A stretch of DNA of 64,000 bases from the NCBI GenBank assembly GCA_002701845.1, contig NZXG01000051.1:46568-110567 (forward strand), written 5' to 3'. The notes under the pieces were generated by a model. That model was not told the DNA's origin and made no database searches. It saw nothing but the letters and a program-made list of their open reading frames with translations. This DNA is from Pseudomonadales bacterium. GTDB lineage: Bacteria; Pseudomonadota; Gammaproteobacteria; Pseudomonadales; Ketobacteraceae. The translations under genes were made by a program, and so were the position numbers. Shown one piece after another: positions 1 through 64,000 of the stretch (within the stretch, counting starts at the first letter, position 1; every line of letters starts with the position of its first letter).

Positions 1-759
1 ATGACACAGGATTACAGCCAATACACAGCGCCCGATGAACTGCTGCAGGAACGGATTATTCTGGTGACCGGCGCCGGCGCCGGTATCGGCAAGGCAGCGG
101 CTCTCAGCTATGCCCGGCTCGGGGCCACCGTGATTCTGTTGGGACGCAGTGTGGAAAAACTGGAACAGGTTTACGACCAGATTGAGTCCGAGGGCGGCAG
201 CCAGCCGGCCATCGTGCCCCTCAATCTGGAATCCGCCAGCCATCTGGAATACCAACAGATCGCAGAAAACATTGAAGCGGAATTCGGGCGCCTGGACGGC
301 CTGTTGTTAAATGCCGCCGTGCTGGGGGAACTTCGCCCCCTGGAATTTTACCCCATGGATCTGTTTGAACAGGTGATGAAGGTAAATGTGAATGCCCAGT
401 TTATGCTGGTGCGCAACCTTGTTCCCATGTTACGGCAGTCCAATGATGCCTCTGTGATTTTCACCACCTCTTCCGTGGGGCGGCAGGGGCGCGCCAACTG
501 GGGGGCCTATGCCATTTCCAAATTCGCCGTGGAAGGAATGATGCAGACCCTGGCGGATGAGTTGCAGGACTCCAGCAAGATCCGGGTGAACTGCATTAAT
601 CCGGGGGCCACCCGCACCCGCATGCGGGCGGCAGCCTATCCGGCAGAGGAACCGGCAACGGTTTGCCCCCCGGAGGCCATTATGCCCCTGTATAATTTTC
701 TGATGGGACCGGATTCCAAAGGCATTAGCGGCCAGTCGCTGGATGCCCAGCCCAAATGA
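1..759 (+). CDS. yciK: YciK-family short-chain dehydrogenase/reductase
   Basis: TGAGAGIG Rossmann motif, NAA motif, YAISK catalytic YxxxK, and INPGATRTRMRAAAYP C-terminal signature typical of YciK. Confidence 0.9.
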   Translation: MTQDYSQYTAPDELLQERIILVTGAGAGIGKAAALSYARLGATVILLGRSVEKLEQVYDQIESEGGSQPAIVPLNLESASHLEYQQIAENIEAEFGRLDGLLLNAAVLGELRPLEFYPMDLFEQVMKVNVNAQFMLVRNLVPMLRQSNDASVIFTTSSVGRQGRANWGAYAISKFAVEGMMQTLADELQDSSKIRVNCINPGATRTRMRAAAYPAEEPATVCPPEAIMPLYNFLMGPDSKGISGQSLDAQPK

Positions 760-853
760 TCCGCTACCCCGGCGACCACACCGGGGCTTGAACGCCAAAA
801 CCGCCAATGGCATACACTGAGTAAAGGGCAGCCGATTGCCGGATGCCAAATCC

Positions 854-867
854 GACTGAAATTTGAC
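854..867. promoter_or_regulatory. Imperfect FleQ-box-like site upstream of the diguanylate cyclase
   Basis: GACTGAAATTTGAC (reverse GTCAAATTTCAGTC). One good half-site of GTCA-N6-TGAC, ~110 bp upstream of the sigma54 motif. Confidence 0.3.
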
Positions 868-974
868 GCTGGCAGCACCAGAGCCCCAACCCAACCCGGC
901 CCTCTCCTCTCGCCTCGAAAAAATTACTATATTTTTCAGAATCTTATATTCTATTCGGCGAAACTGTTCAAAAA

Positions 975-990
975 TGGCACGATATTAGCT
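975..990 (+). promoter_or_regulatory. Sigma54 (-24/-12) promoter of the diguanylate cyclase
   Basis: TGGCAC-GATAT-TAGCT; GG and GC are 10 nt apart, one mismatch to TGGCAC-N5-TTGC. Confidence 0.65.
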
Positions 991-1045
991 TCACCCGGTG
1001 TAAGGTTTTTATGACGTGATGGACATTCAGCCAGAGGACGCAGCA

Positions 1046-1993
1046 ATGAACGCAATCGCCAGTGCCAGGGTAGTGGACCTGAAAACAGAGGGTCTGGTGG
1101 ACACCCTGCCCAACACCGGGGCCGGCGCCGGCAGCACTGCGCCGGCGGAAGCCGTGGCCCTGGCCCGTCTGAGTGCGCTGCTGCAAACCAGTATCGAATT
1201 GAAGGTGGTGCTGAATCTGTTTTTTCTGGAGGCCCGCCGGGTGCTGACTCTGGATGGCCTGACCTTTACCCACCAGGGCCAGCGCCTGAACCAGCATTTG
1301 GGGGATATCAGCGGCCACAGCACTCAGTATCACATACAGACCGATCGGGATTATCTGGGGGAACTCATTTTTTATCGGGAGGCAGCCCCCTTCAGCCCCG
1401 CCTGCCTGGCCACCCTGGATCGCCTGATCACCACTCTGGTATTTCCCCTGCGCAACAGCCTGCGCTATCTGGAGGCGGTGAAGGCGTCACTCACCGATGG
1501 CCTCACCGGGGCCGGCAACCGGATCAGTCTGGATTCCATGCTGGATCGGGAAGTGGATCAGGCCAACCGCTACGAGCAAGCCCTTTCGGTGCTGATTCTG
1601 GATCTGGATCACTTCAAACGCATCAACGACAGTTTTGGTCACAGCGGCGGTGACGAGGTGTTGCGACGGGTGGCCCGGGCGGTCCAAAACACTTCCCGCA
1701 ACGCGGACATGACGTTCCGTTATGGCGGCGAGGAGTTTGTGGTGTTGCTGACCAAAACCGATGTGGCCGGGGCCAAGATAGGTGCCGAGCGGATCCGGCG
1801 CACCCTGGAGCAACTGGAACTGACATTGGACGGGCAGCGGGTGCCCGTCAGCGCCAGCATCGGCGTCGCCAGTCTCTGCCACGGGGAGGCGCGGGAGGAT
1901 TTATTACGCCGCGCGGACCGGGCCCTGTATCAGGCCAAGGCCCGGGGTCGCAACCGGGTGGTGGTGGCGGAACCGGCCCTGGCCCACGCCTGA
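1046..1993 (+). CDS. Diguanylate cyclase (degenerate GAF-like N-terminus + GGDEF)
   Basis: DLDHFKRIND..GH..GD and RYGGEEF active site, with an RNAD I-site five residues upstream. Start placed at ATG 1046 after GAGGA. Confidence 0.92.
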   Translation: MNAIASARVVDLKTEGLVDTLPNTGAGAGSTAPAEAVALARLSALLQTSIELKVVLNLFFLEARRVLTLDGLTFTHQGQRLNQHLGDISGHSTQYHIQTDRDYLGELIFYREAAPFSPACLATLDRLITTLVFPLRNSLRYLEAVKASLTDGLTGAGNRISLDSMLDREVDQANRYEQALSVLILDLDHFKRINDSFGHSGGDEVLRRVARAVQNTSRNADMTFRYGGEEFVVLLTKTDVAGAKIGAERIRRTLEQLELTLDGQRVPVSASIGVASLCHGEAREDLLRRADRALYQAKARGRNRVVVAEPALAHA

Positions 1994-1997
1994 CACC

Positions 1998-2837
1998 TCA
2001 ATACCTCCGGCGACGCAGATAACCACCCCGTCTCACCTGCTTCTCCACCGCCCGCTCGGAACGGGCCTTGGCACGACCATAAAGCCCGGTGCGTTTCCGC
2101 AGTGCGGCACCGCAGCTTTCCGCCAGCTGGTCAATCACCTCTTTATCCAGTTCGATCCAGTGGCCGGCCTTGAGGTTGCGGGGCAATTGCAGATCACCAT
2201 AACGGACCCGGATCAGACGGCTCACCTGCACCCCCTGGGTCTCCCACATGCGTCGCACCTCGCGCTTGCGGCCCTCGCGCAGGATCACATGATACCAGTG
2301 GTTGGTACCCTCGCCTCCCTGATCAATGATTTCATCGAACCGGGCCGGCCCGTCCAGCAGCATCACACCGTTACGCAGCGCCTCCAGGTTTTCCTCGGTC
2401 ACCTTGCCATGCACCCGCACCGCGTACTCCCGCTCGATGTTGGAAGACGGATGCATCAAACGATTGGCCAGGTCGCCGTCGGTGGTGAACAACAACAAGC
2501 CCTGGCTGTTTACGTCCAGGCGACCAATGGCCACCCAGCGCTGGTCCTGCAGTTTGGGCAGGGCAGCAAACACCGTGGGCCGGCCATTGGGGTCGGTGCG
2601 GGTACAAACCTCGCCTTCGGGTTTGTAATACATGATGACCCGCCGCAGGCTTTCCTCTTCACTGACGAAGTCGATCACCCGGCCGTCCACCCGCAACTCA
2701 TCACCGTCGCTGATGCGATCGCCCAGGGTGGCGATCTGACCGTTTACCGATACCCGGCCGGCACTGATCCACTCCTCCATGGCGCGCCGGGATCCCAGGC
2801 CCGCCCGGGCCAGAACCTTTTGTATTTTTTCACTCAT
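1998..2837 (-). CDS. rluB: 23S rRNA pseudouridine(2605) synthase RluB
   Basis: S4 domain (EKIQKVLARAGLGSRR), GRLDVNSQGLLL catalytic Asp motif, located downstream of scpAB. Confidence 0.93.
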   Translation of the reverse strand: MSEKIQKVLARAGLGSRRAMEEWISAGRVSVNGQIATLGDRISDGDELRVDGRVIDFVSEEESLRRVIMYYKPEGEVCTRTDPNGRPTVFAALPKLQDQRWVAIGRLDVNSQGLLLFTTDGDLANRLMHPSSNIEREYAVRVHGKVTEENLEALRNGVMLLDGPARFDEIIDQGGEGTNHWYHVILREGRKREVRRMWETQGVQVSRLIRVRYGDLQLPRNLKAGHWIELDKEVIDQLAESCGAALRKRTGLYGRAKARSERAVEKQVRRGGYLRRRRY

Positions 2838-3002
2838 GGGTCAATGCACTCTTCTTGCTGGCGGGGGCGCTAACCGACGCCACCACGCCGTACCAATCAC
2901 AACAGTCGTTACAAAGTCCCCCGGCCCCCAGTAACCTCACGGCAACTGATGCTGGAACCGGGCGATGGTTAAATTTAGCCAGCCAATTCTAGAATACTCA
3001 AC

Positions 3003-3854
3003 CTAGGACCAACGATCCGGTTCCGTTTCCGATTCAGCATCGGTGGGCGCCGGCTCTGCAGTGGATTCGCCAGAGTCGGCATCCTCCCCGGCACCGGGTT
3101 GCTGGGCAGCGGCCACCGGCCCATCCGGCTCCGGAGCCTGTTGTTCCGGGACGTTGTCCTCAGCTCTGGGCTCCTGAGCAGCTTCTGCTTCAGCCGCTGC
3201 CTCCAGAGCGGCTCCTGCCCCGGTTTCCGCCAGAGACCCGGTGCCCGCACCCGCTTCCTGCGGGTTCTGCGTCTCCGGCTCACGGCCTCCCGGCACCAGC
3301 TCCAGTTCCGCGTTGATGGCATCCAGATCCCGGATCTCCGCCAATGACGGCAGTTGGTCCAGGTTTTTCAGATTGAAATAATCCAGAAACTGACGGGTGG
3401 TGCCGTACATGGCGGGACGCCCCGGCACATCCCGATGGCCCACCACCCGGATCCACTCCCGCTCCAGCAGGGTTTTGGTGATATGGGTACTGACGCTGAC
3501 TCCGCGAATTTCTTCGATTTCCCCCCGGGTGATGGGTTGGCGGTAGGCAATCAGGGCCAGGGTTTCCAGCAGGGCCCGGGAATATCGGGGAGGCTTTTCC
3601 TCCCACAGCCGGCTCACCCAGGGTGCCACGGACTCCTGCACCTGAAATCGGTAACCGGAAGCCACTTCCTTCAGCATCACCCCCCGTTCCCGGTAGTCGT
3701 CGCGTAGTTGGGTCAATACCTCAACCAGGATTTCCGTGGCCGGGGCCTCCTCCTCGGGAAACAGGGCCACGATTTTGTCCAGCTTCATGGGTTGGCCCGC
3801 CGCGAACAGCGCGCCTTCCACGATGCGTTTGATTTGTTCCAGCTCAAGAGACAT
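3003..3854 (-). CDS. scpB: SMC-Scp complex subunit ScpB with acidic C-terminal tail
   Basis: LETLALIAYRQPITRGEIEEIRGV and GRPAMYGTTRQFLDYFNL motifs. Start at ATG 3854 overlaps the scpA end. Confidence 0.95.
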   Translation of the reverse strand: MSLELEQIKRIVEGALFAAGQPMKLDKIVALFPEEEAPATEILVEVLTQLRDDYRERGVMLKEVASGYRFQVQESVAPWVSRLWEEKPPRYSRALLETLALIAYRQPITRGEIEEIRGVSVSTHITKTLLEREWIRVVGHRDVPGRPAMYGTTRQFLDYFNLKNLDQLPSLAEIRDLDAINAELELVPGGREPETQNPQEAGAGTGSLAETGAGAALEAAAEAEAAQEPRAEDNVPEQQAPEPDGPVAAAQQPGAGEDADSGESTAEPAPTDAESETEPDRWS

Positions 3855-4851
3855 TGTTGTTATCTTCGCTCTCGGGTTGTCCGGCGCCGACATCATCGGC
3901 ATCCGCGTCCGGTTGTTCCAGTACCGGCGGCGCTCCGGCCTCAAAGGCAGTTTCCAACTCGCCCTCCGGCTGCTCGGCTTCGTCCTCCGGTTCGATTTCA
4001 TGGGCGGATTCACGGGCTTTGACGTGAATTGGCCCCAGGGGCTCACTTTGAATCAGCTCGATCAGCGATTCCTTCACCAGTTCCAGGATGGCCAGAAACG
4101 TCACCACTACACCCAACCGCCCCTCGGCATAGGTAAACAGACTGACAAAAGGCACGAAGCGGTCTTCGCTGAGACGCTCCAGCACCTGGCTCATCCGCTC
4201 CCGGGTGGACAGCCGTTCCCGGCTCACCTGATGGCTTTCAAACATATCCGCCCGGTTGAGCACTTCCTGCAGCGCCAGCAGCACCTCCCGCAGATCCACC
4301 TCGGGATGAGTTCGCTCCCGCTCGTAGCGGGGTGGCTCGGCCTCCGCCAGATACACCTCACGGCCCACCCGGGGCATCTCGTCCAGATCCTCCGCGGCTT
4401 TTTTGTAACGCTCGTACTCCTGCAGCCGGCGGATCAACTCCGCCCGGGGGTCGTGTTCATCTTCTTCGGCCTCCGGTTGCCGTGGCAGCAGCATGCGGGA
4501 TTTGATTTCCCCCAGCAGCGCCGCCATTACCAGGTATTCCGCCGCCAGCTCCAGGTTCAGGCTCTTCATCAACTCCACGTACTGCATATACTGGCTGGTG
4601 ATCTGAGCCACCGGCACATCCAGGATATCCAGGTTCTGCCGTTTGATCAGATAGAGCAGCAGATCCAGTGGCCCCTCGAAGGCCTCGAGGATAACTTCCA
4701 GCGCGTCAGGGGGAATGTAGAGATCCTGGGGCAACTTGGTGAAAGCTTCGCCATACACCAGGGCAAAGGGCATCTCTTCCTGCAGTGGCTGGTGGCCTTC
4801 AGCCTCCGGCGGATCGGCCACCGCCGGGCTTTCCGGTTCAGACACGGCCAT
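3844..4851 (-). CDS. scpA: Segregation and condensation protein ScpA
   Basis: FEGPLDLLLYLI and AAEYLVMAALL..IKSRMLLP motifs. ATG overlaps the trpS TGA. Confidence 0.95.
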   Translation of the reverse strand: MAVSEPESPAVADPPEAEGHQPLQEEMPFALVYGEAFTKLPQDLYIPPDALEVILEAFEGPLDLLLYLIKRQNLDILDVPVAQITSQYMQYVELMKSLNLELAAEYLVMAALLGEIKSRMLLPRQPEAEEDEHDPRAELIRRLQEYERYKKAAEDLDEMPRVGREVYLAEAEPPRYERERTHPEVDLREVLLALQEVLNRADMFESHQVSRERLSTRERMSQVLERLSEDRFVPFVSLFTYAEGRLGVVVTFLAILELVKESLIELIQSEPLGPIHVKARESAHEIEPEDEAEQPEGELETAFEAGAPPVLEQPDADADDVGAGQPESEDNNNVS

Positions 4852-6065
4852 CAGTTGTATCCCAGCCCCATGGCGTCGCGCACATCTTCCAGGGTTTGCT
4901 TGGCGATATCCCGGGCTTTTTCGCAACCCTCCGCCACGATGCTGCGCACCAGATCCGGATTGCCGGTATATTCCGCCGCCCGCTGGCGAATGGGCTGCAG
5001 CTCTTCCTGTAGTGCGTCGATCAGGGGCTTTTTGCAATCCAGACAACCGATTCCGGCATTGCGGCAACCCTGCTGCACCCATTCCCGGGTACCGTCATCG
5101 GAATACACCAGGTGCCATTGCCAAACCGGGCATTTTTCCGGATCGCCAGGGTCGGTGCGACGGACCCGGGCGGGGTCCGTGGGCATGGTGCGGATCTTAC
5201 TGGACACCTCGTCCTCGGTGTCCCGCAGGGTAATGGCGTTGTTGTAGGACTTGGACATCTTGCGCCCATCCAGCCCCGGCATTTTTGAGGCCGGGGTCAG
5301 CAACGCCTGCGGCTCCGGCAGGATCACCTTGCCGCTGCCCTCAATAAAACCATGCAGGCGCTCTTTGTCACTCAGGGTAATGTTCTGCTGATCCCGCACC
5401 AGGGCATGGGCGGTTTCCAGGGCATCGTCGTCCCCCTGTTCCTGGTACTTGTTGAGCAGGCTGCGATACAGTTTGGCGGCTTTTTTGCCCATCTTCTGAA
5501 TGGCCTGCTCCACCATTTCCTCAAACCCGGGTTCACGCCCATAAAGGTAGTTGAAGCGCCGGGCCACTTCCCGGGTCAGTTCAATGTGGGACACCTGATC
5601 CGCCCCCACCGGCACCTGGCCGGCCCGATAAATCAGAATATCGGCACTCTGCAGCAGCGGGTAACCCAGAAAACCATAGGTGGCGAGATCCTTTTCCTTC
5701 AACTGCTCAATCTGATCCTTATAAGTGGGCACCCGTTCCAGCCAGCCCAGGGGGGTCATCATGGACAGCAGCAGGTGCAGCTCAGCATGTTCCGGCACCC
5801 GGCTCTGAATAAACAACGTGGCACTGCCGGGGTTGATGCCCGCCGCCAGCCAGTCCACCACCATGTCCCACACCGATTCTTCAATGATTCGGGGATCCTC
5901 ATAGTGCGTGGTCAGCGCATGCCAGTCCGCCACGAACAGAAAGCATTCGAACTCATGCTGAAGTTTCACCCAGTTTTTGAGAACGCCGTGATAGTGGCCA
6001 AGGTGCAGATTGCCTGTGGGGCGCATGCCGGAAAGAACACGCTGCTCCGAAACTGCTGAGCTCAA
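4851..6065 (-). CDS. trpS: Tryptophan--tRNA ligase
   Basis: SGMRPTGNLHLGH (HIGH), KMSKS and GYPLLQSADIL motifs. Confidence 0.96.
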   Translation of the reverse strand: MSSAVSEQRVLSGMRPTGNLHLGHYHGVLKNWVKLQHEFECFLFVADWHALTTHYEDPRIIEESVWDMVVDWLAAGINPGSATLFIQSRVPEHAELHLLLSMMTPLGWLERVPTYKDQIEQLKEKDLATYGFLGYPLLQSADILIYRAGQVPVGADQVSHIELTREVARRFNYLYGREPGFEEMVEQAIQKMGKKAAKLYRSLLNKYQEQGDDDALETAHALVRDQQNITLSDKERLHGFIEGSGKVILPEPQALLTPASKMPGLDGRKMSKSYNNAITLRDTEDEVSSKIRTMPTDPARVRRTDPGDPEKCPVWQWHLVYSDDGTREWVQQGCRNAGIGCLDCKKPLIDALQEELQPIRQRAAEYTGNPDLVRSIVAEGCEKARDIAKQTLEDVRDAMGLGYN

Positions 6066-6195
6066 GGTAAACTCCTGATTTTAGGATAATAATTCGTAAT
6101 GACCGGTAACCAGCGCAACGCCGTTACCGAAAGGACACCAGATTCCGGCCGATTATACCGGGATTCCTGCCCGCGCCGAAAGCCATTGCCACCAA

Positions 6196-6816
6196 CTACT
6201 GGAAGGCGCTCACATCCCCCTTCCCCTGCCGCAGAATCACCGGCGCCTCCTCCTCCAGGTCCACCACGGTGGTGGTTTCAACCTCACCCCAACCCCCGTC
6301 CAGCACCAGGTCCACCCGCCCGCTGACCCGCTCGTGGATCTCCTCCGGATCAATCAGGGGAAATTCATCCCCGGGCAACAACAGGGTGGTGCTCATGATC
6401 GGCTCCCCCATTGCCTCCAGCAAGGCCTGCACCACGGTATTGTCCGGCACCCGCAGGCCCAGGGTTTTCTTCTTGGCGTGCATCAGTCGTCGGGGCACTT
6501 CGCCGGTGGCCCGCAGGACGAAGGTATAGGGCCCCGGGGTATGGGCTTTTAACAGGCGGAAAGCCCAGTTCTCCACTTTGGCGTAAGTGGCCAGCTCCGA
6601 CAGGTCGCGACAGAGGATAGTGAACTGGTGTTTGTCGTCCAGACGCCGCAATTGCACGATGCGCTCCAGACCCCGCTTGTTTTCCAGGGCACACCCCACC
6701 GCATAGGCGGCATCGGTGGGATAGACCACCACTTCACCGGCCCGCAGCCGCTGTGCCGCCTGATCAATCAGGCGTGTTTGCGGATTGTCGGGATGAACAC
6801 GAAATATATCTGTCAT
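6196..6816 (-). CDS. yciO: Sua5/YciO/YrdC-family (threonylcarbamoyl-AMP synthase-like) protein
   Basis: VVVYPTDAAYAVGC, TPGPYTFVL and GLRVP motifs; PHP-yciO-trpS synteny. Confidence 0.88.
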   Translation of the reverse strand: MTDIFRVHPDNPQTRLIDQAAQRLRAGEVVVYPTDAAYAVGCALENKRGLERIVQLRRLDDKHQFTILCRDLSELATYAKVENWAFRLLKAHTPGPYTFVLRATGEVPRRLMHAKKKTLGLRVPDNTVVQALLEAMGEPIMSTTLLLPGDEFPLIDPEEIHERVSGRVDLVLDGGWGEVETTTVVDLEEEAPVILRQGKGDVSAFQ

Positions 6817-6829
6817 GGAACGGCCTGCT

Positions 6830-7690
6830 TCAACCCCTTGATCTGCCCGCCAGCAGGTCGGTGACCGGCCGGCACACGGAGGGCAACCGGGGCATCCGCC
6901 CCACCTGCACCCAGCGCATGGAGGGGCCATGATAGTCGCTTCCCTGTGAAGCATAAAGCGCAAATTCAACCGTCAAATCAGCAAGTTGTTTGACCATATC
7001 CGGGCTATGAGTGGACACGCTCACTTCCAGTGCCTGCCCCCCCGCCGCGCTAAAGCCCTGCACCAGCCGCCGCAGCTTCTTGCGGGTCAGCCGGTAGCGG
7101 CCCGGATGGGCCAGCACCGCCACGCCCCCCGCCTCCCGAATCCAGCGCACGGCGGTTTCCAGCTCCGGCCAGGCCGTGCGCACATAGGCGGGCTTGCCCT
7201 GGGCCAGGTATTGTTGAAACGCCTGCTTGCGATCCCGACACCGGCCCTGTGCCACCAGCACCTGGGCAAAATGGGGCCGCGCCGGCAGCCCCCGGGGCGC
7301 CAGCTCAGCCGCTTGCTGGAGCGGATCCTCCAGCCCCAGTTTCTGCAGCCGGGCGCCGATAGCAGCGGCCCGTTGCCGACGCCGTTCAGCCTGGGACGCC
7401 AGCCGCTCCAGTAAACGCGCATCCCGGGATCGCACCCCCAGGCCCACCACATGGATATCCTGGCTGGCCCACAGGGAGGAGATCTCCACCCCGTCCACCA
7501 GTTCCAGCCCTGCTGCCTCGCTGGCCAGCCGGGCCTCGGCCAGCCCCGCCATGGTGTCATGGTCGGTCAGTGCCAGCTGTCGGACACCGGCGGCAGCCGC
7601 CAGTGCAACCACCCGCGCCGGAGTCAGCTCACCATCGGAGGCGGTGCTGTGCAAATGAAAATCCACGCTGGCGTTGGGGGTGTGATGCAA
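6830..7690 (-). CDS. yciV: PHP-domain protein (YciV/TrpH-like 3',5'-nucleoside bisphosphate phosphatase)
   Basis: DFHLHSTASDG, LALTDHDT, AHP and GSDYHG metal ligands. TTG start. Confidence 0.88.
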   Translation of the reverse strand: MHHTPNASVDFHLHSTASDGELTPARVVALAAAAGVRQLALTDHDTMAGLAEARLASEAAGLELVDGVEISSLWASQDIHVVGLGVRSRDARLLERLASQAERRRQRAAAIGARLQKLGLEDPLQQAAELAPRGLPARPHFAQVLVAQGRCRDRKQAFQQYLAQGKPAYVRTAWPELETAVRWIREAGGVAVLAHPGRYRLTRKKLRRLVQGFSAAGGQALEVSVSTHSPDMVKQLADLTVEFALYASQGSDYHGPSMRWVQVGRMPRLPSVCRPVTDLLAGRSRG

Positions 7691-7772
7691 AACAAGGTTC
7701 CTCGTGACAGGGAGTGCTTCAGCCCGTCAAATATTCTATCATTGGCGGCACAATTGTGATGACTAGCTTGAT

Positions 7773-8357
7773 ATGAAACAGTTTTTCGATTTCTTCCCGG
7801 TGCTTCTCTTCGTCATAGCCTACTACACCAGCAAAGACATGATTCTGTCCACCAAAGTCCTGCTGGCGGCCAGTGTGGTACAAATCGCGGTGTTCTGGCT
7901 GTGGAAGCGGACAGTGGAAAAGATGCATCTGGGCACCTTCGCCGTGGTTCTGGTCATGGGCAGCCTCACCATATTTCTGGATGATCCCATTTTTATCATC
8001 TGGAAACCCTCCATCGTTAACTGGTCCATTGCCGCAGTCTTCTTGATCAGCCTGTTGATCCGGCGCAATCTGGTGCGCAAGGCGGTGGAGGGCTTCCTGA
8101 AGCAGACACCGCATCTCAAACTGCAGATGCCGGAGAAAAACTGGGGTCCCTTGTGTCTGGTGTGGGTGCTGTTTTTTATCGCCCTGGGGGTCATCAATCT
8201 GTTTGTCTACTTCACCTACGGCGAGGATTTCTGGGTCACTTTCAAGCTGGTGGGTTTTTCGATCATCAATATGGTGTTTTTCGTGGGCCAGTTCCTTTAC
8301 CTTTCACGCTACATCTCGGAAACCAAAACTGACAGCAATCAGGAGTCACAGGGATAA
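7773..8357 (+). CDS. yciB: Inner membrane protein YciB (IspZ/intracellular septation protein A)
   Basis: [23 protein letters not shown] and WVTFKLVG motifs; multiple TM helices. Confidence 0.92.
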
Positions 8358-8656
8358 TGTACTACGCCATTATCAGTGAGGACGTGGAAAACAGCCTGGA
8401 GCAACGCAAAACCGCACGGGGTGACCACCTGGCGCGACTGGAGGACCTGCAGCAACAGGGCCGCCTGCTGGTGGCCGGACCCTGCCCGGCCATTGACAGT
8501 GAAGACCCCGGCGAGGCCGGTTTCAGCGGCAGCCTGGTGATTGCCGAATTCGAAAATCTGGCCGCGGCCCAGACCTGGGCGGATGCTGACCCCTATGTCA
8601 GCGCCGGCGTCTATCAGCAGGTGGTGGTCAAACCTTATAAAAAAGTTATGCCCTGA
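8357..8656 (+). CDS. yciI: YciI family protein
   Basis: HLARL..L...GRLLVAGP and WADADPY motifs; ATG overlaps the yciB stop. Confidence 0.93.
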
Positions 8657-8719
8657 CCCGCTGGCGGAAAATCAATCCGCCGCAACCCGCCATCATCAAT
8701 ATCAAAACGGGGAACCACA

Positions 8720-9379
8720 GTGAGAAAACGGCTTTGCTCCTTTATATTTTTATTGCTCACCGCCTGGGTCACACCGGCGCTGGCAAAAACCGTCTACATC
8801 CACGACAACCTGCGGGTGGACCTGCGCAGTGGCCCCAGCCTGGAATACCGGATTATCGATTTCCTGCGTAGCGGCACCTCCATGGAGATCCTGGAGGAAT
8901 CCGGTGAGTGGATAAAGGTGCGGGTGGATGGCAAAACCGGCTGGATTCAATCCCAGTACACCACCGAAGAACCCATTGCCCGCGACCGCCTGGTCCGTGC
9001 CCTGCAACAAATCGAACGCCTGCAACAGGAGAACGGCCAGCTCAAGGAGCAACTGGGTTCCACGGAAAATCAGCTTGATTCTCTGCAATCCGATCACAGC
9101 AAAATGAGCCAGAGCACTGAGCAGTTGCAACAGGAGCTGGATCGCATTCAGAAAGTGTCCCGCAATGCCATAGCCACGGAACAGGCCTATCGACAGTTGC
9201 AGGAGGAAGCGGAACTGCTGAAGGTGGATATCGAAAAGCTGAAAGTGGACAACATGCGGCTATCCGAGGAAAAACTCAAAGAGGGCTTTCAGTGGGGCGC
9301 CGCCGCGGTGGTACTGGGTATGATCATCGCCTGGTTGTTTATGAAAAGCAGTGGCCGTAAACGTCGCAGTGAATGGTGA
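8720..9379 (+). CDS. SH3 domain/coiled-coil membrane-anchored protein (TIGR04211, YgiM/HtrG-like)
   Basis: Signal peptide, YIHDNL.V.LRSGPS..YRII SH3 segment, long coiled coil, C-terminal TM followed by RKRRSEW. Confidence 0.85.
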   Translation: MRKRLCSFIFLLLTAWVTPALAKTVYIHDNLRVDLRSGPSLEYRIIDFLRSGTSMEILEESGEWIKVRVDGKTGWIQSQYTTEEPIARDRLVRALQQIERLQQENGQLKEQLGSTENQLDSLQSDHSKMSQSTEQLQQELDRIQKVSRNAIATEQAYRQLQEEAELLKVDIEKLKVDNMRLSEEKLKEGFQWGAAAVVLGMIIAWLFMKSSGRKRRSEW

Positions 9380-9495
9380 ACCGGAGTTCCAACGTTCACC
9401 ACGGCGCCTGTCAGTAGCCGGACCATGGTCTATGGTTATTGCAGGGGCCGGCGCCGGGCCGGTGACCACAGCCTCCAGCACGGGGTGACACCGAA

Positions 9496-10326
9496 TTGCG
9501 ACCCAACCTGCATAAAAACACCATCGACGTCTTTATGGGCTTCGGTGGCGTGCACCCGGCGGAAAATACCAAAGCCGTAAAGTGGGGCAGCTACCTGGAA
9601 GCCCCCATGCTGATCATCGCCCTGTGGATATTGCTGGACTGGTATCTGGTGAGCAACGGCCTGCTGGAATCCCGCCAGCGCCTGGTGTTCGACTGGATTG
9701 TGTGGGGATTCTTCCTGCTGGAAACCAGTCTGCTGACCACCCTGGCCAGTGAAAAATGGCGCCACCTGCGGCGCAACTGGGCCAACGTCGCCATTATCGT
9801 GCTGGCATTTCCGCCCCTGTTCCAGGCCAATGACCAATTCGGGATGTTGCGGCTGATCCGGCTACTGTTTTTGATCGGCTTCTTCAGTCATAACTTCCGC
9901 ATTGTGATGAACGTGCTGCAGCAGAACCACCTGGGCAAGACCCTGGTGATCAGTGCCATTTTCATCACCGGTGCCGGCATCCTGATCGCCGGCATCGACC
10001 CGGGAATTGGTTCCGCCGCCGAAGGCGTATGGTGGGCCTGGGTCACCGTCACCACCGTGGGCTATGGCGACGTGGTGCCCCAGTCCACCGAAGGACGGAT
10101 CTTTGCCTCCCTGTTGATCCTGATGGGCATCTGCCTGGTGTCCCTGATCACCGCCAATGTTTCAGCCTACCTGTTGTCCCGTTCCAGTGAGCGTGAACTG
10201 CGGTATGAGCAGCGGGAACTGCGCAAACTGCTGGACCTTGAGGAACGCCTGGACAACCTGGACCGCAAGGTGGACAGTATCCTCGAGCAGCTGCGACAAA
10301 ACGATAGATCACGTACGGACAAGTGA
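9496..10326 (+). CDS. Potassium channel family protein (ion transport domain)
   Basis: WWAWVTVTTVGYGD selectivity filter, S4-like LRLIRL segment, C-terminal coiled coil. Start codon uncertain. Confidence 0.88.
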   Translation: MRPNLHKNTIDVFMGFGGVHPAENTKAVKWGSYLEAPMLIIALWILLDWYLVSNGLLESRQRLVFDWIVWGFFLLETSLLTTLASEKWRHLRRNWANVAIIVLAFPPLFQANDQFGMLRLIRLLFLIGFFSHNFRIVMNVLQQNHLGKTLVISAIFITGAGILIAGIDPGIGSAAEGVWWAWVTVTTVGYGDVVPQSTEGRIFASLLILMGICLVSLITANVSAYLLSRSSERELRYEQRELRKLLDLEERLDNLDRKVDSILEQLRQNDRSRTDK

Positions 10327-10474
10327 GAAATATCCTACTTTTTTGCCCCCACCCCGTCTTTATAATCAGCAACGGCTGAATCAGCCGGATACCCAGGCCG
10401 CTACCAGCCGTGACGTTGACGGTCATCCATGCGGGAGTCGGTCCCGGGTGCGGCACTGCTCAAATACTGAGAAT

Positions 10475-10489
10475 CGGCAGGTAGTTTGC
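10475..10489 (+). promoter_or_regulatory. Possible sigma54 promoter upstream of the HExxH gene
   Basis: CGGCAG-GTAGT-TTGC with correct GG/GC spacing; only a partial match at -24. Confidence 0.3.
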
Positions 10490-10566
10490 CAATGGCCGCC
10501 TATAAATCCTTAGCGGATAACTCATCCGCGAACGGCGGGCCAATAACAAGGAACGTGGGGGACAGC

Positions 10567-11226
10567 ATGAGGGCAACCATTCAGGCGGAGTGTGACCACT
10601 TCGCCGGCCGGGATGCGGATGATCCGTTTTTGTTTCAACTGTTAGCCGGCGTTAACAAGCGCTTTTTTCACAACAAGATCCAGGCCGAAGTCATCTGGCA
10701 GGTACCTCGGGGCACCGTCTCTCTGTTTGTGGGGGAACCGGGGATTCAGATCGAACCTGGTGATCCGCTGTTTAACCAACTGCAACAGGCCAGAAGCTGT
10801 CTGCAACAGGGCAACCTCAGCGCCGCCCTCCAACCCCTCACCGCCTGTGCCGATGCCAACCACCCGGAATCAAAGCTCCTGTTGTGCCATATCTACAAGC
10901 GGCAGGGCGATGAGCGCTGGCAACGCTATGCCCGGGAATACAACCGTCATTGCGCAACGGTCAGAGCAGTGCCCGCGGCCTGTTATTACGCCGACCGCTC
11001 GCTGATCGCCATTCACCCCCATCTACAGGAACTGGGGGCGCCGCAATTTGTACTGAAGTACCTGCTCTATCACGAGTGTTGCCACCAGTTGGTGCCCAGT
11101 TCCGATCAGGAACCACATTCTGCGGCGTTTTTGCATTGGGAATATCAGGCCCCCAATCGCGACCGGGCTCTGCACTGGCTGGAGCGGCAGGGGTTCCCCA
11201 CCTTGCGTACCAGCCATGGGCCTTGA
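10567..11226 (+). CDS. SprT/YgjP-like zinc metallopeptidase-domain protein
   Basis: IAIHPHL...P.FVLKYLLYHECCHQ...H...F contains HExxH plus a downstream His; N-terminal VNKRFF....IW SprT-like segment. Start after GGGGA. Confidence 0.65.
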   Translation: MRATIQAECDHFAGRDADDPFLFQLLAGVNKRFFHNKIQAEVIWQVPRGTVSLFVGEPGIQIEPGDPLFNQLQQARSCLQQGNLSAALQPLTACADANHPESKLLLCHIYKRQGDERWQRYAREYNRHCATVRAVPAACYYADRSLIAIHPHLQELGAPQFVLKYLLYHECCHQLVPSSDQEPHSAAFLHWEYQAPNRDRALHWLERQGFPTLRTSHGP

Positions 11227-12172
11227 AGCCGCCCGCCGCGGCCGCCGGGCGGGTTACTGCCTGCTGCTGTTGATCATGGCGCTGCCCGGCCGCGCCGCGA
11301 GCTGTGGAGAGCAAAGCCCGCAGCACTGCTTGCAACAGCACATCCAACAGCACATGGATCAGACCGCGGCCACTACCAGCCCGCTGACAGCCGACCTGCG
11401 ACAACAATGGGCGTTTGAGTTGCGGCAAGCCGCCGGTAATCCGGATGGCCAATATCCGGCAACGGAGACCTGGCAACGACTGCAGCGGGAGGAGAATTTT
11501 TTGCAACTGCTGCGCTCCGGCAAGCTGCAACCCGCCGCCGCCCTGATACCGCAGCTGCGTGGCCCCTTCCACGATCTGTGGGCGGTGCGTGCTGAAAGCC
11601 TGTTACTGGAGCAATATCTGCTGCAGGTGGAGGACGCCAAAGCCCTGGGCCTGAAACGACAGTTGGTAACACAGGCATTAGAGCTCAATGGCGATCCCGC
11701 CGCGGTATTGCTCGAAATCGCCTGGCACCAGGCCCTGGGAGGTGCACCGGAAGCGGCCCTTGCCAGTCTTGAAGCGGCCCGGGTGGATGCCTTCAGCAGC
11801 ACCCGGTTGCACAGTTTGCATGCAGCCGGCCACCAGTTGGTCAGGGTTTCCCGGGCCCGGTTTCTGGACCCTACCGCACCGCGTCAATGCGACACCGCCG
11901 ATGAGTCTCTGACCCGGACCTTACGGGATTATTTCCACCCGCAACACCAGTCTCTGTTGACGGCGCTATGGCAAGCCCCACAACCGTCCCTGGCCTGGCG
12001 GAATCAGACTTATCTGATACGACTGTATCTGAACGCCGGCGGCTGTAATTTCTGGCGCAGCCTGCACCAACAACATCTGGTGCGGGCGGCTATTTCCCTC
12101 CCTCTGTCCACCGCGGAGCAGCTGGAGCAAATGGTGCTGCTGCATCGCACCTTACGCCGGTATTTACCCTGA
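11216..12172 (+). CDS. Hypothetical exported alpha-helical protein
   Basis: 318-codon ORF overlapping the upstream gene by 11 nt; basic N-terminus plus hydrophobic LLLLIMAL signal-like segment. No family recognised. Confidence 0.6.
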   Translation: MGLEAARRGRRAGYCLLLLIMALPGRAASCGEQSPQHCLQQHIQQHMDQTAATTSPLTADLRQQWAFELRQAAGNPDGQYPATETWQRLQREENFLQLLRSGKLQPAAALIPQLRGPFHDLWAVRAESLLLEQYLLQVEDAKALGLKRQLVTQALELNGDPAAVLLEIAWHQALGGAPEAALASLEAARVDAFSSTRLHSLHAAGHQLVRVSRARFLDPTAPRQCDTADESLTRTLRDYFHPQHQSLLTALWQAPQPSLAWRNQTYLIRLYLNAGGCNFWRSLHQQHLVRAAISLPLSTAEQLEQMVLLHRTLRRYLP

Positions 12173-12363
12173 TCCGATTTCCATGTTCAGACTGAAAAAA
12201 ATGAACGCTGCGCAGGTTTTTGCACACACTATCGCTCAACCAAACTTAGAGAGACAGGGCAGGCGCAAGTATTTCTGGAATTTCTCAGCACATTTTATTT
12301 TTATTTTGTATGAAAACGGTAACGATAATTCGCACCGTCGAAACCGACATTTTTTTTCCCAAC

Positions 12364-12387
12364 TTTCTCACAAATTCGTGTGAGAAA
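12364..12387. promoter_or_regulatory. Perfect 9-6-9 inverted repeat (candidate operator)
   Basis: TTTCTCACA-AATTCG-TGTGAGAAA in an AT-rich intergenic region upstream of the sigma-like gene. Confidence 0.6.
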
Positions 12388-12548
12388 TTGCTCAAACTTT
12401 TGCGATCCAGTTGTGTTGTATGATGGCCATTGCTAATCTTGCCGGCGTTCTGAGCCACTTGTTTGGTGGCCGACGGGCACAGCCACATAAGCGGGGGCTT
12501 ATGACGCCACAGGCTTTGACCCGTCAATCTCTAAGGATGGGAGTGACC

Positions 12549-13289
12549 ATGATAAAGAGTATCTCACACTACCGCGATCTCACGGATTGGGCGGATGGGG
12601 ACTGGCGCCAACTTAACATCCACTTGTTTATTGCTGCCAATTTTAATCGCTATTGCGCCAGCCTGATTAAAAAAATTGGTATTCAGTACCTGCCCAGTGA
12701 TGCCACGGATTCCATGCTAAGTCTGTTTTGCGATATTGCCTATCGCCCATTGCATGCGGTTCACCAGAAGAACCTGGATGCCCGGGGTAACCGCCGCAAC
12801 CAGATCATGCTGGGCACTCTGAAAATGATTACCAGTACCCGGATGGTGGATGCCATTATCCGGGAGTACCCATCCTACGTAACCCTGGATCAGATCGCCC
12901 CCGCTCATGAGGGAGTGGATCCGAACGGCGCCTGGGGTGGCGATTTCGAACCTCATCACAGGGCCGCTCAGGTGGCATCTCGGGATGTGGCGTTCTTTGC
13001 GGCGGAACATCATGAGCCTGATCCGGACATCCTGGACCGGGAAGCGCAAGTGGAGCAGGATCGGATCACGGTCATGCTGGAGATGGTGCGCTCCTTTCTG
13101 ACACCGGTGCAGTACCGCCATATCCGCTACGCGGTGTGTGAAGGACTCAGCGCCAGGGAGATAGCCGAACGTACTGGGCATTCTGTCACCAACGTGCGAA
13201 TCATGCTGCTAAATGTGCGTAAAAAAATGCTGGCGCTGGTGCCGCCGGAGCTGGCGGATTCGGTCCAGGAATTTCTCTATCGAAAATAG
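12549..13289 (+). CDS. Divergent sigma-70/ECF-like factor (region-4 HTH)
   Basis: C-terminal LTPVQYRHIRYAVCEGLSAREIAERTGHSVTNVRIMLLNVRKKM fits sigma region 4; only weak region-2-like helices. Start chosen from the GGGAG SD (alternatives 12501, 12537). Confidence 0.65.
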   Translation: MIKSISHYRDLTDWADGDWRQLNIHLFIAANFNRYCASLIKKIGIQYLPSDATDSMLSLFCDIAYRPLHAVHQKNLDARGNRRNQIMLGTLKMITSTRMVDAIIREYPSYVTLDQIAPAHEGVDPNGAWGGDFEPHHRAAQVASRDVAFFAAEHHEPDPDILDREAQVEQDRITVMLEMVRSFLTPVQYRHIRYAVCEGLSAREIAERTGHSVTNVRIMLLNVRKKMLALVPPELADSVQEFLYRK

Positions 13290-13310
13290 CACTGTCGCGA
13301 ACAGACGTTA

Positions 13311-14177
13311 ATGGATTCCTGGTTGATTAACCGGCCGGAACTGGCGGAAGCGCTGCTGGAAGATATTGAGCGCCCGAAGCGCTGGTTCGCCCTGTTGGAT
13401 GGCACCCGCCCCGACGGAGCTCTGACCACGTTTTTTTTACACGGGCCCGAGGCCGACTATTATCCGTTGTTTGCCGGCACCGAGCTGGCGCCCTGTCTGC
13501 CCTATTCAGCTTATCTGGTGGCGGTGACCGCGAAAGAATATCCCTGGGTGGAGCAGGCCAGTGATACCCGTACCGGTGTCATCTGGTTCAGGTCGTCACA
13601 GTCAATGCGACAACAGATTCCGTACTGGCAAGGGCGGATGCGTGCCTCTCTCAATGACGCCTCTGAATGGTTGTTCCGCTACTGGGACGGTCAGGTTCTG
13701 AACCGTTTGTTACCGGTGCTTTCACTCCGGGAAAGGGCTCAATTGCTGGGGCCGGCCGAGTTACTGGTAGTGCCGGACCCTGATACAGGGTGTTGGCGAT
13801 ATTATCAGCTGGCGGAGCAACCCCAGGTCCGCGCCCCCGAGCCAGCATCACCCTGGATCCTGCAGGCGCACCACCTGGCTGCGTTTCAGGCGCAGTTCCA
13901 GGGCCTGCAGACTGAGGATTTCGAAGTTGCCTTATGGGAGCAGTACTCAGATCTGGCGGCCAGATGGCATCCCCTGCAGTTCCGCCGGCGGGTTGAAAAC
14001 GGTTTGAATCAGGGGCGCAGGCTGGGATTGAATCAGGCTCACGGGCTGCTCCAATTCCTGGTGGCGCAGTTACGTTGGGGCATGGATTTCTGGCAACAAC
14101 CCCCGTTATCAGAGATCTGGACCACGGCCAATCCGGAGCAGGAATTTCGCCGTTGGCTGGCAGTTCAGGGGCCGTGA
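13311..14177 (+). CDS. DUF4123-domain protein (T6SS effector adaptor family)
   Basis: ALLDG, PLF.GT.L...PY..YLV and LFRYWDGQVL (FRFYDPRV-like) motifs. Confidence 0.75.
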   Translation: MDSWLINRPELAEALLEDIERPKRWFALLDGTRPDGALTTFFLHGPEADYYPLFAGTELAPCLPYSAYLVAVTAKEYPWVEQASDTRTGVIWFRSSQSMRQQIPYWQGRMRASLNDASEWLFRYWDGQVLNRLLPVLSLRERAQLLGPAELLVVPDPDTGCWRYYQLAEQPQVRAPEPASPWILQAHHLAAFQAQFQGLQTEDFEVALWEQYSDLAARWHPLQFRRRVENGLNQGRRLGLNQAHGLLQFLVAQLRWGMDFWQQPPLSEIWTTANPEQEFRRWLAVQGP

Positions 14178-14206
14178 CATAACCAGGAGTTGCCGTGACG
14201 AGCGAA

Positions 14207-14232
14207 TCAAAAAGGCGGGCCCGGCCCGCCTT
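14207..14232 (-). terminator. Rho-independent terminator of bfr, between convergent genes
   Basis: AAGGCGGGC-CCG-GCCCGCCTT hairpin followed by a T run on the minus strand. Confidence 0.75.
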
Positions 14233-14251
14233 AATGCGCCGGTGGTAGCCC

Positions 14252-14722
14252 TCAGCTGCTCATTTTGGACTGCAGGTAATTTTTCATACCCACTTTTTCA
14301 ATCAGGTCCAGCTGAGTCTCGAGCCAGTCGATGTGCTCTTCCTCGGAATCCAGGATGGAAACAAAAAGCTCCCGGGAGACGTAATCCTTCACTTTTTCGC
14401 AGTGGGCGATGGCCTCTTTCAGATCCGGCACCGCTTCCATTTCCAGCTTGAGATCGCACTCCAGTATCTCTTTCACTTCCTCACCCACTTTAAGCTTGCC
14501 CAGATGCTGATAATTGGGGAGCCCCTCCAGCATAAGAATGCGATCGGTGAGCTTGTCGGCATGCTTCATCTCATCGATGGATTCATGATACTCGTGTTCC
14601 GCCAGCTCGGTCAGGCCCCAATTCTTGTACATCTTGCTGTGCAGAAAATACTGGTTAATAGCAAGCAGCTCATTACCCAGGACTTTATTCAGATATTCGA
14701 TGACTTTTGCGTCGCCCTTCAT
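14252..14722 (-). CDS. bfr: Bacterioferritin
   Basis: [28 protein letters not shown]; ferroxidase residues ([15 protein letters not shown]); heme-ligand Met. Confidence 0.97.
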
Positions 14723-14821
14723 GGGGGTCTCCTCTTGCAGACAGTCTAACAACACACCGGCCGGCCACGGTGATGAGCCTGCAAAAAGTAACCCTTTATC
14801 GGGCTATTTGCAAAGCATTGG

Positions 14822-14992
14822 TCACTGAGGCACGGCATGTTGGCGGAAACAGCTTTTGGCTTCCGTCCCGCACTTGCCACATTGCGACCCGACGCCGGTT
14901 CGATCCCGGAATGAACGATAATCATTGACGCCGGATTTAACCGCCTGCTGAATGTGCTTTTCCGTCACCGCTTTACAGACACATACGTACAT
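14822..14992 (-). CDS. bfd: Bacterioferritin-associated ferredoxin
   Basis: MYVCVCKAVTE...CGKC [2Fe-2S] motif, directly upstream of bfr. Confidence 0.93.
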   Translation of the reverse strand: MYVCVCKAVTEKHIQQAVKSGVNDYRSFRDRTGVGSQCGKCGTEAKSCFRQHAVPQ

Positions 14993-15031
14993 AACCTTGG
15001 CTTTCCTCCACACTGTTGCCTGGAGGTTAAT

Positions 15032-15050
15032 TGCAATGAGAATAGTTGTC
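15032..15050. promoter_or_regulatory. Fur box upstream of bfd
   Basis: TGCAATGAGAATAGTTGTC matches 12/19 positions of GATAATGATAATCATTATC; bfd genes are typically Fur-repressed. Confidence 0.7.
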
Positions 15051-15088
15051 AAATGAAAAGATGTGAGATTCGCACCTGAAAATGAGTG

Positions 15089-15322
15089 TTAGTCGTTGTC
15101 TGGTCGATTCTTATGCAAAGGCTTGCGCTCCGTCTCGGCTTGCAGCCGGTCCTCGTCAATCTCACTGACAGGATAGGTGCCGCCCAAACGAAAACTGGCG
15201 GGCCCTTCCCGCGGCTGATAGTGGGCCAGCTTGCAGCGGATACCCTCCACCGTGGGTTCCGGAGCGGAGGTGGAATTTGAGTTTCGCCTGCGGCGAAAGC
15301 GGGGAAACTGCAGTTTTTTCAT
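15089..15322 (-). CDS. Possible small hypothetical protein (77 aa)
   Basis: Co-oriented ORF filling the degQ-bfd gap. No recognised domain; competing ORFs overlap it. Confidence 0.3.
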   Translation of the reverse strand: MKKLQFPRFRRRRNSNSTSAPEPTVEGIRCKLAHYQPREGPASFRLGGTYPVSEIDEDRLQAETERKPLHKNRPDND

Positions 15323-15471
15323 CGGGAAGCTTGCGGTTCGGGATGAAATGGAAGGGGCCATTGTACAAGTGACCCCCGGGGATGCCCAGCCCCAACTCCG
15401 GAATCGCGGGAGTACGGTTGCCTACCGCGGTGACACGCAGACCGGCCCCCGCCAACCGGGGGCCTGAGCTA

Positions 15472-16818
15472 TCACTTCAATACCAGATACAGGGCGGCGT
15501 TTCCGCGAATCACCCGCAACAGCAGTTGGTCACGGCTTTTGGACACCGCCCCCTTCAGCTCCTTCAGGCTCTCTATCCGCTGCTTGTTGACACTGGTGAT
15601 AATATCCCCAGCCCGCAAGCCGGACATCTGAGCCGCGGATCCGGGATCAATAGTCTGTACCAGAACGCCACTGGGCTGTTTGTTATCCACCAGGTGGGCG
15701 CCATCGAGAAACTTGTGCAGACCGCCCGAGGCAAGCACATTGCCCTGGGATTCCCCGATGCGGGCTTTGATAATCTTCTCATCGCCATCCCGGACAACCT
15801 TGATTCTGACCTTGTCGCCCACCTTATGCACACCCACCGCGTTGCGCAGCTGCGCAGCGGAGCGCATGGGCTTGCCATCAAACTCAATAATCACGTCACC
15901 CTGCTGCAGTCCGGCTTTGTCGGCGGCGGAGTCTTCCTGCACCTCGGAAATCACCACGCCCTGAGTGCCATCCAGGTCAAAAGCCTGTGCCAGCTCCGGC
16001 GTCAGATCCTGAATGATGACCCCCAGCTGGCCCCGCTTCACCTCCCCGTGCTCCAGAATCTGTTCGAGACTGTGACGGGCCATGTTGGTGGGAATCGCAA
16101 AGCCGATACCCACGTTACCTCCCGCGGGGGCGATAATGGCGGTATTGATTCCCACCAGTTCACCGTTCAGGTTCACCAGGGCGCCGCCGGAGTTGCCCGG
16201 GTTGATGGAGGCGTCGGTCTGGATGAAGTTCTCGTAACCCTCAATCCCAAGACCGGTACGTCCAATGGCGCTGACCACCCCGGTGGTCACCGTCTGCCCC
16301 AGGCCGAAGGGGTTACCAATGGCCACCACGAAATCCCCCACCCGGGTGGAATCCGAATCGGCAATTTTTACTTCACTGAGATTGTCACCGTCGATGTCCA
16401 GAATGGCGATGTCCACATCCGGATCCGAGCCCACCAGCTTGGCGTCGAAGGTGCGGCCATCGTTGAGGGACACTTTGATCTCGTCAGCGCCGTCGATAAC
16501 GTGAAAATTGGTAATCACCGTGCCTTCGTCAGCATCCACAATCACACCGGAGCCGGCACTCTGGGACCGCCGCATTTGCGGTGAGCGTTGCCCGGGGCCG
16601 AAAAAATGCCGAAAGAACGGATCATTCATCAGCGGGTTCATGGCCTGCTGGTTGGCAAAGGTGGCGATGTTCACCACCGCCGGATTCACTTTTTCCAGCA
16701 TGGGCGCCAGGGACGGCAACTGCCTGCCATCGCCATCCTGCAGAGGCCACACCGCCATGGCTGGGGCGGAAAAAACCAATAAACACAACAACGCCAGAAC
16801 CGATTTTGCTGTCGGCAT
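15472..16818 (-). CDS. degQ: HtrA/DegQ (Do family) periplasmic serine endoprotease
   Basis: Signal peptide, ITNFHV (His), DVDIAIL (Asp), INPGNSGGAL (Ser), two PDZ domains. Confidence 0.93.
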   Translation of the reverse strand: MPTAKSVLALLCLLVFSAPAMAVWPLQDGDGRQLPSLAPMLEKVNPAVVNIATFANQQAMNPLMNDPFFRHFFGPGQRSPQMRRSQSAGSGVIVDADEGTVITNFHVIDGADEIKVSLNDGRTFDAKLVGSDPDVDIAILDIDGDNLSEVKIADSDSTRVGDFVVAIGNPFGLGQTVTTGVVSAIGRTGLGIEGYENFIQTDASINPGNSGGALVNLNGELVGINTAIIAPAGGNVGIGFAIPTNMARHSLEQILEHGEVKRGQLGVIIQDLTPELAQAFDLDGTQGVVISEVQEDSAADKAGLQQGDVIIEFDGKPMRSAAQLRNAVGVHKVGDKVRIKVVRDGDEKIIKARIGESQGNVLASGGLHKFLDGAHLVDNKQPSGVLVQTIDPGSAAQMSGLRAGDIITSVNKQRIESLKELKGAVSKSRDQLLLRVIRGNAALYLVLK

Positions 16819-16926
16819 CGGAAACTCCTCTTACACTTTACGAGCACTGTTCAGGGGATCAAACGCTGCTGATTTGACCGGACTGAAAAGTGATAGTTCC
16901 CGGCGTCGCCAGCCTCCAGCCCCGGT

Positions 16927-17424
16927 TCAGAGATAGGCCTGCGCCACCCCTGCCAGCACCATCAGATTGAAGCCAAACAGCACCGGCCACAACTGCAGCT
17001 CGCGCAAACCACCGCTGATGCCAGCGGTGGCGGCAAAGAATGCCAGCATCAGGTGAATAAACAAAGTCAGCGCCACCGCCGCCGCCTGGTCCGGCGCGTA
17101 GGCCAGAATGATCCAGACCAATAATCCGGGCAATACACAGAACAGGCCGTCCCGCAGCCGCTGCACGTCCGCCAGATTGGCCAGATAGAGCAATACCAGC
17201 CCGGCGCTGAGGGCGGCAAAGAAATTGAGGGGCAGGATCACCGGCAACAGCCAATGGATCAACCAGGCCAGGCCGCTGCCAATCACCAGGCGGGCGCTCA
17301 AATTCAGACCCTGAAGCCCCCGCTGCAGCAATACTGCCGTTAATGGTTCGCTGTTGTACCGGGGTCGTGGTCTGGCGATCTCTCCCAGGGTGCCTGGCAG
17401 TCCGATTGAATGGAGCGTTATCAT
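16927..17424 (-). CDS. Hypothetical integral membrane protein
   Basis: Several hydrophobic helices; strong AGGAGGA SD before ATG 17424; divergent from the AraC regulator. Confidence 0.65.
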   Translation of the reverse strand: MITLHSIGLPGTLGEIARPRPRYNSEPLTAVLLQRGLQGLNLSARLVIGSGLAWLIHWLLPVILPLNFFAALSAGLVLLYLANLADVQRLRDGLFCVLPGLLVWIILAYAPDQAAAVALTLFIHLMLAFFAATAGISGGLRELQLWPVLFGFNLMVLAGVAQAYL

Positions 17425-17545
17425 CGCTTGTCCTCCTCTGTGACCTGCAGTCAACCACTGACTCAGATTACGCCTTGACCTCGAAAGCGAATAGTGGCAT
17501 TTATGACAACATTGCTGCATATATTGCCACACCAGGGAGCCAAAA

Positions 17546-18538
17546 ATGACCACTAATCTGGCAATATTCGCCTATGATGGCTGTTTATCGACTTCTCTGA
17601 CCGGGCCCACAGACATCTTCCATATCGCCAATACCCATCAACGGGTGCGCAAGGAAGGCGCCGGCAGGCCACTGTTTTCCTGGATCATCTGCTCGCCGGA
17701 CGGCAAACCGGTACATACCTCAACGGGCATTACCGTGGCGGTGGACTGTCGTTACGACGATGTGGGCCAGCCGGACATTTGCATGATCCCCGCCATCGAC
17801 CATGCCTACGGCTTCGAGGTGTTGGAGAAAACCCGGGAAATGCGCGCCCTGCTGGGGGACCGGATCCGGGCCCATCACGCCGCGGGCGCCGCCATCGCCT
17901 CCAATTGCAGCGGCTCGTTCCTGCTGGCGGATACCGGTCTGCTGGACGGCTCCGACGCCACCACCAGTTGGTGGCTGGCACACCATTTCAGTGACGCGTT
18001 CCCCAGGGTGCGCCTGCGCCTGGAGCAAGTGGTCACGGAGCACAACCAGGTCTACTGTTCCGGTGCAGTCACCGCTTATCTGCATCTGTGTATCCGCCTG
18101 ATCGAGCGCTTTGCCGGCCCGGAGATTGCCAAATGCTGTGCCAAAACGGTGATGCTGGCCAACAAGGATTCCACCCAGGCGCCTTACATTCCGATACCCC
18201 ATCATTTCAAACAGCCGGACGAACTGGTGAAAACCGCAGTGCAGTGGATGCAGGAAAACCTGGATCAGGAATTTCAACTGGACGCCCTGGCCCGACAACT
18301 GGCGGTGAGTCCCCGCACTTTCATCCGCCGCTTCAATCAGGCCACCGGCAAGCCGCCCAAACAGTATTTCCAGAAACTTCGGATTGATGAAGCCAAACGG
18401 CTACTGGAGTCCACCAGCCTCAGCGTGGATGACATCACCGAAAAAGTGGGCTACGTGGATGTCAGCTCGTTTCGCCGGCTGTTCAAACGGGAGGTCTCAC
18501 TCTCCCCCACCGAATACCGCAAGCGCTTCGCCCGCTAA
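17546..18538 (+). CDS. GlxA-family AraC transcriptional regulator (DJ-1/PfpI-like sensor + HTH)
   Basis: IASNCSGSFLLADTGLLDG..ATTSWW sensor domain; SPRTFIRRF and VGYVDVSSFRRLFKR AraC HTHs. Confidence 0.92.
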   Translation: MTTNLAIFAYDGCLSTSLTGPTDIFHIANTHQRVRKEGAGRPLFSWIICSPDGKPVHTSTGITVAVDCRYDDVGQPDICMIPAIDHAYGFEVLEKTREMRALLGDRIRAHHAAGAAIASNCSGSFLLADTGLLDGSDATTSWWLAHHFSDAFPRVRLRLEQVVTEHNQVYCSGAVTAYLHLCIRLIERFAGPEIAKCCAKTVMLANKDSTQAPYIPIPHHFKQPDELVKTAVQWMQENLDQEFQLDALARQLAVSPRTFIRRFNQATGKPPKQYFQKLRIDEAKRLLESTSLSVDDITEKVGYVDVSSFRRLFKREVSLSPTEYRKRFAR

Positions 18539-18548
18539 TCCAGCTGGT

Positions 18549-19550
18549 TCAGTGCAGGGCCAGGGACTCGCCGATTTTCATCACCTGGCGGGATACCTCA
18601 CCGGGGGCCGCCAGGAAGCGCCGGGGAGGCTCGTCCATGGGCTCGGTGGTGAGGCGAATGGTGCCCCAGTGCATGCCGATCAGGTGCCGGGCATTGATGT
18701 CGATACCAATCCGCACGGCCTCTTCAGGCGTGGTGTGGACCGACGCCATCAGTGACCGGGGCTGGTAGGCGCCAATGGGTACCAGCCCCAGATCAAAGGG
18801 GCCGCAGCGCTCACCGATGTCCTTGAATACCGGGCCGTAGGCGGTATCCCCGGCGAAATAAATGCGCTGCCCGCCCGCTTCCAGGGCAAATCCACACCAC
18901 AGGGTTTTATTGAAATCGAACAGCCCGCGACGGGACATGTGAATGGCGGGCACGGCGGTAATCGCAAATTGGGGATGCCGGCTTTGCTGATACCAGTCCA
19001 GTTCCACCACCTGTCTGAATCCCAGCTGCCGCAGCATGGCGGCCAGACCCAGGGGCACTACCACCGGGGCCTGGGGGAAGCGCCGGGCCAGCCGACGCAG
19101 GGCTTTGCTGTCCAGATGATCGTAATGATTGTGGGACAGCAGCACGCAGTCCACCGGCGGCAGGCTTTCAATGGCAACCGCTGCCGGTATCAGGCGGCGG
19201 GTGCCCCGGGTGGGCACCGGGGCGGCGTATTCGGTGAGGTAAGGGTCGGTGAGAAAGGTGGTGCCATTGAGCTGCAGCAGAAAGCTGGCGTGGCCCAACC
19301 AGAGTAATTTGTCCCGCTGACCCAATTGCTGGTAGCCAGCCAGGGCCAGCGGCTCGGGAATCACATGATCCGCCGGCAACGGGTTGTGGCCCGCCAATCG
19401 TATCAACTCGCCCATAAAGTGTGCGGCCTCCCGGGCCAGCTCACCACTGATGGCCGGCCGGCGCGGACTGCCGGGAGGATTGCGGAAACCGGTACGGGTA
19501 TGATGGACCGGTCTGGGCCCCGGCGGCACTTCAGGCTGCATCATTGCCAT
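18549..19550 (-). CDS. MBL-fold metallo-hydrolase (NAPE-PLD/RomA-like)
   Basis: WLGHAS, LTDP, SHNHYDH, YFAGDT, PIGAY and MHWGT motifs. Confidence 0.9.
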   Translation of the reverse strand: MAMMQPEVPPGPRPVHHTRTGFRNPPGSPRRPAISGELAREAAHFMGELIRLAGHNPLPADHVIPEPLALAGYQQLGQRDKLLWLGHASFLLQLNGTTFLTDPYLTEYAAPVPTRGTRRLIPAAVAIESLPPVDCVLLSHNHYDHLDSKALRRLARRFPQAPVVVPLGLAAMLRQLGFRQVVELDWYQQSRHPQFAITAVPAIHMSRRGLFDFNKTLWCGFALEAGGQRIYFAGDTAYGPVFKDIGERCGPFDLGLVPIGAYQPRSLMASVHTTPEEAVRIGIDINARHLIGMHWGTIRLTTEPMDEPPRRFLAAPGEVSRQVMKIGESLALH

Positions 19551-19965
19551 CCGGTTTACTGGTGAGCTTCTCCAGCAATTCGGCGAATTTACGGAACGCA
19601 TCGTTGTGGGTCAGGATGCCCGCCAGCTTACCGTGCTTCAGCACCAGCGCGGAGCCCAGATGCTGGTCCGCCATCCGCCGCAGCACGCTTTCCAGGGCGG
19701 TGTGGATATCCACCACGTAGGTACGGGTGGTATAGACATCCTTGACATACAACTCATCCTCCAGGGAGGCGCTGCTGAATGGGGACTCCACAAACTTGAT
19801 GTCCCGATCGGTAATCACCCCCACCAGCTCACCCGCTTCGGTCACCGGCAGATGGTGGAAGCCCTGCTTCTCCATCATGTGAATGGCGTCATTCAGCGGC
19901 GCATTGATATCAATGCTGTAGGGAAATGGGGTCATGGTGGTGGCCAAAGTGGGAATGGATTTCAT
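19531..19965 (-). CDS. CBS-domain pair protein
   Basis: HHLPV...LVGVITDRD and LAGILTHND tandem CBS motifs. Confidence 0.9.
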   Translation of the reverse strand: MKSIPTLATTMTPFPYSIDINAPLNDAIHMMEKQGFHHLPVTEAGELVGVITDRDIKFVESPFSSASLEDELYVKDVYTTRTYVVDIHTALESVLRRMADQHLGSALVLKHGKLAGILTHNDAFRKFAELLEKLTSKPDGNDAA

Positions 19966-19977
19966 GCCGCGCCTCCG

Positions 19978-21687
19978 TTATCCGTTGGATCGTCTGCTGC
20001 CGAACAGGTGCCGCCACAGATATCCCTTTGCCTCGTCCTGTCCGCTGATCACATACTCTAACACATTGCTGTTGATCACCGTCCATGACATCGTGTTTTG
20101 CACCCGGCTGCGGCCACAGAACAGCAACTGATCATCGATTTTCAATTCGAAGTCCGGCTCCGGCAGCAAGTGGATTTTACCCTCCCGCTGCAGCATCAGC
20201 GCCATGGCTGGCAGCTGCTGGCTGCGATCCTGGGGATGGCAGGTAAGATGACCCACGGTAACGCCGCGCCCATAGCGGACCCCTTCATACAGGGCCGGGG
20301 TGCTGTCCTGATTCACCCGGTAGGACCAGCTGTCCAGCGGATGATCCCGGACCATCAGATCAAACCGCCGGACCAGTTTTTCACACCAGGCCTCGTCATG
20401 GGTTTCTATCTCTTCCAGGAAGCGAATCAGCAGCGGCGTTTTGATCAGTACCATAATGCGCTGGGCAATGATCATATTGGGATCCATGATCATGTGGATG
20501 TTTGCGGCATTGAACACCGGCGCGTTGGAATGCTGATTCTGCCGCGCCACCAGCATCAGATGAGGGTTCAATTCCCGGGCGGTCAGGACGATGGAGAGGT
20601 TGTTGGCGTCGTCGGCGGTGCCGGCCACAATGCCCACGGCGTTTTTGATATCCGCTTCAATCAGGGTCGGCGCCTCGGTGCCCAGCCCCTGGACCACGCG
20701 ATAATCCTCCTTCACCGCCTGGCCTGCCGGATCCGGCTCGATGATGACCGTTTCCAGGCCCTGCTGCTCAAACCGACGCCGTATCGCCTTGCCCAACCGG
20801 CCAAAACCGCAGATCACCCAGCGCCCCGCATCCGGCACCACCATGGACTGCAGAGAGCGGTGTTTGGGGCTGATGAGCCAGTTATAGGCCAGTTGGCGAT
20901 AGGGCGCGAACACTGCGTTCGTCAGATATTCGGCAAAGGTTTCGAAGGGATCGATCACATGATCGGTGCCAAAGGATTTCATGTTGCCGGCATATTCTCG
21001 GGTGGCCACCCGGCTCAACACCATACGCTTGGGCGCCAGCAGTTTGCTGGCCAGCGAAATATACAGATTAACGTGATCGTCATCGGTAAGACAGAGCACG
21101 CCCACACAGTTAGGCTGCGAGACGCCCGCATCCTGCAACACATCCGGCTCGCCGGCGTCGGCACACAGGCAGGGGATATCAAACGGCAGATTATCCAGCT
21201 CCAGGGCATCGATGCGACCCTGTTGGATCTCCACCACCACACTCTGTACCCCCCGCCGGGACAGGTCCGCCACCACTGCGCTGCCGGTCAGACCGTAACC
21301 ACACACCAGATAAAACGGCTCCCGCAGATGGGCCACCCGACGCCGGAACCGGGCCCGTTGTATCTGCAGAATAAAGGTGGGCTCCCGCAGGATGGTGATC
21401 ACCGCGCCGATACTGTAGATCCAGGCCACCACCGTGGCGTAGATACACAACAGGGTCCAGAACCGCTGACTGGCGGTAAACTCATGGGGCAACTCACCAA
21501 AGCCAATGGTGGACCCCATGTAACTGACAAAATACAGGGCTTCGAAAAACGTCATCCGGTAAGGCTCACCACTGGGGTCAACCCCGGGAATCAGCACATA
21601 CCCCAACATGGAAATGGAGTAAGTGAGAATCAAGGTGATCAGGGGCGCCCGCAGTCGCCGTAAAATCACATAGGCAACGTAATTCAT
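19978..21687 (-). CDS. Potassium channel with two RCK/TrkA-N NAD-binding domains
   Basis: STIGFGE pore filter; VCGYGLTG and ICGFGRLG Rossmann motifs. Confidence 0.9.
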   Translation of the reverse strand: MNYVAYVILRRLRAPLITLILTYSISMLGYVLIPGVDPSGEPYRMTFFEALYFVSYMGSTIGFGELPHEFTASQRFWTLLCIYATVVAWIYSIGAVITILREPTFILQIQRARFRRRVAHLREPFYLVCGYGLTGSAVVADLSRRGVQSVVVEIQQGRIDALELDNLPFDIPCLCADAGEPDVLQDAGVSQPNCVGVLCLTDDDHVNLYISLASKLLAPKRMVLSRVATREYAGNMKSFGTDHVIDPFETFAEYLTNAVFAPYRQLAYNWLISPKHRSLQSMVVPDAGRWVICGFGRLGKAIRRRFEQQGLETVIIEPDPAGQAVKEDYRVVQGLGTEAPTLIEADIKNAVGIVAGTADDANNLSIVLTARELNPHLMLVARQNQHSNAPVFNAANIHMIMDPNMIIAQRIMVLIKTPLLIRFLEEIETHDEAWCEKLVRRFDLMVRDHPLDSWSYRVNQDSTPALYEGVRYGRGVTVGHLTCHPQDRSQQLPAMALMLQREGKIHLLPEPDFELKIDDQLLFCGRSRVQNTMSWTVINSNVLEYVISGQDEAKGYLWRHLFGSRRSNG

Positions 21688-21693
21688 GACTGC

Positions 21694-22077
21694 CTAGCGA
21701 CGCACAGTGATGGTTTCCACCACCAGCAGCACCACGGAGATCATATTGGCCAACAGCGCCCCGCCGGACATGGACACCACGCTGGCCACCAGTTCGCCAT
21801 CCAGACCGGTGTCACTGATGTTGGTGCCGTAGCCCCACAGGCAGGCCGCCACAATCAACTGAAAATCCGCCACCAGACTGGTGGCCAGCAGCACCGCACC
21901 CAGGTGGGTGCGATCCCCGAACTTCATCACCGTGGCGATCAGGCTGATCACCAGCGCCGCAAACAATTCGTAGACATTATGATGCTGGGCGTCGTGAATC
22001 TCACCCAGAAAGAAGCCAAAGTTGAGGGTGGCGGCCAGGATAATGAAAAATGCGAATATGACTTTTTCGGTATTCAT
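21694..22077 (-). CDS. DUF6394-like small membrane protein
   Basis: MNTEKVIFAFFIILAATLNFGFF.G N-terminus and about four TM helices; sits directly upstream of the RCK channel. Confidence 0.75.
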   Translation of the reverse strand: MNTEKVIFAFFIILAATLNFGFFLGEIHDAQHHNVYELFAALVISLIATVMKFGDRTHLGAVLLATSLVADFQLIVAACLWGYGTNISDTGLDGELVASVVSMSGGALLANMISVVLLVVETITVRR

Positions 22078-22110
22078 TCAGGTTCCCCGCAGTGCTGGAT
22101 CGCGCAGGTA

Positions 22111-22383
22111 TTAACGCATGATTAACACCCACAGGCCAATCAGTATAAAGCCTATGCCGGCAATCAGCGACAGGGCCCTGGCGCTGAGATACTGCGACAC
22201 CACACTGCCCAGAGCCACACCAATGGCGGCGGCCACCACCAGCGCCGACGCCGACGCCAGAAACACGGTCCAGCGGCTGACTTCTTTATCGGCGGCAAAC
22301 AGCATGGTGGCCAGTTGGGTTTTATCCCCCAGTTCCGCCACAAACACACTGATGAATACAGTCAGGAACACCCGCCAATCCAT
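22111..22383 (-). CDS. TMEM165/GDT1 (UPF0016) family Mn2+/Ca2+ transporter, single-repeat form
   Basis: AELGDKTQLAT signature (E-x-G-D-K-T). Confidence 0.92.
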   Translation of the reverse strand: MDWRVFLTVFISVFVAELGDKTQLATMLFAADKEVSRWTVFLASASALVVAAAIGVALGSVVSQYLSARALSLIAGIGFILIGLWVLIMR

Positions 22384-22493
22384 ACCTTACTCCCACATTT
22401 CGAATCGTACCCATAAAAATGCCCGCGGCGGTACTGTTCCGGCGCGGGACAACTGCGGGGGATTATAGAGGGTTGGATCAGGGGTTAAAACGA

Positions 22494-22530
22494 GAAAACG
22501 CCGGGGCCCCTCGGTGGGAGCCTCCGGCGT
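22494..22530 (-). terminator. Terminator of fadBA
   Basis: ACGCCGG...CCGGCGT GC-rich stem followed by TTTTCTCGTTTT on the minus strand. Confidence 0.75.
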
Positions 22531-22550
22531 CAGGCTGGATCAGCGCGGAA

Positions 22551-23750
<1,200 letters not shown>

Positions 23751-25898
23751 TTACTGGTAAAAAGATTTGCCGTTAGCGGCCATGTCGCGCAATTTGTCAG
23801 TGGGCTGATACAACGGACCCAGTTCCTGATACTTGTCACACAGTTCTACAAACTGCTTCACGCCGATGGAATCGATGTATTTCAGTGCGCCCCCGCGGAA
23901 TGGTGGGAAGCCAATGCCCATAATCAGAGCCATGTCGGCGTCGGCCACCGAACCCACGATATCCTCCTCCAGGCAGCGTACCATTTCCAGGCACATGGGA
24001 ATCATCAGCCGCTCGATAATTTCCTGGTCCTCGAAATCCTTGGACGCCGCCACATGGGGCTTGATCAATTCGTAAGTGGTCTCGTCCACCACCTTTTTGG
24101 GTTTACCTTTTTTGTCGGTCTCGTACTTATAGAAACCAACGCCGTTTTTCTGGCCATAGCGCTTGTTTTCGTACATAACTTCAGTGGCATCTTTGTGATC
24201 GTACTTCATGCGATCGGGGAACCCTTCCGCCATCACTTCCGCGGCGTGCACACCGGTATCGATACCCACCACGTCCATCAGATAGGCGGGGCCCATGGGC
24301 CAGCCAAAGCGTTCCATGACTTTATCCACTTTCTGGAAGTCGGCGCCGTCCCGCAGCAACATGCCGAAGCCACCGAAGTAGGGAAACAGCACCCGGTTCA
24401 CCAGGAACCCGGGGCAGTCTTTCACCACCACCGGTGTCTTGCCCATGGTTTTGGCATAGGCCACAGTGGTGGCAATGGCTTCGTCGGAGGATTTTTCGCC
24501 CCGGATCACTTCAACCAGGGGCATCATGTGCACCGGATTGAAAAAGTGCATGCCGACAAAATTTTCCGGACGCTGCAGGGCTTCCGCCAACTTGGTGATA
24601 GCGATGGTGGAAGTGTTGGAGGCCAGAATCACATCGTCTTTTGCCTCCTTCTCCACTTCTGCCAGCACACTCTGCTTAACCTTCACGTTCTCCACCACCG
24701 CTTCCACGATAATGTCCACGTTATCGAAATTGCCGTAGTTCAGGGTGGGTCGAATGGAAGCTAGCACCTCGCCCATTTTGGCGGGGTTCATTTTCTTTTT
24801 CTCCACCCGCTTGGACAGCAGTTTGGTGGCCTCGGACATGCCCAGTTCCAGGGCGTCATCCTTGATGTCCTTCATGATGATGGGCGTGCCTTTGAGGGCG
24901 GACTGAAAGGCGATTCCGCCGCCCATGATACCGGCGCCCAGCACCGCGGCCTGCTTCACCGGCTTGGCCTGTTTGGCCCATTTGCCGGTGGTCTTTTTCA
25001 GGGCCTGGTCATTGAGGAACAGACCGATCAATGCGTCCGCCGCCGGCGTGGTGGCCACCCTGGCGAAGTTTTTGGCTTCCACTTCCAGGGCTTTGTCCCG
25101 GGTCATGCCAGCGTGCTGCTGCATGGTTTCCACCGCGGCCATGGGGGCCGGGTAGTTGCGACCGGCCTGCTGCATCACCATGGCCGAACAGGTCTGAAAC
25201 GCCATCATGTTTTCCATCGGCGGCAGTTTGATGGGCTCCAGCTTTTCCTGCCGCCGGGCCTTATAGTCAATCTTGCCGTCAATACAGTCCTGCACCAGCG
25301 ACAGCGCGGCTTCCCGCAGCTTGTCCGGCGCCACCACGGCGTCCACCACGCCGTCCTGCAGCGCTTTGTCCGGCTTGTGCTGACCGCCGGCGGCGATCCA
25401 CTCCACCGCGTTATCCACGCCGATTACCCGGGGCATACGCACGGTGCCGCCAAAACCCGGGAACAGCCCCAGCTTGGTTTCCGGCAGGCCGCACTGGGCG
25501 GCGGTGGACATGATGCGATAATCAGTGGCCAGACACATTTCCAGGCCGCCGCCGAGGGCGATGCCGTTCATGGCGGTCACGGTGGGAAACGGCAGATCCT
25601 CAATCGCGTTGAAGGCCTGATTGGATTTGATACACCAACCGGCGATCTCCTCCGCCGGCCGGGCAAACAGCTCGCCGAATTCGGTGATATCCGCACCGAC
25701 GATGAACACGGACTTGGCACTGGTGACGATGGCCCCTTTGATCGACTTGTCCGCAGCCATGGCTTTGGCGGCCTCGCCCAGCTCTTCCACTGTCAAGCGG
25801 TTGAACTTGTTGACAGACTCGCCCTGTAAATCAAAATTCAGTTCCACGATGCCGTCCTGCACCGGCTTGACCGTGACGGCTTTTCCTTCATAAATCAT
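23751..25898 (-). CDS. fadB: Fatty acid oxidation complex alpha subunit FadB
   Basis: Enoyl-CoA hydratase domain ([15 protein letters not shown]), GAGIMGGGI Rossmann, GMHFFNPV motifs. Confidence 0.97.
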
Positions 25899-25951
25899 CA
25901 ACGTTTCTCCCGCACTGGGTTAACGATAAGAGGCTTGGTCGCTTGCTGTAT

Positions 25952-25971
25952 TTTCAAACGACAGTTTGAAA
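25952..25971. promoter_or_regulatory. PsrA-type (TetR) operator upstream of fadBA
   Basis: Perfect TTTCAAAC-GACA-GTTTGAAA palindrome matching the (C/G)AAAC-N2-4-GTTT(G/C) PsrA consensus. Confidence 0.8.
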
Positions 25972-26140
25972 GTGTTTGGCATGTTGCCGATTCCCACAGA
26001 TTTTGGCAAGTTTTTTAGGGGCAGGATCCGGAAACTGTCAGCCTGGGTCCTGTATTCGTCCATTTCGGCATATTGACTTGCCAGTCAAGGAACCCCTGCG
26101 GACTCTATTATGCTTACCAGATCAACCGGTTCAAAACCCA

Positions 26141-26608
26141 ATGAATGACCTTTGCCCCTGCGGCAGTGGGCAGCCCTACGGCTCCTGTTGCGAGCCGTTT
26201 CATCGGGGCCACGCCCTGCCTGAGACAGCACAACAGCTGATGCGATCCCGCTACTCGGCGTTTGCCTTAAAACAATCTCGCTATCTGCTGGCCAACTTGC
26301 ATCCCAGCCGCCGCCGTGACGATGACCAGACGGAACTGCAGAACACGCTGACCCGTACTGAATGGACCGGGTTAAGCATTGTCAGTGAGCGCCTGGGTGG
26401 CCCCGGCGATACCGAGGGCTGGGTGGCCTTTCGCGCCGGTTTCCGACAGGGGGGCGGCCAGGGCGCGGTGGACGAAAACTCGTATTTTGTCCGGCAACAG
26501 GGGCGCTGGTGGTACCTGGAGGGGGAATCGCCACCCGCCTCTTCGCCCGGACGCAATGAACCCTGTTGGTGCGGCAGTGGCCGGAAATTCAAAAAATGCC
26601 ATGGCTAA
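26141..26608 (+). CDS. ychJ: YchJ family protein with SEC-C motifs
   Basis: CPCGSG..Y..CC, LMRSRYSAF, W.YLEG and GRNEPCWCGSGRKFKKCHG motifs. Confidence 0.92.
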   Translation: MNDLCPCGSGQPYGSCCEPFHRGHALPETAQQLMRSRYSAFALKQSRYLLANLHPSRRRDDDQTELQNTLTRTEWTGLSIVSERLGGPGDTEGWVAFRAGFRQGGGQGAVDENSYFVRQQGRWWYLEGESPPASSPGRNEPCWCGSGRKFKKCHG

Positions 26609-26744
26609 ACCCTGCAAGACTGAAACCCGTTATGCGGCCGCCGTCTAAACAGGCCACTAATATGACAAAGCATCATTACACTTTTCGGTGGTTTTGCGGA
26701 ATAGTAAATGGGTTGTCTTTCACAGGGATCAGGGAGACTGCTTT

Positions 26745-27260
26745 ATGAAACGCCTCTACTATCTGTTCCGGGGGGCAGACACCGCCCAATCCATCAGCCG
26801 GGACCTACAGGCCGCCGGCATCAACGTCGGTCAACTGCATTTTCTCAGTCAGGATCAACAGGCACTGCAGTCCGCCCAGGTCCAGCAGGCGGATCTGCTG
26901 GAGGAAAAGGACATCAGCCACAGCGGAACCTGGGGCGCCATCTTCGGATTGGTGGTAGGCGCTTTGTTCGCCACCTACCTGTCGCTGGGCGAGTTGGCGG
27001 GCTATATCAGCCTGGGAAGTTTTTTCCTGATTTGTCTGCTGTTCACCTGCTTCGGGGCCTGGGCCGGTGGTTTTGTGGGGATCTCCACGGAAAATCATCA
27101 TATTGCGCGGTTCCACGATGCGCTGGAGCACGGTGACACCCTGTTGATGGTGGATGCCTATAACGAGCAGGAAGAAACGCAACTGAAGCAGCTTATGCAC
27201 ACCCGGCACATGGAAGCCAGCTACGAGGGCGAGGAAGCCAATTACCGGGTGTTCCTGTAG
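26745..27260 (+). CDS. Conserved membrane protein (DUF1269/general-stress-like)
   Basis: MKRLYYLF start, glycine-rich double TM (GAIFGLVVG...GAWAGGFVG), C-terminal F..AL..G..LLMVD. Confidence 0.7.
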   Translation: MKRLYYLFRGADTAQSISRDLQAAGINVGQLHFLSQDQQALQSAQVQQADLLEEKDISHSGTWGAIFGLVVGALFATYLSLGELAGYISLGSFFLICLLFTCFGAWAGGFVGISTENHHIARFHDALEHGDTLLMVDAYNEQEETQLKQLMHTRHMEASYEGEEANYRVFL

Positions 27261-27284
27261 CAGGGGCGGCCGGAGGGGCGGCGC

Positions 27285-27629
27285 TTAGATATTGTTGTTA
27301 AGCAGGGTGGCGACCTGCTGGAATTCGTCCCGCAGGCGCTCCAGCAGGTCCGCCGCGCCCGCTAGTGTGCCCTCCCGGCCCAATTGTTCCAGCTGCCGCG
27401 CCAGTTCTGACAGCGGCATCGCGCACACGTTGGATGATGAGCCTTTCAGGCTGTGGGCGACCTTACGCAGCCGGTCCGGATCGCCGGCCTCGATGATGTC
27501 CGCCAGCTCCTCCACCTTGTTGCTGGAATCCCTGATAAAGGTGGCCACCAGGGTGTCAAACTCCCCTTCCATGATGTCCTTCAATTCCTTTAGCGCAACA
27601 ATGTCCAGGTGGTCTTCCGGTTTACTCAT
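27285..27629 (-). CDS. hptB: Hpt phosphotransfer protein (HptB-like)
   Basis: VAHSLKGSSSNV phospho-His motif; follows hsbR-like gene. Confidence 0.88.
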   Translation of the reverse strand: MSKPEDHLDIVALKELKDIMEGEFDTLVATFIRDSSNKVEELADIIEAGDPDRLRKVAHSLKGSSSNVCAMPLSELARQLEQLGREGTLAGAADLLERLRDEFQQVATLLNNNI

Positions 27630-27646
27630 AATATTGCATCCTGTAA

Positions 27647-29392
27647 TTAAACATCCACGTGCCAGTCGAATACCACCTCTACCTGGTTTCCCTTTCCCAG
27701 GTAGCGCACTGAGCGGCACATGGTGTTAATCAGCGGAATTCCGCGTCCGCTGTATCCTTCTGTTCGGTGTTCGGCGCCCTGCTTATGACCGTACTCGAAC
27801 CCGTTGCCAGTATCTTCCACTACAATGGTGAGGACGCCCCCATCCTCCACCGGATGATGATCGATATGAAAGCGCACCCAGCCACTGTCCAGGGCCTGCA
27901 ACTTCTCGGTTCGCTCCGCATAATAGCGCGCGAACCCGTCGGCGGAGGCTTTCAACTCGGAATGCAACTGCAATACGCCATGCTCCAGGGCATTAGAGTA
28001 GAGCTCGGAAAGTATGGTGTAGATCTTGCCACTGTGAGGTCGCAGGCCGGGCACTTCCATCAGCAGGTGGGTGATCAGGGGTAACGGATTAAACTCTTTC
28101 AGCGTCAGCGGCCGCAACTCATAGGTCATGCTCCAGTCGCGAGGGCCACCCCGCAGATACGATACGCCTCCCTCACCCAGGGGATCGCCCATATCCTCTT
28201 CTGTCACCATGGACACTTCCACCATGGTGTAGTCGTCATCCTGCTCACCGCGGCCGGCGTGCTGCTCCACGGCCCGCTCAATATTATGAAAAATGTCGTT
28301 GGGATCCTGGCTGGACAGGATCACCTCCAGGACCCGCTCTTCACCGAACATCTCACCGTTGTTATCAGCGGCTTCGATAATACCGTCAGACCAGAGCATG
28401 ATCCGGTCTCCCAGTTCCATTTGTACCAGGGTGGTGTCGGTGTTGAAGCGGTCGGAATCCACTACCCCCAGGGGCAGGTGGCGGGATTTCAGGGGCTCCA
28501 CCAGACGCTCTTTGGCTCGGAACACCAGCACGTCGGGAATCCCACCCACCCAGACTTCCGCGGATCGCTTGCGAAAGCTCACATCCACCATGCTGGCGCA
28601 ACAGAACACGCCCACCGGCAGTATGCGTTTTAATTTCTTGTTGATCTCCCGCAGGATATCCTGCAGCGAAAACCCCTTTTGCGCCATCCCGTAGAAAATC
28701 TCGGACACCGGCATGGCGCCGATGGCCGCCGGCAGGCCGTGACCGGTAAAATCCCCCAGGAACACGAACATGCCCCCCGAGGGTTTGCGGGACGCCAGCA
28801 CCAGATCGCCGTTAAATACCGCCATCGGCGATAGCAGGTATTTGATATTGGGGGCACTGATACAGCCGGGATGGGCGATGTTATCGAACACTTGTTTCGC
28901 CACTTCCTGCTCATGCACCAGACGATCATGGTGCACGGCAATTTCATCCCGCTGCTGCTGCACGGTTTCATGCAGACGCCGCATGCTGGCAAAGGCCTTG
29001 ATTTTGGCCTGCAAAATAATCCGGTTATAGGGTTTGCTGAGAAAATCCAGGCCCCCTGCCGCCAGGCAATCGGCAAGGGAGGTGGCATCGCGCAGGGAAG
29101 TCAGGAAAATAATCGGCACCAGACTGTCACCGGCCAGCTGCTTGATGGTGCGGGCCGCTTCAAAGCCGTCCACATTGGGCATCAGAGCGTCCAGCAGCAC
29201 AATATCCGGTGATTGTTCTTTGAACAGATCAATGGCTTCCTGCCCGTCTCTGGCGGCGTAGACGGTGTGGCCTTCCTTGCGCACGATGGTTTGCAGAATC
29301 AGCCGGTCGGAATCGTTATCGTCTGCGATCAGGATCCGCAGATGGGAATCCACCAGCGCTGTGCTATCCACCTTGAGTCCTAAGTTATCCAT
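27647..29392 (-). CDS. hsbR: Response regulator-PP2C phosphatase-HATPase kinase fusion (HsbR-like)
   Basis: REC domain (LIADD, LLDALMP), SpoIIE (FNGDL, GDFTGHG, WSDGI, DDYT), C-terminal SELYSNALEHG / EDTGNG / GRG. Confidence 0.88.
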   Translation of the reverse strand: MDNLGLKVDSTALVDSHLRILIADDNDSDRLILQTIVRKEGHTVYAARDGQEAIDLFKEQSPDIVLLDALMPNVDGFEAARTIKQLAGDSLVPIIFLTSLRDATSLADCLAAGGLDFLSKPYNRIILQAKIKAFASMRRLHETVQQQRDEIAVHHDRLVHEQEVAKQVFDNIAHPGCISAPNIKYLLSPMAVFNGDLVLASRKPSGGMFVFLGDFTGHGLPAAIGAMPVSEIFYGMAQKGFSLQDILREINKKLKRILPVGVFCCASMVDVSFRKRSAEVWVGGIPDVLVFRAKERLVEPLKSRHLPLGVVDSDRFNTDTTLVQMELGDRIMLWSDGIIEAADNNGEMFGEERVLEVILSSQDPNDIFHNIERAVEQHAGRGEQDDDYTMVEVSMVTEEDMGDPLGEGGVSYLRGGPRDWSMTYELRPLTLKEFNPLPLITHLLMEVPGLRPHSGKIYTILSELYSNALEHGVLQLHSELKASADGFARYYAERTEKLQALDSGWVRFHIDHHPVEDGGVLTIVVEDTGNGFEYGHKQGAEHRTEGYSGRGIPLINTMCRSVRYLGKGNQVEVVFDWHVDV

Positions 29393-29438
29393 GGGGTCGG
29401 GGCGCCCACCAGATCCTGGTGGGCGAACTGCTTCCAGA

Positions 29439-29741
29439 TCAGCGAATGGTAAACAGCTGTTCGAAGTTGGATATGGTCAGAATTTTCTTCACATCCGGGT
29501 TGCAATTCACGATCTCAATACTGGAGTTGTCCCCCCCGGCGTGGTCACGTAACAGTAGCAGCATACCCAGGGCGGAACTGTCCAGGTAGGTGGTTTCCTT
29601 CATGTCCACCACATAGCTCCGGGGATCTTCCGCCACTTTTTCATAGGCATCGCGAAATTCCTGATGAGCACTAAAGTCGAATCGGCCCTGGATCTTGATG
29701 GTCAGTTCACCCGAGGATGCTTCAGTAGACCAAATAGCCAT
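29439..29741 (-). CDS. hsbA: STAS anti-sigma factor antagonist (HsbA-like)
   Basis: GRFDFSAHQEFR and YLDSSALGMLL with the conserved phospho-Ser. Confidence 0.88.
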   Translation of the reverse strand: MAIWSTEASSGELTIKIQGRFDFSAHQEFRDAYEKVAEDPRSYVVDMKETTYLDSSALGMLLLLRDHAGGDNSSIEIVNCNPDVKKILTISNFEQLFTIR

Positions 29742-29866
29742 TATCTACACCTCAAGAAGCAAGTAGTCATTTTATCTTTCAACCCAACAGAGAGTTATAA
29801 AAACACGCCATTAATTAAGAGCATAGACCATTTTTACCGGGCAAAGGAAAATAACCGCATAATTTT

Positions 29867-30784
29867 TTAGCCGCTGATTTCCGGCATCGCACCGGTGTTT
29901 AAATGGTCTTGCAATTCAGACATTTGATGCGCCGATAGTGTGCCAGATAACTTCAGCAAACGCATGTCAGAGATCACATCTGTCAGCCGCAGTTCAAACT
30001 GGTATAACACATTAATCACTTCATTGAGTAATCTTCGTACTGCGTCCCCCAGCTGCAACCAGCGCACGTCGGCCTGACTGCTGCGCTGGTAGCGATCGGC
30101 AATGCGGCGCAGACTTTCCTGGGCGCTCTGCACCTGATTGACGATATCCTGGAAGGTCTGGATCGGTGCGGCCGCCGGATTGTCCAGGTACGTCGACAAC
30201 GGCCGGGCCAGCGGCCCCCGGGTCTGGCCCAGGCGGGCGTCCACCCGCGTCAGGATACGCTCAATACTGGCCAGATCCTCACTGGATTGTTCACTGATGG
30301 CCACCAGATCCCGCGATACCGTCACAAAGCCACGGCCCACCTCGCCGGTATGGGCGGCACTGATCATGGAGTTGAGGGCCAGCATCCCGGTACTGCGGGC
30401 GTTGGCGGTGGCCTCTACCAGGGCGTGGCGCACATTGCTGAGCAGGGACTGGGCCTGGTCCAGCTCGAGACTGCATTGGCGCCAGCTAAAAGACAAACCG
30501 GTTAAAAGCCTATCGAAATAAAGCTCGGCGGAATTCCCGTCCGCCACCTCTTCGGTGGCCGCAGCGCGCTCTGGGGACAACGGCATGGACGACGGGGCTG
30601 GGGGTTGACCCCGTAACCGATAGGCCCCATACCAGGCCACACAGACTGCCACCGCCAACAGGGCCAGATACAGGGGCACCTGTTGCTGCCGCATCAGAAA
30701 CAAGAGCACCAGGCTGCCGATCCAGGCCAACAGGTAACAGAGTCTCCCCAGCCACAGCAGGCCGGGCGCATGGGGTGCGGTCAT
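29867..30784 (-). CDS. Membrane protein with a degenerate, truncated MCP signalling hairpin
   Basis: Two N-terminal TM helices; STGMLALNSMISAAHTGEVGRGFVTVS aligns with the MCP tip [26 protein letters not shown]. Confidence 0.7.
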   Translation of the reverse strand: MTAPHAPGLLWLGRLCYLLAWIGSLVLLFLMRQQQVPLYLALLAVAVCVAWYGAYRLRGQPPAPSSMPLSPERAAATEEVADGNSAELYFDRLLTGLSFSWRQCSLELDQAQSLLSNVRHALVEATANARSTGMLALNSMISAAHTGEVGRGFVTVSRDLVAISEQSSEDLASIERILTRVDARLGQTRGPLARPLSTYLDNPAAAPIQTFQDIVNQVQSAQESLRRIADRYQRSSQADVRWLQLGDAVRRLLNEVINVLYQFELRLTDVISDMRLLKLSGTLSAHQMSELQDHLNTGAMPEISG

Positions 30785-30793
30785 GGCGTCGAA

Positions 30794-31861
30794 TCAATGC
30801 TTGTTAGTCAGTTGCAGCAGACGCCCGGCAATGGTGTCCAGGGGTTTGACCTCATCACCGGCCCCCAGACGAAATGCCGCGCCGGGCATCCCCCACACCA
30901 CCGAAGTGGCTTCATCCTGAATGATAGTATGACAGCCGGCTTCTTTCATCCGTAGCAGGGCGCTGGCCCCATCGGTACCCATGCCGGTGAGCAGCACGCC
31001 AACGGTATTGTGCAACCCCTGCTCCAGCACTGAATCAAACATCACCTGCACGGAGGGGCGGTGCAGGTTGACCCGGTCACTGTCATCCAGTTGGGTCACC
31101 AGGCCATTGGGGCCTTTGCGCAGCTTCAGATGCCGGTCGCCGGGAGCAATGTAAACATTGCCCGGCAGCAGTTTCTGCTGGTTGGTGGCCTCATGGACAT
31201 TCATGGCGCAGGTGTCATTCATGCGCAAGGCGTAGGAGGTACTGAATTGGGGCGGTATATGCTGAGTCACCACCACCGGCGGACAATTGGCCGGCAGCCC
31301 CAGCAATACGGTTTTGATGGCTTCGGTACCGCCGGTGGACGCACCGATGGCGATAATCTGCCCGGGTCGCGGCTGGTAGCCGCTGATTTTGTCGGGGACC
31401 TTGACAGCCTGGGGTCTCTGACGTAGAGCGCTGGCTTCCAGACAGCGGAGGTTGGCCCCCGCCGCAGCCCGGATCTTGGCACTGATTTCCTGTTCGTATT
31501 CCGCCAGCCACTTGCCCAGATTCTGTTTGGGTTTGGCCACGTAATCGAACGCCCCGATCTGCAGGGCCTCCAGGGTGGTGTCGGCGCCGGCCTCTGTGAG
31601 GGTGGAGATCATGATCACCGGCATGGGCCGCAGCCGCATCAGGTTTTTCAGGAAGGTAATGCCATCCATACGGGGCATTTCAACGTCCAAGGTGATGACG
31701 TCCGGACTGAGCTGCTTGATTTTGTCCCGGGCAATATAGGGATCCGCCGCCGTACCCACTACTTCCATGTCGTCGTTACCAGCGATGATCCCGGTCAACA
31801 ATTGACGGATCACCGCGGAATCGTCAACGATCAGAACTTTGATTTTTCCGGTTCCTGCCAT
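30794..31861 (-). CDS. cheB: Chemotaxis methylesterase CheB
   Basis: REC domain (LDVEMP), GASTGG, QHIP and LTGMG.DG motifs. Confidence 0.96.
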   Translation of the reverse strand: MAGTGKIKVLIVDDSAVIRQLLTGIIAGNDDMEVVGTAADPYIARDKIKQLSPDVITLDVEMPRMDGITFLKNLMRLRPMPVIMISTLTEAGADTTLEALQIGAFDYVAKPKQNLGKWLAEYEQEISAKIRAAAGANLRCLEASALRQRPQAVKVPDKISGYQPRPGQIIAIGASTGGTEAIKTVLLGLPANCPPVVVTQHIPPQFSTSYALRMNDTCAMNVHEATNQQKLLPGNVYIAPGDRHLKLRKGPNGLVTQLDDSDRVNLHRPSVQVMFDSVLEQGLHNTVGVLLTGMGTDGASALLRMKEAGCHTIIQDEATSVVWGMPGAAFRLGAGDEVKPLDTIAGRLLQLTNKH

Positions 31862-31868
31862 GCAACCC

Positions 31869-32534
31869 TCAGTCAAACAGCTCAATATCCCCTTGAGGCG
31901 GCTTGGTATTAATCGTTCTGGCGTAATTACGCTCCCGCTCGAACACCACGTCATTGCGAACCGTTTTCAGTTTACGCACTTTGACCGATCCGGTATCGGG
32001 GAAGTAAAGGACTTTTCGGGGATACAGTCCACCCACGTCCTCGGCCGCAAGATTTAACAGTTCGTTGGCGACAAACTGACGGACGAACTCGATATTCTTA
32101 CGGCCAATATCAATCTGGCTCATGCTTTCCAGGACCTTGCCGCCGCCGAATATTTTGACTTCCAGATTACGCTTTTCACCGCCGTTTTTCAGAATCTCGT
32201 TAATCAGGTATTCCATCGCCCAGTTACCGTACCGGGCGGATTCACTGAGCGTGGACAATACCCCGCTCTCCAGATTCTCCCGCTGCACCGGCAGCATAAA
32301 GTGGTTCATTCCACCCACGCTATTGTACTTGTCACGCACACAGGCCGAGATACAGGAGCCCAATACCGTCACGATCATCTCACCGGCGGTGCTGACATAG
32401 AACTGCCCGGGCAGAATCTTGGCTGCGTAAACGCCCTGCTGTTTGTCCCAGTAGCGATTGATGTGACTGAACCCTTTGGGCGCCGCCGGCTGGGGATGAG
32501 GTGGATGCAGATACATGGGGGCCTGAGGGCGCAT
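31869..32534 (-). CDS. cheD: Chemoreceptor glutamine deamidase CheD
   Basis: KILPGQFY, TVLGSCISAC (catalytic Cys), GGMNHFMLP, KIFGGG motifs. Confidence 0.95.
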   Translation of the reverse strand: MRPQAPMYLHPPHPQPAAPKGFSHINRYWDKQQGVYAAKILPGQFYVSTAGEMIVTVLGSCISACVRDKYNSVGGMNHFMLPVQRENLESGVLSTLSESARYGNWAMEYLINEILKNGGEKRNLEVKIFGGGKVLESMSQIDIGRKNIEFVRQFVANELLNLAAEDVGGLYPRKVLYFPDTGSVKVRKLKTVRNDVVFERERNYARTINTKPPQGDIELFD

Positions 32535-33404
32535 TTATGCCAGTTTCCTGTAGATTGTCCGGCCTACGGACTCAAAACGATTGGTAACGCCGTGAAGGCT
32601 TTCGGAGTGGCCAATAAACATATAACCCTCCGGCTCAATAATGTTGGCGAACCGGTCAAACAGTTGGCGTTGGGTGTCCTTACTGAAATAGATCACCACA
32701 TTACGACAAAAGATCACATCAAAGCGGCCTTTCATAGGCCAGTCACCCAGCAGGTTAAGCTGGTTGAAGCGGATCAGCTGTTTCAGGGATTCTTTCACTG
32801 CGCGACTGGAAGGGCCGGCTTCGTTGAAGAAGCGCCGCACCAGCTCCGGATCCATATTGCCGATCCGGTCCTGGGCGTAGACTCCGGCCTTGCCATGGGC
32901 CAGCACATTGGTATCCAGATCGGTGGCGAGTATTTTGCAGTCCCAGCGTTCCCGGTCAAGCTGACCCTGAATGGTCATGGCAATGGAGTATGGTTCTTCA
33001 CCGGTGGAGCATCCCGCGGACCAGATGCGGACCCGGCCACTGGCTTTTTTCCGGGCCAGTAACTCAGGTACCACCTGGTTCTTGAGGTAATCGAAGTGAT
33101 GCGACTCCCGGAAGAAGGACGTCAAATTGGTGGTGATCGCGTTAATAAAATTGGTGAGCTCCGCTTCCGGATTGGCCTCCAGATACTCCAGGTAGGAATG
33201 AAAATCACCCAACCGCAAGGTCCGTATCCGGCGCACAATCCGGCTGTAAATCATTTCCTTTTTGTGCTCGCCCAATTCGATTCCGGTGCGCAGTTTTGCC
33301 AGCTGTTGAATCTGCGCGAAATCCCCATCGGTCATGGGAAATTCACGCAGAATGAAGCTGTTATCGCCTTTGCCGCTGTCCTTGATGGCATCCATGGTTT
33401 GCAT
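32535..33404 (-). CDS. cheR: Chemotaxis methyltransferase CheR
   Basis: TTNLTSFFRESHHF, IWSAGCSTGEEPYS and IFCRNVVIYF motifs. Confidence 0.96.
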   Translation of the reverse strand: MQTMDAIKDSGKGDNSFILREFPMTDGDFAQIQQLAKLRTGIELGEHKKEMIYSRIVRRIRTLRLGDFHSYLEYLEANPEAELTNFINAITTNLTSFFRESHHFDYLKNQVVPELLARKKASGRVRIWSAGCSTGEEPYSIAMTIQGQLDRERWDCKILATDLDTNVLAHGKAGVYAQDRIGNMDPELVRRFFNEAGPSSRAVKESLKQLIRFNQLNLLGDWPMKGRFDVIFCRNVVIYFSKDTQRQLFDRFANIIEPEGYMFIGHSESLHGVTNRFESVGRTIYRKLA

Positions 33405-33430
33405 CAGTGCAAGTGTCCCAAGGGTTACGG

Positions 33431-33982
33431 TTAATGGGATTCCTTCATTTCCTTAATGGCACTGATGGAAACTTCAGGGATACTGTCCACCCCCAGTAGT
33501 TGATCAATATCCAGTAACACCACCATTTTATTGTTCACGTTCACCAGACCTTTGATATAAGCGGTATTCACCTGATCTCCGAGATCCGGGGCTGATTTCA
33601 TTTCCTCATTGGCCAGACTGTAGACGTCGCTGACCGCATCCACCACGATGCCCATCACTCGTGACGCTTTGGCACCGGCAACCTTCAGCACAATGACCAC
33701 GGTCAGGGGGCCGTATTCCACCCGCTCCAGCCCAAACCGCTGGCGTAAATCGACGATGGGTACAATCGTACCCCGCAGATTAATCACCCCCTTCACATGG
33801 GGTGGCGAGTTGGGAATGGGAGTCACCGTCTCCCAGCCACGAATCTCCTGGACACTGAGGATATCAACACCGTATTCCTCATCTGCCATGATAAATGTCA
33901 GATACTGGTCGGTCTGGTCGTTCTCCCGGCCGGACACCTCCAGATCAATCTGTTCATGACCTCTTTGCTCCATTGCATTCAT
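33431..33982 (-). CDS. cheW: Chemotaxis coupling protein CheW
   Basis: YLTF...EEYGVDIL.VQEI and GVINLRGTIVPIVDLR motifs. Confidence 0.96.
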   Translation of the reverse strand: MNAMEQRGHEQIDLEVSGRENDQTDQYLTFIMADEEYGVDILSVQEIRGWETVTPIPNSPPHVKGVINLRGTIVPIVDLRQRFGLERVEYGPLTVVIVLKVAGAKASRVMGIVVDAVSDVYSLANEEMKSAPDLGDQVNTAYIKGLVNVNNKMVVLLDIDQLLGVDSIPEVSISAIKEMKESH

Positions 33983-34012
33983 GGCTCTATTCTCCCGTAA
34001 TGCTTGTACCGA

Positions 34013-36130
34013 CTACGCTGCCCGGGTCTTACCTGACACCAGCTGCAAACCATTTTTTGCCTGTTGGGTAACACCACCCATGGCGATCAGATCAGTGATC
34101 TCGAGGATCAGCGACACCGTACCATCACCCAAGATGGTCGCTCCGGATATTCCATCCACTTTGTGATAATTGGTAGCCATACTCTTGATCACCACCTGCT
34201 GCTGACCCAGCAGATCATCCACCACCAACGCCACTTTGGTATTACCGGTTTCCACCACCACCAATAGGCTTTCCGCCAGATTGTCACTGCGGGGTTGCAG
34301 GCCGAACACCTCCCACAATTTGATGATGGGGATATATTCGTCACGCAGCCGGAATACGTCACAGCCGCCGGCCACATGATTGATCAGGCGCATATCCGGT
34401 TGCAGGGATTCGACAATGGATACCAGTGGAATGATGTAGGTCTGGCCACCCACCTCCACCAGTTGGCCATCCAGAATGGCCAGGGTCAGTGGCAGACGGA
34501 TAGTGAACGTACTCCCTTGACCTTCCACCGAGCGAACCTCAATGGAGCCGTTGAGCTCCTGAATATTGCGTCGCACCACATCCATACCCACACCCCGACC
34601 GGATACGTCGGTGACCTGTTCGGCGGTGGAGAATCCAGGCTGGAAGATCAATTCCTGAATTTGTTCATCGCTCAGGGTTTCGTGCTCGCTGATCACCCCA
34701 TTGGCAATGGCTTTCTGCAAAATGCGTTCGCGGTTCAGTCCCTTGCCATCATCGATGATCTCGATAACGATGTTGCCGCCCTGATGAAAGGCATTCAGGG
34801 TGATGGTACCGGTTTCCGGTTTGCCGGCCGCCAATCGCTGCTCCGGGGACTCCAGACCGTGGTCAATGCCATTGCGCACCAGATGAACCAGGGGGTCACC
34901 GATTTTTTCCATCACGGTTTTGTCCAGCTCGGTCTGCTCACCGAGCATCTTCAATTCGATTTTCTTGCCCAGCTGACGGGAAAGGTCACGCACCATCCGG
35001 GGGAAACGACTGAAGGTGAAACTGATGGGCAGCATGCGAATACGCATGACGCTTTCCTGCAGTTCCCGGGTATTGTGCTCCAGCTGGGCCAGCCCCTCCT
35101 GCAGTTTCTGAATGTTATTGAGATTGAGATCGGCGCCCATTTGTCCCAGCATGGATTGGGTGATCACCAATTCGCCCACCAGATTCACCAGGCTGTCGAT
35201 TTTCTCGATGGACACCCGGATGGAGGTGGATTCCGCACTTTTCCCGGTCTCTTTTCGTGTAGCCGGGGTCGGGCTGGCCTGTTGAGCCCGGGCTGCCGTG
35301 GCGGGTGCTGCTTGCTCCGTGGGGAGCGCCGGGTCCGCCATGACTTCAGCGGGCGCCGGAAACTCTTCCGCCGGTTGCTCCCGCTCCCCGAAAAGGCCGC
35401 CACTGGCGGTGATCACCACCTCGCAATCGTCCACCACCCACTCGAAAATTTCTTCAATATCCGTGCGGGGATGGCTGCTGGTCAGGTACAGATCCCAGCT
35501 GAGATAACACTCCTCCGGATTGAGACATCCCAGATCCGGTAACCGCTCCAGATTGACCTGGGTTTCCAGTTCACCCAGTTCCGCCAGTTCCCGGAACATA
35601 CGCAGGGGTTCGTTGCCGGTGCGCAGCAGATGCGCTTCCGGCACAAAACGAATGTGCCAGCAGGTACTGTCGGAGGCGGACACTGTGGGCGCTGATGCCG
35701 CCACTTCTGATTGCGTCGCGCCGACGGCAGCAGGCTCGCCGGCCCCGCTCAGAATCTGGTGGAAGGCCTGGATCAGCTGCTGGGATTGCGCCGTATCCAC
35801 CGCTGTTCCCGCTTGCAGGGCAGTCAACATATTGCTGAGACAGTCAACGGACTGCAGCAACAGATCCACATGATCCGGTTGCAGTTGGCGTTTGCCTTCC
35901 CGCACCTGGTCCAGCAGCGTCTCCAGCACATGGGTGAACTCGGACACTTCACTGAAGCCAAAGGTACTGCTGCTGCCTTTGATGGAGTGCGCCGCCCGGA
36001 ATATGCTGTTTATGGTTTCTGAGTCCACCTGGGAACAATCCAGTTCCAGCAGGCAGGATTCCATAACCTGGAGGCCTTCAAAACTTTCTTCAAAGAATAC
36101 CTGGTGGAATTGACTCAGATCGATACTCAT
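34013..36130 (-). CDS. cheA: Chemotaxis histidine kinase CheA
   Basis: P1 FRAAHSIKG, P3 LVGELVI, P4 HLVRNGIDHG / DDGKG / GRGVGMDVV, single P5 domain. Confidence 0.97.
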   Translation of the reverse strand: MSIDLSQFHQVFFEESFEGLQVMESCLLELDCSQVDSETINSIFRAAHSIKGSSSTFGFSEVSEFTHVLETLLDQVREGKRQLQPDHVDLLLQSVDCLSNMLTALQAGTAVDTAQSQQLIQAFHQILSGAGEPAAVGATQSEVAASAPTVSASDSTCWHIRFVPEAHLLRTGNEPLRMFRELAELGELETQVNLERLPDLGCLNPEECYLSWDLYLTSSHPRTDIEEIFEWVVDDCEVVITASGGLFGEREQPAEEFPAPAEVMADPALPTEQAAPATAARAQQASPTPATRKETGKSAESTSIRVSIEKIDSLVNLVGELVITQSMLGQMGADLNLNNIQKLQEGLAQLEHNTRELQESVMRIRMLPISFTFSRFPRMVRDLSRQLGKKIELKMLGEQTELDKTVMEKIGDPLVHLVRNGIDHGLESPEQRLAAGKPETGTITLNAFHQGGNIVIEIIDDGKGLNRERILQKAIANGVISEHETLSDEQIQELIFQPGFSTAEQVTDVSGRGVGMDVVRRNIQELNGSIEVRSVEGQGSTFTIRLPLTLAILDGQLVEVGGQTYIIPLVSIVESLQPDMRLINHVAGGCDVFRLRDEYIPIIKLWEVFGLQPRSDNLAESLLVVVETGNTKVALVVDDLLGQQQVVIKSMATNYHKVDGISGATILGDGTVSLILEITDLIAMGGVTQQAKNGLQLVSGKTRAA

Positions 36131-36134
36131 TGAC

Positions 36135-36497
36135 TTATCCCAGCACTTTTTTAATGGTGTTCAACAACTGATCCGGGTTGAAAGGTTTGACAATCCAGCC
36201 GGTGGCGCCGGCAGCCTTGCCTTCACTTTTCTTATCCGCCGCCGATTCCGTGGTGAGCATCAGAATCGGAGTGAATTTGTAGTCCGGCAAGGTACGCAGA
36301 TTTTTAATCAGCGTGATCCCGTCCATCACCGGCATGTTGACGTCCGATAACACCAGATCCACACCACCGCGCTTGGCTTTGTTGAGGGCATCCTGACCAT
36401 CGCTGGCCTCTACCACCTCATAGCCGGCTCCCTGCAGTGTAAAACTGACCATTTGCCGCATGGACGCGCTGTCATCCACTGCCAGTATCTTTGCCAT
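36135..36497 (-). CDS. cheY: CheY-like response regulator (che2/F7 type)
   Basis: LAVDDS, SDVNMP, LMLTTES and WIVKPF motifs. Confidence 0.92.
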   Translation of the reverse strand: MAKILAVDDSASMRQMVSFTLQGAGYEVVEASDGQDALNKAKRGGVDLVLSDVNMPVMDGITLIKNLRTLPDYKFTPILMLTTESAADKKSEGKAAGATGWIVKPFNPDQLLNTIKKVLG

Positions 36498-36814
36498 TAG
36501 TTTTCTCCGTTACTATCAGACTGTTGTGCCAAACCCAAATGTCGCGACAGCCCCAGCAGGGATGCCGCCTTTATCAGTGCCGCTGACGGCTTGATGATGG
36601 TTACCTGGAGATGCTGTTTTTCCATGGTTGCTATAAGACACGCCAGCGTTTGCAGAATACTGGTATCCACCCGCTCCACCAGTGAGGCATCAATCCTCAC
36701 GGCGCTGCCGGAATTCAGATAAGTCTCTAATCTCTCGTGAAAAGTTTCCGCCTTGCTGATATCACAAGCGGCTTCCAATTGAATGGTGGCGGCCTCTGCC
36801 ATAGACAGTGTCAT
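36497..36814 (-). CDS. STAS-domain protein
   Basis: IDASLVERVDTSILQTL STAS-like segment; stop overlaps the cheY start. Confidence 0.85.
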   Translation of the reverse strand: MTLSMAEAATIQLEAACDISKAETFHERLETYLNSGSAVRIDASLVERVDTSILQTLACLIATMEKQHLQVTIIKPSAALIKAASLLGLSRHLGLAQQSDSNGEN

Positions 36815-36871
36815 CCATTGCTAGTCATCCGAAAAACAGGACCCACTACAGATGTGAATTCCTTTCTGAAA

Positions 36872-36878
36872 AGAATAG
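36872..36878 (-). promoter_or_regulatory. Possible RpoS-type -10 element for the che cluster
   Basis: Minus strand reads CTATTCT, versus the sigmaS consensus CTATACT, ~60 nt upstream of the STAS gene. Confidence 0.3.
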
Positions 36879-36946
36879 CCCCGTTGTGAAGTTACGCTAG
36901 AGAAGTGGAGGAAAATCTGAGGCCGGCGGGGAAATTAGATTAAACA

Positions 36947-36972
36947 AGCATAAGCACCGGCATGGTTATGCT
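36947..36972 (-). terminator. Hairpin/terminator after fliJ
   Basis: AGCATAA...TTATGCT stem followed by TGTTT on the minus strand. Confidence 0.45.
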
Positions 36973-36974
36973 AG

Positions 36975-37412
36975 TTAGAAGGGGTTGCCACCCCGGTATG
37001 GACGGTCGTCCTGGCTTTTCTGTTCCCGCCGCGACTCCTCCAGCGCCTCTTCCTGCCGGGCCCGTTCCACCAGCTGCTCCATGCTCTTGCGGCGGGCGTT
37101 GGCCTCCACCCATTTACGGCTTTGCGCCTGTACCGCACTCTGCCGCTGGCGGACCAATTCCTCCTGCCGACCAATGGCGGCCTGCAGGCGGGAGATAAAC
37201 GCCTGATACAGGCCCAGCTGGGACGCCTGGGTAACCTGCTGCTGCTGGCTCTGAATGGTCTGGAAGTACTCCTGCAAATAGCCCTGCAGTTCCTGCTGCT
37301 GGCGCCGGGCCTGCTCCAGCTCCCGCTGCAGGTCCGCCAGCTTGCGCGCCTCCGCCCGCTCGGCCTGCTCCTTGAGCTGACACACCGGCAGTAAGCGACG
37401 GGATCGTTTCAC
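36975..37412 (-). CDS. fliJ: Flagellar export protein FliJ
   Basis: Coiled-coil protein with YQAFISRL..AI..Q and EQK.QDD motifs, directly after fliI. Confidence 0.93.
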   Translation of the reverse strand: MKRSRRLLPVCQLKEQAERAEARKLADLQRELEQARRQQQELQGYLQEYFQTIQSQQQQVTQASQLGLYQAFISRLQAAIGRQEELVRQRQSAVQAQSRKWVEANARRKSMEQLVERARQEEALEESRREQKSQDDRPYRGGNPF

Positions 37413-37421
37413 CTGACCTCC

Positions 37422-38765
37422 TTATTCAAACAGCTTATCCAGTTGTTTCAGTGATTCCGCGAACGGTACTTTTTCGTTCATGGCCTGGGCCAGGTAGTGG
37501 CGGATGGGACCGATTTTACTGATGGCCAGATCGGTCTCGGGATCGCTGCCTTTGACATAGGCGCCGACACTGATGAGGTCACGGCTTTGCTGATAGCGGG
37601 CATACAGCCGCTTGAGTACCTGGGCTTTTTGCAGATGGGTTTGGTCGACCACCTGGGGCATGGCCCGGCTGATGGAGGCCTCGATGTCGATCGCCGGGTA
37701 CTGGCCCTCTTCCGCCAGCCAGCGCGATAACACCACATGCCCATCCAGGATGGCTCGCGCGGAGTCCGCCACCGGATCCTGGACATCGTCGCCTTCGGTG
37801 AGCACGGTGTAAAACGCAGTGATGGAGCCACCACCGGGACGGCCGTTACCGGCCCGTTCCACCAGCTGCGGCAGCTTGGCAAATACGGAGGGTGGGTAGC
37901 CCTTGGTGGCCGGTGGCTCACCCACCGCCAGGGCGATTTCCCGTTGCGCCTGGGCGTAGCGGGTGAGGGAGTCCATCAGCAGCAACACGTTTTTGCCCTG
38001 ATCCCGGAAGTGTTCCGCAATGGCAGTAGCCAGCATGGCGCCGTGCATACGTAACAACGGACTGTCATCCGCCGGGGACGCCACCACCACTGAACGTTGC
38101 AGCCCTTCCGGCCCCAGGCTGTGATCGATAAATTCCTTGACTTCCCGGCCCCGCTCGCCGATCAGGCCCACCACTGTGATATCGGCGGTGGTGAACCGGG
38201 TCATCATTCCCAACAACACGCTCTTGCCCACGCCACTGCCGGCAAACAAACCCATGCGTTGACCGCGCCCCACACTGAGCAGACTGTTGATGGCCCGGAC
38301 CCCCACGTCCAGGGGTTCATCGATGGGCTTGCGTTGCAATGGATTGATGGGTTCGCGATGTAAGTTAACATGGCCTTCTGCTCGCAGGGGGCCGGCATCA
38401 TCCAGCGGCTGGCCGCGGCCATCCAGCACCCGTCCCAGCAGTTCCGGCCCCACCGGTACCCGCGACACCTGATGATTGGGAATCACCCGTGCCCCCGGCT
38501 GCAGACCGGCGGCCGGTTCTATGGGCATCAGATACATTTTCTGATCGGCAAAACCCACCACCTCGGTTTCCACATCCGGATGGCCCGGCCCACGGATGGT
38601 ACAGTGGCTGCCCACCGGCGCCCGGCAACCCACGGCTTCCAGTGTCAGGCCCACCATGCGCAACAGGCGGCCCTCCACCACATATTCAGGCGCGCCCTGA
38701 GTATAGGGCAAATAACGCTGCAACCGTTCAGCCAGGCTAGTTCTCTGATTCAGATCCATCGTCAT
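37422..38765 (-). CDS. fliI: Flagellar export ATPase FliI
   Basis: [11 protein letters not shown] Walker [11 protein letters not shown] Walker [13 protein letters not shown] motif. Confidence 0.97.
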
Positions 38766-39645
38766 GCTCCTGCCTGGCCGGGCCTGGGTGGGGTTTGGAC
38801 GGCGATATTGGCGGCAGGTCGGTCTCCGGATCGCCACGGAAGCTATCCACTTCGTCCAGCAATTGATCCACGTGGCCCTGTTGTTGGCCACGCTCTTCCA
38901 GTGCCTGCTGCTGCTGTTCGTAGACCTGACGGATCACCGAAGCCAGCCGCCGCTCGGCCCGGGCATCCACCATGCTGTTATCGGTTTCCACGATACACCC
39001 GCCCGGCGTGATGGTGGGATGGGCCACGATGCGCCAGCTGTCCTCCCATTCCCCGTGTTCTTTAAGCACCTGTTCCACTTGGGCCAGATCCTCACGATTC
39101 AGGTGAATGCGCAGCCGCTGGCTGCCCGGTTGCAGGCAGTCGATGGCCTCCTGCACCACGGCGCGGATACCCGACGAATCCAGCCTCAACTCCCGCTGCA
39201 CCACCCGCTGACAGATTTGTTCCACCAGTTGCAGCAACACCTGCTCCAATTCATTATCCTGGCTGGGGATTGGCTCCAACAACCCCCGGCAAATCTGGTT
39301 AAGCCGGGTAATCACCGCTTTGACCTCCCCCTCGCCACTCTGGTAACCCGCTTCATAGCCTGCCTGATGGCCTTCGTTACGGCCCTGCTCCAGGCCCTCC
39401 GCGTAGGCCGCCTGACGGATAGCCTCGAGATCATCGGCGGTGAGGGGCCTGAGTTCCGGCTCAGGCGCTGCTTGCGCCGTGGCATCCGGTGGCGGCCGCC
39501 GGTCGGGATAATTAAGCGCGTTCTCACGTCGGGCCTGGCCCGCCTCCATATTAGGCAACTGCCAACGCTCCCAGGCACTGAGTTGCTCCGGTGGCGTATT
39601 GTCCACCGAGACCACATGGGGCTTGTGTGAATCTGACTTGCTCAT
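38737..39645 (-). CDS. fliH: Flagellar assembly protein FliH
   Basis: WERWQLP N-terminus, GxxxG repeats ([17 protein letters not shown]), GGCIVET motif. Confidence 0.93.
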
Positions 39646-39652
39646 AGACGGG

Positions 39653-40684
39653 TTAAATCATCTCTTCGCCGCCCTTGCCACCAAGGACGATTTCGCCGGC
39701 CTCCGCCATGCGGCGGGCAATGGCGAGGATTTCTTTCTGCGCCCCTTCCACTTCACTGAGTTTGACCGGTCCCTTGGCCTCCAGGTCATCCCGCAACAGT
39801 TCTGCAGCGCGCTTGGACATATTGCCAAAGATTTTTTCCTTAACCACTTCGTCGGCGCCCTTCAGGGCCAGGATCAGGGATTCGGAGGAGACTTCACGCA
39901 ACAACGCCTGAATGCCCCGGTCATCCACATCCGCCAGATTATCGAACACGAACATCAGATCCTGGATTTCCTGGGCCAGATCCTCATCCACCTCTTTAAT
40001 GGATTCCATGACCTGGGATTCAGTATTGGTATCCAGGAAGTTCATGATATCAGCGGCACACTTGGTACCCCCAAGATCGGTGGAGGCAGAGCCGGTTTGC
40101 TTGGCGAACTGCTTCTCCAGGATATCATTGAGCTCCTTCATGGCGTGGGGTTGCACCGATTCCAGCGTGGCAATCCGCATGAGGATGTCCAACCGTACCC
40201 GTTCATCGAAATATTTCAGCGCCTCCGCTGCCTGATCCGGGTCCAGGTAGGCGATGACAATGGCCTGGATCTGCGGGTGCTCGAAGCGAATCATGTCCGC
40301 CACGGAACGGGCATCCATCCAGCGCAGCGTATCCAGCCCCGTGGTGTTGCCGCCGGTAAGAATTCGATCCACCAGGGTGCCGGCTTTGTCCTCCCCCAGG
40401 GCATTCACCAGCATTTTGCGGATATAGCCATCGGCCCCCACCCCCAGCGCGGTCTGGTTGGAGATCACCTGCATGAAATCCGCCATCACCGCTTCTACCT
40501 GGTCCTTCTGCACATTTTGCAGTTTGGCCATGCACAGGCCGATCTTCTGCACCTCTTTCGGCCCCATATGCCGCAGCACCTCGGCGGCGTTTTCCTCACC
40601 CAGGGACATCAACAAAATAGCCGCCTTTTCCAGGGCTGGCATAGACTTTATCAGGGCATTGGCCTGAGGGTTCTGATCACTCAT
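39653..40684 (-). CDS. fliG: Flagellar motor switch protein FliG
   Basis: KAAILLMSLG, EHPQIQA and MFVFDNL motifs. Confidence 0.97.
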   Translation of the reverse strand: MSDQNPQANALIKSMPALEKAAILLMSLGEENAAEVLRHMGPKEVQKIGLCMAKLQNVQKDQVEAVMADFMQVISNQTALGVGADGYIRKMLVNALGEDKAGTLVDRILTGGNTTGLDTLRWMDARSVADMIRFEHPQIQAIVIAYLDPDQAAEALKYFDERVRLDILMRIATLESVQPHAMKELNDILEKQFAKQTGSASTDLGGTKCAADIMNFLDTNTESQVMESIKEVDEDLAQEIQDLMFVFDNLADVDDRGIQALLREVSSESLILALKGADEVVKEKIFGNMSKRAAELLRDDLEAKGPVKLSEVEGAQKEILAIARRMAEAGEIVLGGKGGEEMI

Positions 40685-42356
40685 TGGCAATCCAGGTTTT
40701 CACCACCTGCGCTACTCGTCGGGGGTCTTCAGCCACCATGATTTTTACCGCGTCCAGATGCTGATCATAGGACGCGTCCGGACCCGGCAGCAATGGGTTA
40801 CCTGAGCCCGCCAGGGTCACTTCCGGAGTTTCGCCGCCGGCGCCGGCACCCGCCAGCAGACCCTGGTCCAGTTGCGATTCCAAAGCAGCCAGGGAATCAT
40901 CGCGGCCAGCTTCCGCCAGCTTTTTCAGTATAGGCCGGAGCACCCCAAAAATCAGGATCAACAGCAACAGAAAGCCACCACCACGTTTGACCAGATCCCA
41001 GAACCAGGGCTGTTCCCACAAGGACGGCGCGGGAATATCCTCTATCTGCTCGGGGCTGTAGCGGCGGAACGGCTGGTTCACCACGGTGACACTGTCACCC
41101 CGGGCGGCATTGAAGCCCACCGCATCCCGCACCAGCACGCGGATGCGTTCCAGTTCCTCGGCGGTTAGAGGCACACTTTGCGGTTCATTGGTTTCCGCGT
41201 CCGCCGGCGGCGGCATCATGATATTGTCCACTACCACCGCCACCGTCAGCCGTTTCACCACACCCACCTGATGCCGGGTATGACTGATGGTGCGATCCAC
41301 TTCAAAGTTGCGGGTGGCCTGTTTGCGCACGTTGCCACTGGCGGTGGTCTCCTCCCCATTGGCCTCCCCGGCCTGTTCCGGCACCGTGGCGGCTCCCGGG
41401 GGCTGATTGGACAGGGCGCCGGGAATACCGGCATTGGCGGCGCCAGGCCCCACCACTTCACTGAGGGTCTGTTCACTGCGCACCGCGGGCAGATCGGGAT
41501 TGAAGATCTCCGAAGTCTGTTCGGTTTTACTGAAATCAATATCGGCACTGACCTGCACCTTAAAACCTTCCCGGCCCACCAGGGGATCGAGAATGCCATT
41601 AATACGGTCAATGTATTTCTGCTCCAGCTGCTTGGCGTAATCCAGTTGCTTCGCCGCCAGCGCAATATCAGAGTCTTCTCCGGTGTCGGATAACAGCTGA
41701 CCACGCTGGTCCACCACCGTCACATGCTTATCTTGCAGTTCGGGGATGCTGGAGGCCACCAGATGGACGATGGAAGCCACCTGCATCCGCTCCAGGGACT
41801 GGTTGGGATAAAGCTCCACGAACACCGAGGCACTGGGCTTGCGACTGTCATTCACAAATACGGAACGTTTGGGAATCGCCAGGTGCACCCGTGCACCCCG
41901 CACCCGGTTCATACTGGAAATGGTGCGCGCGAGCTCACCCTCGATACTGCGATAATAACGGGTTTTTTCCATAAACTGACTGGTACCGAAGCCCTGCTCC
42001 TTGTCCAGCAGCTCGTAACCCAGGGTATTGCCGGTGGGAAAGCCCTCAGCCGCCAGTTTCATGCGGGCCTGATGGATCTGGGCGGACTCCACCAGAATCA
42101 TGCCGGAGGCGGTGTCTACCTTGAAGCGGATGTTTTCCCGTTGCAACAGATCCGACACCTGGCCGGCCTCGAGGTGGGAAATATCTGTGTACAGCGGCCG
42201 GTAATCCGGCTCCTGGGTCATCAGTACCACCCAAAGCCCCAGCGCAATACTGATGGCCAGGCCCACCATCAGGCCAATCTGTTTTACCACACTGAGCCCA
42301 CCCAGCCCTTCCAGAACCGCGAAGCCGCCGCTCTCCTTGGATTTGTCTTCCGCCAT
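40677..42356 (-). CDS. fliF: Flagellar MS-ring protein FliF
   Basis: GFGTSQFME, EGELARTI, ARVHLAIPK, RSEQ and ARGDSVTV motifs. Confidence 0.97.
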   Translation of the reverse strand: MAEDKSKESGGFAVLEGLGGLSVVKQIGLMVGLAISIALGLWVVLMTQEPDYRPLYTDISHLEAGQVSDLLQRENIRFKVDTASGMILVESAQIHQARMKLAAEGFPTGNTLGYELLDKEQGFGTSQFMEKTRYYRSIEGELARTISSMNRVRGARVHLAIPKRSVFVNDSRKPSASVFVELYPNQSLERMQVASIVHLVASSIPELQDKHVTVVDQRGQLLSDTGEDSDIALAAKQLDYAKQLEQKYIDRINGILDPLVGREGFKVQVSADIDFSKTEQTSEIFNPDLPAVRSEQTLSEVVGPGAANAGIPGALSNQPPGAATVPEQAGEANGEETTASGNVRKQATRNFEVDRTISHTRHQVGVVKRLTVAVVVDNIMMPPPADAETNEPQSVPLTAEELERIRVLVRDAVGFNAARGDSVTVVNQPFRRYSPEQIEDIPAPSLWEQPWFWDLVKRGGGFLLLLILIFGVLRPILKKLAEAGRDDSLAALESQLDQGLLAGAGAGGETPEVTLAGSGNPLLPGPDASYDQHLDAVKIMVAEDPRRVAQVVKTWIANE

Positions 42357-42382
42357 CGTTCAAACTCCGAACCGCAATCCCG

Positions 42383-42718
42383 TTACACCGGCATATTCAT
42401 AATATCTTTGTAGGACTCAACCAATTTATTGCGCACCTGAACCACGGCTTGAAACGCGATACTGGATTTTTGTGAAGCCACCATTACCCGGGTGATATCC
42501 ACGTTATCGCCGCGCACGTAGGCTTCCTGTAAATTACCGGCCTGGGATTGCAATTCCGCCACCTGGTCCACGGCGTCTTTAAACATACTGGAAAACTGCG
42601 GCTGAGACTGGTTGGGTATGTCAATTTTCTGGCCTGCGCCGGGTTCACGGCTGGCAATACTGCGCAGCTCCTGCATCTGTGCCAGCAACCCGCTCATTTC
42701 AACTGGACCTGCCATCAT
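42383..42718 (-). CDS. fliE: Flagellar hook-basal body protein FliE
   Basis: VMVASQKSSIAFQAVVQVRNKLVESYKDIMNMPV C-terminus. Confidence 0.96.
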   Translation of the reverse strand: MMAGPVEMSGLLAQMQELRSIASREPGAGQKIDIPNQSQPQFSSMFKDAVDQVAELQSQAGNLQEAYVRGDNVDITRVMVASQKSSIAFQAVVQVRNKLVESYKDIMNMPV

Positions 42719-42756
42719 TCGTTCCTCGGTCTGTTGTTATTTTGACACTGGTTTGG

Positions 42757-44091
42757 TTATGCACAGATTCTTTCAACATCTATGCCACATTCCCGCATCC
42801 GCGCCAGCTTGTAACGCAGGGTACGGGGGCTGATGCCAAGCTTTTCCGCGGTTTGTTTTTTACTGCCACCCAGAGCACGCAACGTGTCAATAATCAGTTC
42901 AAACTCACGCTTTTTCAGATCCTCTCCCAGCACACCACTATCCACAGCGTCGTCTGCAATCACCGGGGTCTGCTCCAGCATGGCATCGGGAATGAAAATA
43001 TCCGCGCCGGTAATGCGTTGGTGATCACACAGAATCAGCGCCCGCTGGATCACGTTGTCCAGCTCCCGGATATTGCCCGGCCAGTCGTGCTGCAACAGGG
43101 CCAGCTCGGCAGTGGGATCCAGTTGCACCGCCGCTCCCCCGGGCTTGGCTGCCAGCATATGACGAGCCAGCGGCAGTATATCGGCTTTGCGTTCCCGCAG
43201 CGGTTTCCACTCCAGGGGAAACACGCACAAACGATAGTACAGATCTTCGCGGAACTTACCGGCCTCCACCTGGGCCCTTAAGTTACGATTGGAGGTGGCC
43301 AGCACCCGCACATCCAGGGCAATGGTTTTCTTGCCCCCGATGCGCTCCACCTCCCGCTCCTGCAACACCCGCAGCAGTTTGGCCTGCAGGTTCACATCCA
43401 TCTCGGATATTTCGTCCAGTAACAGGGTACCACCGTTGGCCTGTTCGAATTTTCCAGCGCTGCTCTGATAAGCACCGGTAAATGCGCCTTTTTCATGACC
43501 AAACAGGGTGGCTTCCAGCATATTTTCGGGAATCGCGGCGCAATTGATAGCAACAAATGGCTGTTGACGCCGCTGGGAATGACGATGGATATAGCGGGCC
43601 AATACTTCTTTCCCGGTGCCGCTCTCACCCATGATCATGACACTGGAATCCGTCTGCGCCACTTTCCGGGCCAATTGAAAAATACCTCGGGTGGCCTCAT
43701 CCTCTGCCACCGGTTCATCGGCTCCGGGTCCGGTATGAACAAAGCGTTGCGCTACCGCCAACAACTTGTCGGTGGAAAAGGGTTTTTCCAGATAGTCCAC
43801 CGCACCGTTGCGTATGGCTTCCACCGCGTTGGAGATGCTGCCATAAGCAGTCATGATCAACACCGGTAACTGCGGCCACTGACCGGATATTTCACGCAAT
43901 AGCTGGTAACCGTCAATTCCAGGCATATTGACATCGGAGATCACCAGATCACACTGGTGTTGTCGCAGCCAGCTGAGCGCCGCCTCGCCATCATGGACCC
44001 CCGCCACGGAAAAATCGGCCATCAGCAGGGTGTCAGCAATGGCTTCACGCAAGTTGGCGTCGTCTTCCACCAGCAATATATTGGTTCTCAT
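42757..44091 (-). CDS. fleR: Sigma54-dependent response regulator FleR (FlrC)
   Basis: REC domain, [15 protein letters not shown]-terminal Fis HTH (GISPRTLRYKL). Confidence 0.93.
   Translation of the reverse strand: MRTNILLVEDDANLREAIADTLLMADFSVAGVHDGEAALSWLRQHQCDLVISDVNMPGIDGYQLLREISGQWPQLPVLIMTAYGSISNAVEAIRNGAVDYLEKPFSTDKLLAVAQRFVHTGPGADEPVAEDEATRGIFQLARKVAQTDSSVMIMGESGTGKEVLARYIHRHSQRRQQPFVAINCAAIPENMLEATLFGHEKGAFTGAYQSSAGKFEQANGGTLLLDEISEMDVNLQAKLLRVLQEREVERIGGKKTIALDVRVLATSNRNLRAQVEAGKFREDLYYRLCVFPLEWKPLRERKADILPLARHMLAAKPGGAAVQLDPTAELALLQHDWPGNIRELDNVIQRALILCDHQRITGADIFIPDAMLEQTPVIADDAVDSGVLGEDLKKREFELIIDTLRALGGSKKQTAEKLGISPRTLRYKLARMRECGIDVERICA
42773..42787 (-). promoter_or_regulatory. 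Probable sigma54 promoter of the fliE operon, within the fleR 3' end
   Basis: TGGCAT-AGATG-TTGA (the -12 GC reads GA). A FleQ-like half-site GTCAAAATAAC lies in the leader at 42733-42746. Confidence 0.4.
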
Positions 44092-45317
44092 CAGGCATAC
44101 CTCGCTTGCGTCTGGTTGTTTTCATCGGCCGACATCAGGGGCAGCACGATGCAGGCTTCCACCCCCCTCCGCTGGCCGTTATTCAGAGTGAACTGACCGC
44201 CGTGGGATTCGACCACGGCTTTCACCACCGGCAGGCCCAGGCCCGTGCCCGTGGATTTAGTGGTAAAAAACGGCTCCATGACCTGCTGCAACTGCTGCGG
44301 ATTCAGCCCAGGGCCATTATCCACCAGCTTCAATTGCAGCAAACCTCCGACGATGATCTGACAGTGCAACTCCAGCCGCGGCGCCATACCTGCCCCCTGA
44401 CAGGCCTGTACTGCATTCTCCACCAGGTTGCTGAACACACTCAGCAGCAATTCCTGATTGCAGCGCACGGCCCCGGCTTCGACATCGCTAACCACCTCCA
44501 CCACCAGGCTGAAACGGCGGGTGTAGTCCTGCAGCATTGATTGTAATAATTCAACCAGACGGGACACCGGCAACACGCTGTCGAGCACCACGCCACCGCG
44601 GGAAAAAATCAGCATATCCCGCACCTGTTGATCCAGTTGCAGCAACTGGCCCCGCAATTTTTCGGCGAAACGCTGGCGCTGATGGGTCGGCAACCGGTCA
44701 CTACACAGGTGATCGGCATAAAGAATGGCGGTGGAAAGCGGCGTGCGGATTTGATGGGCCAAGGATGCGGTCATCCGGCCCATTTCGGAAAGCTTGCGAT
44801 GATGGTTCAGCTTCTGTTGCAGGCGCCGGGTCTGGGTCTGGTCGTTCAGGACAATAATCTGACCGGGCTCGTGAGTCATGGACTGGGTGGCCAGACTCAC
44901 CAGCTTGCCGTTACGCAAGGCAATCTCATGGCCGTCCGCCGGGCTCGGGGCAAAGCATTCCTGGATCACCTGAATCCAGCGCGCGCCCACCAGCGATTGC
45001 TCAAACAAGGCTTCAGCGATGGCGTTGGCCTGCACGATCGTACCGCGACCGTCCAGCAGAATAACCGCCACCGGCATAGTATTGACGATCAGGCGCACCC
45101 GCTCTGCCAGCGCCTCTTTCTCCCCCAGTTCCCGCATCCGCTCACTGTCTGCGACGGCCAGTTCCTGCTGCAGATCGTCGACCCGCTGCTCCAGTTCCAG
45201 ATAGGAACGGGTGAGTTGGCTGGAAATGCTGTTAAACGCGGCAAAGGTTTTCTGCAGGCGGGATTGCAGGTCGCCCTGGGTGTGATCACGATCTTGTTTG
45301 GTTACTACAGCTCGCAT
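44091..45317 (-). CDS. fleS: Sensor histidine kinase FleS (FlrB)
   Basis: PAS domain, AHQIRTPL, N box (NLVENA), DNGPG and GTGLGL; no TM helices. Confidence 0.93.
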   Translation of the reverse strand: MRAVVTKQDRDHTQGDLQSRLQKTFAAFNSISSQLTRSYLELEQRVDDLQQELAVADSERMRELGEKEALAERVRLIVNTMPVAVILLDGRGTIVQANAIAEALFEQSLVGARWIQVIQECFAPSPADGHEIALRNGKLVSLATQSMTHEPGQIIVLNDQTQTRRLQQKLNHHRKLSEMGRMTASLAHQIRTPLSTAILYADHLCSDRLPTHQRQRFAEKLRGQLLQLDQQVRDMLIFSRGGVVLDSVLPVSRLVELLQSMLQDYTRRFSLVVEVVSDVEAGAVRCNQELLLSVFSNLVENAVQACQGAGMAPRLELHCQIIVGGLLQLKLVDNGPGLNPQQLQQVMEPFFTTKSTGTGLGLPVVKAVVESHGGQFTLNNGQRRGVEACIVLPLMSADENNQTQARYA

Positions 45318-45353
45318 GGGATGTCCCTGAAATTGACGCTTCGAGCTGTATAA

Positions 45354-45369
45354 AGCAATCCCTGTGCCG
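45354..45369 (-). promoter_or_regulatory. Sigma54 promoter of fleSR
   Basis: CGGCAC-AGGGA-TTGCT, with a FleQ-like box GTAATTACATTGAC at 45385-45398. Confidence 0.75.
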
Positions 45370-45467
45370 ACAGCAAATTACTTAGTAATTACATTGACTT
45401 AACGAAACCGTAAAAGGTCAGCGACGGGATTGTGACGGCCATGCGCGCAAGGCCGGAGGAAACCCGG

Positions 45468-45992
45468 TCAGAACAGCGGCTTGCTGGCGGTGACGTTCAG
45501 ATTTTTGGGCATATCCTTTATCCGGTTAATGGCCACGTAGCCACTGGCCTGCAGAGTATCCCGCAGCAGTGGCCAGTCATAGCCGGATTTATGCACGTCC
45601 CACAGGCGATCGAAACCCTCCCGCTGGTGTCCCCAGAAACCCCGCACCGCGTGTTGCTCCAAGGTCAGACCTGAACTGCCGCTGACGCGCCGGGTTCTGC
45701 GTTCCGGGTCAAGCCATTGCTGAATATGGTATTCCATATTGGGTACAATCATCTGCATCTGTGCTCCCGGCTGCATAATCCGCAGCCATACCTGCAGGGT
45801 GCGCTCCGCCTGGGGGAAGGTCAGATGCTCAAAGAAATGCCGGGAATAAATAGCCTCGACACTCTCCTCAGCAACGTGATCGGCTATTTCCCAGGCATTG
45901 CAAACGAATTCAACGTTGGGGGCGGGGCGGATATCCACGCCCACAAAACCTGGCCGGGGTTGAGCCTCTCCGCATCCGAATTCCAGTTTCAT
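45468..45992 (-). CDS. Class I SAM-dependent methyltransferase
   Basis: KLEFGCG motif I, GVDI, YSRHFFEHL motifs. Confidence 0.85.
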   Translation of the reverse strand: MKLEFGCGEAQPRPGFVGVDIRPAPNVEFVCNAWEIADHVAEESVEAIYSRHFFEHLTFPQAERTLQVWLRIMQPGAQMQMIVPNMEYHIQQWLDPERRTRRVSGSSGLTLEQHAVRGFWGHQREGFDRLWDVHKSGYDWPLLRDTLQASGYVAINRIKDMPKNLNVTASKPLF

Positions 45993-46005
45993 GGTGGCTC
46001 CTACC

Positions 46006-46593
46006 TTATTTGCTGGCGACCGCAATCATGAATTTGCCATCAGGTCCCGTATGTATCTGAGGTTGCCCGCCACTTTTCTGATGATACCAGTTACGTACGG
46101 TGAAGCCCCCCAACTGCAACAATTCCTCCAGCTCTTGAGGGGTGTAATGACGCACATGATAGGGGTTGACCGGGGGCATGGCCCAGGGCCGGATCAACTC
46201 ATTGGGGGATGAAATAATCAGTACATCCGCCAGTTCACCGAACAGTTTTACCGCCTCTTCGGCAAACGTCACATGCTCGATAAATTCAAAGCAAACGATG
46301 GCGTCAAACTGCTGATCTTTGTCGAGCGCCAGCAGTGACTGGTTCAGGTACGTGATATTGGGTCGGGCGAAATACTGTCGGTAGTGCTGGTAGGCTTCAG
46401 TGCTGATGTCCACTGCGGTCACTGCCTGGACCCACTCCGCCAGCATATGGCTGCCGTATCCCACACCGCAGCCGGCATCCAGCACCCGCGCAGTGAGATT
46501 ATTCTGGCGCAGAACTTCAATGGCCAGTTGGTAACGCATGGTATGATCCGGTCTGGATTCTTCCAGCCGGGTGATCATTTGTCTCTCAGCCAT
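46006..46593 (-). CDS. Class I SAM-dependent methyltransferase
   Basis: VLDAGCGVGYGS, AVDIS, FDAIVCFEFIEHV and SSPN motifs. Confidence 0.88.
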   Translation of the reverse strand: MAERQMITRLEESRPDHTMRYQLAIEVLRQNNLTARVLDAGCGVGYGSHMLAEWVQAVTAVDISTEAYQHYRQYFARPNITYLNQSLLALDKDQQFDAIVCFEFIEHVTFAEEAVKLFGELADVLIISSPNELIRPWAMPPVNPYHVRHYTPQELEELLQLGGFTVRNWYHQKSGGQPQIHTGPDGKFMIAVASK

Positions 46594-48301
46594 GTTCAAC
46601 TCCACTTGTTGCTGGCGCCGCCGCTGCCGGGCTGGCAGTCAGACAAACCTGATTGACGTACCAGTGATACCAGCGCCGGTAAAGTTGCTGCCGCTCGGTG
46701 ACGGAATCCTCATTGACCCGGGCCCAGGTCAGGTCCAGATCCTCCAGTTGTCCCTGAATTACCGCGGTCTCATATTCACAGCGACCGAACACCACCACCG
46801 GCACGTCGTACAACATCGCCTCCTGACCGACCCCGGAGTTGATCACGTAGACCGCTCTGCAGCGGGGAATCATTTCGTGAATATCCACGTCGGTAACATA
46901 GCGTACATTGTCATAACCACTGATAATGGCTTTCAGGGGGGCCATGGACGCGAGATTCACGGGATGACCCTTAAACACAATCATGGGCCGGTCTCCGCCC
47001 TGATCAGCCCAGCGGCACAACGCCTCAACGAACGCCTCACAGGACACCGGGGAGTGCCATTGAATGGTCTCATCGTGAGGCAGTTGCAGCGGTACAAAAA
47101 TAAAGGGTTTTCCCGGATCCATGGATTTGCCCCGGGGTTGCTGGAACTTGGTACCACCGGCTTTCAAATAGCGCCGCAGTGCATCGAAAGCGCTGTCATC
47201 ATAGGGTTGCTTTGGGTCAAATTGCTGCACAAACTCAGCGCCGCCCCCCCAGCCCAGCCGATCAACCGTAAACATCCAGGGAAACACTGTCTGCATGTAG
47301 TACAGGGTATTATCATTGCCATGCCAGTTCTGCCGTTCCACGTGAGGCACCAGAAAAACCGTACCCGCCGGAAACAACGACTGGATACTGTTGTTAAACA
47401 TCCAGCGGGGCATCTCAACAATCAAAGGCGATTCCAGCTGTTGATATAAGCCCACCACAAAATCCTGCCAGTGCTGTCGTATCGGGGGCAGCGGCCCGGG
47501 TTCCGCGGTCACCAGGCCCGTGTTCTTGAAGGGAATGTCCAGCCGGGGGGCCAGGATTACATTGGCGAACTGGCAAACCAGTACCTGCCATTGATCAAAC
47601 TCACGTTTCTTTGCCAGATAACGCTCGTTGTCCCGCTTACGGGGGCCTTTACCGGTCCAGATACTGGTACCGGTTCTAAATTCCCAATCCATAAACCGGC
47701 CATCAAAATGATGGACAAATTGTTCCGGCACCTGCTGGAATATACTGGATAGCGCCACCTGATCGGCATACCAATTTAGAGGCATGGTGGCAATGGTTTG
47801 CGCCACCGCATCAGCCACATTAAGGGCTTCATCCGTCATATACACGACGCCGGCCGCCACCTTGGAAGCCTCCCGCAGCCAATGAGCATCGCTGCCAACA
47901 GCAGTACGTGGGAAAAAACCGCAGGGTTTGTCCGGCAGGGACAGCGCCTGCATCACCAGGCAGTCGATATCCAGTACTAACACTTTACCCGCTTTAGGCA
48001 GCAGAGAAGGCAACACCAGAAACCTAAGGCAGGCATAGTACGTCCGGGCTTCCTCCGGGGTCAGGCCTGGTGGCAAGTCATTAAAACTGTAAGTCAGTCG
48101 TCGCTCAGTGGTTGCGTTCAATATTCCCGCCAGGGACAACACCTCGGGGCTTGGATTCACCACGTGCAGATGAATGTCCGAGCCAGCGGCGTCTGCAGAA
48201 TAAACAAACGCGGGCGCATGCTCCATAAAGTACCGGCTGTCACAGGCGGCGAATACTACCGGCCAGGACGGCAGCTCTCCGTAGAGCTGTAAGGCACTCA
48301 T
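46586..48301 (-). CDS. Two-domain glycosyltransferase: GT-A-like N-domain + KpsS/KpsC-like (PF05159) C-domain
   Basis: N-terminal LDID (DxD). C-terminal FVPLQLPHD, FKGHP and VINSGVGQEAMLYDVPVVVFG match capsule-biosynthesis protein motifs. Confidence 0.7.
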   Translation of the reverse strand: MSALQLYGELPSWPVVFAACDSRYFMEHAPAFVYSADAAGSDIHLHVVNPSPEVLSLAGILNATTERRLTYSFNDLPPGLTPEEARTYYACLRFLVLPSLLPKAGKVLVLDIDCLVMQALSLPDKPCGFFPRTAVGSDAHWLREASKVAAGVVYMTDEALNVADAVAQTIATMPLNWYADQVALSSIFQQVPEQFVHHFDGRFMDWEFRTGTSIWTGKGPRKRDNERYLAKKREFDQWQVLVCQFANVILAPRLDIPFKNTGLVTAEPGPLPPIRQHWQDFVVGLYQQLESPLIVEMPRWMFNNSIQSLFPAGTVFLVPHVERQNWHGNDNTLYYMQTVFPWMFTVDRLGWGGGAEFVQQFDPKQPYDDSAFDALRRYLKAGGTKFQQPRGKSMDPGKPFIFVPLQLPHDETIQWHSPVSCEAFVEALCRWADQGGDRPMIVFKGHPVNLASMAPLKAIISGYDNVRYVTDVDIHEMIPRCRAVYVINSGVGQEAMLYDVPVVVFGRCEYETAVIQGQLEDLDLTWARVNEDSVTERQQLYRRWYHWYVNQVCLTASPAAAAPATSGVEHG

Positions 48302-49002
48302 GCCCGCTGGCCCACGCTGGATTTGGCGGCCGCATCTTCCACGTACAGCATGTTGTCCCGCATTTGAAACCATTCACTGGCGTAGTCACAATCAATGTAG
48401 TCACTGAAATAGGGGCCGCCCTCCGTAAAATGCACGTTCTTGGCTGCGGGATCATAGGGGTCATAACCCACCAGGTGATTCCAGCCGTGGTCGATTTCAC
48501 CAATCAAGCCGTCATCTTCCAGCCACTTGAACTGGTGTAACTCCAAACCGCTGGCCGTGTTGACGTACTCGGGGGTCAGAGCTTTGCATCGTGCACAGTT
48601 CATTAGCATCACGCTGGACCAGTTTTTCTTTGCATAACGTGTCTGGGGCTGATTGAGGAACTTGACATCATGGGTGGGACGATGATCGTGCTTAACCACT
48701 TGTACCGCGAACCGGTCATCACGGGCAGCCCAAAGTTGTGCCATATCGCCTCGGACCATCATGTCACAATCCATAAAAATCGCCCACCCCTGATAGTCAC
48801 ACAGAAACGGCACCAGAAATCGGGTCATGGAGAATTCCGTGGAGGATAAATTGTTGCGCGGTCGGGTATGGATGTGGCTTAAATGCTTTAACATCACCGG
48901 GGTGATGGCAACCGGTTCCGATGCGTTTATCTCAATACTATGAGCCAGTACGTTGTAGGCCACAGTTTCTTTTGGATCGTACCCGATAAACACCCTGATC
49001 AT
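48298..49002 (-). CDS. GT8-like nucleotide-diphospho-sugar transferase (plant CDI-like family)
   Basis: FIGYDPKE..AY, STEFSMTRFLVP, FMDCD, KKNWSSVML, LHQFKWL, WNHLVG and HFTEGGP motifs. Confidence 0.8.
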   Translation of the reverse strand: MIRVFIGYDPKETVAYNVLAHSIEINASEPVAITPVMLKHLSHIHTRPRNNLSSTEFSMTRFLVPFLCDYQGWAIFMDCDMMVRGDMAQLWAARDDRFAVQVVKHDHRPTHDVKFLNQPQTRYAKKNWSSVMLMNCARCKALTPEYVNTASGLELHQFKWLEDDGLIGEIDHGWNHLVGYDPYDPAAKNVHFTEGGPYFSDYIDCDYASEWFQMRDNMLYVEDAAAKSSVGQRA

Positions 49003-50786
49003 TCCACACCTCCGCGGGGAGTTGCCAGCCCACTCGACTGGCTGATTTGCAATAAATCGTCTGCCACCCGGGACAGTACCGGCTCCCACCCCTGCAGCTG
49101 TTGTTGGCGATACAGTTTCATCGTCTCATACCAGACGGTTTTATCGCCGCTTTCAAACCAATGCCATAACGGTCGGCTGTTGAGCACCACCCAGGTGGGA
49201 ATCTGCAACTGACCCGCCAGGTGAACTGAGGCATTGGAAACCGAAATTACCAGATCCAGTGCCGACAACTGCGCACAGGCTTTTTCGATGTCATTGAAGG
49301 GATCGAAGTCGTCCTGATAGATATCAACACCGAACGATTGTTTCACCTCAGCCAGTTCCTGCGCCACCGGCCCATACTGAACGTTAACAAATTGAATATG
49401 GGGAAGGTTGAGTATTTCCCCCCACTGGCTGAGCCGGGTGGATTTAATACTGCCAACCGACTTACTCACACTGCGCCAGGAGATGCCCACTTTCAGCTTG
49501 TTGCCAAACTGACGATACTTTTCCACGAACTGTGTCTGCAATTCGGGATTGGGACGAAGGTAGTAAAAGGGTTTACCAAACTTTGCCAGGTCATCCCGCA
49601 GATATCGGCCCAGGTCCAGCAGTTCGGCTTTATAATCCATACGGTCCAGTACAGGCTGCGGTATCGCCTCATCGGCATCGTAAAAGCGTACCTGTGGCAG
49701 CGAGCGGGACATCAAGGGCTTGATTTTTCCGGTGCAGGTCATGGTGACTTCGACTCCCGCCGCGAGCACCTCCCGCAACATCTGGCTATGCAGAATCTGA
49801 TCCCCAATACCCTGCTCCGAAGCAATCAACAGGGTCTTTCCCACCTCCAGCTCCCCCTGCCACAGGGGCGCGGGACAACGGTCCAGGGCATCAATGTCCA
49901 TGCCATAAAGTTCGGCGCCGTGAGTTTTGCGATGGGAAATTTCCTCCCAACCTTCTTTCAAGCGGCATTGGCGTAATAACAACACCCCAGCATTGGTACG
50001 GGACACCGCCAGCCCCGGTACCCTTTCATTAACCTTCTGATAATGCTCCAGCGCCAGGGCATTTTCGCCAATCATTGCCAAAGCCTCGGCAATCACATGA
50101 TGGCCCCGCCAGCTTTGCGGATGACACTTCAAAATCAGATTCCCGGCTTTGATGACAGGCTCGGCGTACTTAATGTCCACCAGCGCCTTGCTGTAGTTTT
50201 CCGCGATGATGGTTTTGGCCAGTACGAATAAGCCGATTTCGTGGCTCGGATCTTTCGCCAGCACCTGCTTGGCAAAGCCCCGGGCCTCTTCGTTACGTCC
50301 TTTTTCGTGGAGAATCTCGGCCACCAGGCTTAACGCTTCCAGGCGATCCGTATGCTCAATGTCCTGCAGCAACGCCTGCAGTGCCAGGTCCCGATTCTGT
50401 TTATGATTCCAATCCAGGTAGGCCTTGGCCTTCATGAAGTGGGCTCGGTCATGGTCAGGCCGTCTGGCGATCGCCTGATCAAACGCCTCCACAGCCTGGG
50501 AAAATTGCTGCAAATGATAGTAGGCCAGCCCCAAGTTGTAAGGCAGATCCGGGTCTGACTGATTTTTAGCGCAGGCCCGTCGCAGATAGTCGCAGGCGGT
50601 CCGATATTGCTCCATTTGCAATAGCAAGCCGCCATACAGGCTCAGCAGCCGCTGATTGCCCGGTGCCTTTTTTAGCAGTTTCGCGTACTCTTTTTGCGCC
50701 GGCTTCAAATCGCCGGCAAGATGCATCCGCTTGGCATCATCGATTTGCCGGTCGAGGTTGGATTGGGTCTGGGTGGCGGCCGCCAT
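48999..50786 (-). CDS. TPR-repeat protein with C-terminal GT-B (GT9-like) glycosyltransferase domain
   Basis: Multiple TPR helices (PDLPYNLGLAYYHLQQFSQAVEAF), W.GE, EQGIGDQI, KVGISWRS and LDLVISVSNASVHLAG motifs. Confidence 0.82.
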   Translation of the reverse strand: MAAATQTQSNLDRQIDDAKRMHLAGDLKPAQKEYAKLLKKAPGNQRLLSLYGGLLLQMEQYRTACDYLRRACAKNQSDPDLPYNLGLAYYHLQQFSQAVEAFDQAIARRPDHDRAHFMKAKAYLDWNHKQNRDLALQALLQDIEHTDRLEALSLVAEILHEKGRNEEARGFAKQVLAKDPSHEIGLFVLAKTIIAENYSKALVDIKYAEPVIKAGNLILKCHPQSWRGHHVIAEALAMIGENALALEHYQKVNERVPGLAVSRTNAGVLLLRQCRLKEGWEEISHRKTHGAELYGMDIDALDRCPAPLWQGELEVGKTLLIASEQGIGDQILHSQMLREVLAAGVEVTMTCTGKIKPLMSRSLPQVRFYDADEAIPQPVLDRMDYKAELLDLGRYLRDDLAKFGKPFYYLRPNPELQTQFVEKYRQFGNKLKVGISWRSVSKSVGSIKSTRLSQWGEILNLPHIQFVNVQYGPVAQELAEVKQSFGVDIYQDDFDPFNDIEKACAQLSALDLVISVSNASVHLAGQLQIPTWVVLNSRPLWHWFESGDKTVWYETMKLYRQQQLQGWEPVLSRVADDLLQISQSSGLATPRGGVE

Positions 50787-50838
50787 AGCTCGGTCTGTCT
50801 CCACAGTACGTCAGTATTTCGTCGATACCGGGTGGATT

Positions 50839-50854
50839 TGCAAAAGCCATGCCC
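50839..50854 (-). promoter_or_regulatory. Sigma54 promoter of the glycosylation operon
   Basis: GGGCAT-GGCTT-TTGCA immediately after the fleQ stop; FleQ-like GTCAGTATTTCGTC at 50810-50823. Confidence 0.65.
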
Positions 50855-50857
50855 GGC

Positions 50858-52294
50858 TCACGCCCGGTTCAGATCGTACTTCCGCATTTTTTCCACCAGA
50901 GTAGTACGGCGGATTTTGAGTTTTTCCGCGGCCCTGGCCACCACTCCGTTGCAATCATCCAGAGCCTGCTTAATCAGGTTACATTCCAGATTGGCGAGAT
51001 ACTCTTTGAGGTCGATACCATTGACGGGCAACAATGCTGGTGTGTCCATGGAAACGTAACCGGGCATGCCCATGGGTACATCAGCCATGTCATCAGGTAA
51101 CTCCCGCTCCTCGTCCGCGTCATCCACATGACGAAAGCGTTTCGGCAGATCGGAAATGCCAATCACACCATAGGGGTGGGTGATAACCAGCCTTTCCACC
51201 AGGTTGGCCAGCTCCCGCACGTTCCCCGGCCACTCGTGCCGGCACAGCCCCATGATGGCCGCAGAATTAAAGCGGATGGAACCGCGTTTTTCATTTTCGA
51301 TACGGGCCACCAATTCATTCAGCAGTAAAGGGATGTCCTCGGTGCGCTCCCGCAGCGGTGGCATTTCGATGGGGAATACGTTGATGCGATAATACAAGTC
51401 CTCCCGAAACTTACCCTCGGCAATATGGGCTTCCAGATTCTGATGGGTAGCGGCGATCACCCGCACATCCGCCTCATAGGTTTTCGAACCTCCCACCCGT
51501 TCAAAAGTACGTTCCTGTAACACCCGCAACAGCTTGACCTGCATATGCAGCGGCATATCGCCAATCTCATCCAGGAAGATGGTGCCCCCCTGGGCCAATT
51601 CAAAGCGGCCGGGGCGACTGGTGATGGCCCCGGTGAATGCCCCTTTTTCATGACCGAACAACTCGCTTTCCAACAGTTCCTGGGGAATGGCACCGCAGTT
51701 CACCGGCACGAACGGTTTATGTCGTCGGTGGGAATTGTAATGAAGATTGCGGGCCACCACTTCCTTACCGGTACCGGACTCACCGGTAATCAACACATTG
51801 ACGTCTTTGTCCGCAACCTGCGCCATCAGTTCCCGCACCTGGACGATGGAGCGGCTGGTACCCACCAGACTGCGGAACAGCTGGGCCTCCCGCCGCTGGG
51901 CCCGGGCCGGATCGGCACCCATGTGATCCTTGTACACCTGGGCCCGATGCAGCGTATCCATCATTTTGGTGTACTTGGGCGGGGTTTCGATATTGGCGAT
52001 AACAGCCTTACGCACTTCTTCTGTTTCCGCCGCCGCCAGTTCCACGTCATCCAACAGAATAAACGGTAAGGTAGGGTCCCAGTCCATCAAGCCCTCGGCG
52101 GCATTGAGCGCGTTGACCATTTCACCAATCAACACACAGGTAATTTCACCCGGCTGGCAGGCTTCCATCACCTGTTGCCAGTGGCGGGAGTCACAGACGA
52201 TGGTCTCCTCGCCGATAAAATCCAGAACCACTTTGATGTCATGGCAACGCTGTTCATTGTCATCAATCAGCAATACTTTAATTTCTCGCCACAT
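50858..52294 (-). CDS. fleQ: Flagellar master regulator FleQ (FlrA)
   Basis: Atypical REC lacking the phospho-Asp pocket, [29 protein letters not shown]. Confidence 0.95.
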
Positions 52295-52398
52295 ACCCAG
52301 CCATCTTCAGCCTATTCCCTGAACTCAAACACAAGCGACGCATTTTTTGACGCCAACTCAATGGTTATTCTTCAGTAAAGGCTATAGGTAGTGGATCA

Positions 52399-52412
52399 GT
52401 CAAATTACTGAC
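52399..52412. promoter_or_regulatory. FleQ-box-like palindrome upstream of fleQ
   Basis: GTCA-AATTAC-TGAC, a full GTCA-N6-TGAC match. Confidence 0.55.
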
Positions 52413-52454
52413 ACAAGTTTTTTTGCGGATTGTCAGGCTGGGGTGCAGGGAGGG

Positions 52455-52769
52455 TCAACGGCCGATCTGCTGGGCCACATCCAGATACTTATGCGCGCTG
52501 TTACGGCTGCGGCTGAGGGTGCTCATTTGCTGGAGGGTTTCCCGCTTGGCCTGGTCCACCCGGGTTACCGCCTGGTGATAGCACTGCACCAGCGCCTCCA
52601 GGGCGGGTACCAGTTCCGCCAGCTCCGGCTGTTCGCCGCCGCTGGCCAGGGGCAGCCGGGCCCGCAGGAAGCGTTCGCAGTCGAGGCTGGTTTGTCGCAG
52701 CTGATCCAGGTCCTGGCTTTGCAGCGCGGCTTCCATGCGCGCCTGAAATTCCCGTATCTGTGCCAACAT
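52455..52769 (-). CDS. fliT: FliT-like flagellar chaperone
   Basis: Short helical protein directly after fliS; called by position. Confidence 0.55.
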   Translation of the reverse strand: MLAQIREFQARMEAALQSQDLDQLRQTSLDCERFLRARLPLASGGEQPELAELVPALEALVQCYHQAVTRVDQAKRETLQQMSTLSRSRNSAHKYLDVAQQIGR

Positions 52770-52777
52770 GAGGTATC

Positions 52778-53206
52778 CTAGCCGGCCACCGGCTCGCTGC
52801 CCTGAGCATAAATCTGCTGTGCCTGGTCGGCAATGCCGTCCCAGCCGGTTTTGACTTCCCGCAACAGTCGGATCACCTCTTCCACCGGTGCTTTACTGTG
52901 CTCCCGGGAGGCATCGTACAGACGCACCGTCATATAGTCGTAAAGGCCATCAAGATTGCGGGCAATATCGCCGCCTTTGTCATGATCCAGAAAACTCTGC
53001 AGGCCGCCCAGGATGGTGATGGTCCGCCCCAGATGGCGCCCCCGGCCCTCGTAGTCATTACGCTCAATACAGCCCAGTGCCTGCTGCAGATTATCCAGCG
53101 CCCCCTGATATAACATTCCGATCAGTTGATGGGGGTTAGCGCCTTCGACACCGGTTTGCTTCTTCATCTGAGCGTATTGTTGTGCACCTTTGTTTACGTT
53201 CATCAT
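52778..53206 (-). CDS. fliS: Flagellin chaperone FliS
   Basis: ANPHQLIGMLYQGAL, LDHDKGGDIARNL..LYDYM and EVKTGWD motifs. Confidence 0.96.
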   Translation of the reverse strand: MMNVNKGAQQYAQMKKQTGVEGANPHQLIGMLYQGALDNLQQALGCIERNDYEGRGRHLGRTITILGGLQSFLDHDKGGDIARNLDGLYDYMTVRLYDASREHSKAPVEEVIRLLREVKTGWDGIADQAQQIYAQGSEPVAG

Positions 53207-53218
53207 CTTACCTGTTCG

Positions 53219-54655
53219 TTAAGAGGATTTTTTACCGGTGAGCCCGGCTTTGATCACGTCCAGTTGCTGGGTAACGAAATCACCCGTACTCTGCAGCTGA
53301 CCCACCAGAATATCCAGATTGGTGTACTGTTGGCGGATACGTTCCTCGAATGACTCCATCCGCAGGTTAAGCTGAGCCCGCTGTTCATCAATGTCCTTCA
53401 GCTGTGTGAGGAAAGTGCTGTTGCGGCTGGCCAGAATGCCGTCGCTACGGAGAAAGCTGTCCAGCTTGTCATCCAGGGATTTGATGATGCCGTTATCCCC
53501 GGCCAGCAGCTCCGCCACGTCGTCAAAGTTGCTGTTAAGGGCGCTGCCCAATTTGGCGGGGTCCAGCCCCAGGCTGCCATCCCGCTGGGTGGTGATACCA
53601 ATGGATGCCAGGGTGTCGAAAGCGCCGGACACCCCTTCCACCACGTCGGAAATGCTGCGCCGGATCTGAGTCTCGATGGTGCGGGCGGCAAAGTCCCCGG
53701 TGAGCAGCCCGGCTTCCTGTGATTCAACATCGTAGTTGGTGAGAAAATCCATGGTGTCACTGAGGGTATTGAAGGCTTCGACAAATTCCCCCAGCTTGGT
53801 GTTGATGGCGGATTTATCCAGCCCCACCGAGAGGGTTGCGTTGACTCCGGGATCTGCCGCCAGGGCGGTGATAGTCACGCCCTGAATGGCGTTTTCAAAC
53901 GTATTGTTGGCGCTGGTGACCACGTATTCATCGTCGATTAACAGCTCTGCATTGAGCGCCTGACTCTTCTCCACCATATTGCCATTGAGGGCATCGGTGA
54001 AGTTAAAGGCGGACAGCCCGCTGTTGTCCGTATCATTGCCATCGGAGTCACCACTGGCAGCCACGGTGATGTTGTTGTCCGCGCCGGTGTCATCGGCGGT
54101 GAGCACCAGCTTGGATACGGTGCCAGCGGCGCCATCGCTGATGGTCAGGATACTGGCGGTGATTCCGGGGTTGTCCTCCGCATCATTAATGGCATCCCGA
54201 ATGCCGGCCAAAGTGTTGTTCTGGCCGCCGACAATGGGCACCTGAAAACTGGCGGAGCCCAGGCCCAAAGTCAGGGTACCGGCCCCCACGGCATCATCAG
54301 GCCCGGTAAAATCCGCGCTGGAGACGAGCTTGTGGTTGGAGGCCAGCTGAGTCACCTGGATGGCTGTGGAGCCCACCGCCGCGTTATTGGTGGCGGTGGC
54401 GGTAAACGTGCTTTCATTGGAGGAGGTGGCAGCCCGGGCGGCAAGATCGTTCAGGGAGGAGAGGCCGGAAAGTGCCGCCTGAAAATCCTTCAGCGCGCCT
54501 TTCAGTGAGCCATAGGCGGAGATATCCGCCTGAATCTGGATTTCCCGGGTATCGAGCCGTTCCGCTTTGGGGGCCCGTTCCGCCTCCGTCAGCGTCTCTA
54601 TAATGGTTTCAATGTCCAGGCCGGACCCGGTGCCGGCTGCGGTAATGGAAGCCAT
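53219..54655 (-). CDS. fliD: Flagellar filament cap protein FliD
   Basis: MASITAAGTGSGLDI, SAYGSLKGAL, SANNTFENAIQGVTI motifs; C-terminal coiled coil. Confidence 0.96.
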   Translation of the reverse strand: MASITAAGTGSGLDIETIIETLTEAERAPKAERLDTREIQIQADISAYGSLKGALKDFQAALSGLSSLNDLAARAATSSNESTFTATATNNAAVGSTAIQVTQLASNHKLVSSADFTGPDDAVGAGTLTLGLGSASFQVPIVGGQNNTLAGIRDAINDAEDNPGITASILTISDGAAGTVSKLVLTADDTGADNNITVAASGDSDGNDTDNSGLSAFNFTDALNGNMVEKSQALNAELLIDDEYVVTSANNTFENAIQGVTITALAADPGVNATLSVGLDKSAINTKLGEFVEAFNTLSDTMDFLTNYDVESQEAGLLTGDFAARTIETQIRRSISDVVEGVSGAFDTLASIGITTQRDGSLGLDPAKLGSALNSNFDDVAELLAGDNGIIKSLDDKLDSFLRSDGILASRNSTFLTQLKDIDEQRAQLNLRMESFEERIRQQYTNLDILVGQLQSTGDFVTQQLDVIKAGLTGKKSS

Positions 54656-54775
54656 AGTGGCTAACCTCGTAATCGATCAATGGCGGCACGCAAAGAAATT
54701 GACGCAAGCCGTGCCTGATGCCTGTGAGTGCAATTCCCATTCCAGGTTTATGTCACCCCGTCATCTCTACACAGG

Positions 54776-54802
54776 TTATCGGCTGCCACTGGCAATGCTT
54801 TA
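54776..54802 (-). promoter_or_regulatory. Sigma28 promoter of fliDST
   Basis: Perfect TAAA-N15-GCCGATAA; the -35 includes the flaG TAA stop. Confidence 0.88.
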
Positions 54803-55291
54803 GGCCTTGGAATTGAGTATGGAACCCCCTTCCAGATTGTCCAGCCCCAGGCGGATGGACTCTGCAATCTGCAGCACGTCTTCCGGCGGAATCTGGCGGA
54901 TTACCTTATCGGTCTCCTTATCAATGACAGTGATAATGACCCGGTTTTCCTCCTCGGCCACCTGGAAATCCAGGCTGCGCTGATTTTTCTGCATTAACTC
55001 CCGCACCTTGGGAATGGCTTCGTTGACCTTCTCCTTGATTTCTTCCCGACGGGCCTCCGCCTGGGCCTGGGCCTGGGCAGACAGGGAGGTTTCTTCCGCA
55101 GCCGGTTTCGGCTCCACCGGGGGGCTTTGCTTCACTGAGACCTGATTGTCCGGTACCGGCGGCTGACGCTCACTGATGTCGACCTTGTCCCTGGTCTGCT
55201 GCGCGCCGGAGCCGTTGGCTCGGCTGCCGGGCGTCAGCGCCACTGTTCTCAAGTCGATATTGCTCGGTTTATCACTGATCATGAGGGCCAC
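54800..55291 (-). CDS. flaG: Flagellar protein FlaG
   Basis: RSLDFQV.EE...VI.VIDKETDKVIRQIPPE motif. Start could be 55282. Confidence 0.92.
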   Translation of the reverse strand: MALMISDKPSNIDLRTVALTPGSRANGSGAQQTRDKVDISERQPPVPDNQVSVKQSPPVEPKPAAEETSLSAQAQAQAEARREEIKEKVNEAIPKVRELMQKNQRSLDFQVAEEENRVIITVIDKETDKVIRQIPPEDVLQIAESIRLGLDNLEGGSILNSKA

Positions 55292-55300
55292 CTATACAAC

Positions 55301-55336
55301 AAAAGCGGGTACCCGAGAGAGTATCCCGGGTCCCGC
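55301..55336 (-). terminator. Terminator/attenuator between flagellin A and flaG
   Basis: GCGGG(T)ACCCG...CGGGTCCCGC stem followed by TTTTGTT on the minus strand. Confidence 0.6.
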
Positions 55337-55381
55337 GCCAAACCAATGACCTTGTTGTAGGCTGCTGTCACTGGCCGGGGG

Positions 55382-56908
55382 TTACCCCAGCAGCGACAGC
55401 GCCTGCTGCGGTAACGCATTAGCCTGAGCCAGAACCGAGATACCGGCCTGCTGCAACACCTGGTTCTTGGACAGCTTGGCGGTTTCCGCCGCGAAGTCCG
55501 CGTCCCGAATCCGGCTGTTGGCAGCCGACAGACTCTCGGATACCGCCGACAGGTTACGGATGGTGGATTCAAAGCGGTTCTGAATCGCACCCAGGCCTGC
55601 GCGGAAGGAGTCGATCTGGGCCAGGGCACTGTCGATGGACTCGATGGTGATGTTGGCACCGGCCACCGTGGTAATGTCCGCATTGGCCACCGTTCCCACC
55701 GCCTGCACGTTGGCATCGTCGGTGGCAGTGACATTGGACAGGGTGGCAATGGTGTCCTGGGCCGAGATGGTCACCGATCCGGACTTGAAGTCACCGGTTT
55801 CATCCGCCACCGTGGCGTTGTCGGCACCGTCGAACAGCAGGTCCGCCGCGTTATTGGTGGTGGTGAAGACAATATCCCGACCGTCTTCGGCGGTCAGCGA
55901 CAGGCGGCCGTTCTCGTCCAGCGCCGCGGTCACGCCGGTTATGTCGGATTTGGCGTTGATGGCATTCACCAGGCTGCCGTCGGCGTCTTTTTCCTGCACA
56001 GTCACCGGGCCAATGTCCACCCCGTTGATGGTGACGTCACCGTTGGCCAGTTCGCCGGAGCCCACGTAGGCATCCGCCGCCGCCACGGTGGTGGTCAGGT
56101 CGGTGTAGTCGTAGGTGGTCTTGGCGGTGGCGTACACCCCTTCCAGACCTTCCACGCCGTCATCCCGCAGCTCGTTGATGCGTTCGGCCAGGGACTTGGC
56201 CACCCCGGCGCCATAATCGGCGGCGGTGGGGTCAGTGAGGCCGGCAGTGGCCGCTCCGGTAATGGCGCCACCGTTGGCGGCACTGAGTACGTCCACGGTG
56301 GTGCCGCCGGTACCCACGGTAATTTCAAAGCTGCTCAGGGTGGTCGCGGCCGCGGCTGCCAGGCTTGAGGCGGCGCTCTGCACCGCGCCGGGCTGGGAGC
56401 CCAGGGCACTGGCCCGGGCATCCACACCACTGACGGAAACCGTCTCGCCGGCGTTGGCGCCGATCTGGAAGTTCAGCGAGGAGATGGAGCCGTCCGCCAC
56501 TTTGTTACCGTTAAAGGTGGTGGTGTTGGCAATCCGGTCGATTTCCGACACCAGCTGGGACACCTCCTCCTGCAGGGACTGGCGGTCCGCCGCGCTGTTG
56601 GTGTCGTTGGCAGACTGCACCGCCAGGTCCCGGATTCGCTGCAGGGAGGTGGTGATTTCGTCCAGGGCGCTCTCTGAGGTCTGGGCGAAGGAAATACCGT
56701 CGTTGGCGTTACGTACCGCCACGTTCAGGCCACGGACCTGGGTGGTGAAACGGTTGGAAATGGCCAGACCGGCGGCGTCGTCCTTGGCGCTGTTGATGCG
56801 CAAACCAGAAGACAGACGCTGCAGGGAGGTCTGCAATGAGCTTTGCGACTTGTTCAAGTTGCGCTGCGCATTGATGGATGAAACGTTAGTGTTAATGATC
56901 TGGGGCAT
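55382..56908 (-). CDS. fliC: Flagellin, copy A (508 aa)
   Basis: [20 protein letters not shown]-terminus, [14 protein letters not shown] and [13 protein letters not shown]-terminus. Confidence 0.97.
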
Positions 56909-56946
56909 CGTGTGTCTCCTGCGTTTTAACACGACCTCAAATGAGG
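55382..56946. repeat. 1565-bp direct repeat, copy 1 (flagellin CDS + 38 nt leader)
   Basis: Same translation and same alternate-frame ORFs as 58844-60408; offset is 3462 at both ends. Confidence 0.92.
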
Positions 56947-57004
56947 CTCTTCAATTACCACCGCCTGCGGGAGGCCGTGTTCCTATATGCTTGCTTCAAT
57001 TAGG

Positions 57005-57031
57005 TTATCGGCCACTTGCGCTGCGCCTTTA
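57005..57031 (-). promoter_or_regulatory. Sigma28 promoter of flagellin A
   Basis: Perfect TAAA-N15-GCCGATAA with an AT-rich upstream tract. Confidence 0.9.
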
Positions 57032-57091
57032 ACCAGCTTTTAAACGGATATGCTCTAAATAACGCCTGTTTAATAACTAACCCTGCAGGCA

Positions 57092-58759
57092 CTAACCCAA
57101 GAGGCTCAGTACCTGACCCGGCTGGGCATTGGCCTGGGCCAGCACGGAAATGCCCGCCTGCTGTAATACACTGGAGCGACTCAGGTTGGCGGTCTCCGCC
57201 GCGTAGTCGGCATCGACAATCCGGGACCGGCTGGCCGCCAGACTTTCACTGACAGCGGACAGGTTGGCCACGGTGGAATCCAGCCGGTTTACCACCGCAC
57301 CCATGCGGCCCCGTTGGGAATCAATATATTGCAATGCCGAATCAGCCAGGCGCACCACATCACCGGCGTTCTCGGTGATATCAATATCGTGCATACCCAG
57401 CTCCCAGGTACCAAAGGTACCCAGGTCAAGATCCAGGGCCTGCCCGGAGCCGGCGCCCACCTGCAGAGAAAACTGCTTACCCTCGAACTGGGCATAAGCG
57501 TCTTCAATTACCAAACGAAAATTTTCCAGCGGTTTGGCCGATGAGTTGGTGTCATTGGGAAGTATGTTCTCAGCGGTATAAACCGGGCCGCCATCGGCAT
57601 CAAGGCCGCCGATGGCTCCGGTATCTTCATTGCTGAGGTCCATATTATTGATATAAGTGGCGCCGGCACCGCCGGTAAAATCCGACTCAAAGGAGGACAA
57701 GTCAGCAAAGGCTCCGCTGCTGGCATTCTGGATGGCGGCATCCAGATCCGCGCTATCGTTTTGCGCCAGATACACCATTATGTCCTTGATGCCATTGCCG
57801 CCGGCGGCTTTGATCTCATCGTGTAAATAACGGGTGGCCGCATAAGAAGCGGAATAGCCCTCGCTATTGGCCACCGACCCGAAGGCGCTGACGATGCCAC
57901 CCACGCCCACCGATGCGATGTCCGCTGCCACCCGCTCGTCGGCCCCCTGAATGAATTCTGCCGTGCCTTCTTTGAACCAGTCCGGCAAGGCTGCGAAATT
58001 GGTGGCGCGACCCATTATCGCATGTACCATCTCGTGGGCAATAATACGGTCATTAAAATACGGGGAGGTACCGCCATTGGGCAGATTGGCAGGCTGAAAG
58101 TCCTCCATATCCACATTCAGCGTCATACCGATGGTTTTGCCATCAGTGTCCTGGTAGCCGCTGATAGAGGCAGCCACATTACCGGCCCCATCACTGTAAT
58201 CCAGGTTCACCCTTAAGATATTGTTATCGGACTTGATACCAAAGAACTGCTCAATGCGGGTTTCCGCCTCCGCCAGCCAGTAAAAGTTCAGCCCTTTCAC
58301 CACGGCACTGCGGTTCTGGTCCTCGAAATCCGAGCTTCCCGCCCGATTAAACAGGGTGCGGCCACCAAAGGTGGTGGTGTCGTTCACGCGATTGATTTCA
58401 TTCAACCGCTGTTTCACTTCCAGCTGCAAAGAGGATTTATCGGTTTTACTGAGGGAGTCAGAGGACGCCTGCAGTGCCAGATCACGGATTCGCTGGATAT
58501 TGCCGGTCATTTCATCAAGGGCACTCTCCGCGGTTTGCAACAGGGAAATCCCATCGTTGGCATTGCGGATGGCCTGGTTCTGACCATTGATTTGGGTGGT
58601 CATACGGTTACTGATGGCCAGGCCGGCGGCGTCGTCACTGGCGCCATTGATGCGCAGGCCACTGGACAGCCGCTGCAGGGTCCGGGTCAGCCCGGTTTGC
58701 TGGGTTTCAAGATTACGTTGAGCATTAACCGAGGCAATATTGGTATTGATATTGAGCAT
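57092..58759 (-). CDS. Flagellinolysin: flagellin with a central gluzincin metallopeptidase domain
   Basis: Flagellin N and C termini flank [11 protein letters not shown] (HExxH) and a downstream WFKEGTAEF third-ligand Glu motif. Confidence 0.9.
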
Positions 58760-58792
58760 GCTGATCCATCCACAACAGCCCCACACTGAACA

Positions 58793-58825
58793 CCCGGACG
58801 CCGCCAGCCTTAGCCGGCGTCCGGG
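58793..58825 (-). terminator. 11-bp stem-loop between flagellin B and flagellinolysin
   Basis: CCCGGACGCCG / CGGCGTCCGGG stem with only a weak TGTT tail. Confidence 0.55.
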
Positions 58826-58843
58826 TTACCCATCAGCGAATCA

Positions 58844-60370
58844 TTACCCCAGCAGCGACAGCGCCTGCTGCGGTAACGCATTAGCCTGAGCCAGAACCGA
58901 GATACCGGCCTGCTGCAACACCTGGTTCTTGGACAGCTTGGCGGTTTCCGCCGCGAAGTCCGCGTCCCGAATCCGGCTGTTGGCAGCCGACAGACTCTCG
59001 GATACCGCCGACAGGTTACGGATGGTGGATTCAAAGCGGTTCTGAATCGCACCCAGGCCTGCGCGGAAGGAGTCGATCTGGGCCAGGGCACTGTCGATGG
59101 ACTCGATGGTGATGTTGGCACCGGCCACCGTGGTAATGTCCGCATTGGCCACCGTTCCCACCGCCTGCACGTTGGCATCGTCGGTGGCAGTGACATTGGA
59201 CAGGGTGGCAATGGTGTCCTGGGCCGAGATGGTCACCGATCCGGACTTGAAGTCACCGGTTTCATCCGCCACCGTGGCGTTGTCGGCACCGTCGAACAGC
59301 AGGTCCGCCGCGTTATTGGTGGTGGTGAAGACAATATCCCGACCGTCTTCGGCGGTCAGCGACAGGCGGCCGTTCTCGTCCAGCGCCGCGGTCACGCCGG
59401 TTATGTCGGATTTGGCGTTGATGGCATTCACCAGGCTGCCGTCGGCGTCTTTTTCCTGCACAGTCACCGGGCCAATGTCCACCCCGTTGATGGTGACGTC
59501 ACCGTTGGCCAGTTCGCCGGAGCCCACGTAGGCATCCGCCGCCGCCACGGTGGTGGTCAGGTCGGTGTAGTCGTAGGTGGTCTTGGCGGTGGCGTACACC
59601 CCTTCCAGACCTTCCACGCCGTCATCCCGCAGCTCGTTGATGCGTTCGGCCAGGGACTTGGCCACCCCGGCGCCATAATCGGCGGCGGTGGGGTCAGTGA
59701 GGCCGGCAGTGGCCGCTCCGGTAATGGCGCCACCGTTGGCGGCACTGAGTACGTCCACGGTGGTGCCGCCGGTACCCACGGTAATTTCAAAGCTGCTCAG
59801 GGTGGTCGCGGCCGCGGCTGCCAGGCTTGAGGCGGCGCTCTGCACCGCGCCGGGCTGGGAGCCCAGGGCACTGGCCCGGGCATCCACACCACTGACGGAA
59901 ACCGTCTCGCCGGCGTTGGCGCCGATCTGGAAGTTCAGCGAGGAGATGGAGCCGTCCGCCACTTTGTTACCGTTAAAGGTGGTGGTGTTGGCAATCCGGT
60001 CGATTTCCGACACCAGCTGGGACACCTCCTCCTGCAGGGACTGGCGGTCCGCCGCGCTGTTGGTGTCGTTGGCAGACTGCACCGCCAGGTCCCGGATTCG
60101 CTGCAGGGAGGTGGTGATTTCGTCCAGGGCGCTCTCTGAGGTCTGGGCGAAGGAAATACCGTCGTTGGCGTTACGTACCGCCACGTTCAGGCCACGGACC
60201 TGGGTGGTGAAACGGTTGGAAATGGCCAGACCGGCGGCGTCGTCCTTGGCGCTGTTGATGCGCAAACCAGAAGACAGACGCTGCAGGGAGGTCTGCAATG
60301 AGCTTTGCGACTTGTTCAAGTTGCGCTGCGCATTGATGGATGAAACGTTAGTGTTAATGATCTGGGGCAT
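58844..60370 (-). CDS. fliC: Flagellin, copy B (identical translation to copy A)
   Basis: Same 508-aa sequence as 55382-56908. Confidence 0.97.
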
Positions 60371-60408
60371 CGTGTGTCTCCTGCGTTTTAACACGACCTC
60401 AAATGAGG
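58844..60408. repeat. 1565-bp direct repeat, copy 2
   Basis: Identity with copy 1 begins at the TAA stop and ends at ...CCTCAAATGAGG. Confidence 0.92.
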
Positions 60409-60465
60409 TGCTATCAGTGCCACCACCCGCTGGGGAAGTGTAACTGCCGTCTGAATACAGATCCT

Positions 60466-60492
60466 GTATCGGCGGGATCGAGGGAGACTTTA
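60466..60492 (-). promoter_or_regulatory. Sigma28 promoter of flagellin B (and probably flagellinolysin)
   Basis: TAAA-N15-GCCGATAC. Confidence 0.85.
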
Positions 60493-60523
60493 GCCCTGGA
60501 GCAACTTTTTATACCCAAATAAG

Positions 60524-60547
60524 AGAAGCGGCCCAAGGGCCGCTTCT
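60524..60547 (-). terminator. Terminator of flagellin C
   Basis: AGAAGCGGCCC-AA-GGGCCGCTTCT perfect inverted repeat followed by CTTATTT on the minus strand. Confidence 0.75.
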
Positions 60548-60573
60548 AGTTGCTAAATGCCAATTTGTCCAGT

Positions 60574-62103
60574 TTATCCCTGTAGCAGTGAAAGTACCTG
60601 CTGAGGTAAGGCATTGGCCTGGGCCAGTACCGAGATACCCGCCTGCTGCAACACCTGATTCTTGGACAGGTTAGCCGTTTCCGCGGCGAAATCCGCATCC
60701 CGAATCCGGCTGTTGGCTGCCGACAGACTTTCGGATACCGCGGACAGGTTACGAATAGTGGACTCAAACCGGTTTTGTACCGCGCCCAGTTCGCCCCGGA
60801 AGCCATCGATTTGCGCCAGGGCACTGTCGATAGCCTCCATGGTAATATTACTGCCTTCTATGGTGGTAATATCAGCGTTGGCGATAGTACCCACCGCCTG
60901 AACGTTGTTGTCGTCGGTAGCGCTCTGCCCCGCACCCAGAGCAATGGTATCCTGCGCCGAAACAGTGAGTGTGCCGGCCTTGAAGTCATTGGTCTCTTCA
61001 GCCACCGTCACATTGTCACCCCCATTAAAGAGAATACCAGCGGCGCCGTTCTGGGTGGATATCACCAGGTCACGACCGTCCTCCGCAGTAAGAACCAGGC
61101 GGCCGTTGATATCGATGCCTGCACTGACCCCGGTCTGCGGTGTCTTGGCGTTAATCGCATCCCGTAACGCGCCGTCGGCGTCCCGTTCCTGAATCGTCAC
61201 CGGACCAATGGCAACGCCGTTGATGCTAAGGTCACCGTGGGCTAACTCCCCATCGCCCACATAAGCATCCGACGCCGCCACCGTGGTGGTGATGTCAGAA
61301 TAGTCATAGCTGGATTCAGCCGTGGCGTACACCCCTTCCAGACCATCCACGCTATCCTGGCGTAACTCATTGATCCGTTCCGCCAGCGATTTGGCAGCAC
61401 CGGCGCCATAACCGATTCCGGAGGGATCCGTCAGCGCACCCACACTGGATCCGGTAATGGCACCGCCACTGTCGGCACTGAGCACATCAACGGTGGTGCC
61501 ATTGGTACCGACAGTGATCTCAAACGAACTGAGCGTGGAAGCGGCAGCGGTTGCCAGGCTGGAGGCTGTACTCTGAACCGCTCCCGGCTGGGAGCCCAGG
61601 GAATTAATGCGGGCGTCCACACCGGATACCTCAACGCCTTCTCCAGAGTTGGCACCGATCTGAAAATAATAAGAGGACAAAGACCCATCCAGTACATTAC
61701 GGCCGTTGAAGGTGGTGGTAGTGGCAATCCGATCCACTTCATCGATCAATTGGTCCACCTCAGCCTGCAACGATATACGGTCAGCCTGGCTGTTGGTGTC
61801 ATTGGCGGACTGTACCGCCAGATCGCGAATCCGCTGTAGCGCGGTGGTGATTTCATCCAAGGCACTTTCCGTGGTTTGTGCCAGCGAAATACCGTCATTG
61901 GCGTTACGTACGGCCACATTGAGACCCCGCACCTGGGTAATAAATCGGTTTGAAATCGCCAAACCCGCGGCATCGTCCTTGGCACTGTTGATGCGCAGGC
62001 CCGATGACAGTCGCTGCAGCGACGTTTGTAGTGAACCCTGCGACTTGTTCAGGTTGCGTTGAGCATTGATTGACGAAATATTCGTGTTAATAATCTGAGG
62101 CAT
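60574..62103 (-). CDS. fliC: Flagellin, paralogue C (509 aa)
   Basis: Flagellin N/C motifs; collinear with A/B but with many substitutions. Confidence 0.96.
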   Translation of the reverse strand: MPQIINTNISSINAQRNLNKSQGSLQTSLQRLSSGLRINSAKDDAAGLAISNRFITQVRGLNVAVRNANDGISLAQTTESALDEITTALQRIRDLAVQSANDTNSQADRISLQAEVDQLIDEVDRIATTTTFNGRNVLDGSLSSYYFQIGANSGEGVEVSGVDARINSLGSQPGAVQSTASSLATAAASTLSSFEITVGTNGTTVDVLSADSGGAITGSSVGALTDPSGIGYGAGAAKSLAERINELRQDSVDGLEGVYATAESSYDYSDITTTVAASDAYVGDGELAHGDLSINGVAIGPVTIQERDADGALRDAINAKTPQTGVSAGIDINGRLVLTAEDGRDLVISTQNGAAGILFNGGDNVTVAEETNDFKAGTLTVSAQDTIALGAGQSATDDNNVQAVGTIANADITTIEGSNITMEAIDSALAQIDGFRGELGAVQNRFESTIRNLSAVSESLSAANSRIRDADFAAETANLSKNQVLQQAGISVLAQANALPQQVLSLLQG

Positions 62104-62255
62104 GATTGTCTCTCCTGCTTTCCCCGACCGGGCATCTCTTACCGGGAAGGATTAATTCAAAATTGTTGGTATCAGAGCTGTTGGGCCTTGAGCACTAGCC
62201 ACTCCGCCATTGTCCAGTTCTTAGTAAAGTTTCCTGTTTCATAAATTAATTCGTG

Positions 62256-63479
62256 TCAGATAAATTCAAAAAGTGACAAACCCTGCACCTTGACGAAGCT
62301 CTGCTGAGCCGCCTGTAGTGCCAGTGTGCGCTTGTTCAATTCGGTAATGGCTTCGGCATAATCCAGATCTTTCACTATCGAAAGCGCTGACTCGGATTCC
62401 ACCTTGAGACTTTCATTGATCGCTCCTTCGCTGTCGATCACGTTCAGGCGACTACCGACACTGGCTCGAATCTCATCTACATGCGTCATGGCCTGATCCA
62501 GATTCTGCATTCCCAGATTGAGGGCATTCTGAAATGCGGCCTGTAAGCTGGTGGTATCATTGGGCATCTGCAATGCTGCAACAATCTGGTTAACAGTGGT
62601 GAACAGGGACTGACGATAACTTGGCTCTACGGTGAAACTGTCACCAGCGGCGGGCACTCCGGACAGCGAATAGCTGATGCCATTGAAAGTGACTTTGCTG
62701 TCTTCGTCATAAAGCGGCAGCGGCGCGGCGTATACCGGCCCGGTATTGGCGCCGGTAATCTGATACTGCAGGTTACCGGAACCATTGAGTGAGAAATCGA
62801 TGGTGTAGGTGTCCGCCACATAGGTGGTAGGGTCCTCAAGCACCGCGCTACTGATGACTCCAGTGCCCAGATTGCTGGTACCGGCCGCAGTCACAAAAGC
62901 GCCATTACCGGTTTTAATATCGAAGAACACCTCATCGCCGCTGTTTCCGCTTTCAATACGTACCGAAGTATTCACATTGACATTGAGCACACCCTGGTCG
63001 CCATTGTAGGAAATGGTGCCGGTACCATCGCTGGTAAACGGTTTTACGTTGGACTTGAATCCGGAAAACAGATATTCCCCGTTTGCCAGCTGGCTGTTAC
63101 CCAGGCCCACCAACTCATCCAGTCGCTGCTCAATCTCTACGGTAATAGCCTTGCGGTCTGACTGATTGAGAGTGGCGTTGGCAGCCTGCAATGACAGCTC
63201 GCGAATACGTTGTAATATATCGGTGACATTATTCAACGCGGATTCCTGTAATTGCAGGCGAGTGCCGGCAGTCTGGCCGTTGGCAATAAACTGGGTGGCG
63301 TTGTCGATCTGGCGCTGAAGATCCAGCGCCACCGCAGAACCAATGGGATCATCGGATGGCTTCAGAATCCGGGTACCTTTGGATAGCTGCAGTTGGGTCT
63401 GATTCACCTGGCTCTGGTTCTCCAGAATGGCATTAGAGCCCTGGCTGAATGTCTGCGACGTTGAGATACGGATACTCAT
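62256..63479 (-). CDS. flgL: Flagellar hook-associated protein FlgL
   Basis: RIST.Q, LSKGTRILKPSDDP, GEYLFSG.K, YNGDQG and DLDYAEAIT motifs. Confidence 0.95.
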   Translation of the reverse strand: MSIRISTSQTFSQGSNAILENQSQVNQTQLQLSKGTRILKPSDDPIGSAVALDLQRQIDNATQFIANGQTAGTRLQLQESALNNVTDILQRIRELSLQAANATLNQSDRKAITVEIEQRLDELVGLGNSQLANGEYLFSGFKSNVKPFTSDGTGTISYNGDQGVLNVNVNTSVRIESGNSGDEVFFDIKTGNGAFVTAAGTSNLGTGVISSAVLEDPTTYVADTYTIDFSLNGSGNLQYQITGANTGPVYAAPLPLYDEDSKVTFNGISYSLSGVPAAGDSFTVEPSYRQSLFTTVNQIVAALQMPNDTTSLQAAFQNALNLGMQNLDQAMTHVDEIRASVGSRLNVIDSEGAINESLKVESESALSIVKDLDYAEAITELNKRTLALQAAQQSFVKVQGLSLFEFI

Positions 63480-63489
63480 GACCCCAACC

Positions 63490-64000
63490 TCACAGCGAAC
63501 TGATGATGGTATCGAACAGTTCGCTCGATACCTGAATAACACGGGCGGAAGCCTGATACGACTGTTGGAACCGAATCAGATTGGCGGCCTCCTCGTCCAG
63601 ATTAACCCCGGAAATGGATTCCCATTGGGCCTGGGACTGGTTGAGTATGGTTTCCGCCGCCTCCTGGCTCACGGCTGCATCATTGGTGCGAGTGCCCACA
63701 CCGCTCATCAGCTGGCCGTAAGCCCCCTGGTAATTGATGGTGCCATTGGCGATGGTTTTGGCAGCCGCCAGCTCGCCCAGTAGTAACATATTGCGGTTGT
63801 CTGCGACACCACCATTGTTGTAACCGATATTAACCACATCATTGGTCGCGGGCGTTCCACTGAATACCACATCGTATCCGGAGGCGGGATACAGTCCGGC
63901 CTGTTCCAACAAGCCATTATTCTGGCCGGGGGTAAAGGCAACCCCCGCAGCCACCGTGGTGGAGGTGCTGGTATCGATGACGTCGTAGGTTGTACCGCTG
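63490..64000 (-). CDS. flgK: Flagellar hook-associated protein FlgK (3' part; truncated by the window edge)
   Basis: ADNRNML.L and SISGVNLDEEAANLIRFQQSYQASARVI C-terminal signature. Confidence 0.95.
   Translation of the reverse strand, partial: SGTTYDVIDTSTSTTVAAGVAFTPGQNNGLLEQAGLYPASGYDVVFSGTPATNDVVNIGYNNGGVADNRNMLLLGELAAAKTIANGTINYQGAYGQLMSGVGTRTNDAAVSQEAAETILNQSQAQWESISGVNLDEEAANLIRFQQSYQASARVIQVSSELFDTIISSL

Follow-up and report, generated by a model that had tools for sequence, protein, structure and literature searches.

Concerted evolution is a known process, and in flagellin genes it has been described for fla paralogues, including those of Alteromonadales (PMC6053082, Table 1), and for Campylobacter flaA/flaB (Meinersmann & Hiett 2000 and Harrington 1997, as cited in PMC5126078). 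As summarised in these sources, adjacent paralogues with separate promoters stay alike within a genome through intragenomic recombination while their orthologues diverge, and alleles of the hypervariable domain are exchanged. The tufA and tufB genes of Proteobacteria likewise remain near-identical over long periods through RecA-dependent conversion (PMC6053082). Flagellinolysins (FlaMP or FliA(H)) have been characterised in Clostridium haemolyticum and Hylemonella gracilis, where a structural, non-proteolytic flagellin dominates the filament (PMC5595980, PMC7643111) and flagellinolysin makes up a minor part of the filament alongside it (PMC5595980).

The locus described here adds a new instance of concerted evolution. 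It lies in a window of 64,000 nucleotides from a Ketobacteraceae bacterium (assembly GCA_002701845.1, contig NZXG01000051.1, positions 46,568 to 110,567), where the minus-strand order is flgL, fliC_C, the unit P_B-fliC_B-flagellinolysin, the unit P_A-fliC_A, flaG, fliD and fliS (Table 1). We consider it likely that fliC_A and fliC_B arose as A-type paralogues long ago and are kept identical by recurrent homologous recombination, each with its own sigma-28 promoter and leader. Such a pair shares with those of Campylobacter and Alteromonadales all of the features summarised above. It differs from them in that identity is perfect rather than about 95%, that both copies carry sigma-28 motifs, whereas Campylobacter has one sigma-28 and one sigma-54 promoter, and that flagellinolysin sits between the converting copies, so that every crossover outcome would delete or amplify its gene. 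As with tufA/tufB, two copies of a gene for a highly expressed structural or abundant protein are kept near-identical; the tuf copies, however, are far apart in different operons, whereas the copies here are direct repeats 1.9 kb apart, so that deletion and amplification are also possible. Like C. haemolyticum and H. gracilis, this bacterium encodes both a protein having flagellin N and C domains and a central HExxH domain and a non-proteolytic structural flagellin.

Table 1. Features of the duplicated flagellin region, in window positions
Feature	Position	Strand	Basis and remarks
flaG, directly downstream of copy A	54800..55291	(-)	Pfam FlaG
Predicted intrinsic terminator downstream of copy A (stem followed by UUUUGUUGU)	55296..55336	(-)	fold; conserved in relatives
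Repeat copy A, fliC_A, major flagellin	55382..56946 (CDS 55382-56908, 508 aa; the remaining 38 nt are 5' leader with the ribosome-binding site)	(-)	identical to 58844-60408; Pfam Flagellin_N/IN/C
Copy A sigma-28-type promoter motif, TAAAG-N14-GCCGATAA	57005..57031	(-)	motif scan
Flagellinolysin gene, 555 aa	57092..58759	(-)	flagellin N and C domains around HExxH metallopeptidase domain (HEMVH); NF033876
GC-rich hairpin without U-run, between copy B stop and flagellinolysin ATG	58792..58826	(-)	fold and motif scan
Repeat copy B, fliC_B	58844..60408 (CDS 58844-60370)	(-)	no differences from copy A; recovered from metagenomes as one unitig of 1565 bp with 2x depth
Copy B sigma-28-type promoter motif, TAAAG-N14-GCCGATAC	60466..60492	(-)	motif scan
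fliC_C, third paralogue, 509 aa	60574..62103	(-)	80% aa / 74% nt identity to A/B; C-type orthologues in all relatives

A preliminary description of this DNA had claimed identical 1565-bp flagellin repeats at a constant offset of 3462 bp, and a base-by-base comparison of 55382-56946 with 58844-60408 confirmed it (100% identity, 0/1565 differences). The identity ends sharply at both edges of the repeats. In the flanks on the stop-codon side, 1-4 of 10 bases agree between the copies, and at the upstream edge just ~20 nt of weak similarity extend beyond the tract. Read along these minus-strand genes, each repeat spans the interval between the first base of the stop codon and a point 38 nt upstream of the ATG that is probably the true start (56908 and 60370; protein start MPQIINTN), and it contains the CDS, the ribosome-binding site and the final portion of the leader. 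The piece between the repeats is 1897 bp long.

Since a stretch of 1565 bp is too long for short-read assemblers to span, and scaffolds reuse the same unitig, the assembler might have written one flagellin gene twice. Independent evidence for the duplication was obtained from Logan unitigs of metagenome runs, which came from several studies and from both the lineage of the window (W) and a second lineage (V) treated below. All four distinct junctions were present (4/4). In runs X1 and X2, the repeat formed one separate unitig, exactly 1565 bp long; in X5 and X6, the repeat unitig was split or continued into a flank. Its depth was 11.6 in X1, compared to 5.7, 6.7 and 6.4 for flank and middle, and 20.2 in X2, compared to 11.7, 10.5 and 11.6. 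The corresponding values were 10.1 versus about 5-6.6 in X5 and 7.9 versus about 4 in X6, and in X16, which carries lineage V, the repeat unitigs had depths of 41-43 versus 21-22 for flanks and middle. The repeat was thus found at ~2x and the middle at ~1x in five window-type runs (X1, X2, X4, X5 and X6) and in the V-type run, which contradicts the assembly artefact that the preliminary description had kept as an alternative and leaves it extremely improbable. The order flank-repeat-middle-repeat-flank rests on graph topology and depth, the repeat being unspanned by any read; a search for Nanopore or PacBio runs containing the locus found none.

The different promoters and downstream hairpins that had been claimed for the two copies were borne out by motif scan and fold. 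TAAAG-N14-GCCGATA(A/C) motifs are found at 57031 and 60492, each ~122 nt from the ATG, in dissimilar surrounding sequence. Compared to the sigma-28 (FliA) class pattern TAAAG-N14/15-GCCGATAA, the motif at 57031 has 0 mismatches and that at 60492 has 1, which makes both assignments consensus matches only. A metatranscriptome contig ends at 56997, near the expected start of the copy A transcript, which is weak evidence for the position of that start. Copy A is followed by a stem and U-run terminator, copy B by a GC hairpin that has no U-run. No sigma-28-type motif was detected by the scan upstream of the flagellinolysin gene or of fliC_C, nor any promoter motif in the 84-nt spacer between copy B and the flagellinolysin gene, and a scan for sigma-70 promoters and terminators showed no enrichment over shuffles.

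Beyond the tract, the upstream regions have little in common. Over the 94 nt upstream of it, copies A and B of the window have a similarity of 0.55 versus 0.53 for the shuffled null, and despite this shuffled-level similarity the two regions (upA and upB) keep the promoter motif at equal distance. The upB region of lineage V has a similarity of 0.65 to upA, a value reached by 1/500 shuffles. Homology of upA and upB in the window is not significant from sequence alone, and what argues for their paralogy is the positional motifs together with upB of V.

We compared the locus with those of its relatives. The genus relatives (L050-L055 and L061) have only flgL, a C-type flagellin, an A-type flagellin and flaG, and flagellinolysin is absent from all of them. 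By spacer comparison, copy A is the occupant of the ancestral A-type position, because the spacer that follows it shares 88-93% identity with the spacer between the A-type flagellin and flaG in the relatives. The third paralogue, fliC_C, is outside the homogenisation; GC3 is higher in the A/B pair (0.80 / 0.74) than in this non-converting paralogue (0.62 / 0.56).

The C-B-L-A gene order of lineage W recurs in lineage V (MAG contig L215, GCA_034189855.1). The two flagellin genes of V match each other exactly over 1561 bp with the same -38 boundary, and they differ at 2/1542 positions, both synonymous and both within the final 19 nt of the CDS; this identity rests on the absence of a bubble and on 2x depth, as both L215 and the metagenome scaffolds were assembled from short reads and use one unitig for both copies. 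W and V share 99-100% identity over dnB, upA, the fliD-fliS segment and the initial 900 nt of the flagellinolysin gene. A sliding comparison showed that the flagellin centre (~750 nt), by contrast, is only 72-83% identical, with indels, in both copies, and the flagellins overall have 87-88% nt identity. The paralogues within each genome (W 0/1565, V 2/1542) are therefore closer to one another than the W and V orthologues are, as is expected under concerted evolution. The shared gene order and the 99-100% identical spacers date the duplication to before the W/V split and rule out that each lineage duplicated the gene independently. A-B homogenisation must have taken place at least once after that split, because the spacers are 99-100% alike and the centre 72-83%, yet the V copies are identical. 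We did not use dN/dS averaged over W and V as a clock, because the sliding comparison resolved a mosaic of 99-100% and 72-85% blocks. The 3' boundary in V, shifted by 19 nt, was considered as a sign of differing conversion tract ends and is more simply the edge of a divergent flaG-side block.

The absence of any difference in 1565 bp, together with the close relationship of W and V in many blocks, might also indicate a very recent duplication, too young to have diverged and never homogenised. This explanation, which the preliminary description had offered for the identity, conflicts with promoter and leader regions that have diverged to random-like similarity and with an architecture older than the W/V split: lineage V has the same arrangement and near-identical spacers, and its centre is 17-28% different, yet equal in both V copies. 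We therefore regard a recent duplication as very unlikely. Still a little less credible is that the same foreign flagellin allele was imported independently into both copies of one lineage, without A-B exchange. The locus is indeed a mosaic of imported blocks, but two identical imports with matching end points would be needed in copies that are otherwise exactly identical over 1.56 kb, and one import followed by conversion is far simpler. The homogenisation, or gene conversion, that had been proposed among other options thus gains support from an architecture shared by two lineages, in each of which the copies are identical while differing between the lineages.

Under recurrent homogenisation, the tract from -38 nt relative to the ATG to the stop codon, bounded by unrelated flanks, would be the unit that is equalised. 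A new hypervariable flagellin centre arising in one copy would be copied into the other, and both promoters would always supply one identical structural flagellin, with the flagellinolysin gene nested between the two converting copies. The route may be non-reciprocal gene conversion or repeated rounds of unequal crossing-over with tandem expansion and collapse; these data do not separate the two. With two lineages, one architecture, identical copies in each and a lineage-specific hypervariable middle, the locus is a clean natural example of bacterial concerted evolution from metagenomes. It illustrates how the replacement of a surface antigen in one copy can spread to the second, so that the filament stays homogeneous.

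The repeats had also been proposed as an on/off switch or amplification cassette, in which RecA-dependent deletion or amplification between them yields sizeable non-proteolytic or over-proteolytic subpopulations and the arrangement serves to generate this variation. A substrate exists, as 1.5-kb perfect direct repeats lie 1.9 kb apart, and the predicted deletion product, P_B-fliC-flaG, is indeed a coherent locus that matches the arrangement in all genus relatives. Unequal-crossover homogenisation, if that is the route, must also yield such intermediates. The MEGAHIT contig L047 equals the window minus exactly 3462 bp; we rejected it as proof of a deletion, because it matches the common clone at 100% identity and may reflect a path taken by the assembler, given that other low-coverage MEGAHIT contigs (L042, L043, L046 and L048) run across the repeat or stop within it in an arbitrary way. 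The unitig depths speak against switching. Across the six runs with usable values (X1, X2, X4, X5, X6 and X16), middle/flank ratios were ~0.8-1.2 and repeat/flank ratios ~1.7-2.0, and no coexisting deletion or amplified form was detected at a sensitivity of ~10-20%, below which recombinants are invisible to short-read contigs. Deletion-only populations were looked for in runs with 50-90% of the locus words (X6-X8 and X10), all of which contain the middle piece.

Deletion between the repeats must nevertheless occur occasionally. The flagellinolysin gene would then be gone for good, as the excised 3462-bp circle has no replication functions; this would amount to loss, not switching. The complete arrangement persists in two lineages. 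Thus, although the locus resembles RecA-dependent deletion and amplification systems in having a dispensable gene flanked by direct repeats that are long and perfect, it differs from them in that no subpopulations were detected and loss would be irreversible, and we do not class it as phase variation; a switching function appears unlikely. Selection probably retains the full arrangement, as it both persists and dominates. A single recombination event would at any time suffice to lose flagellinolysin, and its persistence suggests that the cell benefits from proteolytic flagella. The locus would offer a convenient model for rates of conversion versus deletion between direct repeats. More speculatively, and with little confidence, RecA-mediated cycles of expansion and collapse could both homogenise the pair and yield rare cells that lack proteolytic flagella or carry additional flagellinolysin genes, as bet-hedging between particle-attached and free-swimming life. 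If so, the raised GC3 of the A/B pair would be the footprint of GC-biased conversion.

By score and domain layout, the gene between the copies is a flagellinolysin. It scored 404.1 bits against the NCBIfam equivalog NF033876 (cutoff 205) over model positions 1-384 of 384, and domain search and alignment placed Pfam Flagellin_N and Flagellin_C on either side of a central insert with the HExxH zinc-binding motif HEMVH. By analogy with characterised flagellinolysins, the product would be a minor filament subunit. Having no promoter motif of its own, the gene is probably transcribed at a low level from P_B, and to judge from the motifs, read-through would cross the hairpin that has no U-run. RNA contig depth was 2-9 over the flagellinolysin gene versus 25-44 over the repeat, although expression is poorly reflected by contig depth. 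These results place flagellinolysin among the flagellin genes of a Ketobacter-like marine bacterium with a wide distribution. None of the other flagellinolysin loci examined (L001-L004, L008 and L011) has the gene nested between two identical flagellin genes, and a scan of JGI metagenomes with the flagellinolysin yielded no close relative (top match 51%). The closest homologues (L001 and L002) have 68-69% aa identity; no other flagellar genes were found in their available flanks (10 kb per side for L001), and the neighbours of the L001 gene encode an acyltransferase and a TonB-dependent receptor.

Self-comparison of the window with a 3462-bp shift showed 55382-56946 and 58844-60408 to be identical at all 1565 of 1565 positions, with the identity stopping sharply at either end. 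The two 1565-bp flagellin repeats of the preliminary description, which had called for this alignment, are therefore borne out with 0 mismatches. The repeat extends from the first base of the stop codon to 38 nt ahead of the likely start codon, the ATG of MPQIINTN. The gene between the copies scores 404 bits against the curated NCBIfam equivalog NF033876 (cutoff, 205), which identifies it as a flagellinolysin, and the third paralogue, the C-type fliC_C, shares 80% protein and 74% DNA identity with the A-type copies fliC_A and fliC_B.

Flagellar genes of the locus, in the direction of transcription
Order	Feature	Coordinates	Strand
1	flgL-like	62256-63542	-
2	fliC_C	60574-62103	-
3	fliC_B	58844-60370	-
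4	555-aa flagellin with HEMVH motif (flagellinolysin)	57092-58759	-
5	fliC_A	55382-56908	-
after fliC_A, in this order	flaG, fliD, fliS, 104-aa ORF, fleQ		-

Exact window proteins were found on many ENA and Tara metagenome contigs, which were 100.000% identical to the window except for 2 single-base differences (1 in L044 and 1 in L217). MEGAHIT contigs are interrupted at the ends of the repeat (L042 begins 38 nt before the ATG, and L043 stops at the stop codon), as expected of a repeat longer than the reads, and the long scaffolds L040/L041, L044, and L045 traverse both copies in the order C-B-L-A. Decisive for a real duplication were the Logan unitigs of independent sequencing runs. In run X1, the left flank extended to 55411, the middle piece spanned 56917-58873, and the right flank began at 60379, while the repeat formed a single separate unitig of 1565 bp; the depth of the single-copy pieces was 5.7, 6.7, and 6.4, compared to 11.6 for the repeat. 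The corresponding depths in X2 were 11.7, 10.5, and 11.6 compared to 20.2, and unitigs of X4, X5, and X6 behaved similarly. The 31-mer graph was not split by any difference between the copies. With four distinct junctions, the repeat at ∼2×, and the middle piece at ∼1×, the duplication exists in nature, and the assembly artifact that the preliminary description had weighed can be set aside.

The headline reading of that description was a recombinational on/off switch or amplification cassette. The direct repeats do provide a substrate for RecA-dependent deletion or amplification, and a deletion between them would yield the gene arrangement of relatives. However, the read depth that the description had proposed to check was ∼0.8-1.2 for middle/flank and 1.7-2.0 for repeat/flank in the six runs with usable unitig depth on both sides (X1, X2, X4, X5, X6, and X16), and none of the runs checked lacked the middle piece. 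One contig, L047 (ERZ27288289 k119_1741016), corresponds to the window minus 3462 bp; it holds fliC_C, one flagellin, and flaG, and is otherwise identical to the common clone. Contigs L046, L048, and L049 leave the repeat by the other exit, and because junction gaps in a low-coverage k=119 graph allow either exit, we did not count L047 as evidence for deletion; its form most probably arose when the assembler crossed the repeat, not from a real deletion variant. Moreover, a deletion would be irreversible, which makes on/off the wrong model, and the full form is kept both in the lineage of the window (W) and in a second lineage (V), suggesting selection for retaining the flagellinolysin gene and both copies. 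The cassette thus found no support at frequencies above ∼10-20%, below which recombinants are invisible because the repeat exceeds short reads and leaves no diagnostic junction. A search for Nanopore and PacBio runs containing the locus yielded none.

Among species-representative genomes, Ketobacter MAGs had the most similar flagellin loci (82-83% aa identity). Seven relatives (L050-L055 and L061) have the order flgL, C-type, A-type, flaG, fliD, fliS, fleQ, with two flagellins, and flagellinolysin was absent from the flagellin locus of all seven. Copy A occupies the ancestral place, since its 3′ spacer and terminator share 88-93% identity with the spacer between the A-type gene and flaG in L052-L054. 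The nearest flagellinolysins (L001 and L002, 68-69% aa) had no other flagellar gene within 10 kb per side (L001) or 3.5 kb and 9 kb (L002); the L001 gene is flanked by an acyltransferase and a TonB-dependent receptor gene. From these arrangements, the extra A-type copy and the nested flagellinolysin are gains of the window's clade. In L054, a GSCFA-family gene (Pfam PF08885; 11724-12677) lies between the C-type and A-type genes, the same intergenic position as the extra genes of the window's clade.

Lineage V was found in runs X3, X8, X10, X16, and X17. X16 depths were 21 for the left flank contig (29 kb), 22.1 for the middle contig (1976 nt), and 22.1 for the right flank contig (22 kb), and the flagellin formed two abutting unitigs (43.2 and 41.3) ending exactly at the equivalent of 56946. 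V is also present as an NCBI MAG contig, L215 (GCA_034189855.1), with the order flgL, C, B, flagellinolysin, A, flaG. Between its two copies (offset 3477), identity extends over 1561 bp, beginning at the −38 boundary seen in the window and stopping 19 nt short of the CDS end; they differ only at two synonymous sites (gene positions 1524 and 1530). A sliding comparison of window 50041-64000 with L215 showed a mosaic, in which 99-100% identical blocks (flgL 5′ part; the initial ∼450 nt of the flagellin; upA, upstream of copy A; the flagellin 3′ end with dnB, downstream of copy B, and the flagellinolysin gene up to nt 900; and fliD-fliS-orf104-fleQ 5′) alternate with blocks of 72-85% (flgL 3′-fliC_C-upB, the last being upstream of copy B; the ∼750-nt flagellin center, with indels; the flagellinolysin gene 3′ part; flaG; and fleQ 3′). 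Identity falls to 53-65% downstream of fleQ (about 50185-50900). Such a pattern resembles the outcome of repeated recombinational imports into a locus for surface structures.

The strain comparison that had been proposed therefore returned the same gene order in V, with its own identical copies and a different flagellin center, and in each lineage both copies carry that lineage's center. For this reason, and because the spacers are near-identical, the flagellin-pair architecture predates the W/V split, and after it at least one lineage acquired a new center in both copies, most simply through a single import and subsequent homogenization between A and B. The window alone also points to homogenization, since the CDS and 38 nt are identical while promoter and leader have diverged: over the 94 nt upstream of the tract, upA and upB have a similarity of 0.55 (shuffled, 0.53), despite a promoter motif at the same distance. 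In V, upB resembles upA (0.65, reached by 1/500 shuffles) and bears the genus-wide leader motif; the duplication of promoter and leader is thus old, and divergence followed. The identity of the copies is concerted evolution, in keeping with the secondary reading of the preliminary description, ongoing homogenization. It could proceed by gene conversion or by cycles of unequal crossing-over; the data fit either. Concerted evolution has been recorded for tuf. It is also recorded for flagellin paralogues (PMC6053082) and for Campylobacter flaA/flaB (Meinersmann & Hiett 2000, cited in PMC5126078); to this known kind, the present locus adds a flagellinolysin nested between the converting copies. 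GC3 of the homogenized pair is 0.80 in W (55382-56908 and 58844-60370) and 0.74 in V (L215 6375-7916 and 9852-11393), compared to 0.62 and 0.56 for fliC_C and 0.66 for the flagellinolysin gene, and neighbors also lie below the pair; where relatives carry just one A-type gene, its GC3 is about that of the C-type gene. High expression, through codon adaptation, could account for the high GC3 of the pair, as could GC-biased gene conversion.

TAAAG-N14-GCCGATA(A/C) motifs were located at 60492 (upstream of B), 57031 (A), and 54802 (fliD), and the motif scan found none upstream of the flagellinolysin gene or fliC_C. The region upstream of fliC_C (62104-62255) lacks a sigma-28-type motif, unlike those of fliC_A and fliC_B, and fliC_C may use another sigma factor, as do minor or alternative flagellins in other polar flagellates. 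On its 3′ side, copy A has a stem and UUUUGUUGU terminator, and copy B has a strong GC hairpin without a U-run, ending ∼30 nt before the flagellinolysin ATG. From this layout, we infer that read-through from the copy B promoter would transcribe the flagellinolysin gene, at a reduced level. Contig depths in four metatranscriptomes were 25-44 for the repeat, 2-9 for the flagellinolysin gene, and ∼3-14 for fliC_C where assembled, figures that are suggestive only, contig depth being a poor measure of expression; one contig ends at 56997, near the expected transcript start of the copy A promoter. In C. haemolyticum, flagellinolysin ranks second in abundance among the filament proteins, behind a dominant structural flagellin (PMC5595980), and by analogy a minor-subunit role would fit the window organism.

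The 5′ leader of the A-type genes (window 56909-56990, minus strand; L050-L055 and L061) contains genus-wide conserved elements: ACACGGCCTC-N3-6-GAGGC, and a hairpin, CCTCA-N-TGAGG, followed by GTCGTGTT directly before the ribosome-binding site. The hairpin of L051 carries a compensatory change (CCTCG...CGAGG), and the identity tract starts exactly at this second element. They may act in post-transcriptional control or in stability.

The 104-aa ORF between fliS and fleQ (52455-52769, minus strand) has a gene call on every related contig, its protein is 99% identical between W and V, and searches of Pfam and NCBIfam gave no match; its position suggests a FliT-like chaperone. The window clone (45382-64000) was recovered from many marine metagenome assemblies, Tara Oceans included (L040-L049, L129-L134, and L217): matches reach 18.6 kb at 100.000% identity, two contigs carry one SNP each, and the clone is also present in the soil-labeled metagenome run X3 and in X18, a run labeled with an organism name. 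Its wide occurrence points either to a clonal lineage of cosmopolitan distribution or to contamination that recurs in laboratories or reagents.
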